Shown here piece by piece: positions 1-35,112 of a stretch of 35,112 bases of DNA (position 1 is the stretch's first letter; each line of letters starts with the position of its first letter). The notes under the pieces are model-generated. The model was not told the DNA's origin. It searched no databases and saw nothing but the letters and a program-made list of their open reading frames with translations. The position numbers and the translations under genes are program-made. The DNA is from a virus (lineage: Duplodnaviria > Caudoviricetes). The stretch lies in IMG/VR virus record IMGVR_UViG_3300049913_000038, positions 1-35,112 of that record; one strand, 5' to 3'.

Positions 1-2
1 AT

Positions 3-1016
3 GTGACCGGGCTTCTTGCATGCGAGGCACTCCTTCACGTCGAAGTAGTGACGCCGGTCCTTGTATTCGTAGGGGAACTCGTTGAGGTTGAGCGATCTCT
101 CGGCGCGGAAGTCCGACATGATCGTGCCGTCGACGAGTGCCTGGAGCGTCCTGACGCTGATCGTGTCCCGCGCCTTCAGCTCGTCCTTCATCCGTCGCAC
201 GATCTCGGTGTACACGGCGAAGCTCGAGAACGGCACGAGCAGCTCGATGTGCTTCGGGGAGAGCTTTCCTTCGATGAGCATGTCCTGAAGGTCCTGCGGC
301 AGGTCGAGGAGTCTGAGACGCTTGGAGATCCACGGCTCCGACAGACCGAATTCTTGGGCTATCTGGGATTGGGATTCGCCACTCATCTGGATATAGCGCC
401 TGTACCCTTCGGCTTCTTCGATCGGGTCAAGATCCTGTCGGACGATGTTCTCGGAGAGCATCCATCTCAAGGCCTCGACATCGCTCAAGGACTGGACGAC
501 AACCGGAACTGTTGAAAGACCGATCTCTTTGGCGGCCCTCAGCCTTCGCTCGCCGATGACGAGCTCGTATTCATCGTCCTTCGGACGGACGATCAGAGGT
601 TCTAGGATGCCGACCGCCCGGATGCTCTCGACGAGAGATTGCATCTTCGCCTCGTCGAAACGCTTGCGGGGATTGAGGTTCGAGACGGCGATCTTCGAGA
701 CCTCAAGGTTGAGGTAGCTCGGTAACGATTGTTTACCGTTTTCGTCTGGGAGAGGGCAATCTTTCACCGGCGAAAGATTTGCTTTTAAAGCTTTCGGTTC
801 GTCGCCGTCCTTCTCCTTGAGGACCTCGTTCGGCACGGTGTAGTGAACGGTCCATCCTTCTCCTTCGCGATGCACGACCTTGTCGATCTTGATGAAGTCC
901 TGCGGCTTCCTGCGACGGTTGCCGTTCTGACTTTCCATCCTCTTCCAGAAGACGGCGAGGGCGGCGTCCCTGTCCCTGACGCCTTTGCCGACGACGGAGT
1001 GCGTGAGGGACTTCAC
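3..1016 (-). CDS. parB: ParB/Spo0J-family protein (3' truncated by window edge)
   Basis: Not in the ORF track; manual translation from GTG 1016 (overlaps upstream TGA) gives NPRKRFDEAKMQSLVESIRAVGILEPLIVRP..ELVIGERRLRAAKEIGL..ENIVRQDLDPIEEA plus HTH SQSQIAQEFGLSEPWISKRLRLL. Confidence 0.9.
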   Translation of the reverse strand, partial: MKSLTHSVVGKGVRDRDAALAVFWKRMESQNGNRRRKPQDFIKIDKVVHREGEGWTVHYTVPNEVLKEKDGDEPKALKANLSPVKDCPLPDENGKQSLPSYLNLEVSKIAVSNLNPRKRFDEAKMQSLVESIRAVGILEPLIVRPKDDEYELVIGERRLRAAKEIGLSTVPVVVQSLSDVEALRWMLSENIVRQDLDPIEEAEGYRRYIQMSGESQSQIAQEFGLSEPWISKRLRLLDLPQDLQDMLIEGKLSPKHIELLVPFSSFAVYTEIVRRMKDELKARDTISVRTLQALVDGTIMSDFRAERSLNLNEFPYEYKDRRHYFDVKECLACKKPGH

Positions 1017-2116
1017 TGCACCACCCCCAGAGAGATGCTGATGCTCACTCTCACACCTGGAATAGCGTTGAGCTCGGCGAGAAGCTTGGCGAAGTTGGCG
1101 AAAGGGTCGGGCGTATATTCAGTAGGTCCTTCTACACTCACGATTTCACCGAGAGGGTTTCCGATCGCGGGTCCTATTGGAATATCAGGTTGGACGAGCG
1201 GCGGTTTTCCCTTGCATGTCTTTTCATGAATGCCCTTCGCGCCTGGAGTGGCGAAGACCTTCCCGCACTTTTTGCAGGTCCTATACTTCACAGGAGAATG
1301 CACCGTGGCCTTGTGGGAATGGATGGACCTCGCGGATGGGAAGTCCTCGGGCGGGTCGCATTTATCGCAGACGAATTTCTTCCGAGGCGACGGTTGCCCC
1401 GGCGGCGAATCCTTAGAAATCGCTTCTTCCTTCGTCGCGACGGATGGCTGAGGATACCGGGGGCGTTTGTACTCGAGCCTGCCCTGCTTGATGAGCTCGT
1501 AAATTCTCTTCTCGATCTTCTTCTTCGGAAGGCCAAGTCGTTTCGCGATCAGTCTGATACGGTTACAAGGGTAGAGTTCTATGATGCGACGGTTGATCTC
1601 ATCCTCCGACTTGACACTCCGTCGTCCTGGACCAGGACTGACAATCGTCTTTAGATGGACGCGTTGTCTATGCATGAATAGACCCTGCGCCTTCGCATAC
1701 CTCTTCCCGCATCTCTTCCCGTCGGCGCCGACCTCTTGGCAGACGTGCCACACGGTCGGCTCGTCCGGCAAGGGAGCGGTGGGCATGTCCACCGGGACCT
1801 CGATGTCCATTTCAATATTCTCTGTAATACCTGTATTCTCTGTATCTTGCTCCGCTGGCTCGGTCGTCTCGGGAACGTGCCCGTCGAGGACCTGCTCGCC
1901 CTTCACAGTGATCATCCAAAGCGTCAGGTTGTCCGCCTTCCTCGGCCGGACCATCCCGCCGACCTCGAGTCCTTTGAGGATCCTCTCGACGAGATCCGGC
2001 TCCTTCTTCGCTTCCCGAGCGAGTCTTGCGGCCGAGATGCCGTTCAGTCCCTTGAACTCCTGAACGATGCCGAGCAACTTGGACTGCAGGGCGTCGGGCG
2101 GCTGTCCGTCGGTCAT
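1013..2116 (-). CDS. DNA-binding protein with winged-helix-like segments and three C2H2-type zinc fingers
   Basis: CQE..CGKRY..FMHRQRVH, CDKC..F..IHSHKATVH, CKKCGKVF..GIHEKTC; N-terminal ISAARLAREA..VERILKGLE..GMV and central IRLIAKRLGL..IEKRIYELIKQG HTH-like segments. Confidence 0.75.
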   Translation of the reverse strand: MTDGQPPDALQSKLLGIVQEFKGLNGISAARLAREAKKEPDLVERILKGLEVGGMVRPRKADNLTLWMITVKGEQVLDGHVPETTEPAEQDTENTGITENIEMDIEVPVDMPTAPLPDEPTVWHVCQEVGADGKRCGKRYAKAQGLFMHRQRVHLKTIVSPGPGRRSVKSEDEINRRIIELYPCNRIRLIAKRLGLPKKKIEKRIYELIKQGRLEYKRPRYPQPSVATKEEAISKDSPPGQPSPRKKFVCDKCDPPEDFPSARSIHSHKATVHSPVKYRTCKKCGKVFATPGAKGIHEKTCKGKPPLVQPDIPIGPAIGNPLGEIVSVEGPTEYTPDPFANFAKLLAELNAIPGVRVSISISLGVVQ

Positions 2117-2337
2117 CTCGACCGCCCCCTCCCCCGCCTGCGTTCAGGCGGGACCTTCCGGACGATCTTGCCTTCCTCCTCGAGTTCCCGGAGATCATGG
2201 ATCAATCGACTTGGAGAAAATCCCCGCTCGGTCAGTGCCTTCTTGATCTCGTCATAACTATGCGTCGGGTACAGTTCAGCAATCAGGGCTAACCGGTCGT
2301 TGACATCGTCGCCCTCGACCCACTCGTGCTCGATCAT
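2113..2337 (-). CDS. Small winged-helix-like protein (74 aa)
   Basis: MIEHEW..SPSRLIHDLRELEEEGKI; ATGA overlaps with both neighbours. Confidence 0.6.
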   Translation of the reverse strand: MIEHEWVEGDDVNDRLALIAELYPTHSYDEIKKALTERGFSPSRLIHDLRELEEEGKIVRKVPPERRRGRGRSR

Positions 2338-2606
2338 CGCCGCTGCCCCCTGAAGTACCGTTCCTTCACACGCGCTCGCCGCGTCTGTCTGATCGTGTCG
2401 ACGCGGAGCGGCGGCGGCTCTCCGAGCATCCGATCCCCGGGGACGAAGTCCTTCCTCGCGAATTGGATGCAGGGGATGCACGACTCGCAGGACGACGTCT
2501 TGAACGTCATCCCGGGCGGGCAGCATCTCGCGATCAAGCTCTTGCATCCGTCGGCCGAATCGGCCGTCTGGCAATAGTCACAACAATCTTTCCTTACGAA
2601 TCGCAT
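2334..2606 (-). CDS. Cys-rich hypothetical protein (90 aa)
   Basis: ATG 2606 preceded by GGTGA; nine Cys in the first 46 residues. Confidence 0.6.
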   Translation of the reverse strand: MRFVRKDCCDYCQTADSADGCKSLIARCCPPGMTFKTSSCESCIPCIQFARKDFVPGDRMLGEPPPLRVDTIRQTRRARVKERYFRGQRR

Positions 2607-2680
2607 GTCATCACCTAGTTCTTCGTTGAAAATCAGAATCTGGAAGTGGTTTGTGGCCGGGCTGGCGCGGAGGGAGTGGA

Positions 2681-3145
2681 TCACCGCGTCACCTTCCCGG
2701 CATTCTCCTCGATCCACGCGAGCGCCTCGTCCGGACTTTTCCAATCGCACTCGGTTAGCAGGTCTAGACGTGATTCAAAGAATACCCGTAACGCGGCCTG
2801 GTCTCGCTTGATGCGGTGCTGCATCTCTAAGACTTTGAGACGCGCGTCGGTCGAATCAATACGGGTCCTGGCGATCGTTTCGCTCTGTTCTTCCAATCCC
2901 ATGAGCCGCTTCTTCTGTTGGAGGAGCGCCGATTCGAGGAGGAGGATGTCGGCCCGCGTCTGCTTTTTCTGATAATCAACCGTATCGGCAACGATCCCCG
3001 CCAAGGCGACGGAGACCGCACGATTGACAAAGTCGGAACGATTTGGGAGGTCTTTGACGCGGGCGGCGACCTCCTTCGAGAACGCTATAGGGATGACCTC
3101 AGTCCCGCCTGGATACTTCTGTTTGCGGCCGCGGGACAAGGTCAT
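2681..3145 (-). CDS. RHH-like N-terminus plus coiled-coil protein
   Basis: VIPIAFSKEVAARVKDLPNRSDFVNRAV beta-alpha-alpha pattern; heptad-like C-terminal half. Confidence 0.55.
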   Translation of the reverse strand: MTLSRGRKQKYPGGTEVIPIAFSKEVAARVKDLPNRSDFVNRAVSVALAGIVADTVDYQKKQTRADILLLESALLQQKKRLMGLEEQSETIARTRIDSTDARLKVLEMQHRIKRDQAALRVFFESRLDLLTECDWKSPDEALAWIEENAGKVTR

Positions 3146-3336
3146 TCGACCCCCTTTCTGTGAGTGGAATCCCGCACTCTCTGACCCTTGAATTGATTAT
3201 TAATTAATTCCAGATTATTAATTAATAAAGAATTCAATACGTCTCTCTCTCTCGGGTTTCCATCGGAAGCGGAGGTACCGAACCAAAACTCGCGCCATCC
3301 GCCGTCGATCGTCGGATAGTAGAGGGGCAGCCTCAT
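3142..3336 (-). CDS. Hypothetical protein (64 aa) spanning an AT-rich repeat
   Basis: ATGA coupling at both ends and GGGGTGG RBS; central part low complexity. Confidence 0.4.
   Translation of the reverse strand: MRLPLYYPTIDGGWREFWFGTSASDGNPRERDVLNSLLINNLELINNQFKGQRVRDSTHRKGVE
3188..3238. repeat. AT-rich direct/inverted repeat
   Basis: GATTATTAATTAAT at 3195-3208 and 3213-3226; palindrome TTATTAATTAATAA at 3215-3228, in a GC-rich context. Confidence 0.8.
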
Positions 3337-3466
3337 AAGTCCACCCCCTCGAGGCGGAGCTCGCGCTCGTCACCGATCACGACGGTCTTTCCGTCGAGGG
3401 CCTTCCTCATCCGTCGAGCTTGGTCCCTAAGCTCTGAGCCATACTGGTGACGCGTCCAAAACGCTT

Positions 3467-4399
3467 TTAAATTGTGCTGACCGACTGGATAGGGGTCGAG
3501 GGACTGAGACGGTCCTGCGCCTCCCTCATCTCCTGCGCCGAGATCCCGATATACGACCGGAACGTCTGGTCTATCCTCTCGTGACCCATCAGGGCGGCTA
3601 TCGTTTCGATGTCCGTGTGGGACCGGTGATGTCTGTTCCCGAAGGTGCGTCGCCCGTCGTGCGGTCGGAAGTACACGCCTGCCAGATTCGACACCTGCGT
3701 GACCCTTCGCAGCACGACCTCGTATGTCATCGGCACGATCGTCCGTCTCACCGCGTCCTCCCTGATCAGCAACAAGGCCGGATCCTTCCGGTACCGTTCC
3801 GTCAGCTGCCGCCGGTGCTTCATGTACTCGAGGAGCGGCGCGTAGGTGGCGCGGGACATGACCATCAGCCGCATCTTGCCTCCTCTCCGCCCCTTCGACC
3901 TGATCACGCTCTGACCCGTCGCGAGCAGCTGCTCCGCGTTCCTCGTCGTCAGGCGGAGCATGTCTATCGCCCGCAACCCGTCGTCGACCGCGAGGCTGAG
4001 GATCAGTTCGTGCTCGACCCCGAGGCCTCGAGCCGCGTGCCGGCAGTCCTCGACCTGCCGCTCGGCGAGGAAGATCCCGTCCATCTTCGGCCGCTGCTTC
4101 GCCGAGATCCTCCACTTGCCCGCGTCCGCGTTCCCGCACCACCGCAGGAACATCCTGACCATCGACGCCTTGATCGCCACCGTCGTCTCGCTCCCTCCGA
4201 ATCTCGCCTCGAGCCGGACCATCTCCTTCAGCCCGATCCTCCTCGGGTCCTTGAAGCCGAGCAGTTGCCCGGCCTGTTCCAGCCACATTCGGTACAGGTA
4301 CGCCGACCTCTTCGCCAATGTCGGCGACACGTCGTCCAGATATGCCCTCAGAGCCCTGTGATAGGGACCCTTGAGCTTGTAGGGCATCTCCGCTTTCAC
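3467..4399 (-). CDS. Tyrosine recombinase/integrase (XerC-like)
   Basis: Catalytic motifs GLRAID (R), SKGR (K), PHDGRRTF (HxxR), LMGH (H), RSYI (Y). Confidence 0.92.
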   Translation of the reverse strand: MKAEMPYKLKGPYHRALRAYLDDVSPTLAKRSAYLYRMWLEQAGQLLGFKDPRRIGLKEMVRLEARFGGSETTVAIKASMVRMFLRWCGNADAGKWRISAKQRPKMDGIFLAERQVEDCRHAARGLGVEHELILSLAVDDGLRAIDMLRLTTRNAEQLLATGQSVIRSKGRRGGKMRLMVMSRATYAPLLEYMKHRRQLTERYRKDPALLLIREDAVRRTIVPMTYEVVLRRVTQVSNLAGVYFRPHDGRRTFGNRHHRSHTDIETIAALMGHERIDQTFRSYIGISAQEMREAQDRLSPSTPIQSVSTI

Positions 4400-4470
4400 A
4401 GATACGCCCCGTCCTTTTTACACTTGTCGTCATGCATCCCCATCCTCTCTGCTGAATCTGTAGAGACTCT

Positions 4471-4902
4471 CTACAGCATCTCCTTGAAGTCTTCCCACAA
4501 CGCCTCGACGGCGTAGTCGTACTCGCCGATCCCGATCGGGTCGGCGCCGGTGATCTTCGCCCGGCCCTGCACCCACCGCTTCAGCTCGATCTCCTTGGCC
4601 GAACTCGTCTGGTCCTTCTTCTTCGTCAGCACGCGCTCCAATGCGTCGTCCGTCAGCTTGATGACGAAGCGCCCTGCGCGGAAGACGTTCAGCGGCGGCT
4701 GTTCTTCGGTCTCCCTCGTCACGTCGGGCAAGATCCCGCCTTCGAGATCCTTCTGCCGGAGCCGCTTCCTGACTTCGGTGGCGACCGGCTCCGCGAGTCC
4801 ATACGTCAAGGCCTTCTCGATCTCCTTCTCCGCTGCCTTCGACGGGAACGGCACGGCAGGTCCTCCGTCGATGCTCATCGTGGTCTTCTCTTTCTTCTTC
4901 AG
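4471..4902 (-). CDS. Hypothetical protein
   Basis: Protein-like frame; start either CTG 4902 (GGGGTGA RBS, overlaps upstream TGA) or ATG 4878. Confidence 0.65.
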   Translation of the reverse strand: MKKKEKTTMSIDGGPAVPFPSKAAEKEIEKALTYGLAEPVATEVRKRLRQKDLEGGILPDVTRETEEQPPLNVFRAGRFVIKLTDDALERVLTKKKDQTSSAKEIELKRWVQGRAKITGADPIGIGEYDYAVEALWEDFKEML

Positions 4903-5027
4903 TTTCTCACCCCCTGCGGCACGATCAAGCCGCAACTTTTGCATCTCAGAAAGCCGGCGTAGTAGGCCGGCGCCTTCCTGACCTTGACTGACCCGCACAC
5001 CGGGCACTTTCGCCGGGGAAAGATCAT
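4899..5027 (-). CDS. Small zinc-ribbon protein (42 aa)
   Basis: MIFPRRKCPVCGS..CKSCG; GGAGGGT RBS; ATGA overlap with the upstream ORF. Confidence 0.65.
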   Translation of the reverse strand: MIFPRRKCPVCGSVKVRKAPAYYAGFLRCKSCGLIVPQGVRN

Positions 5028-5191
5028 CGCGGACCCTCCTCGATTCCGCAGGCCCGGTCCATTTCCTTTTTCATCTCCTCGCACTTCTTGCGGAATGGGC
5101 AGTCGGTACAACACATCGCAACGTCGAAAAGGTCTCCAGCACACAGCGGAAGCCAATCGTTCGGAACTCTCGTTCCCGGCGGGATTGGCAT
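5024..5191 (-). CDS. Small Cys-rich protein (55 aa)
   Basis: Manual translation MPIPPGTRVPNDWLPLC..CCTDCPFRKKC..; fills the gap and is coupled to the next gene. Confidence 0.55.
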   Translation of the reverse strand: MPIPPGTRVPNDWLPLCAGDLFDVAMCCTDCPFRKKCEEMKKEMDRACGIEEGPR

Positions 5192-5202
5192 TCCTTCCTG
5201 AA

Positions 5203-5295
5203 TCAGAGCAACACCCCCAGGACGAGCGCCGCATATGCGACGATGATCAGCAGCCCGTAGGCGGGGCCGAAGAAACGGCTCACGAGGTCGGTCAT
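5203..5295 (-). CDS. Single-pass membrane peptide (30 aa)
   Basis: MTDLVSRFFGPAYGLLIIVAYAALVLGVLL; ATGA overlap; GGAGGGG RBS. Confidence 0.55.
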   Translation of the reverse strand: MTDLVSRFFGPAYGLLIIVAYAALVLGVLL

Positions 5296-5855
5296 CGCTT
5301 TGCCCCTCCTACCTCGGACGGCGGCTCTTCGTCGGGGTCCTCCTCCTTCGCGATCGGCGCGAGCGTTCGCTTCAGCCGCTTCTGCCTCGGCCTCGTGAAG
5401 CCGAGCACGTCGTACTCGCCCTTGCCTTCGAGCGGAAGATCTCCGATCCTCGGACACGACTTGATGTGCAGGACGAGGTCCTCGTTCCCCGCGATGGCAT
5501 AGAACTGACTGTACGCGATGTGCCTCGCCTCGTTCGAGCTGCCCGCCTCGATGCCTTTGAAGATCGTCACGAGGTCGGCAGGTTCGAAGACGAGCTGCTT
5601 GACCGGGCCGCCGCGGGCCATGGCCTCGATCCGGTCGCGGATCTCGGAGGCCTCGGTAGCGACCTCGTTGAGGAGCTTCGAGATCTCCTTCGCTCCGACC
5701 GCCTCGGGCTGAGTCCCCATCCTCAATCCCCAGAACGTGAGTTCGCACTGGTCGTCGATTATCACCGAGATGATCTTCCCAGAGAGATGTATGCGGGAGT
5801 GCTCGGTGATCATGGGATCTTGCCTCCGAGCTCGTAGACGATATTCGTCATCCAC
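5292..5855 (-). CDS. Hypothetical protein (187 aa)
   Basis: Protein-like composition; AAGGAG upstream of the GTG. Confidence 0.65.
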   Translation of the reverse strand: MDDEYRLRARRQDPMITEHSRIHLSGKIISVIIDDQCELTFWGLRMGTQPEAVGAKEISKLLNEVATEASEIRDRIEAMARGGPVKQLVFEPADLVTIFKGIEAGSSNEARHIAYSQFYAIAGNEDLVLHIKSCPRIGDLPLEGKGEYDVLGFTRPRQKRLKRTLAPIAKEEDPDEEPPSEVGGAKR

Positions 5856-6010
5856 GCTACTCCTTCACCGAGTCCGTTCATCTTGCCCCGCCAATAGCGC
5901 TCGGCTGCCTTGTCTCCCCGCTTCTTCGCCTTGTATGCCCTGGCCGCCGCTTCCTTGCGCCACTTCTGGAGGGTGGCCCTATACCTGACCGCACTGTCAA
6001 GGACTGTCAC
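5810..6010 (-). CDS. Small basic helical protein (66 aa)
   Basis: GTGA overlap with upstream stop; GGTGAG RBS. Confidence 0.55.
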   Translation of the reverse strand: MTVLDSAVRYRATLQKWRKEAAARAYKAKKRGDKAAERYWRGKMNGLGEGVAWMTNIVYELGGKIP

Positions 6011-6543
6011 GAGCTCACCGCCTTCTTGTCGTGCGCGGCTTTCAGGTCGTTCAGGTCGCTGATGATTGCGCTGGCCTCTCTCGACGTCAGGTCGGCCATC
6101 TTCTCCTTGCCAGCTTTCCTCAGCAGTTCGATGGCGCGCTGGCTCAGGTATGGTTCGCTCTTGCGGATCGCCCATATCGCGTCAAGTTGCTTCTGCGTGG
6201 CCGGCCGGTCGCTGCCCATCGCGGCCGTCTCCGCGGCGGGCTGTTCCGCTGGCGACGTTGGCTTCTCCGTGGGGACTTGCGCCGGCGCAACTTCCGGAAC
6301 GGCTTCGCGTGTGGCCGGCGGCGCCGGGGCAGCTGCCCCCGTCTTCTCGATGATGTCGAGGACCTGTTCAAGACTCGGCAGGAGTCCAGACTTGCCTGCG
6401 TCGACCATCATGCCTCGGAGGATCCCGCATTTCTGCTCGACCGGCAACGCTTCGAGGTCACTCGGAAAATTGAGCCAGCCCATGCGAAAGACCCTTAGAT
6501 ATATCGATACCCAGTAGTCGCATGCCTTGTCCAGATCGGCCAT
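6007..6543 (-). CDS. Hypothetical protein with C-terminal PAT-x-KQ helical module
   Basis: PATQKQLDAIWAI..LTSREASAIISDL, a module typical of phage recombination/ssDNA-annealing proteins; Pro/Ala linker. Confidence 0.65.
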   Translation of the reverse strand: MADLDKACDYWVSIYLRVFRMGWLNFPSDLEALPVEQKCGILRGMMVDAGKSGLLPSLEQVLDIIEKTGAAAPAPPATREAVPEVAPAQVPTEKPTSPAEQPAAETAAMGSDRPATQKQLDAIWAIRKSEPYLSQRAIELLRKAGKEKMADLTSREASAIISDLNDLKAAHDKKAVSS

Positions 6544-6544
6544 G

Positions 6545-6673
6545 TCAGTCCCCCTTCAGGTTCGGCAGGCCGGTCTCGATCTCCGGCGTCGGTGGGGCGA
6601 GCGCGCGTTCGAGGTCTTTTTCGGTCAGGCCGAAGTAGAGCATCAGCCCTCGGACTTTCGTTTCGAGGTCCAT
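6545..6673 (-). CDS. Small hypothetical protein (42 aa)
   Basis: MDLETKVRGLMLYFGLTEKDLERAL..; GGAGGA RBS; fills the gap exactly. Confidence 0.55.
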   Translation of the reverse strand: MDLETKVRGLMLYFGLTEKDLERALAPPTPEIETGLPNLKGD

Positions 6674-6675
6674 GA

Positions 6676-6861
6676 TCAGATCCTCCTGCGTTCAATGATG
6701 GTCAGGTCGCACTTGCCGCACCAGAACTCGACTTTCGTTTCCTTGATATCCATATGTGCAGACATCGCGTCTGCTTGTCTCCCGCATTCGGGGCAGAGTG
6801 GTGCGGCCTGAACGATCATGGCCAAGAATTTGCTGGCCGCCTCGCTGATACTCTTATCCAT
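6676..6861 (-). CDS. Small zinc-ribbon protein
   Basis: CPECG..CGKC. Confidence 0.65.
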   Translation of the reverse strand: MDKSISEAASKFLAMIVQAAPLCPECGRQADAMSAHMDIKETKVEFWCGKCDLTIIERRRI

Positions 6862-6863
6862 GA

Positions 6864-7346
6864 TCAGCGCCCCCTGTCGGGGTCGTGAGCGCCGCCGGAC
6901 ATGTCGTCCGGGTCGAAGTAAGGCTCATCGGTCCCAGGCACAACGAACGGCCCCTCCGTCTCTAGAATTAGTTTGAGGTCGTCCTGTGTCGCCTCGCCCC
7001 TTAGTTGACGCTGCTTGGCTTCGCCGTAGGGCGTCAGTGGCGACGTATCCTTTGGAGGGACGACCGCCTTCTCCTGCGGTACGACCCTGATCTCCACCTT
7101 CATGCCCGTCGCCTTCTCGATCGCAGCCGCCGTGTTGACGACGATATCGGGCGTGAGGATCTCCGGCGTGACCGCCTCGTCCTTCACCGTGACCGTCGCT
7201 TGGAGCGTAGGCTTGACGAAGAGAGCATCAGGCAATCTGACGTCCAAGTAGATCGCGATCTCGTCGGCCTGCAAGGTGGGCTTGTTCTTGACGAATCTCG
7301 GCGCCCTGTACTGATTGATGACGAGCCATCCTTCCTTGTAGATCAC
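6864..7346 (-). CDS. Hypothetical protein (160 aa)
   Basis: GTGA-coupled; protein-like composition. Confidence 0.7.
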   Translation of the reverse strand: MIYKEGWLVINQYRAPRFVKNKPTLQADEIAIYLDVRLPDALFVKPTLQATVTVKDEAVTPEILTPDIVVNTAAAIEKATGMKVEIRVVPQEKAVVPPKDTSPLTPYGEAKQRQLRGEATQDDLKLILETEGPFVVPGTDEPYFDPDDMSGGAHDPDRGR

Positions 7347-7609
7347 GGCACCGCCTCCGTAGGCAGCTTCCCCTTTCGTCCGCCGTCGATCCCGTTCGCC
7401 TCGAGTTCGAGTTTCGCCCTGACCATGAAGTCCTTCATCTCGTCGAAGCGCTTTCTCGCATCCTCCGGCTCCGCGATGTTCACATAGATCTTCGCCCTGA
7501 GATTCGCCGGGCCGAACTCAAGGCTGTCCTTCAGGTCTCCGTTCTCTTGCCTGTGGACCATCTCGATGATCATGTTCGCTTTGACAACTTCCTTTTGTGT
7601 TTCTCCCAT
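7343..7609 (-). CDS. Hypothetical protein (88 aa)
   Basis: GGAGG RBS; first gene after the structured leader. Confidence 0.7.
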   Translation of the reverse strand: MGETQKEVVKANMIIEMVHRQENGDLKDSLEFGPANLRAKIYVNIAEPEDARKRFDEMKDFMVRAKLELEANGIDGGRKGKLPTEAVP

Positions 7610-7629
7610 ATCTTTCCTCCCTGAATACT

Positions 7630-7870
7630 GGCAAAAGAAATAACAGTGAAAAGGGCCGGTCGGGTTCGAACCGAGAAGAAGAGCTGTGTAGACCTCTCAG
7701 TCCAAGAAGGAATTGGGTCCCCGGCCGGCTTGTCAGGGGGATGGCGGGCCGGGAATGTACCAAGAATGCGGTGGGCAAGTTGGAAAAGACCCCCGACCCG
7801 TTATCAGATGAAAGGTCGCCAGCCCCGGTCAGAAGGTGATGGATGCACTCGATCGGGGCTGACGATTGAG
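7630..7870 (-). ncRNA. Candidate structured RNA/leader with three GC stems, the last tRNA-like
   Basis: Complementary arms 7851-7865/7816-7830, 7790-7799/7746-7755 and 7720-7729/7655-7664; GGTTCGAACCC T-loop; followed by a T-rich tract. Confidence 0.45.
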
Positions 7871-7888
7871 AATCATATGAAAAATGCA

Positions 7889-8044
7889 TCATGTAGCGCC
7901 CTCCGCCAATCTCTTGCTGTAGTAGGCTCGAAGCGCCTTCCGTAGGGCATCCGAACGGTCCTCAGCCCGACCCCCATCTACGTCATCATCAAGCAATTGG
8001 ACGAGAGAAGGGGGAAGTCGCACGGGGACCACTACAGTTTTCAT
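7889..8044 (-). CDS. Ribbon-helix-helix (CopG/Arc/MetJ) regulator, Cro-position (51 aa)
   Basis: Not in the ORF track; MKTVVVPVRLPPSLVQLLDDDVDGGRAEDRSDALRKALRAYYSKRLAEGAT. Confidence 0.85.
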   Translation of the reverse strand: MKTVVVPVRLPPSLVQLLDDDVDGGRAEDRSDALRKALRAYYSKRLAEGAT

Positions 8045-8149
8045 CACTATCTGTATACACACATGCCTATTTAATGATTATCAGTATTGCATGGGTACGT
8101 ACAATGGATTAAATATCCAGATGAAATAATGTATACACTTAGTGGACAC
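8045..8149. promoter_or_regulatory. Divergent promoter/operator region
   Basis: ATTAAATA on minus (8068-8075) and plus (8108-8115); TGTATACAC at 8052-8060 and 8130-8138; GTACGTAC palindrome at 8095-8102. Confidence 0.7.
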
Positions 8150-8353
8150 ATGGCAAGGTATGACAAGAGCGGTCCGACCCGCGTCATGAACGTCAGGATG
8201 CCGGTTGCGTTGCTGGACGAATTGGAACGGATGGTCAAGAACGGCGAGACCCCCTACTCCAACGTTTCGGAACTCGTCAAGCAGGCCATAAGGGCGGAGT
8301 TGGATCAGATTAAGAAGGAAAGGGCTGGTCTGATCATGACCGCTGAAGGATAA
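8150..8353 (+). CDS. Ribbon-helix-helix regulator, repressor-position (67 aa)
   Basis: RVMNVRMPVALLDELERMVKNG..YSNVSELVKQAIRAEL; ATG 8150 preferred over track start 8087, which lies inside the promoter. Confidence 0.85.
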   Translation: MARYDKSGPTRVMNVRMPVALLDELERMVKNGETPYSNVSELVKQAIRAELDQIKKERAGLIMTAEG

Positions 8354-8604
8354 TCTTGACCACATCCCTGCATTCGTCCAATGCTGTTTGGATCTCCTCG
8401 CGCTGTTCGCCGCCCACCACGGCGTCCAGTTCAAGGGTGAGCTTCGTTTCAATCGCCTCCTGCCTCTCAGGACCTCGTTCGAGGTCGATGCGTTCGATTG
8501 AGGCATGGAAAGCTAGGCGACGAGAAGGTAAAGGGGCAGAGGAGAGGTGAGCGAAACTATATGCCCTAGGGCCCGAATGATAATTACGGGGAGGGGAGAA
8601 GTAG

Positions 8605-9135
8605 ATGAAAGTCGTCGAATGCCGCCAATGCGGAGGCTGGGTGCCGATCGAGGCGGAAGTCTGCCAGACGTGCGGCCATCGAATGAAGAAGATAGAGAGA
8701 CCGATGGAGATCTCAAAGAATCCGATCCCCAGTCATATCGGGCCAGTTTTCTATGATGATAAGATATCAGGGATGAAGTTCTCCAGGCCGAAGGGATTTG
8801 TCGGAAGCACCCCGCGAAATTGGATCGATAAGAATCTGTCGAAATGTCCTTTCTGTAAGACGGTCCGTCCGGGATGGGAAGGGGCCATGCAATTCAAATT
8901 GAAAGCGACCCTGTACCATTTTCGATGCCCGCGTTGTCGGGGGATTCTAGCGATTCCCGTAGTTGCCGTGCAAGGATGGACCAATGCAGGTCTCCTTGGT
9001 CCAGGAGGACTTCTCGGCAAGGCTGTGACGACGGACAAGATCAGGATTGAGAGCACGGGGGGATCGGGATCAGATCTAAGGCTCGGGGCGGAATATTCAG
9101 TGGAGGAATTGCGCAGGGTCGCCAGGGACAAATGA
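8605..9135 (+). CDS. Multi zinc-ribbon protein
   Basis: CRQC..CQTC, CPFC..CPRC; GGAGGGG RBS. Confidence 0.75.
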   Translation: MKVVECRQCGGWVPIEAEVCQTCGHRMKKIERPMEISKNPIPSHIGPVFYDDKISGMKFSRPKGFVGSTPRNWIDKNLSKCPFCKTVRPGWEGAMQFKLKATLYHFRCPRCRGILAIPVVAVQGWTNAGLLGPGGLLGKAVTTDKIRIESTGGSGSDLRLGAEYSVEELRRVARDK

Positions 9136-9153
9136 TTAGACGAGGATAGAGAC

Positions 9154-9627
9154 ATGCAAATGGTCAATAGGAAGAAGGTCGCCGCTTCAGGTATGATTAT
9201 CTTTTCATTGATCATCATGATCGCGGTCTCGGGCTGTTTAGGAGGCGGGGGGGTCATCTGCAAGTTCGACCTCAGTGTTTCGACGACGACCCATGTAGGT
9301 GAATATTACCCATCGCTGAATCGATATCAATGGGAAGCAAGTCCGGGATACCAGTTCGCGATAGTGACAATCAGGATCGTCAATGATGCGGAGAAGAGCG
9401 TCAGTACGAACGCTTTCTACTGGACGTTGACGGTGTCGGGAGTCGGGTATACCGCCCATACTGCGACCTGGGACGATTCGATCGGCTATCAGACGGTCGA
9501 TGTCGGCAAAGGCGCAGACTTCACCACGAAGATCGTCTACGAGGTCCCGGCCAGCGCTTCTTATTTCTATCTAAGCTACAATGGATACGACGCGCCGAAG
9601 ATGGAGCAGGATTCAGCCTTGCTTTGA
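9154..9627 (+). CDS. Lipoprotein with Ig-like (DUF4352-like) domain
   Basis: Basic N-terminus, hydrophobic helix and SGCLG lipobox; ASPGYQFAIVTIRIVN..IVYEVP..LSY pattern. Confidence 0.75.
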   Translation: MQMVNRKKVAASGMIIFSLIIMIAVSGCLGGGGVICKFDLSVSTTTHVGEYYPSLNRYQWEASPGYQFAIVTIRIVNDAEKSVSTNAFYWTLTVSGVGYTAHTATWDDSIGYQTVDVGKGADFTTKIVYEVPASASYFYLSYNGYDAPKMEQDSALL

Positions 9628-9656
9628 TCATCATCCGCCGATGAGATCTCAGACGC

Positions 9657-9884
9657 TCAGATATCCACCGTGATTTTCGCCAGTTTGCCGGTCGCATCGA
9701 CGACCCACTTGCCCTCTCTCGTGCCGGCCGCGACCCCGACGTCGACGATCTCCATCGCAGCCTTGACCGTGCCCGTGTAGTTCACGCCGTCGATGGTGAA
9801 TGTCACAGGCTTGTCGCCCTTGCCAACGATTAGGACCGCTCCCGTGTCGATCTGCAGGTAGTTCTTTACCATGATGAACTTCAA
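9657..9884 (-). CDS. Small beta-rich hypothetical protein
   Basis: Protein-like frame; start may be ATG 9872. Confidence 0.7.
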   Translation of the reverse strand: MKFIMVKNYLQIDTGAVLIVGKGDKPVTFTIDGVNYTGTVKAAMEIVDVGVAAGTREGKWVVDATGKLAKITVDI

Positions 9885-9901
9885 AAGGTGATGATATTAA
9901 A

Positions 9902-11140
9902 TCATCGGCGCGTGAGCAGCGCGTTCATACCTAACGACGCGGCGCTGTCCACGAACCTCGCTTCCGTCACGGTCCCGATCGGGTTCGGGTCTTCGCTAGG
10001 CATTGGAGGAATCGAATCCATCAACGCTTGACTTGGAGGCCAATCCGGGTAATAGGGAATCATCATCGAAGCCATTGCATCAATCCCGACCTCGTAGGCT
10101 ACCTGCGTGTCCCACTTAGAGTAGAGTTGAGCGTAGTCCGTCTGTCCTCCACCATACTCGGCAGGAAGCATATAGTGTCCGAGAGCATAGTCCCAACAGT
10201 CATATCCATATTCGCCTAGAAGACAGGGCTTGCCAAGGTCGTTGCTCCATTTCTTCATCTTAGCGAAGTAATCATTCACCGGGTCGTAATCGAACGAGAC
10301 TCGCTTGCCGTAGATGTGTTGATGCGTGATTTGACAGGGATGGTCATTCGCTCGTTTGAAGTCTGTCTCGCCGTAACCGTGCATCAAGGCTCCCGCCGCA
10401 GTTCCCATCGTGAACAGATGAGTCGGGTCGAAGGGCATGATGTCGTTGCAGATTTGATTCGACCAGTCGTGCCACGCTTGCTCCGCGACCTGATGAACTA
10501 GAGTAGGATTCGTGTCGTGCGGAACTCCTGCGAGTTTGCTCCACCACACTCGCCAAGGTCCGTCTCCGTCAGGTTCGTTCGCAATCTCCCAGCAGAGAAT
10601 CGCAGGGTCATCAAGATAGAGAGGCATGATGTCCTTCGCCAACTTGACATATTTGAGATATTCAGGACTTCCGAGTTTGTAGGCATTGTTCGCTTCCCAC
10701 GCGGCGATTTGCTCGGGAGTGCCGCCTGAGGGAGGACCGAGGGGCGAACCGAATCCAAAGACGATGTAGACCTTGTTCCAGTTCGCCATCTTCAGCATCG
10801 AACCTACGATCTTGTCCCACCATGCCCTGTGATTGTAGAAGCAGTCCGAGAGGCGACTGTAAGTGTAGCCATTGCTCGTCCTCATCAGATTCACTCCGTA
10901 GTGATTCAACAGCCAAAAGTATTTCCACATGAACTCCTCGACAGTCGATGCTGGAATCTCCCCTCGCGGAGTCGTTGGAAACAGGGCATTTGATGTCAGG
11001 TATTGCGAATAGTTCTCAGCGAGAAGCGTCTTGTATGGCAACATGATTGTATCATTGAAACCATGACCGATGAATCGTTGCCCGGCCGCTTGCAGTTCCT
11101 TACCAACTTGGACGACTTTCGACAGCGCCATGATCGACAA
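9902..11140 (-). CDS. Clan GH-A (GH5-like) glycoside hydrolase, candidate endolysin
   Basis: GVNLMR, ILCWEIANEPD (acid/base), HIYG, KPCLLGEYG (nucleophile); no signal peptide; start may be ATG 11131. Confidence 0.85.
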   Translation of the reverse strand: MSIMALSKVVQVGKELQAAGQRFIGHGFNDTIMLPYKTLLAENYSQYLTSNALFPTTPRGEIPASTVEEFMWKYFWLLNHYGVNLMRTSNGYTYSRLSDCFYNHRAWWDKIVGSMLKMANWNKVYIVFGFGSPLGPPSGGTPEQIAAWEANNAYKLGSPEYLKYVKLAKDIMPLYLDDPAILCWEIANEPDGDGPWRVWWSKLAGVPHDTNPTLVHQVAEQAWHDWSNQICNDIMPFDPTHLFTMGTAAGALMHGYGETDFKRANDHPCQITHQHIYGKRVSFDYDPVNDYFAKMKKWSNDLGKPCLLGEYGYDCWDYALGHYMLPAEYGGGQTDYAQLYSKWDTQVAYEVGIDAMASMMIPYYPDWPPSQALMDSIPPMPSEDPNPIGTVTEARFVDSAASLGMNALLTRR

Positions 11141-11180
11141 TCATCCGGTGCTGATATTCAACGAAAGACCCGGACTATTT

Positions 11181-11220
11181 AGAAAAAAAGGGGGGAGGAA
11201 AGAGGGAAATGAGAAAGGGT
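11181..11220 (-). terminator. Pyrimidine/oligo-T tract, candidate archaeal-type terminator
   Basis: Minus strand is almost all C/T and ends in CTTTTTTTCT directly after the holin-like gene. Confidence 0.45.
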
Positions 11221-11228
11221 TTGTGGCG

Positions 11229-11549
11229 CTACGATGCCGGCTTCTCTTCGAGGATCTTCTTCCCGCCGGTCAATATCGCCCTCGCCGACCCCATGCCTCC
11301 GACCCCAATCATCACGATTCCAGCAAACACATACGGGTCGAGGATGTCCACGCCATTGCTCAGCATGACCCAGATTTGGTAGCCGACGGCGATTTGAGCG
11401 CCGATGTAGAACTTCACCACGGTCAGAAGGAACTTCTTGTCCCACACCGTCACCGGTTCGTCCCACCATCTCAAGAGGACGGCGAGAACTGCCGCGATGA
11501 TCGCGGCCATGATGACGGCAGCCGTGACGACTATCGCTACGCTCGGCAT
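11229..11549 (-). CDS. Holin-like membrane protein (three predicted TM helices)
   Basis: 106 aa, three hydrophobic segments, charged C-terminus; lies between the tail genes and the hydrolase. Confidence 0.6.
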   Translation of the reverse strand: MPSVAIVVTAAVIMAAIIAAVLAVLLRWWDEPVTVWDKKFLLTVVKFYIGAQIAVGYQIWVMLSNGVDILDPYVFAGIVMIGVGGMGSARAILTGGKKILEEKPAS

Positions 11550-11618
11550 TGCAATACCTGAGGCTCGAAAGACCGGGGCTGATACTAATCGCTTGACAGA
11601 GGTTTCGCCGGCGAAAGT

Positions 11619-11885
11619 CTAGATGAAGAAGCCGATCATGATGCCCACGATCGTGATCCCTGCGCCGGCGATGATATACGCGACACGGCGTCCGCCACGG
11701 AGCTCGTCCTGTTCCTTCTTCAGCGCTTCGATATCCTTCACGACCGTGGCATGAGCCTCCGCGCCGAAGGGACATGTGGTAACTCCTAATTTGATAAGCT
11801 TCACGTCGTCCTTCATGTCCCTTATCTCATCGAAAAGGGTCTTCACCCTCTCATCGATCCTTATCAACAACTCTTCGTTCGGCAA
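11619..11885 (-). CDS. Coiled-coil protein with C-terminal TM helix (lysis-associated, XhlA-like architecture)
   Basis: LLIRIDERVKTL..IEALKKEQDEL plus C-terminal hydrophobic helix. Confidence 0.65.
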   Translation of the reverse strand: MPNEELLIRIDERVKTLFDEIRDMKDDVKLIKLGVTTCPFGAEAHATVVKDIEALKKEQDELRGGRRVAYIIAGAGITIVGIMIGFFI

Positions 11886-11964
11886 TCAGATCACACTCCG
11901 TCGTCCAGATTCGTGCATTCCCAGATGACCTTCTGAGCCAAGTTGTGGTTGTCGTGCCATTTTA

Positions 11965-13935
11965 TCACGGTCCTGGGTCCAAATCAATTCCAGAAGTATC
12001 AACCAGCACGATTTGCGTCATGCCTGCCGGTTTGAAATTCGATTTGCTCTCGACCATGTCCCTTAACTGGGAACCTAGTTCGTATAAGGCCCGGCTGCTG
12101 CTCAGGGTAACCTTGTACTGATGGTCCACACCCCTAGCCAATCTGAACTCGAGGCTGACGATGATGTAATCGTCATCAATGTTGTAGTCAGTATGTTTGA
12201 CATGCTGGGTCATCCCGACCCTTAGGCCATGGTCATAACGGGTTGTATAGCCGAGGTTCGTCCCGACCAGAAGGGCCTCTACCAAGGCTCCAAGGGCCAG
12301 CATCGAACCATGGTCGATCGAGGTGACAGTGGCGAAGTCGGTGAACTGTTCATAAATCCCACTTCCACCCTCCGCTGCCTTCTTGGCCGCTATGACAGAA
12401 TCGACTTGGGCGATGAACAGAAGATATTGGGTCTCGCCACTGCTATTCACAACTGATCCTCGGGCCAGGATCCTGTTCGCGTATTGCCCAGTTGAATCAA
12501 GCAAGTCAAATGCAATCGGATAGCCTGAAGTATTGATATTCGAGTTGTCGATGTTGAAAGGCGCGGAGATGACGAATGGGTCATGGAACCGGAGTTCCTT
12601 GTAGGAGTCCACATACCAAACGAAGGCCGAATATTGCTTCAAATCATCGAGCATCTTTCGAGCCTTCTCGAACTGCCACCTGGCGAAAACAACTGTCGCC
12701 CCATCAGATACCGTTCTCACCCCTATCTGCTCGTCTTGGAAATAGCGAGGTATGTACGTCTTGAGGACATCGCCAGCCTTCTTGTTGGCCGCAGTGCCTG
12801 ACACCAGCCGTTCATCCAGCCTTCCACTATAATCCACGCATCTGATTTTCGAGTCGAACGTGTCAGGCCCGACCTTGTCGATGGTGACATCATCGACCCG
12901 TCCAGTGAAATAACGATAAGTCACTGTCTGATTGCCGTGGGTGCCGGAACCTGTGTAAGTCCCAAGCCAATCGGTGATGCAGACACCCCAAGCAGGATAA
13001 GTATGCGGTGAGTTGGAAAGAGTGCCATCGTAATTGTTGGCAGTGCCGTCATTGACATTTGTGCCTGAACCGTCATCCATCTTCCAGTACTGTTGAAGGC
13101 TTGATTCGTTGCCCGCCAGCAGTGAGTACTTCCGGCTATCGATGAGGCTTGACGAAATGGCAGCAGTGAAGAATCGGTGATCTGAAATATAAGATTCGCC
13201 GATTGGCATGTAAGCCTGATACTTCGGCGCGAAATAGTTGGCGATTTGGTTCGAGGCGTCGTGTGTCAACCAGCCAGTCCCTGAACCAGTTGCGGCTGAT
13301 GACCCGTTTATGTAAAGGGTGAATGCTGTCGAGCCTGGCGAGCCACCTGTATGCTCCCAAACCAGTGATACCCTGTACGGTGTCCCTTCAACAAAAGAGA
13401 GCCCAGTAGTTTGAAATTGGACGGGATAAGTCATGCCACTTCCATAATGGGTCGAAGTAGTAACCCTATATTGATGTGTCTTAGTCCCAGAGTCATAATA
13501 AAGCATGAAAGCGATGAAATTATACAATTCATCACCGCCCGCATCACAGCCAACGAGCCAACCTTGGAAGAAAGATGTGCCACTGGCTAAGAGGTCTTCA
13601 AGGCTCTCTTGGATGCAGAACATAAATTCCATCGTCCCTGTCTCACCGTTCCCAACCATCGGGACCGCACACGATTTTGCCGCTCCATCGTGAAATAAAT
13701 TCCAAAGCAGCCCTGGCGGCCCGTAAGGGGCAAATGTGTTCGAGAGGTCCACTGTCTCGGTGGCCGAAGAGTCTGAAAGGATGACTTGCTGACCAGGTTC
13801 GAAGAAGACAACGCTACCCCTTTGTTGATGGATTGTGAACTCTGCCGTAGACCGAGAGCCTAACTTATCGATTATTCTCAGACTCCTTGGGTCATAGTGC
13901 CTAGTCGTCCCTCCAATCGTCAAGTTGACAGTCAG
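11965..13935 (-). CDS. Tail tip/hub protein with inserted LamG (ConA-like) domain
   Basis: Follows tape measure; YFTGRVDDV..CVDYSGRLD hub-like segment; LYING..ISDHRFF..YWKMDDGSG LamG motifs; start CTG 13935 or TTG 13923. Confidence 0.75.
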   Translation of the reverse strand: MTVNLTIGGTTRHYDPRSLRIIDKLGSRSTAEFTIHQQRGSVVFFEPGQQVILSDSSATETVDLSNTFAPYGPPGLLWNLFHDGAAKSCAVPMVGNGETGTMEFMFCIQESLEDLLASGTSFFQGWLVGCDAGGDELYNFIAFMLYYDSGTKTHQYRVTTSTHYGSGMTYPVQFQTTGLSFVEGTPYRVSLVWEHTGGSPGSTAFTLYINGSSAATGSGTGWLTHDASNQIANYFAPKYQAYMPIGESYISDHRFFTAAISSSLIDSRKYSLLAGNESSLQQYWKMDDGSGTNVNDGTANNYDGTLSNSPHTYPAWGVCITDWLGTYTGSGTHGNQTVTYRYFTGRVDDVTIDKVGPDTFDSKIRCVDYSGRLDERLVSGTAANKKAGDVLKTYIPRYFQDEQIGVRTVSDGATVVFARWQFEKARKMLDDLKQYSAFVWYVDSYKELRFHDPFVISAPFNIDNSNINTSGYPIAFDLLDSTGQYANRILARGSVVNSSGETQYLLFIAQVDSVIAAKKAAEGGSGIYEQFTDFATVTSIDHGSMLALGALVEALLVGTNLGYTTRYDHGLRVGMTQHVKHTDYNIDDDYIIVSLEFRLARGVDHQYKVTLSSSRALYELGSQLRDMVESKSNFKPAGMTQIVLVDTSGIDLDPGP

Positions 13936-15590
13936 AATTTCACCCCAGCCGACTCCCTCAACATCTGTAGGATCCTGTTCGCCACCAGGTCAACATCCTT
14001 TGAGCCATCGACATTGAAGATGATCGTCGTGCCGCCTCCGCCGAGCCGCTTGGCGATGTCGTCGAGACGCGGCTCGGTGAGCATGAGCTCGGGGCCTTTC
14101 TCGCCAAGGACGCCGATCTGAGGGGTCATGGCCCATCCACCCTTCTCATAGAAGCGATAATACAGTCCTTCCCCAACTGGGTCAATCTCCTTCATCTTCC
14201 CAGTCACCAAATCGACCATATCGATCCAGTCCGCTCCCATCTCAACATAGGGCATACCCATAATATTTTCAGGTCCACCACGATAGTAGAGTTTGTAGAT
14301 CAGGCTATTCAACTGCGATTTGGTGTAGACGTATCCATGCCTGCCCATCCAAGCATCCTCACCAATCCGTTTGAAGATCGCATCATCATAAAACCAACTC
14401 GCCGCGCTCTCTGCCTCTGGAAGTGCTTGTGCTTCCGCTATTCGATTGGCGATCACTTCTTCCAGTAGGGTGTATTGTCCCTGTTGTCCTGCTTTGCTCC
14501 AATCAGTTACCTCCTGTCCCCCAGGACCAAGGTTCAATCCTTTGGTCATTATCTCCCAAGTCGACTTCCCTCCACCTGCAGCAGCACCCCCACCACCTCC
14601 ACCGGCGCCGCCGCCACCGGCGGCCGCGCCCGTGGCTCCTAGTTCCGGCGGCGCCTCCTCTTTTGGCCCGTATTGCTGGCTCATGGCATACATAGCGACT
14701 CCCGCCGCCGCGCCAGCGAGGACAAGTGCTGCCCCCACGATCGTCATTGACAAACCGGTGGCTGCCGCAATGTTGCTAGCCCATTGTGCTAAGGTGAGGG
14801 TTACGAGCGCGCCCGTCAGGACCGAATAGGCCGCCTTCATTTCTGGCGTCTTCGCATTGAAAGCCATGAACGCACTGAAAAGAGCGCCGACTCCGGTGAC
14901 CGCGCTGCCGAGTGCGCCGATCTTGTTGCTGCCCAGACCCTGCAGACCGCCCTTGATCTTATCGAGCATCCCGCCGGCGCCGCCGATGTTCATGCCTTGA
15001 AGGTTCTTCCACATCTTGCCCATGCCGTCGATGCCGCTGATGACGGCAGGGATGACCGTCAGACCGGCCATCACCATCGAATCGTTCAGACTATTCTGCG
15101 TGAGCCTCACGCGCTCGTCCGCGAGCTCCGCAGCGTCCTTAGAGAGGTTCAACTTGTCGAGGGCGTCCTTGGCTTCGACCGAATCCGTCCCGAACTTCTC
15201 GACCGCTTCGTTATAATCCTTCTGTGCTTGATCGACCGCTTCGGTGGATCTCTGCGCGGCGAGATTGGCCTTCTCGAGCAAGTATTGTTTCTTCTCGATG
15301 TTGTCGATGGACTGGTACAGAGAGAAGGCGGAGGTCATCGTTTGGGACATGCCGAGGGCCATACCCTTGAAGGAACCCTCCATCTGCGTCCCGTTCTGCT
15401 TGATCTTCGTGGCCGTGCCTTGGAACGCGCTTCCCATCTCCGTGCCGCTCCTCGTAACGGTCCCGGCGGTCCCGTTCACCTGGTCCCCGAACTTCTTGAC
15501 CTCGTCCCCCGCCTGCTGCAGGCCCGCAGTGACGCCGCCGTAATCCACGACGATTGGGATATTGACGCCCTCGATCTCGATGTCAATCAC
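13932..15590 (-). CDS. Tail tape measure protein
   Basis: Ala/Gly-rich helical protein with hydrophobic segments; C-terminal GG....Q.GVLGEKGPEL motif; follows the chaperone pair. Confidence 0.85.
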   Translation of the reverse strand: MIDIEIEGVNIPIVVDYGGVTAGLQQAGDEVKKFGDQVNGTAGTVTRSGTEMGSAFQGTATKIKQNGTQMEGSFKGMALGMSQTMTSAFSLYQSIDNIEKKQYLLEKANLAAQRSTEAVDQAQKDYNEAVEKFGTDSVEAKDALDKLNLSKDAAELADERVRLTQNSLNDSMVMAGLTVIPAVISGIDGMGKMWKNLQGMNIGGAGGMLDKIKGGLQGLGSNKIGALGSAVTGVGALFSAFMAFNAKTPEMKAAYSVLTGALVTLTLAQWASNIAAATGLSMTIVGAALVLAGAAAGVAMYAMSQQYGPKEEAPPELGATGAAAGGGGAGGGGGGAAAGGGKSTWEIMTKGLNLGPGGQEVTDWSKAGQQGQYTLLEEVIANRIAEAQALPEAESAASWFYDDAIFKRIGEDAWMGRHGYVYTKSQLNSLIYKLYYRGGPENIMGMPYVEMGADWIDMVDLVTGKMKEIDPVGEGLYYRFYEKGGWAMTPQIGVLGEKGPELMLTEPRLDDIAKRLGGGGTTIIFNVDGSKDVDLVANRILQMLRESAGVKF

Positions 15591-15909
15591 CCCTCGTCCC
15601 GCCGAACGCGGCGTGCAGTCTCAGGACCGTCTGCTGCATCTGCTCGGGGCTCATCCGCTTTCCCGTCGCGGATTCCTTTCCACCGTCGTAGTGCAGCATG
15701 AATTCCTCGATCTTGTAGGGCTCGGGCTTTTCCTTCGGATCCCGGAAGGTGTTCGCGAGTACCCACGCCGGCAGCGCCGCGCGTCGGTCTTCGCGCGTCT
15801 CCTTCTCCTTCCACCGCCGGCACAGGGCGACGTACTCGCGGCGAGTGACCTGTCCCATCTCCTCCCGGCTCAGCCCGAGCTCGACGCGCCCGAACGACCA
15901 GATGCTCAT
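15583..15909 (-). CDS. Tail assembly chaperone, frameshifted (gpT-like) part
   Basis: LGLSREEMGQVTRREY motif; lies in the -1 frame of the upstream ORF. Confidence 0.75.
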   Translation of the reverse strand: MSIWSFGRVELGLSREEMGQVTRREYVALCRRWKEKETREDRRAALPAWVLANTFRDPKEKPEPYKIEEFMLHYDGGKESATGKRMSPEQMQQTVLRLHAAFGGTRGD

Positions 15910-16214
15910 CCAATCGGTCGGGGTGCCGCGTTTTTTGCTTCAGCCTCCGGGACGGCCCCGCTGATCATCTCGTCGACGAAGGCCTTGATCGCCGCTGCGT
16001 TCTGCACGGTCAGCATCGAACCGACCTGCTCGAGGGTGATCTCCGGGATCTGCGTCTTCAGGCCGCACCACACGAGCATCCTGAAGTCCCTCATCGAGTT
16101 CTTGTCCAGCTGCTCGTAGGTCCGGCCCGTGTTCTCTTCCCAGAGACAGATGGCGTTCAGGTCGAGTATGAACCGCCTGAGGCGAGGATCGAACTTCTCT
16201 TTCTTCTTAGGCAT
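15906..16214 (-). CDS. Tail assembly chaperone (gpG-like)
   Basis: Between tail tube and tape measure; LDLNAICLWEE..G; slippery site near the 3' end. Confidence 0.8.
   Translation of the reverse strand: MPKKKEKFDPRLRRFILDLNAICLWEENTGRTYEQLDKNSMRDFRMLVWCGLKTQIPEITLEQVGSMLTVQNAAAIKAFVDEMISGAVPEAEAKNAAPRPIG
15930..15936 (-). other. -1 ribosomal frameshift heptamer A AAA AAC
   Basis: GCA AAA AAC; the -1 frame reads KRGTPTDWMSIWSFG into 15583..15909 without a stop. Confidence 0.75.
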
Positions 16215-16224
16215 CCGATCCTCC

Positions 16225-16965
16225 TCAAGTCGCTGCCCTGCTCACATGGATGACGTATGTTTTCGTCGTGTGGCCGCTCTCGGTGCACTTGATGGTGAAT
16301 GTCGTCACGGTCCCGGCCGCGCCGATAGTCTGCGCCCCGCTCGCGCCTCCGCTGGTCAGCGTATTCGTCGAGCCGTTGAAACTGTTGTGCAGCGTGATCA
16401 CATGCAGCGTCGGCGCATCCGCCGTCACGGTGAACGTCAGGCTCGCCGTACCGGTCACGACCGGGTCGATGTACTCGAACGTCCCGATCGCATAGGCCGG
16501 GTTCAGCGTTCCAACGCTTACCACTATGGTGGCCGCACCTGCGCTCGCACCGATACCCAGTGTCGGCGCTCCGCTGATCTTCAAGGTCGCGCTGAAAGAT
16601 GCGACGGTGTCGCCTGATTTGGCGTCGTTGACCTTGAACCGGGTCACTATCGCGCTGAATGTCCAAGTCGTCGCCAAGGCGGCTGGGAACGTGATCACGA
16701 AGTCCTGCAGCGTCCCGGCGACCATGTCCGTGTGCAACCCGATCTGCCCGAGGGTGTCGCCCGGTATGAAATTCCCCTCGATAGCGACCTCTCCTGCCTC
16801 TTTCAGTCCTCCTATCCATTCCTTGTAGCCGGACGCGCTGTCGTGCGAGGTCACGTCGATCGTGTCGACCTTTATCTCGACCCCGCCGATGTTCGTCAGC
16901 TCCGCGACGGGATTCCCATCACGCTCCAACATCGTGCCATGCACGGATTTCGCTGCGCTTGTCAT
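16225..16965 (-). CDS. Major tail (tube) protein with C-terminal Ig/cadherin-like domain
   Basis: IDVTSHDS..GYKEWIGGLKEAGEV..FSATLKISGAP; C-terminal GTLNPAY..KTYVIHVSRA. Confidence 0.9.
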   Translation of the reverse strand: MTSAAKSVHGTMLERDGNPVAELTNIGGVEIKVDTIDVTSHDSASGYKEWIGGLKEAGEVAIEGNFIPGDTLGQIGLHTDMVAGTLQDFVITFPAALATTWTFSAIVTRFKVNDAKSGDTVASFSATLKISGAPTLGIGASAGAATIVVSVGTLNPAYAIGTFEYIDPVVTGTASLTFTVTADAPTLHVITLHNSFNGSTNTLTSGGASGAQTIGAAGTVTTFTIKCTESGHTTKTYVIHVSRAAT

Positions 16966-16982
16966 GTTTGCCTCCTCATCTC

Positions 16983-17369
16983 CTAATCTTCCTTCCTTAC
17001 CTTAATCCTGTAATTCTGGGCGAGCTTCACCAGGCCCTTGTCCCATCCCATGGGTATGATCGATTGCGGTGTCCAGATGCTGATATAGAAAGTGCTTCCG
17101 ATCGTCGTGTTCGTTATGCCATCGAGCAGGTCTTCGATCGCCTGCAGCTTCGCCCTCACTGTCGAATACACGTTGCCTCTTGCCTCGACGTGCAGTCCCG
17201 GATTCATGATCTTCTTACCATCCGCGGTCCATTCAGGGGGACCGCCAGCGTATTCATCGAGATAGACGCAGTTCTCAGGAGCGTCCGGCATGAATCCGAC
17301 GAAGAGATCCGTGTCGACCGTGCCGATGGCCTCGTCCTCGAGATATTCCGCGATCTCGCTCAGCATCAT
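16983..17369 (-). CDS. Tail terminator/minor capsid family protein
   Basis: IAEYLED..DLFVGFMPDAPENC pattern; directly upstream of the tube gene. Confidence 0.75.
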   Translation of the reverse strand: MMLSEIAEYLEDEAIGTVDTDLFVGFMPDAPENCVYLDEYAGGPPEWTADGKKIMNPGLHVEARGNVYSTVRAKLQAIEDLLDGITNTTIGSTFYISIWTPQSIIPMGWDKGLVKLAQNYRIKVRKED

Positions 17370-17566
17370 CCGACCGCCTCCTTCATCGCCGCCGCGATCT
17401 TCTCGGCCAAATGCGCAGGGATCGAGGGGGCGATCCGGTTGAACGGGTCCTCCATGAACTTCGCCTTACCGCCCTGCCCGTACGGAGGATCATGCCTCGC
17501 CTGCAGGTTCTCGTGCACATACGGCGCATAGAAGACCGGACAGACGATCCTTCCGACGACCTTCAC
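17366..17566 (-). CDS. HK97-gp10-like tail component, C-terminal half
   Basis: YAPYVHE..GKAKFMEDP motif. Confidence 0.65.
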   Translation of the reverse strand: MKVVGRIVCPVFYAPYVHENLQARHDPPYGQGGKAKFMEDPFNRIAPSIPAHLAEKIAAAMKEAVG

Positions 17567-17778
17567 GGTTCCACCACCGGTTCTTCGGCCTTGATGTTCC
17601 TCCGCATGTGCCCGCTCTTGTGCGGGCTCTCGCCCTTCATCTCCGTCTCCATCTCGAGTTCCTTCTCGTAGAGGCCCGTCCTCACCGCCTCGACGATCAC
17701 GTTCTCGAGCTTCGGCCCGAGCTGCTCGAGGACCTTGTCGATCCCTTCCACCCTCATCTCGATGAAGACACCGGGCAT
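17563..17778 (-). CDS. HK97-gp10-like tail component, N-terminal half
   Basis: VEGIDKVLEQL..SPHKSGHMRRNI (variant of PVxTGxLRxSI). Confidence 0.65.
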   Translation of the reverse strand: MPGVFIEMRVEGIDKVLEQLGPKLENVIVEAVRTGLYEKELEMETEMKGESPHKSGHMRRNIKAEEPVVEP

Positions 17779-18083
17779 CAGGCGTACACCACCTTGTAGA
17801 TCGCGCGGCCCTTGTCGTCGTAGACCGTGCCGAAATCGATGATCTCCGGCGTGCTGGAATCGGGGAGGGTTATCTGGCTCGTCACGGCGATTTCAGTCGT
17901 CGGGCTGAGATATATCCGGGCGGTCGATGCGACCTGCTGACCGTCCTTCGCGATCGTCATTCGCCGGCGAAACTCGACGCGGGCCGCGGCCTTTATCGAT
18001 GCGCCATAGGCAGGCCGTCCTTCCGAGAACCCGGTCCTCGCCGCGATCCGAACCGTCTGATTGAGGAAGCCCCGAACGCTCAC
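17778..18083 (-). CDS. Head closure/head-tail joining protein
   Basis: 101 aa beta-rich protein, ARVE..DGQQVASTARIY; position after the adaptor. Confidence 0.7.
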   Translation of the reverse strand: MSVRGFLNQTVRIAARTGFSEGRPAYGASIKAAARVEFRRRMTIAKDGQQVASTARIYLSPTTEIAVTSQITLPDSSTPEIIDFGTVYDDKGRAIYKVVYA

Positions 18084-18511
18084 TCGACATCCTCCTCTCC
18101 ACTCGTGTACTTCGGGGTCGCGGACTGATCGAGTTGCATCGGAGCCATCGCATGGTCCGTCCGCTCCTGCTCCTCGACAGTATCGGAGCTGGAAGAGGGT
18201 CCTGATTGAAGTAGGAGGACCGAACGGTACTCGATGAGATACGAGGTCGCTCCGGACTCCTTTGAATAGGAATAGTCGCCGATGCTCTCGCTCTTCATCG
18301 CACCGCGTCCGAGCGCGACCGACTCGTAGAGATGACAGATGAGAAGGGCGTGGGCGTGATCATAGAGCGTGGAATCCAGCCCGGGATCCTCCTTGTCGAG
18401 GATCGCTTTGGCGACCGCGCTGAGGCGTGTGAAGACGGCCTTCGTGAACTCCGTCTCGTCGTCCACTTCGAAGGGTGATATCTCCGCTATCATCGCCGCC
18501 GTGACCGTCAT
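18080..18511 (-). CDS. Head-tail adaptor protein
   Basis: AHALLICHL..KSESIGDYSYS motif; directly after MCP. Confidence 0.8.
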   Translation of the reverse strand: MTVTAAMIAEISPFEVDDETEFTKAVFTRLSAVAKAILDKEDPGLDSTLYDHAHALLICHLYESVALGRGAMKSESIGDYSYSKESGATSYLIEYRSVLLLQSGPSSSSDTVEEQERTDHAMAPMQLDQSATPKYTSGEEDVE

Positions 18512-18591
18512 GCCCGCACCAGGTGAAAGTGTGCGCCGGACTGCCCCCGACGCTGGGCGATTTTATGACGAAAAAGTATCGTCCAAAGGGT

Positions 18592-19425
18592 TTAGGTTAT
18601 GACGCCCGTCAGGACGTAGGCCGCCATGTTGAGGCTGCCGGATGTCTTCAGTATCGGTGCGATGCACTGCCTGAACACATCGATCTGCCAGATCTCTCCG
18701 CCATCTATGAGGTCCTCTTGCCTGACCTTCACGGGTCCGACCCCATAGCATGCCGCAGGCGCAGCCGAAGCACCGACGATGACCGTCTTCACTGTCGGCC
18801 ACGAGGACACATAGATGTCCAGATTGAAGCCTGGCACTTTCGCCAATGCCCCAGCCTTGTCGCTCGGTGGCATCGAAGTCCCGGTGATGTCCGCGTTCCC
18901 GCAATAGATCGCCCAGACCGCAGGGGGCATCACGCAGAAGTCCGCCTTGTATGGCCTGAGGGCCGCTACCGCCGTCGCGATGTCTGCGAGAGGATGACCC
19001 GTATTCCATACTGCCACTGCCGCACCCGTCTGTGGGCTTGTCTGCAAAGCGGTTACGACCTTCTTGTCCAGTATGTATGCGAGCCTCGACGCTGCCGCGT
19101 TCTTCTGAAGTGCAAGTGGATCGCCCACCTTGCTTTTGTATCTCGTTTCGTCGGAGACTCCCAACTTGACCCTGTCCTTCTTCAGGTCGAAGGCCACATA
19201 GGAGAAGTCTCCATCGGCCACATCGGAGTGCTCCCACTCCTTCAGATCCTCGTCGCCTGCCGGGACCGTCTGTATCGGGATGTTCGCCGTCAGTTCTGGA
19301 ACTTGTACCTGCTGACAGAGTCCCACGAGGTTGCTCACATCAAGCATCTTTGTCAAGAGGCCGAGCACGATGTTCTTCGCATCGAGCGAGCCTGAGATGT
19401 CCGTTGCTGATATTATCCCTCCCAT
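18592..19425 (-). CDS. Major capsid protein (HK97 fold inferred)
   Basis: 277 aa, GGGGTGA RBS, located between decoration and adaptor genes; VSDE..AASRLAYILDKKVV spine-helix pattern. Confidence 0.8.
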   Translation of the reverse strand: MGGIISATDISGSLDAKNIVLGLLTKMLDVSNLVGLCQQVQVPELTANIPIQTVPAGDEDLKEWEHSDVADGDFSYVAFDLKKDRVKLGVSDETRYKSKVGDPLALQKNAAASRLAYILDKKVVTALQTSPQTGAAVAVWNTGHPLADIATAVAALRPYKADFCVMPPAVWAIYCGNADITGTSMPPSDKAGALAKVPGFNLDIYVSSWPTVKTVIVGASAAPAACYGVGPVKVRQEDLIDGGEIWQIDVFRQCIAPILKTSGSLNMAAYVLTGVIT

Positions 19426-19426
19426 C

Positions 19427-19810
19427 TCACATCACCCCGACATAGATGGTCCCCTGACCACCGCTTGCGAACGCTGTCAACGCTGTCCCGACGACAGTGT
19501 ATGCCACAGTCGTTTCGCTGATCGTTCCCGCATCCACGACGAATCCGGTCGTACCGGCAATCACTAGAGCGCCCTTCGCTATCGCCGCCGCGGTCGCCTT
19601 GACCTCGACAGGACCTTTGATGACGACGCGGACCAACTCTGCCGCACCTGCCGCCGCATCAAGAGCCACGCCGAACTTACCACAGTCGGCAGTCGTGACA
19701 GGGTCCCAGAACCCGTCGCTCTCGATGTGAACAACGTCGCCCTTCACGATGGCGACGCCCGATGTCACCTCGATTACGATGCACTCTCCTTTCAGATCTC
19801 CCGAAGCCAT
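19427..19810 (-). CDS. Capsid decoration/cement protein
   Basis: AIVKGDVV..GVALDAA..GPVEV..AIAKGALV..VVGTAL pattern; ATG 19810. Confidence 0.75.
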   Translation of the reverse strand: MASGDLKGECIVIEVTSGVAIVKGDVVHIESDGFWDPVTTADCGKFGVALDAAAGAAELVRVVIKGPVEVKATAAAIAKGALVIAGTTGFVVDAGTISETTVAYTVVGTALTAFASGGQGTIYVGVM

Positions 19811-19814
19811 TGTC

Positions 19815-21092
19815 TCACTCGCTCCTTGCCCTCTTGTCGAGGATCTCGACCGAAGGGACTCCCATCTTGGCGAATTCAGCGTCGACATCCGGCTTGGTCC
19901 CGCTGCCCGCGGTGAAGGCCACGCCTTCCTCTCTCGTCCCGGCCTTCTGCTTGAAGCTGAGGAGCTTCTCGTAGAACGCGTCCTTGTCGCCTTCGTAGAG
20001 GGCCCTTGTCTCCTTCTCCTTGTCCGCGTGCACGAGTCCCGGAGGGCACTTCGCTTTCATCGCGGCCCATCTCTCGTCCGCCTGTTTCGCCCTGAACTCT
20101 GCGAGTTCTCCCTGCACCTTCGCGATCTCGGCGTCCTTCGCCTTGATCGCATCCCGCAGATTGCCCACCTCGGCGTCCTTGGAGGCGAGCTTGTGATTGA
20201 GCTCTTCCGTCTCCTTTGCCGCCGAGGCGAGCTTCTGCTCGTACTCCTTTTCGTTCATGGTTGTTTCTCCATTCCCTTCTGACGTTTCTCCATCCGCGGA
20301 TCGCCCCTGATTCGATATCAGCCGCGCGACCCAGCGCTTGAGCTTGTCTATCAACTCTATACCCTCCTCCTCACCCGTTCCCTGCTTCTTGTTGAGAATG
20401 AACGTTCCAGGATCGCCGGGCTGATCCTTCGGCGTCTCTTCGAATAGCAGGATATGATTCGGCTCGACCGGTCCGACCGTCCTCCGATTCTCGTCGAAGT
20501 TGCAGCTGAACGCGGTAGAAAGAGAGAGTCTGCCCTCCTGCCACAGCTTATCTGCTTCCGCGTCGTCGAAGTCGAGCTGCCCCATCAGTCTCGGGTGCCC
20601 GGTCGTCTCGACCCTCGCATCCGCGACCGCGCCGACAAGGCGGCCGCCGATCTTCTCGATCTCCTTGAGGAGATCCTTCGTGAGCCTGATCTGATCGGGG
20701 TGGTCCTTCGCGAAGATCAAGGGGATGCCGTTCCACTTGTCGACCGACGCGGCGAATGAGTCCGCCGCCAGATAGGTCTTATTGACCCAGCGGTCCAGCG
20801 TCTGCATTAGCGCGTCGTGGAGCTTGTTCTGCGCCTGCGCCGCCTCTTCGAAAGAGTAGTCAGTGACCCCATTATCCTTCAGCCAGGTCTTCGCTTCGGC
20901 CGGTGTGAACTGGTCCTTCGGGAAGCGGTAGGCCTGGATCGTCGTGGTCGTCTCGCCCTTCAATCGTCCGATGATGGCGAAAACATCAGGGTTTTCAGCC
21001 TTGCTTTTCGGGAGTCGTATCGTGCGAAATGATCCCTCTTCAAAATCGGCGGGGTCCCGTACGCGCGCCGAATGATAGTTCGGATATGGCAT
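19815..21092 (-). CDS. Prohead protease-scaffold fusion
   Basis: WNGIPLIFAKDHP..LSLSTAF..PNHILL protease-like core plus C-terminal coiled coil; position upstream of the capsid genes. Confidence 0.75.
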   Translation of the reverse strand: MPYPNYHSARVRDPADFEEGSFRTIRLPKSKAENPDVFAIIGRLKGETTTTIQAYRFPKDQFTPAEAKTWLKDNGVTDYSFEEAAQAQNKLHDALMQTLDRWVNKTYLAADSFAASVDKWNGIPLIFAKDHPDQIRLTKDLLKEIEKIGGRLVGAVADARVETTGHPRLMGQLDFDDAEADKLWQEGRLSLSTAFSCNFDENRRTVGPVEPNHILLFEETPKDQPGDPGTFILNKKQGTGEEEGIELIDKLKRWVARLISNQGRSADGETSEGNGETTMNEKEYEQKLASAAKETEELNHKLASKDAEVGNLRDAIKAKDAEIAKVQGELAEFRAKQADERWAAMKAKCPPGLVHADKEKETRALYEGDKDAFYEKLLSFKQKAGTREEGVAFTAGSGTKPDVDAEFAKMGVPSVEILDKRARSE

Positions 21093-21151
21093 CAGCGCAC
21101 CCCGTGACGGTACTCTAGAGCAGTCGCTCGCATTGATTCAGTTGAGACAGG

Positions 21152-21166
21152 GCTGATATTTCAATC
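21152..21166 (-). promoter_or_regulatory. Candidate late promoter motif GATTGAAATATCAGC
   Basis: Identical 15-mer at 30043-30057; both intergenic and about 60 nt upstream of structural genes. Confidence 0.65.
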
Positions 21167-21205
21167 GGAAAGGGAAGATGGAGGGAGGATTTCGCCGGTG
21201 AAAGG

Positions 21206-21862
21206 TCAGTACTCGACGATCGGACCGAAGGCCCTCACGCAATTCGGATGCTCGAGTTCATTCATCATCGCGTCCTCGATACTCCATTCCTGGCCGTTTG
21301 CTCGTATGCATGCGTCGCACGAGTTCGGCCCCTCGTCGTCGAAGACCTTGACCCTTTTCACGCCGGCGGCGATGAACCGCTCGAGGCTGCCGACGTTGAG
21401 GATCCTACCGGTCTCGGTCCTCGCGACCATGGAGGCGTGCGACTTGCGTTGACCGAAATACTCCTGCAGCTCCGCCGCGATCGAATCCTTGGGATATGTC
21501 CCGATGCCGGTCTCCTTGATCCCCGTCGCCTTCCCGTCCTTGAGGCCTTGGTCGATGATGTCGTAGATCTTCGCTCGCTGCTCTGCGCTCATGTCGCTCA
21601 GCCATGGAACCTTCTTCCCGCCGATGATGGACGCGCCCTCGTTCACGAGCAGATCGCGATATCGCTGAGCGTAGGCGATCCCTGCCCTCTCGGCGTCGTC
21701 CCCGCCGGCAGCTGCATCCTCGGGACGCAGGCCCAGGGACATGTACGCCATGAGATTGCCGAGCAGGTATGACTTCGCAGCGCCTTCCTGCAGCAGAGAT
21801 ATGAGATCTCTTCGCAGCTCCTCGAGGGCGCGTTCGATCGCGCTGCGCGTCTTCGGGTCCAA
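21206..21862 (-). CDS. Mu gpF/SPP1 gp7-like head morphogenesis protein
   Basis: VARTETGRILN..CDACIRANG..HPNCVRAF. Confidence 0.88.
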   Translation of the reverse strand: MDPKTRSAIERALEELRRDLISLLQEGAAKSYLLGNLMAYMSLGLRPEDAAAGGDDAERAGIAYAQRYRDLLVNEGASIIGGKKVPWLSDMSAEQRAKIYDIIDQGLKDGKATGIKETGIGTYPKDSIAAELQEYFGQRKSHASMVARTETGRILNVGSLERFIAAGVKRVKVFDDEGPNSCDACIRANGQEWSIEDAMMNELEHPNCVRAFGPIVEY

Positions 21863-21863
21863 C

Positions 21864-22016
21864 TCATTCCTCCCGGACCTCGACGGCCTGCACGCCGCTC
21901 CCGCCGCAGCAAGGACAGGTGATCGCGGCGACCGTATCCGCCGTCCCGTAGGGCGGGTCGACGTATCCCTTGCCCTCGCAGGAGGAGCAGAGGATCTTCA
22001 TCATGTACTGCTTCAA
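21864..22016 (-). CDS. Small DnaJ-type (CxxCxGxG) zinc-finger protein
   Basis: CSSCEGKG..CPCCGGSG; start TTG 22016 (overlaps portal stop) or ATG 22004. Confidence 0.7.
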   Translation of the reverse strand: MKQYMMKILCSSCEGKGYVDPPYGTADTVAAITCPCCGGSGVQAVEVREE

Positions 22017-23464
22017 GAGGATCCCGTCCCCTCGCTCCGCAGGGCTGCGATGACCTTCTTCGCCCCCTTTTCGTAGATCGCGTGGAGGTTCTCCTCGAGC
22101 TGCCTTTCCTCCTCGGTCGGTGCGTGCTCCTTGAACCCGCAGGAGGTCATGCCCTGGAAGCCGAAGGGCGTCGTCGGCTGCGGCGCCGGCGAGACCTTCG
22201 TCCACTCCTCGATCATCGCGGCGATCTCCTCGTCGGTCAATGCGAGCTCCCCGAGCTTCGCGCGGACCTCGTTCACCGTGAGGACCCGCGTCTGCCATCC
22301 CACCTGCGCCTGCTTCACCTCGAGGTCCCCGACGCCGAGGTTCGTCGAGCCGATGTGGATCCTGACCGTGTAACCCTCATATCCGTTCGCGTCGAGATAG
22401 ACCTGGAGCAGCCTCTCGAACTGGTCCTCGATCCAGAAGCGCTGCGCCTTGATGTACGAGTCGTAGAGCTGCTTCTCCGCGGCGGCGTTGCCCCCTATGA
22501 CGTTGCCCTCTTTCTGCAGCGGCTGGTTCGGGGAGAAGTAATCCCGGATGCGGTTGCGGAGGACCTCGATCGTGTTCAGCGAGACCTCGCTGTCCTTGAA
22601 GTCGAGCATCACGATCTCCATGTTGTCCCGCAGCTGATACGCGGATCCTTTCCCCCAATTCTTGAGGATCTCGTTCGCGTAGGCGATGTCGTCCCGCTTC
22701 TGGGCCTTGTTGACGACCGGATTGTTGATCTTGATGAACATGACCGGCGCCCCGACGCGGTTCACCTTCTGCATCTGAGCCTGCCAGCTGAAGTTGAGCA
22801 TGGTGACCAGGGGAACGAGCGACAGGATGGCGCTCGTGCCGGCGAGCTCGGTGCTCGAGGGATCCTTGATCATGACGACGTCCTTCACCTGCTTCGGCTC
22901 GAGCGACAACGGGTCCTGCATCTGCCAGAACTCCACCTGCTTCGCATCGTTCAGCACGATGCCGGGCAGGATCTCGGAATAGGTGTACTGTACCTTCGAC
23001 GGCGCCTGCCTGAATGTCTCGGGCGGAAGGCGCCGCAGCTTCTGCAGCCAATATTCCCCGCCGGCCGAACCTTCCGGGACCGGTTGGAGAGTCACGGGAT
23101 CGACCTTCGTCCAAACGGGATTGAAGAGCGCCGGGCCCCAGTGTACTGTATCCTTCCAGCCAACCCTCGTCGCGCTCCAAAGGTTGACGTCGTTCTGCTC
23201 GCACATCTGCCAGAGACGGGCCGCTATCTCATCGTCTGAGTCTCCGTTCTTGTCTATGACCTCGATGTCGAGATCGTCCCCGAAGATCTGATGCTGCAGG
23301 CGGTCGATCGGCTCCTTCAGATAGTTGTTGCCGATGCTGTCCTTGATCTTGTCGGCGTCGATCCTCGGCTTCTCGTAGTAGGTCCCGGCCGCCGAGACGT
23401 AAACGACGCCTTCCTCGACGGTCGCGACCTTTTTCGTTGATTCTTGACTGGTCTTCTTCGGCAT
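22013..23464 (-). CDS. Portal protein
   Basis: 483 aa, immediately upstream of the Mu-F-like gene; C-terminal LTVNEVRAKLG motif; GGGGTGA RBS. Confidence 0.85.
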   Translation of the reverse strand: MPKKTSQESTKKVATVEEGVVYVSAAGTYYEKPRIDADKIKDSIGNNYLKEPIDRLQHQIFGDDLDIEVIDKNGDSDDEIAARLWQMCEQNDVNLWSATRVGWKDTVHWGPALFNPVWTKVDPVTLQPVPEGSAGGEYWLQKLRRLPPETFRQAPSKVQYTYSEILPGIVLNDAKQVEFWQMQDPLSLEPKQVKDVVMIKDPSSTELAGTSAILSLVPLVTMLNFSWQAQMQKVNRVGAPVMFIKINNPVVNKAQKRDDIAYANEILKNWGKGSAYQLRDNMEIVMLDFKDSEVSLNTIEVLRNRIRDYFSPNQPLQKEGNVIGGNAAAEKQLYDSYIKAQRFWIEDQFERLLQVYLDANGYEGYTVRIHIGSTNLGVGDLEVKQAQVGWQTRVLTVNEVRAKLGELALTDEEIAAMIEEWTKVSPAPQPTTPFGFQGMTSCGFKEHAPTEEERQLEENLHAIYEKGAKKVIAALRSEGTGSS

Positions 23465-23468
23465 GTCA

Positions 23469-23816
23469 TCACCCCAACTTCGGCAGGATGGTCATGTAGC
23501 CGGTCGTAACGGTGTAGATATCCCCGCCGTTCGTGATCTTCGCTCCGTGGAAATACTTGTTAGGTAGAATCGCTGTGGTGTCGGCGGGGTCCAGATGAAC
23601 GACGCAGAGGCCGTGGGTCGGGTCGGTGATCACGATATCGGTCGGCGTCGTTTTGTGAATGATCGCTGTCAACGAATCGGCGCTCTCCTTCAGATACCAA
23701 TCAATCGTCGCCCCGGTCAGATTGACATCCGTCCCATCTGGATTGTTGACCTCGATTTCGATGTCGCAGTTGTCTCCCGCCACCATGTCCTCGATATCCT
23801 GTCCCGTCAATACCAT
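23469..23816 (-). CDS. BppU-N-like (baseplate upper/fibre-associated) Ig-fold protein
   Basis: GD..I.V.NPDGTDVNLTGATI..G.C.V.L.PADT pattern. Confidence 0.65.
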   Translation of the reverse strand: MVLTGQDIEDMVAGDNCDIEIEVNNPDGTDVNLTGATIDWYLKESADSLTAIIHKTTPTDIVITDPTHGLCVVHLDPADTTAILPNKYFHGAKITNGGDIYTVTTGYMTILPKLG

Positions 23817-23828
23817 ACGTTTGCCTCC

Positions 23829-26800
23829 TTACTCCTTCAGTCCTTGTTGCCAGTATTTCTTAGTTTCCCGTCCCTGAGCGTCCTTCTTCTCGGTCTCGCC
23901 TTCGAGGTCCTCGTCCCGACGCTCTCCCTTGATATGCTGCTCCGGCGGCGTCTGCCCGTCGACATCGGCGGCCGTGAGCTCACCTCTCAGTCTCCGAAGG
24001 ACCACGATGCCCGTCCGGACGCGGGTGACGACTTCTGAGAGGGAGATGCTGTCCGAGGTGAGCAGTTGCTTTGTGAGCGCGATCAATTCTGCGGAAAGTA
24101 GAAGATCATCTGAGATCGGGAAAGACCTGAAAGGACGAGACTCTTCATCGAGCAAGCCTGTCGATTCGAGAATGACGACGGCCTTGTTTCGTAGGACGCT
24201 CTCCTCATATTCTGCTCTGATCTCGCTCGCTGTTCTTGCGATCTTCGAGATTGAGACTTCATCAATGTACCCATCATAGAACTGGTCAGCGATATACCAT
24301 CCCGGAGGGTCATGCCATACCCAGTCTGCCCCGATCAATAACGGTTGTCCAGAAGCACTATTTGAGATGTTTCTGGTCGCTGGACCATACATGATGCCAT
24401 TCTTGTAGAACCAGACATCAGGCTTTTTGAAGACGATTGCGATATGTTGCCATTGATTTAGTTCAACCGTAGTTGGAGCCCAACCCATCCATCCTGCCAT
24501 TTCCACAAGGAAGTAAGAGCCACTTGTCTTCAACCCCCATGAACCCCAAGGCCAGCCCTTGTCGATGATGCCCTTATCGGAGGATTTCGGATAGACCCAC
24601 ATTGAGATAGTCAGTTCATCTGCGAGTGTGAGATCAGACTTGTCATCAATCTGTATGTAATCATCAATCGCGTCGAAGAATGTCGCTCCTCCACTGATCG
24701 CCTTGTCTGCCTCACCTGCTCTGACCCCTCCATTCTCAGTCCCATCATGCCCCAATCCAGTGAGGTCTTTCAATAGACCTCCAGCCGTCAGCGTTTCCAT
24801 GTTTGTCGCAAGGATGAGATTAGGGTCTGAGTAGTCTTTCGGAGAGGAGAGACGAATGCCTTCGTAGAGAATCAGATTCTTATCAAGTCGTCCTTGGTCG
24901 CTGAGAAGCATCGCATCAACAATCAATTGTGCCTTTCCAGAGAGTGCGAGGTCTTGAAGACCAATCTGATCTTGAGCAATCACTCCTTTTGAGAGAAGGA
25001 TGGCATCAAGGGTCTGAAGGACATCTTGCACGAAGGCGGTTTTGTTAACTAATTTCGAGTCCGCGAGGGCGAGTGCATCCATGACAATCATCAGCAATTT
25101 ATCTCTACTCGTCTGATCTGAGAGAATGATACTATCAGAGGCAATCGTCAGGTCCTTGTCCGTCTTTGGACCATCAGCCATGCCAATTGACTCGCTAATT
25201 GTAATGTATCGAGTCTTGAGTCCTTGGTCGTCAATCGTTATTGAATCTTGAATTGGAATCAAGGTCTTATCCCTTAGGCCTACATCTGAGAGAGTGATGG
25301 ACTCAATGATGAGTCCAGTCATCAATTTTACGAGAGCGTCAGTCAACCCAATCGAATCGAGTTCAACGACTTCCTTTCCTCGATAGTCAGCGTCAGTCAG
25401 GTAGAGGTTTTCGAGTATCGTCAATGCTTTGTCCCTCGTTCCTGAATCTAAGAGCGCGATCGAGTCGAGTATCGTCTTGAACTTCTGGACTGGAGCCTCG
25501 TCTGAAAGACCAATGGCATCGGTGATGTAGATGAGTAGGGTCTTCAGGACATTGACGACATCCACGACCCCGATCGAATCTGTCTCGACGACCTCCTTTC
25601 CTCTGAATATGGCATCGACAAGTCCGATAGCGTCTGCGGTCGTCGTCGGGGTCTTTCCGACCAGGACGGAGTCGGCCAGACCAATCGCGTCCAAGACGGT
25701 CTGAGCAACGGCCGTGACGAGGTTTGCGACATCTGTGAGGACCATCGAATCGAGTGTGAATTTCTGAACGACTGAGGGAAGATTGAGGAGGTAGGCATAG
25801 TTGTAGTAGGAGCTATGCGCCAGAGATGCCCACACATCGTAAGTTCCGCAGTTTCGTTCGGCGGCGAGATATGCCCACCATCCAGAAGCCCACGATGAGA
25901 ACTGGACCTTAGAGATATAGGGCGCTTCCCCAGTCATTCCTACATACCTCGAATAAGAATAACTCGAGGCATTATAATACGCGAAGAACGCAAGTTGCCT
26001 GTCGCATCTCTTATCGACTGAGATTCCCACTGTAACATCAGACCAAGAAGACCCGTCTCCGGTATCTGGTGCTGTCGCCACCGTCTTGATCGTACCGACG
26101 ACCCCATTGGCGATTCTGACATACTTGATCCCTTGACCAGTCGCTCCATAGACCCACACGACATAGATGTTGCCATTGTCGTCAGAACTCGCAGACCAAG
26201 CGTTAGGACCGTAGAGGTCAGAGCAGACGAGCCCGACGTTCTGAAGGCTCCCTCCCGAGTAATGCTTCATGCGAATCGAGTACGAACCCGCTGTCGTCCC
26301 GGTCACATAGAGGATGGCTGCCTTGACAGTCGAGCCGTTGCAGTTCAGGATCTTCATGGCGGAGCAGTTGCCGTTCGAGTTATCGACTATGATGTTGCTC
26401 CCGAAACTGCCCCATGTCGCCGAGCTCTTGACCTTCGGATACTTGTCGCCGGATCCTCCGCTCGTCTCGATGAATCCTAGCCAAAAGGTCGAATCGGCGT
26501 AGGCGCAACAGACTTCGCTCTGGACCTCGCCGGCATTGGAGTAGGCTGAGGTCTGTCCTGACCAAGTGATATAGATCGCAGGAGCGCCGGGATACGCAGG
26601 AGTCCCTGTCCTGATGTAGATCGTCGTCCCAGTCAAGAACGCAGTTCGCCATCTCAGATTGACCGAATCCCAGAAGACATCGTCCTTCTTGTCGTCGCCA
26701 GCCCCGACTCCGTGGTCGTCGATCAAACCGTAAGTCGTCGATGTATCTGTCCCATAGAAGTCTGGAGAGGAAGTGTGTTTGAAGTACCGTCCATCGTGGC

Positions 26801-29357
26801 AGAAAACAAAGATTCGCTCGTAACTCTCCTTCGGTCTAAAGACATGATTCTGATAACAGCAAGGATATTGATGAGCGGAACTTCCGGTATCACTTGTTGC
26901 CCATTCTGGATATGAGAAGGTGTAGTCATAACTCAACGAGAATTCCCACAACCCAGTAGTCTCAGTTATGACCCAATTCTCGGGACTTTTCCTTATTGAA
27001 TCTGTGTCAACGATCGTATCCACTGCGACCATGTGCATCGGCGAAGTGATGGCATCAGAGAGGTAGAGCACGTCGGTTACGATGATCGCTGTCGCTTCGA
27101 CCTTGAACCATGCTCCCTTGACGTTCCAAGATCCTGCCGAGCCCTCGAGCCAAGTCACCATGACCTGACCGTACTCGTCGACGAGTGGCGCGGAGGAAGG
27201 CCTGACACCGCCCGACCCCATCGTCCACAGCGATTCGACTCCGCCCCATGTCCCTGCGGTCTTCCTCTTGTTCGCGTTGAGGTCCAAGCCATCGGACCAG
27301 ATCGCATAGAAGGCGTCGTCGACCGCTCCGTAGGTGCAGGTCGGATACTTCTCGTTCGCGGAGGCAGAGTCGACCGTCTCCTCGCTCCCCCATCCGCCTG
27401 CCGAGGTCCACTTCTTGAAACACACTTGATGATTCGTCGAGGAGTGCTTGACATAGATCACATAGACGTCGTTCGCGTGCTCGAGCGCCGCCCACGAACT
27501 AACGGTCGCTAGATCGGAGCAGATCGTCGTGTCGGTCGCCCATGCTCCCCCGGTATAACGCCTTGCCTTCAAAGTGAGGGGGGATCCTGCTACCGCCCGG
27601 ACCAACATCAAATCTACGCCACTCGAAGCGGAGGGAAGAACCAATCCTGCACCACTAGCATCGAAGGCGTTGCCGGGAGTCGAGCCGTCGTCGAGAGCAG
27701 TCCAACTTCCTGTGAATCCCCAAGCGTCTGCGACTTGAACGAGAGTGTTTGGCGTGTCGTCAGGAGTAACGAGCGCAGGAAGACCATCAGCGGTTACTCC
27801 TGAATGTCCACCGTAGTTCGCCCTCGCTGGCATACCACCCGGACTTGCCGCCCCTGCCTGAGTGAATGAGCCGTCTGTCTGAACCGCTCCAGTGTAGGCA
27901 TAGACTTGCTTCCAAGTGTTATTGTAGCAAGCCATGACGATTGCCGCGCCGGTCCCTCTCGACCCTCGACTCTCTGTTAAGAAGTAGACCATGCAAGATT
28001 TGCCGTCAAGACCGAACTGAGCAGAGTTATCTCCGAAGCCTCCTCCGTAGTCCGTCATCGCGCCCTTGTCGGTTCTCGAATAGAGGGCGACGAGGTTGTA
28101 GGCATCCATATAGATCAAGCACCAGTAGCGACCTTGAGAACGGAAGCACCTCCTCTGATAGTTCATGCCGACAGGTTCTTCGGTGTTCGCGTTCGACTTC
28201 AGAGTCACCGCGCTCGCGTCCTTGCCCATGAGCCAAGGCTGAAGGACATTGACAACATCGACGAGCCCGATCGCGTCTGTGACCGTTACCCTTGTTGGGT
28301 CCGTCTTGATGAACTCGGACAGCCCGATCCCGTCAGTCGTGATGACGTCCTTCTCCATTGGTTTGAAGTACCCAAGATATCGGAAGAACTCGTTCGCCGC
28401 ATTTGAACCATAGAGTTCAACGATTCCTCCCGTATCCGTCTCCGCCGCAGTAACGAATCCGTTCGTTGCATTGGTTTCAGATTCGTGGATATTGAGGTAG
28501 CGGTTGAGCGCGCTCCCATTCTTCCTGACACCAAAATCGTAGTTGGCGGCAGTCGCAGAGTTCGCGCAGAGGACTTCGACGACTCGTCCATCTTGATCGA
28601 GATAAGCGGTCAAGTCCCAGTCCGTCCATCCTGTCGCGGTGATCGCTCCGGTCTGGATGCCCTCGATGTAGGTCAGTTTCGTAACATCGAAGTACCCGAG
28701 GAGGAAGACATCTGAGGTCAGGTTGCTCTGATAGATTTCGATGATTCCATCAGTCGCATTGCATTTGACGCACATTGAGAAGGTCGTTCCGTCTGTCGTC
28801 TCGACAGAAGAACTTTCAGCCTCATGGACCGAGACAGACCTCGTTAGAGCGGAGCCGTTCGTCCTCACGCCCATCGTCGTTGCCGCACCGTCTTGACGGT
28901 TGTTGAGCATGATCTCGCAGACGCTTCCTAGCGGGACGCTCTGCCCCGTATTGACATTCTTATCGGTCCAGGTCGAGACGGTTCCGGGAGAGAGCGTTGC
29001 CATCAGTTCGGTGTAATTAACGCCTGTCCAGTAGCCAAGTAGATAGAAGGTTATGCCAGTTACATTGTCGGCATAAGTCTCGATGATTCCTGTCGAGGCA
29101 TCGGTCTTGACGTAGAATGTAGCGAAACACGCCCCAGTCGTAGTTCCCTCGGACTCATGTAGTTTAACAAAACGACTCAGAGCGGAGCCATCGGTCCTGA
29201 CCCCGACGGTCCTCGCGGCGGTCTGATTCACACTGCCAATGGCAATGTGTGCTATCGCTCCCTTCGGGACGGACTTGTTAGTGAACAGGTCGTAATTCTG
29301 CCATCCCGTCCCGGCAGGAGTGAAACTGCTGAAGGCCTCGGTCCAAGTCGCGACCAT
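23829..29357 (-). CDS. Giant modular virion fibre/adhesin (1842 aa) with LamG domain
   Basis: Three N-terminal repeats of about 110 aa, two beta-rich blocks, many 18-20 aa D-x-I-x-L-x-D repeats, LamG (TISMWV..WQHIAIV..FYKNG..GYIDEV). Confidence 0.8.
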   Translation of the reverse strand: MVATWTEAFSSFTPAGTGWQNYDLFTNKSVPKGAIAHIAIGSVNQTAARTVGVRTDGSALSRFVKLHESEGTTTGACFATFYVKTDASTGIIETYADNVTGITFYLLGYWTGVNYTELMATLSPGTVSTWTDKNVNTGQSVPLGSVCEIMLNNRQDGAATTMGVRTNGSALTRSVSVHEAESSSVETTDGTTFSMCVKCNATDGIIEIYQSNLTSDVFLLGYFDVTKLTYIEGIQTGAITATGWTDWDLTAYLDQDGRVVEVLCANSATAANYDFGVRKNGSALNRYLNIHESETNATNGFVTAAETDTGGIVELYGSNAANEFFRYLGYFKPMEKDVITTDGIGLSEFIKTDPTRVTVTDAIGLVDVVNVLQPWLMGKDASAVTLKSNANTEEPVGMNYQRRCFRSQGRYWCLIYMDAYNLVALYSRTDKGAMTDYGGGFGDNSAQFGLDGKSCMVYFLTESRGSRGTGAAIVMACYNNTWKQVYAYTGAVQTDGSFTQAGAASPGGMPARANYGGHSGVTADGLPALVTPDDTPNTLVQVADAWGFTGSWTALDDGSTPGNAFDASGAGLVLPSASSGVDLMLVRAVAGSPLTLKARRYTGGAWATDTTICSDLATVSSWAALEHANDVYVIYVKHSSTNHQVCFKKWTSAGGWGSEETVDSASANEKYPTCTYGAVDDAFYAIWSDGLDLNANKRKTAGTWGGVESLWTMGSGGVRPSSAPLVDEYGQVMVTWLEGSAGSWNVKGAWFKVEATAIIVTDVLYLSDAITSPMHMVAVDTIVDTDSIRKSPENWVITETTGLWEFSLSYDYTFSYPEWATSDTGSSAHQYPCCYQNHVFRPKESYERIFVFCHDGRYFKHTSSPDFYGTDTSTTYGLIDDHGVGAGDDKKDDVFWDSVNLRWRTAFLTGTTIYIRTGTPAYPGAPAIYITWSGQTSAYSNAGEVQSEVCCAYADSTFWLGFIETSGGSGDKYPKVKSSATWGSFGSNIIVDNSNGNCSAMKILNCNGSTVKAAILYVTGTTAGSYSIRMKHYSGGSLQNVGLVCSDLYGPNAWSASSDDNGNIYVVWVYGATGQGIKYVRIANGVVGTIKTVATAPDTGDGSSWSDVTVGISVDKRCDRQLAFFAYYNASSYSYSRYVGMTGEAPYISKVQFSSWASGWWAYLAAERNCGTYDVWASLAHSSYYNYAYLLNLPSVVQKFTLDSMVLTDVANLVTAVAQTVLDAIGLADSVLVGKTPTTTADAIGLVDAIFRGKEVVETDSIGVVDVVNVLKTLLIYITDAIGLSDEAPVQKFKTILDSIALLDSGTRDKALTILENLYLTDADYRGKEVVELDSIGLTDALVKLMTGLIIESITLSDVGLRDKTLIPIQDSITIDDQGLKTRYITISESIGMADGPKTDKDLTIASDSIILSDQTSRDKLLMIVMDALALADSKLVNKTAFVQDVLQTLDAILLSKGVIAQDQIGLQDLALSGKAQLIVDAMLLSDQGRLDKNLILYEGIRLSSPKDYSDPNLILATNMETLTAGGLLKDLTGLGHDGTENGGVRAGEADKAISGGATFFDAIDDYIQIDDKSDLTLADELTISMWVYPKSSDKGIIDKGWPWGSWGLKTSGSYFLVEMAGWMGWAPTTVELNQWQHIAIVFKKPDVWFYKNGIMYGPATRNISNSASGQPLLIGADWVWHDPPGWYIADQFYDGYIDEVSISKIARTASEIRAEYEESVLRNKAVVILESTGLLDEESRPFRSFPISDDLLLSAELIALTKQLLTSDSISLSEVVTRVRTGIVVLRRLRGELTAADVDGQTPPEQHIKGERRDEDLEGETEKKDAQGRETKKYWQQGLKE

Positions 29358-29389
29358 TCATGCGCCCCCTCAAAGACTGGAGGGAGCGC

Positions 29390-29986
29390 CTAAGAGAATG
29401 TGTTCTGTATCTCTAGGGTCCAGGTCTCTCCCGATGCCTTCGTTCCCTTGTTCTCGACCTTCCTCTGAAGGTTCTTTCCGGTCCCGGAGCTCGTGTTCGA
29501 GAGGGTGTATTCTTCCCATGCCCAGTTCGCGTCGCTTGAACCGTAGGTCGAACGGTGCTTCATCGTCTGGCTTGTGCGACTTGGGTAAGTGCCGTCCATC
29601 GCCTTGTAGAGCTTCGATGCTCCGATCAGGTCCGTGTCGGTCGCTTGTGCGGCGGTGGCCGAGTTGCCCACTCCGATGTAGGCGTTCGCCGCGCTCCATG
29701 CGCTCGGACTGCCGAGTGCAGCGATGAGGTCGATAAGCTCCCCCAGCCCCTCATTCAGACCGAGGTTGCCGAACGCGATCTCCTCCGTTTGGAACTCCGG
29801 ACCGCTCGCGATCTCCTGACCGATGAACCTCGGACCGTCCCACATCCCCTCGTTCACATGGCGCTTGACCGCGTCCATGATCGCTCCCTTCTGCAGAGCG
29901 TCAGCGACCACACTGGTCGGGTCCTTGAACTTGTCAAAAATCCATTGCGCTTCGACTTTGATTCCCAGTTTTCTAAGGTCTACCAT
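29390..29986 (-). CDS. Fibre-anchor/tail-collar-like structural protein
   Basis: NL..NEGL..YIGVGNSATAAQATDTDL..ANWAWEE..K..GETWTL pattern typical of N-terminal fibre attachment modules. Confidence 0.6.
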   Translation of the reverse strand: MVDLRKLGIKVEAQWIFDKFKDPTSVVADALQKGAIMDAVKRHVNEGMWDGPRFIGQEIASGPEFQTEEIAFGNLGLNEGLGELIDLIAALGSPSAWSAANAYIGVGNSATAAQATDTDLIGASKLYKAMDGTYPSRTSQTMKHRSTYGSSDANWAWEEYTLSNTSSGTGKNLQRKVENKGTKASGETWTLEIQNTFS

Positions 29987-30042
29987 GGTATCCTCTCGTC
30001 GGCGCCGGCACGTCTGCTGGCGCCGTGCGTTGCGACCCTAGT

Positions 30043-30057
30043 GCTGATATTTCAATC
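30043..30057 (-). promoter_or_regulatory. Candidate late promoter motif GATTGAAATATCAGC
   Basis: Identical to 21152-21166. Confidence 0.65.
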
Positions 30058-30070
30058 AGAGACGGAGCGG

Positions 30071-31330
30071 TCACAGGCGGATATCGGGCACGCCCCCGGA
30101 GTAGATCGAGGGGATATCTCCGCGGACGAAGGACCGTTCCTCACCGTCGCCCTCGTGAGATCTGTGTCGCGTCGTGTAGATCCCGTACCGCATCGCGTCG
30201 ACGAGGTGGTTCATGAAGTCGACCGGCTCGTCGAGGACCCTCCCGTCCTTCGTCTCGCGGTAACTGTAGGCGCGGATCTCCTTGAGCAGGTTCACGCTCT
30301 CAGTCGAGATGTGCAACCGTTGGCTCTTGACGAAATCGATGCCTTCCTTCACGCTGCGCTTGTCCGCCGGCACGATGTTCCACCCCTCCCTGCAAAGCTC
30401 CTCTATCTGATCGGGGCGGGAGGAATCGGCGGGGATCGGGATTCCTTGAGCTATCTCGGCGGAGCGCATCCAGCCGATGAGGTCCTTGTTCGTCATGCCG
30501 CTGCGGTAGAGGATCTCGTGCAGGTAGTACTCGCCGTCGTGAAGCCATATCCCGACCATCCCGGTCGGGTTGTTGAATCCGAAGTCGAGGCCGATGGCGC
30601 CTGGCGGAAACTGCTTCACGATCCCGGGAAACATGTCGAATGATTCGACCGTGTAGTTCGAGTAGATGATGTGCTCGAGCATGCCCGGCTCGCCGAGGGT
30701 GTAGATGCGGTAGAAGTTGCGGTCGATGTTCTCGAGGCGGACGAGCTGATCGCAGATCTCCTGCTGCAAGAAAGGATTGTCCCGATAGGTCGAGTGGTGG
30801 ACGGCGACGTCGGGCCGACCGCCCTGTATCAGGTCGACGACCGCCCAATGGAACGCGTCGATCGGATTGAAGGTGAGGAACATCTGGTTCGGGACCGGTC
30901 CCGGACGGGCGCAGCGCATGTTGAACTGCAGGAAGTCCTCCCTCGAGAAGTCCGTCGCCTCCTCCATCCATATCAGGTTCGCCTCGAAGCTCTTGATCTT
31001 CTCCGGATCGTCGAGCGACTTGAACAGCAGCTGCGAATCGTTGTGCTCGATCGTGAGCTCGGTCTTGTTGAGCATGCTCTCGAGCGGCAGACCCCAGGCC
31101 TTCAGCATGTCCCTGATCAGCGCAAAGGCGGTGATCCTGAGCGCGGGAAGCGTCTTCCGCGTGACGAGGATGCGGAGGTCCTTGTGCGAGAGGAAGGTGC
31201 GGCAGAGGTGCTGGGCGACGGCGTGGGACTTGCCCGAGCCTCTTCCCCCGTAGACCACGAGGATCCGCTTAGGATTGTCCGTCAGGAACTTCGAGAACGT
31301 CGCTATCCTTTTGACCTTGAGCTTGTCCAT
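30071..31330 (-). CDS. terL: Terminase large subunit (PBSX-type)
   Basis: Walker A GGRGSGKS, Walker B IWMEEA, LTFNP, nuclease GLDFGF and NHLVDAMRY. Confidence 0.96.
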   Translation of the reverse strand: MDKLKVKRIATFSKFLTDNPKRILVVYGGRGSGKSHAVAQHLCRTFLSHKDLRILVTRKTLPALRITAFALIRDMLKAWGLPLESMLNKTELTIEHNDSQLLFKSLDDPEKIKSFEANLIWMEEATDFSREDFLQFNMRCARPGPVPNQMFLTFNPIDAFHWAVVDLIQGGRPDVAVHHSTYRDNPFLQQEICDQLVRLENIDRNFYRIYTLGEPGMLEHIIYSNYTVESFDMFPGIVKQFPPGAIGLDFGFNNPTGMVGIWLHDGEYYLHEILYRSGMTNKDLIGWMRSAEIAQGIPIPADSSRPDQIEELCREGWNIVPADKRSVKEGIDFVKSQRLHISTESVNLLKEIRAYSYRETKDGRVLDEPVDFMNHLVDAMRYGIYTTRHRSHEGDGEERSFVRGDIPSIYSGGVPDIRL

Positions 31331-31766
31331 CCCTACCGCCCACCTCCTCGAAGATGATTGTGAGCGTACCCGAATGTTGCAGGTCCGCCTTCAGCGCATC
31401 CTTCCTCGCCCAATTCTCGGGATCCGTCCGGGATAGGAACTCGATCGAGGCGCGCGTGTCCCTGCCGCTGTTGGCATTCTTGAGGATGATTCCTACATGA
31501 TGCACCCTCGCCTTCGCGCGCGCGCACGGAGCGGACTTGCACAACTCCGCGCAGAGCGTCCTGCTCCCTCTCTTCAGATCCTCAGCGCCCTTCTTGATCC
31601 ATCTGTAGTAAGTCGCCTCGTCTATGTCGTTCGCAAGGACCGCATCCCTGAGGTAGTTGCCCGCCTCCACGAGGAGCAGTATATCGTCCATAAGTTGCCT
31701 GTTGAGCTTGCTCGGAGGACCTCCGCCTCTCTTCTTCTTGGGCTCAGGCACGGACCGCTTCTTCAC
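31269..31766 (-). CDS. terS: Terminase small subunit
   Basis: PSKLN..AGNY..IDEATYYRWIKKG HTH; directly upstream of TerL; GTG 31766 start estimated. Confidence 0.75.
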   Translation of the reverse strand: MKKRSVPEPKKKRGGGPPSKLNRQLMDDILLLVEAGNYLRDAVLANDIDEATYYRWIKKGAEDLKRGSRTLCAELCKSAPCARAKARVHHVGIILKNANSGRDTRASIEFLSRTDPENWARKDALKADLQHSGTLTIIFEEVGGRDGQAQGQKDSDVLEVPDGQS

Positions 31767-32961
31767 TTGTGAAATTCTCCCACCTCCTGACGATGACGTC
31801 GCAGTAGATCGGGGAGATCTCCATCGCATAGCAGCGTCTGTCTAACCGCTCTGCCGCGATGATCTGCGAGCCGCTCCCCGCGAACGGCTCGTAGCAGATC
31901 TGACCTTCCTCCGTGTGCTGTTCCATCGGTATCTCGAAGATGCGCACGGGCTTCGAGGTCGGATGCTCCGTCTCCATTCCAGGCTTGATGGTCGGCAGGT
32001 CCCAGACCGTGTTCGGAAAATCGTCGCTCTTGCGCGGCGGCTTCTTGCCCTCTACCCACCCGAAGAAGCATGGCTCGTGCCTCCACATGTACCAACTATG
32101 ACTGATTATCGCACGGTCCTTCGCCCAGATGATCTGCTGATGCACTATCGCGCCGTGCTTGTTCCAGACGCTCTCTACCATCGCCTGTCGTTTGAATGCA
32201 TGCCAGCAGTACCATGCCGCATTCGGCTCGATCGCCTCTTTGATCGCGACATCGACGAACTTGTCGTACAGGTCGATGTTCCCGCCGGATTCGTCCCACG
32301 TCGCACCGTATGTCCTGGACCAATCCTTGTTATTGAGCGACTTGTCGAATGCATGAGGGTGATTGCTGCCGTCGTAATCGACGAGGTACGGCGGGTCCGT
32401 CGCGAAGACGATGGCCCTTTTGCCATTCATCAATCGGGCGACGTCCTCGCGCTTGGTCGAATCGCCGCACAGGAGCCGATGCTCGCCGAGGACGACGAGA
32501 TCGCCGGGCTTGGTGACCGCCTCGGGTACGTCCGGGATGTCGTCGGGATCCTTCTCCCTCTGCCGCAACTTGCGGAGGAGCTTGAATATCTCATCATTCG
32601 AGAAGCCGGTCAGTCTGCGCACGTCCGCATCGAGCGAGGCGATGAGATCCTGCAACATGGCTTCATCCCATGCGCCCACGATCTTGTTCAGCGCTACATT
32701 CAACGCTTTCTCCTTCGATTCGTCCAGGTCGACGACCACGACCTCGATCTCGCTCATGCCGAGGTCTTTGAGAATCTCCAACCGCTGGTTGCCCCCGATG
32801 ACATGCCTCGTGCGCTCGTTCCATACGATCGGCTCGACATAGCCGAAGGTCTCCACGCTCTTCCGCAGTCGTGCATAGAAGGCCGGATCCTCCCTGATCT
32901 TCTTCCGAGGATTACAGGGAAAAGTCACCATCTCTTGGATATTGTGCTTCTCTATCCGCAT
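31744..32961 (-). CDS. ParB-N domain fused to an N4/N6 DNA methyltransferase (beta class order)
   Basis: NPRK..FGYVEPIV..IGGNQRL; HRLLCGDST, TDPPY, HPTSKP, EPFAGSGS. Confidence 0.92.
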   Translation of the reverse strand: MRIEKHNIQEMVTFPCNPRKKIREDPAFYARLRKSVETFGYVEPIVWNERTRHVIGGNQRLEILKDLGMSEIEVVVVDLDESKEKALNVALNKIVGAWDEAMLQDLIASLDADVRRLTGFSNDEIFKLLRKLRQREKDPDDIPDVPEAVTKPGDLVVLGEHRLLCGDSTKREDVARLMNGKRAIVFATDPPYLVDYDGSNHPHAFDKSLNNKDWSRTYGATWDESGGNIDLYDKFVDVAIKEAIEPNAAWYCWHAFKRQAMVESVWNKHGAIVHQQIIWAKDRAIISHSWYMWRHEPCFFGWVEGKKPPRKSDDFPNTVWDLPTIKPGMETEHPTSKPVRIFEIPMEQHTEEGQICYEPFAGSGSQIIAAERLDRRCYAMEISPIYCDVIVRRWENFTSEEAVRA

Positions 32962-33042
32962 CGTGAAATCCTCTCATGGAAAGGAAGAGGGCGCGACCTA
33001 AGAGACATCATCCGATCGCCTTTCGACTCTCGGGGCTGATTC

Positions 33043-33342
33043 TTAGTTATTCACCCGGCCGACGCGGCGGAAGCCGACGTATTCGTACCTTGTTGCCCTT
33101 CTCTTCGTGCCGGGGACCAGGACGACATGCCATCTTGCGATCGAGAGGATCCTGATCACTTCCTTCTCGGTGAGGACCTCCCTCGCGCAGACGACGCTCC
33201 TCGGGGAAGAAGACGGACGGCTTCGTGCCATCGCCCTGAGCGCCTTCATGACGTCGCGGTACTCGTAGACCCGGAGTCGGCGGCAGGCCTTCATGACGAC
33301 GAGCTCCTTGCGCTTTCGCCGGCGGCGGGACTCGGCGATCAC
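33043..33342 (-). CDS. Basic hypothetical protein (99 aa)
   Basis: GTGA-coupled to the upstream ORF; Arg/Lys rich. Confidence 0.55.
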   Translation of the reverse strand: MIAESRRRRKRKELVVMKACRRLRVYEYRDVMKALRAMARSRPSSSPRSVVCAREVLTEKEVIRILSIARWHVVLVPGTKRRATRYEYVGFRRVGRVNN

Positions 33343-33533
33343 CGCTGCACCATCCTGAAGAAGCACTTGCCCGCCCACTTCCCTTTCGGTATGTGTCTGC
33401 AGCCCTTCGCGCGCTTGTCGAGGTCGCAGGCGAGGCCGTCCCTCGAGCAGATCCCATAGCGGCGAGGGTCGGGGATGCGCGGCGGCACGAAGACGGGGCG
33501 CTGCTTCATCTCCCGACCTGCCGGAATCATCAT
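33339..33533 (-). CDS. Small Cys-containing hypothetical protein
   Basis: ATGA overlap; AGGAG RBS; four Cys. Confidence 0.55.
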   Translation of the reverse strand: MMIPAGREMKQRPVFVPPRIPDPRRYGICSRDGLACDLDKRAKGCRHIPKGKWAGKCFFRMVQR

Positions 33534-33868
33534 GCCACTCTCCTGACAACGAAGTCGGCGTAGTTCATCGGGTCCAGGTCGAACGGGACGAAGTGACCGC
33601 CTTGAATGCCCTTCCCTACCTCATAATCTGCCGAGCATTGATGGACGAACAACCTCCCTTTCCGACCTTTCTGTTCCGAGACCTTGGCCCGAAAGGAGAC
33701 CTCGTTGCAGATGGGACAAGTGGGGCCGCCTGGGATCCCGAAGTCGCCGGGGTACTCCATCGAGAACATGCAACCACAGTCTCCCCGGCAGACGAAGACG
33801 GGCGATCTTCCCGGCTCCTTCAGGAGACCGATCCGTCCACCGCAATGAGGGCAATCAGGAGGAGCCAT
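33530..33868 (-). CDS. Double zinc-ribbon protein (112 aa)
   Basis: CPHCGG..CRGDC, CPIC..C..H; GGAGGAG RBS before ATG 33868. Confidence 0.65.
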   Translation of the reverse strand: MAPPDCPHCGGRIGLLKEPGRSPVFVCRGDCGCMFSMEYPGDFGIPGGPTCPICNEVSFRAKVSEQKGRKGRLFVHQCSADYEVGKGIQGGHFVPFDLDPMNYADFVVRRVA

Positions 33869-34097
33869 CGCGCTCCTCCTCGTCTTCCTTCCAGAAGTGC
33901 AGGACCTTCTGCCCTTTGCTCTCCTCTTCCCTGACTTCTCGAATGCGCAGCTGCGCCCGCCTGACGTTCTGCTCGTGAAGGTAGGAACACTGCGCCATCG
34001 GTCCCTCGAGCACGACGAAGTCGCGAGTGCACAGGCCGTCGGCAGTTCGGGCGGTACAAGCATATTCGTTGACGCGGGGGCACTTGACGACGGGCAT
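33855..34097 (-). CDS. Small hypothetical protein (80 aa)
   Basis: GGAGG RBS before ATG 34097; four Cys. Confidence 0.6.
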   Translation of the reverse strand: MPVVKCPRVNEYACTARTADGLCTRDFVVLEGPMAQCSYLHEQNVRRAQLRIREVREEESKGQKVLHFWKEDEEERDGSS

Positions 34098-34408
34098 CAA
34101 TTCAGCCTCCTCATCCACGAGGGCGCGGGATTGTTGATCGGGTCCTCCTCGTAGGCGTGCTCCTCGCGCTCCATTTCGAGTTCGGCCTGATCGACCTCCA
34201 TCGGGCCGCCGTTGATCACATCGAAGTCGCAGTCCCAACAGAGCCATACCTCCTCGCGGAGATGCTCTGGGATTGCACTGCCGCTGTCCTCGTAGATGTA
34301 GGTCATGCCATCGCTCGATCGGAAGTGGGCGAACCGGACGCTTGCAAAGTCGCCGCAACGCCAGCAGTAACCCGGACCGGACCCAGGTTTGTACTCTTCT
34401 GACGGCAT
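34097..34408 (-). CDS. Acidic zinc-finger protein (103 aa)
   Basis: CWRC..CWDC; GGAGGT RBS before ATG 34408. Confidence 0.6.
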   Translation of the reverse strand: MPSEEYKPGSGPGYCWRCGDFASVRFAHFRSSDGMTYIYEDSGSAIPEHLREEVWLCWDCDFDVINGGPMEVDQAELEMEREEHAYEEDPINNPAPSWMRRLN

Positions 34409-34731
34409 CAGCGAACCTCCGCCTTGATCAGTAGCAGGACCTTCTTGTGCAAGGTAACGATCTCTCGGATGAGTTCTACCGCCGCGAACTCGCCCTGACG
34501 GGTGAGTGAGTAGGCGATCAGGCATCTTCCTCTCCGCCCCTGGACCCCAGTCCTCTTTTCGCCGACGAATCCCGCCTTCATGAGCTTGCAGAGTTCGCCT
34601 CCGACGAAGTCGTCGCTGACCCCGCAGACCTTGGCGATCCCGACCCGCGTCTGCTTCTCATCGGGATTCCCTTCTCTAACATTGCAGCGGTAGAGGTGCA
34701 GGAGGATCTTCTCTTGGACGGTGAGCTTCAC
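34408..34731 (-). CDS. Winged-helix transcription regulator
   Basis: LTVQEKILLHL..TRVGIAKVCGVS..L.KAGFV..YSLTRQG; GTGA overlap with the RusA stop. Confidence 0.75.
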   Translation of the reverse strand: MKLTVQEKILLHLYRCNVREGNPDEKQTRVGIAKVCGVSDDFVGGELCKLMKAGFVGEKRTGVQGRRGRCLIAYSLTRQGEFAAVELIREIVTLHKKVLLLIKAEVR

Positions 34732-35111
34732 AGCGGCACCGTCCTGTTCCATCGCGTGACCTCGATCTTGACGCCGGGCGGGTCGTCGCCGAACCGCGTG
34801 ACATATCTCTTCGTCGCGACGATCGAGCAGACCTCCGAATCGTCCCTGATGAGGATCCCGGTGATCCCATCGAGGACAGACCTGACGAGCTTGTCGAGGT
34901 CCGGCTTCTTGGTGTGGAGCGTGACGGACTTCTTCGGCAGGGCCTTCGGTCGCGGCATGGCGAAGACCAGGTCGACCGAATAGGCGCAGCCGTCCTCGCG
35001 GTAGAAGTGCGACCGGTCTTGAGCTCGCTGCGCCTCGTTCGCGATCCGCCCGCGCCATGCCTTGAGATTCCTATTGCCGTGGGTCGTGACGACTTTGTCG
35101 ATCTTCTTGAT
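34728..35111 (-). CDS. rusA: RusA-family Holliday junction resolvase (5' truncated)
   Basis: Frame open to the window edge; KKPDLDKLVRSVLDGITG..IRDDSEV catalytic motif. Confidence 0.9.
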   Translation of the reverse strand: MKKIDKVVTTHGNRNLKAWRGRIANEAQRAQDRSHFYREDGCAYSVDLVFAMPRPKALPKKSVTLHTKKPDLDKLVRSVLDGITGILIRDDSEVCSIVATKRYVTRFGDDPPGVKIEVTRWNRTVPL

Positions 35112-35112
35112 A

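Follow-up and report, generated by a model that had tools for sequence, protein, structure and literature searches.

The window, by which we mean the whole stretch of 35,112 bases analyzed here, codes for terminase, portal, gpF, capsid, cement, tail terminator, tail tube and tape measure proteins as well as for ParB and a tyrosine recombinase, as revealed by Pfam, PHROGs and NCBIfam searches. It represents a tailed virus, likely with a host in the order Methanomassiliicoccales. Relatives of its integrase (36-46%) are spread over several families of this order, which makes the order, rather than any one of its families, the likely host group. No tRNA or att clue was found, and no tail genes are present in the regions flanking the 11 integrase matches within Methanomassiliicoccales. 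The two sequencing runs holding most of the window come from freshwater sediment; none of the listed runs holding window sequence is an RNA run. Hub coverage is missing in runs X3-X5, an observation that was given no weight.

All four ORFs that the first-pass annotation had placed after the last tail gene are present on the minus strand, where it had put them. These ORFs and the associated features are as follows (G002 is a related virus described below):

9154..9627, plus strand: DUF4352 lipoprotein-like gene closing the variable slot (Pfam PF11611; absent from G002)
9657..9872, minus strand: 71-aa beta-rich ORF that travels with GH5 (absent from G002)
9887..9901, minus strand: promoter-like motif again, some 29 nt upstream of the beta ORF (8.3 bits with the independent matrix, a weaker match)
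9902..11131, minus strand: GH5-fold glycosidase P0001, 409 aa from ATG, without signal or anchor (Pfam, PDB, model)
10211..10213, minus strand: Glu307 in the GEYG motif, the predicted nucleophile (unchanged in all 32 aligned members)
10574..10576, minus strand: Glu186 of NEP, predicted acid/base, role by analogy (invariant in 32 of 32 aligned members)
11147..11161, minus strand: promoter motif of TATA-like/late type, some 30 nt upstream of the GH5 ATG (motif scan)
11183..11223, minus strand: polypyrimidine/T7 tract, likely terminator (95% identical in G002)
11229..11549, minus strand: 106-aa membrane protein, 2-3 TM, holin candidate (hydropathy)
11578..11593, minus strand: promoter-like motif with the core RTATCAGC, 36 nt upstream of the 106-aa gene (variant also in G002)
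11619..11885, minus strand: 88-aa coiled-coil protein with a C-terminal TM helix, candidate holin partner (KD19 max 2.27)
11965..13923, minus strand: last tail gene, hub-like with a LamG-like insert (two GH5 domains of the P0001 family are present in its homologue P0059)
21152..21167, minus strand: strong motif copy GATTGAAATATCAGC ahead of the scaffold/capsid operon (the same in G002)
30043..30058, minus strand: strong motif copy GATTGAAATATCAGC before the virion gene block after TerL (identical in G002)

P0001 matches Pfam family PF00150 (E 3.6e-8; 33.7 bits against a gathering cut-off of 23.5). Its AF2 model (pLDDT 85.5) is a (beta/alpha)8 barrel, which together with the profile match places it in glycoside hydrolase family 5 (clan A). 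The top solved matches found by Foldseek (E 6e-11) are GH5 mannanases/mannosidases at 12-17% identity, and the sequence also matches PDB entry 3ziz (E 2.8e-5). The GH5 call, made earlier from the letters alone, thus holds by profile and predicted structure, and so do the two catalytic glutamates (E186 and E307) and the lack of a signal peptide that came with it. In GH5 enzymes the acid/base is the Glu of an Asn-Glu pair and the nucleophile is another Glu, accompanied by Arg and His-x-Tyr. In P0001, R84, N185, E186, H272, Y274 and E307 (with H272-x-Y274) are invariant across all 32 aligned relatives, while the column of Ser355 is Trp in 13 of the 32. Hydropathy revealed no hydrophobic segment at either terminus; by this measure P0001 is soluble and without an export signal, as expected of an endolysin. 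Neither Pfam nor the AF2 model revealed any recognizable attachment domain, and the protein appears to be a bare catalytic domain. Diverged alleles are present in runs X3 and X4; the GH5 start of a diverged allele, read from loose contig ends, likewise lacks a signal. Among the best-supported rows of the changes listed for these alleles, all 12 at 10700-10748 fall at third-codon positions, which argues that the GH5 gene is under selection.

As a first guess, GH5 chemistry and the nearest structures point to a beta-linked mannose- or glucose-containing glycan as the substrate. P0001 shares its barrel and catalytic residues with GH5 subfamily 7 beta-mannanases/mannosidases (8gf3, 3ziz, 4lyp, 1uuq), but in addition to the low identity the TM-score is about 0.5, and other GH5 subfamilies score nearly equally. 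GH5 folds also occur in tailed bacteriophages (Erwinia, Klebsiella, Pseudomonas and Lactobacillus phage proteins in BFVD); however, these proteins of bacterial viruses are mostly 570-870 aa long, show 10-14% identity and lie outside the family of P0001.

The 106-aa protein, initially described as a 3-TM holin-like protein, is a genuine membrane protein, but its TM count is two to three, with a strong first segment (KD19 2.98) and two weaker ones (about 1.2 and 1.6). It has the generic features of a holin (small, 1-4 TM segments, a charged C-terminus, here rich in Lys and Glu, and a position beside a hydrolase), yet neither it nor the 88-aa protein matches any described holin family in Pfam, PHROGs or NCBIfam. 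In Atlas, unnamed tailed-phage clusters (0.87-0.88) rank above holin-bearing ones (0.77-0.78), which we treat as a lead only. We therefore use 'holin-like' for the two membrane proteins as a candidate label drawn solely from size and position. Relatives of the 106-aa protein were found only at 85-98% identity, and scans with its 94% relative or with the DZR gene gave no new contexts. No relatives of the 71-aa beta ORF were detected in the sequences fetched; its tail-tube likeness in Atlas (0.81) is at chance level and likewise only a lead. In contigs from runs X3 and X4 the end of GH5 continues into a diverged start of this ORF, and an X3 contig with 28 differences over 473 bases spans the region from the 106-aa gene to the GH5 start.

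In agreement with the first-pass annotation, no amidase, lysozyme or peptidase lysin was recognized among the 37 window ORFs searched against Pfam and PHROGs or among the 17 proteins searched against NCBIfam. A Pei-type peptidase domain with pseudomurein-binding repeats is also absent from the window ORFs scanned with these three resources. Could a conventional lysin lie beyond the window, as was considered initially? A capsid search returned three loci, including G002, a record of 35,766 bases with a 78% identical capsid, colinear with the entire window. We take G002 to be a closed circle because its ends overlap by 108 bases at 99%; IMG/VR itself lists it as linear with 51% completeness. The alignment suggests that the window misses only about 1 kb of replication genes, from the ParB end to the RusA start. 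A hidden conventional lysin is therefore unlikely.

G002 retains both membrane genes, the 88-aa one at 60% identity (L002/G002) and the 106-aa one at 37% over 73 aa, along with the 41-base pyrimidine/T tract. Right after this tract the similarity ends, and it picks up again at the DZR gene. In between, G002 has a 53-aa and a 36-aa ORF; GH5 was not found in G002 with the family profile. Nor was a substitute lysin, since the six G002 ORFs scanned gave a methyltransferase and ParB alone. Judged by this comparison, GH5, the beta ORF and the DUF4352 gene form a swappable insert, and the earlier idea of a swapped module stands. The same comparison suggests that the membrane gene pair can occur without a recognizable lysin. 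An obligatory three-gene lysis module is hence not supported: the closed relative, the host of which may differ, does without GH5, so the enzyme is not needed for lysis throughout the group. The low GC content originally taken as a hint of the swap is real (52.9% for GH5 versus 58-61.5% for head genes), but values just as low are seen in the hub (50.8%), in the 1842-aa virion gene (53.2%) and in the DZR gene that G002 retains (53.9%). We therefore rejected it as weak proof.

The T tract is the only minus-strand run of at least six T in the window. Since it precedes GH5, the enzyme is likely not co-transcribed with the membrane genes. The motif TTKAATATCAKCACC is present about 30 nt ahead of the ATG of both GH5 and the beta ORF; any chance figure for it is circular, because the motif was drawn from these very sites. 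The independent matrix was trained on five sites with the GH5 and beta sites left out. With this matrix the GH5 site ranks second among non-training positions of 70,192, and 20 shuffles produced 0-3 sites equalling it anywhere (mean 1.35). Motif variants also lie ahead of the 106-aa gene in both viruses and of the 53-aa ORF in G002, while the core has 11 copies in the window, several within genes. The changes listed for the diverged X3/X4 alleles lie to the sides of the motif and of the T tract, and none falls inside either. With moderate support from these signals, we infer that GH5 transcription is late and separate. This speaks against a single lysis module as first drawn, with GH5 lying behind a conserved T tract and having a promoter-like motif of its own.

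Only two close homologues of P0001 were found, P0002 (48%) and P0003 (47%); the C-terminus of the latter consists of Cys-rich repeats and a TM anchor. The full scan for the family gave 54 matches with different layouts: many have a signal peptide and a C-terminal anchor, some an anchor without a signal, and some neither. One cellular member sits in a MAG titled Methanomassiliicoccaceae, and host-clade proteins are named in the sources as Methanomassiliicoccus sp. and Ca. M. intestinalis. The 32-member profile matched 26 of 251 Methanomassiliicoccales genomes. These include every genome sampled from the family of G010 (24/24) and only 2 of the other 227 sampled from the order, where absence means not found in the sequence searched; host-clade scores are high by construction because the profile includes host-clade sequences. 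A second profile matched 2 of 47 genomes in the family of G001. In a sample of the phylum, for which no more than four candidates were scored in each genome, the five matched genomes (of 401) all belong to the family of G010. A GH5 family specific to one methanogen lineage and common to host and viruses, as judged by its distribution in sequence, is the most solid new point of this analysis.

Among the host-clade matches listed (120 of 136), NEP is present in all 120, whereas the N-terminus is hydrophobic in 95 and the C-terminus in 76. Several of the 25 proteins without a hydrophobic N-terminus look start-truncated. Secretion, considered at first pass as an argument against a lysis role, is thus indicated by signal peptides for most cellular homologues but not for P0001. 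In a quick tree, P0001, P0002 and P0003 form a fully supported trio outside the family-of-G010 clade; their half of the tree comprises signal-less copies and a second signal-bearing set that includes a G001 copy. Two mannanase-like proteins lie apart on a long branch, and long-branch joins were flagged for L104 and for domain 2 of P0059. The neighborhoods of host GH5 genes (12 loci) feature a dehydrogenase-PTPS-GT4 cluster and a CDGSH gene; none of the 12 proteins scanned from them was recognized as a polysaccharide synthase.

The homologue survey yielded seven virus-like contexts, including the window, and one fusion protein, P0059. One of the contexts is provirus L104 in genome G033, which is related to the window in TerL (41%), portal (35%), scaffold (35%) and integrase (40%) and also has gpF and the hub in common with it. 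At the end of its tail block are genes for a 40-aa TM protein, an 845-aa beta-helix+GH5 protein, a 110-aa protein with an N-terminal TM segment and an 80-aa coiled-coil-TM protein. The last of these comes after GH5 and resembles the 88-aa protein of the window in layout. Next, on the opposite strand, is a DUF4352 gene, which corresponds to the end of the slot in the window. The proposed holin linkage of homologues therefore finds a counterpart in L104, but small membrane neighbors are clear in only two of the seven contexts (the window and L104), while four (L157-L160) show structural-looking blocks. In tailed virus L161 a stand-alone signal-less GH5 lies between RusA and the terminase, far from structural genes, the position occupied by the lysis cassette in lambda. 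The 83-aa ORF upstream of it was rejected as a clear holin, being mildly hydrophobic (KD19 max 1.5).

Contexts L157-L160 we read as viruses from their gene content. In L160, two GH5 domains follow a tail-block gene homologue (36%, E 6e-24), and L159 has a 2159-aa protein with two GH5 domains amid large structural-looking genes. A Dit-like end in L159 was not upheld, as the hub profile failed to confirm the L159 genes. L157 and L158 have TM-anchored GH5s amid other anchored proteins, and in P0059 two GH5 domains are joined to a complete hub, which matches that of L104 at 27% over 404 aa (E 2e-34). Virus-like records thus contain GH5 in three forms: soluble, tail-hub-fused and membrane-anchored. 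The possibility that GH5 is a virion component, noted at first pass as contrary to a lysis role, consequently applies to some homologues, tail-hub-fused or anchored in virus-like clusters, and not to P0001. IMG/VR scans with GH5 and with a three-sequence alignment found no relative, and a motif scan returned 65 loci with no true family member among them. None of 50 TerL-related virus records matched; these are mostly fragments and the search had no positive control, so the result was given no weight. Two annotated TerL-related records look distant, and one of them, G270, encodes an amidase-like protein by our own reading. The G240 hub contig ends too early for a lysis slot to appear.

How does this locus compare with known systems? 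Like holin-endolysin and PeiW/PeiP/PeiR systems, it combines a hydrolase lacking a signal with small membrane genes next to it, where the tail block of a temperate tailed virus ends, and it is likely expressed late. Unlike the Pei peptidases, its enzyme is a glycosidase, and unlike in either system it is dispensable in a closed relative and has its own promoter-like motif. To our knowledge, pseudomurein is not known in Methanomassiliicoccales. In the accessible part of PMC5628862 its presence there is only speculation. According to the accessible text of PMC10791045, Pei enzymes are the only archaeal virus wall hydrolases listed, there is no functionally characterized archaeal holin, and the exit of tailed viruses from archaea without pseudomurein is still open. 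In the available portions of PMC10791045 and PMC12596118, the lytic proteins known from archaea are Pei peptidases and pyramids, holin candidates being uncharacterized; GH5 or cellulase is not mentioned in the main text of PMC12596118. We found no literature on the GH5 family of P0001 or on an archaeal virus glycosidase endolysin, most subscription papers and supplements lying outside the scope of the search.

The envelope of Methanomassiliicoccus has been described, in the sections available, as a double-layer wall of unknown composition that stains Gram-positive (PMC5628862), possibly with an outer membrane (PMC4243693), whereas PMC4153887 sees no prominent wall in micrographs of M. luminyensis and regards activated mannose and N-glycans as likely possible. 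A precedent for an archaeal virus glycosidase domain directed against a host surface glycan is the SSV19 tailspike VP4. As given in the accessible part of PMC12042106, SSV19 virions release mannose from host N-glycan, an activity attributed to the tailspike mannanase domain; this endo-mannanase domain is also a topic of PMC9351363, to the extent available. VP4 is, however, a 137-kDa structural protein with an endo-mannanase-like domain against alpha-mannan that acts at entry in a spindle-shaped virus of Sulfolobales, whereas the window has a stand-alone GH5 barrel in a tailed virus, likely of a methanogen.

The accessory glycosidase is real and well conserved, and its role would lie in lysis or entry. 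Peptidoglycan hydrolases of bacteria and their phages occur as autolysin, virion lysin and endolysin forms of one family. The substrate of GH5 is probably a glycan of the host envelope, because every sampled genome of one methanogen family has the GH5 family, mostly with signal peptides, because virus-like records have tail-fused and anchored forms too, because this pattern matches that of peptidoglycan hydrolases, and because the likely methanogen hosts barely use carbohydrates. The target proposed at first pass is thus likely by host-family distribution, but the endolysin role would be accessory rather than obligatory.

Our preferred explanation, which we hold tentatively, is that P0001 is a late, optional envelope glycanase released by holin-like proteins. 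The enzyme would be made late in infection, as suggested by the motif common to two structural operons. Since it has no export signal, it would leave the cytoplasm as a soluble protein through a membrane lesion formed by the neighboring holin-like proteins and would then cut the surface glycan of the predicted Methanomassiliicoccales host as an accessory endolysin. On hosts without the glycan the membrane genes alone would suffice for lysis, which would account for G002 lacking GH5; the G002 host would be without the glycan, as most of the order is without the family. We favor release through a lesion because P0001 has no signal, anchor or attachment domain, and because of its gene position and likely late motif. 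A number of observations argue against this explanation: the G002 membrane genes occur without GH5 or a recognized substitute, GH5 lies behind the T tract, few of the virus-like contexts have clear small membrane neighbors, one of the two closest homologues (P0003) is anchored, P0059 is hub-fused, P0001 falls outside the family-of-G010 clade, no prominent wall is visible in M. luminyensis micrographs (PMC4153887), and no holin family was matched.

The main rival, possible though less likely, is that the enzyme acts on the host glycan from outside. It might be a depolymerase attached to the virion, for which the 71-aa beta protein could provide the link, or a receptor-destroying enzyme set free at lysis that detaches progeny from cell debris. 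An outside role draws support from the absence of GH5 from G002, from the separate promoter and from the structural homologues: the hub with two GH5 domains (P0059), the L160 pair behind a tail-block homologue, the 2159-aa L159 protein and the anchored L157/L158 proteins. A late-type motif suits a virion protein just as well, many host-range accessories are dispensable in the same manner, and the SSV19 virion, as described in the accessible part of PMC12042106, offers a precedent of host N-glycan hydrolysis. P0001, however, is a bare catalytic domain with nothing recognizable for attachment, its gene lies past the membrane genes and the T tract outside the tail block, the L161 copy is distant from structural genes, and the tail-tube likeness of the beta ORF does not exceed chance.

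It is unlikely that GH5 is a moron-type lysogenic conversion gene, expressed from its own promoter in the lysogen and blocking superinfection by cytoplasmic trimming of glycan precursors or by a surface change. Such a gene would fit the integrase of the virus, the TATA-like motif that follows a likely terminator, and the variable slot with its neighboring DUF4352 lipoprotein gene, and a depth-2 contig from run X7 weakly agrees, with the GH5 start and motif after a different upstream sequence; yet the motif matches those before the capsid and virion operons, which indicates late control, and P0001 has no export signal. An auxiliary metabolic gene degrading environmental mannan or cellulose is very improbable, despite plant-glycan mannanases/mannosidases being the nearest solved structures and freshwater sediment the source of the two main runs, given the low identity to those enzymes, the lack of a signal peptide, a family restricted to virus-like records and a single archaeal lineage, and likely hosts that are methanogens with scant carbohydrate use (PMC9723712, available part).

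Returning to the late, optional envelope glycanase, we consider a broader evolutionary proposal possible, if speculative: the wall or coat of the Methanomassiliicoccus family may be a lineage-specific glycan remodeled by its own surface GH5 autolysins, and viruses may have recruited this family both as endolysins (the window and provirus L104) and as tail-borne lysins (P0059). If true, archaeal tailed viruses would have another lysis chemistry in addition to that of the Pei peptidases. There would also be an envelope marker gene and an enzyme with which gut and sediment methanogens could be lysed in a genus-specific manner. Signal-less and soluble, P0001 would be a reagent for studying both viral exit and the host envelope, since the material that it releases would identify the polymer.

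The window virus carries several features beside its GH5 gene, some of them shared with G002, a colinear relative:

1013-2116, gene for a 367-aa protein that bears HTH-like parts as well as several C2H2 zinc fingers
11162 and 11566, 12-base near-repeat (CGAAAGACCCGG / CGAAAGACCGGG)
11965-13923, hub-like gene carrying a LamG-like insert
21152-21167 and 30043-30058 (G002: 20810 and 28976), copies of GATTGAAATATCAGC upstream of two structural operons
23829-29357, 1842-aa gene flanked by the packaging block and the portal

The 1842-aa gene codes for a LamG domain and Asp/Leu-rich repeats, and its product probably serves as a large appendage of the virion outside the tail block. Related repeats are present in G002, in the provirus of genome G033 and in L158, a virus-like locus. 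The hub-like gene, a candidate host-range gene, is only 33% identical to its G002 counterpart, whereas head genes show 78-90% identity. The zinc-finger protein, also kept in G002, is a candidate viral transcription regulator. GATTGAAATATCAGC, conserved in both viruses ahead of the two operons, is a candidate for the late promoter of this virus group. The near-repeat lies immediately 5' of both the GH5 gene and the 106-aa gene (the holin candidate), beside promoter-like motifs.

Within the methanogen family of G010, all 24 genomes examined contain members of an uncharacterised GH5 clade (L070-L100, L195-L206), with 1-7 matches each. The majority of these proteins bear signals, and PKD/Ig domains are frequent among them. 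A dehydrogenase-PTPS(-GT4) cluster adjoins the GH5 gene in half of the loci examined (6 of 12).

L158 (Ga0209048_10004241) and L157 are virus-like gene clusters in which many proteins lack a signal, are anchored at the C-terminus and contain Cys-rich repeats, an anchored GH5 among them; possibly, the clusters represent membrane-containing archaeal viruses. Another virus-like locus, L159 (Ga0208980_10000452), codes at 3424-9903 for a 2159-aa protein in which two GH5 domains share one chain with PKD and a repeat region rich in Lys/Arg; the next gene, of 1087 aa, contains CBM96. P0046, a pilin-like protein with a class III signal, combines LamG with a GH5 domain from the family of the window's enzyme.

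One carrier is a tailed provirus with a beta-helix+GH5 gene, residing in a genome from the family of G010:

G033:C1:148000-167999, provirus L104, with L163 and L164

This provirus is apparently complete, and it is a candidate inducible model.
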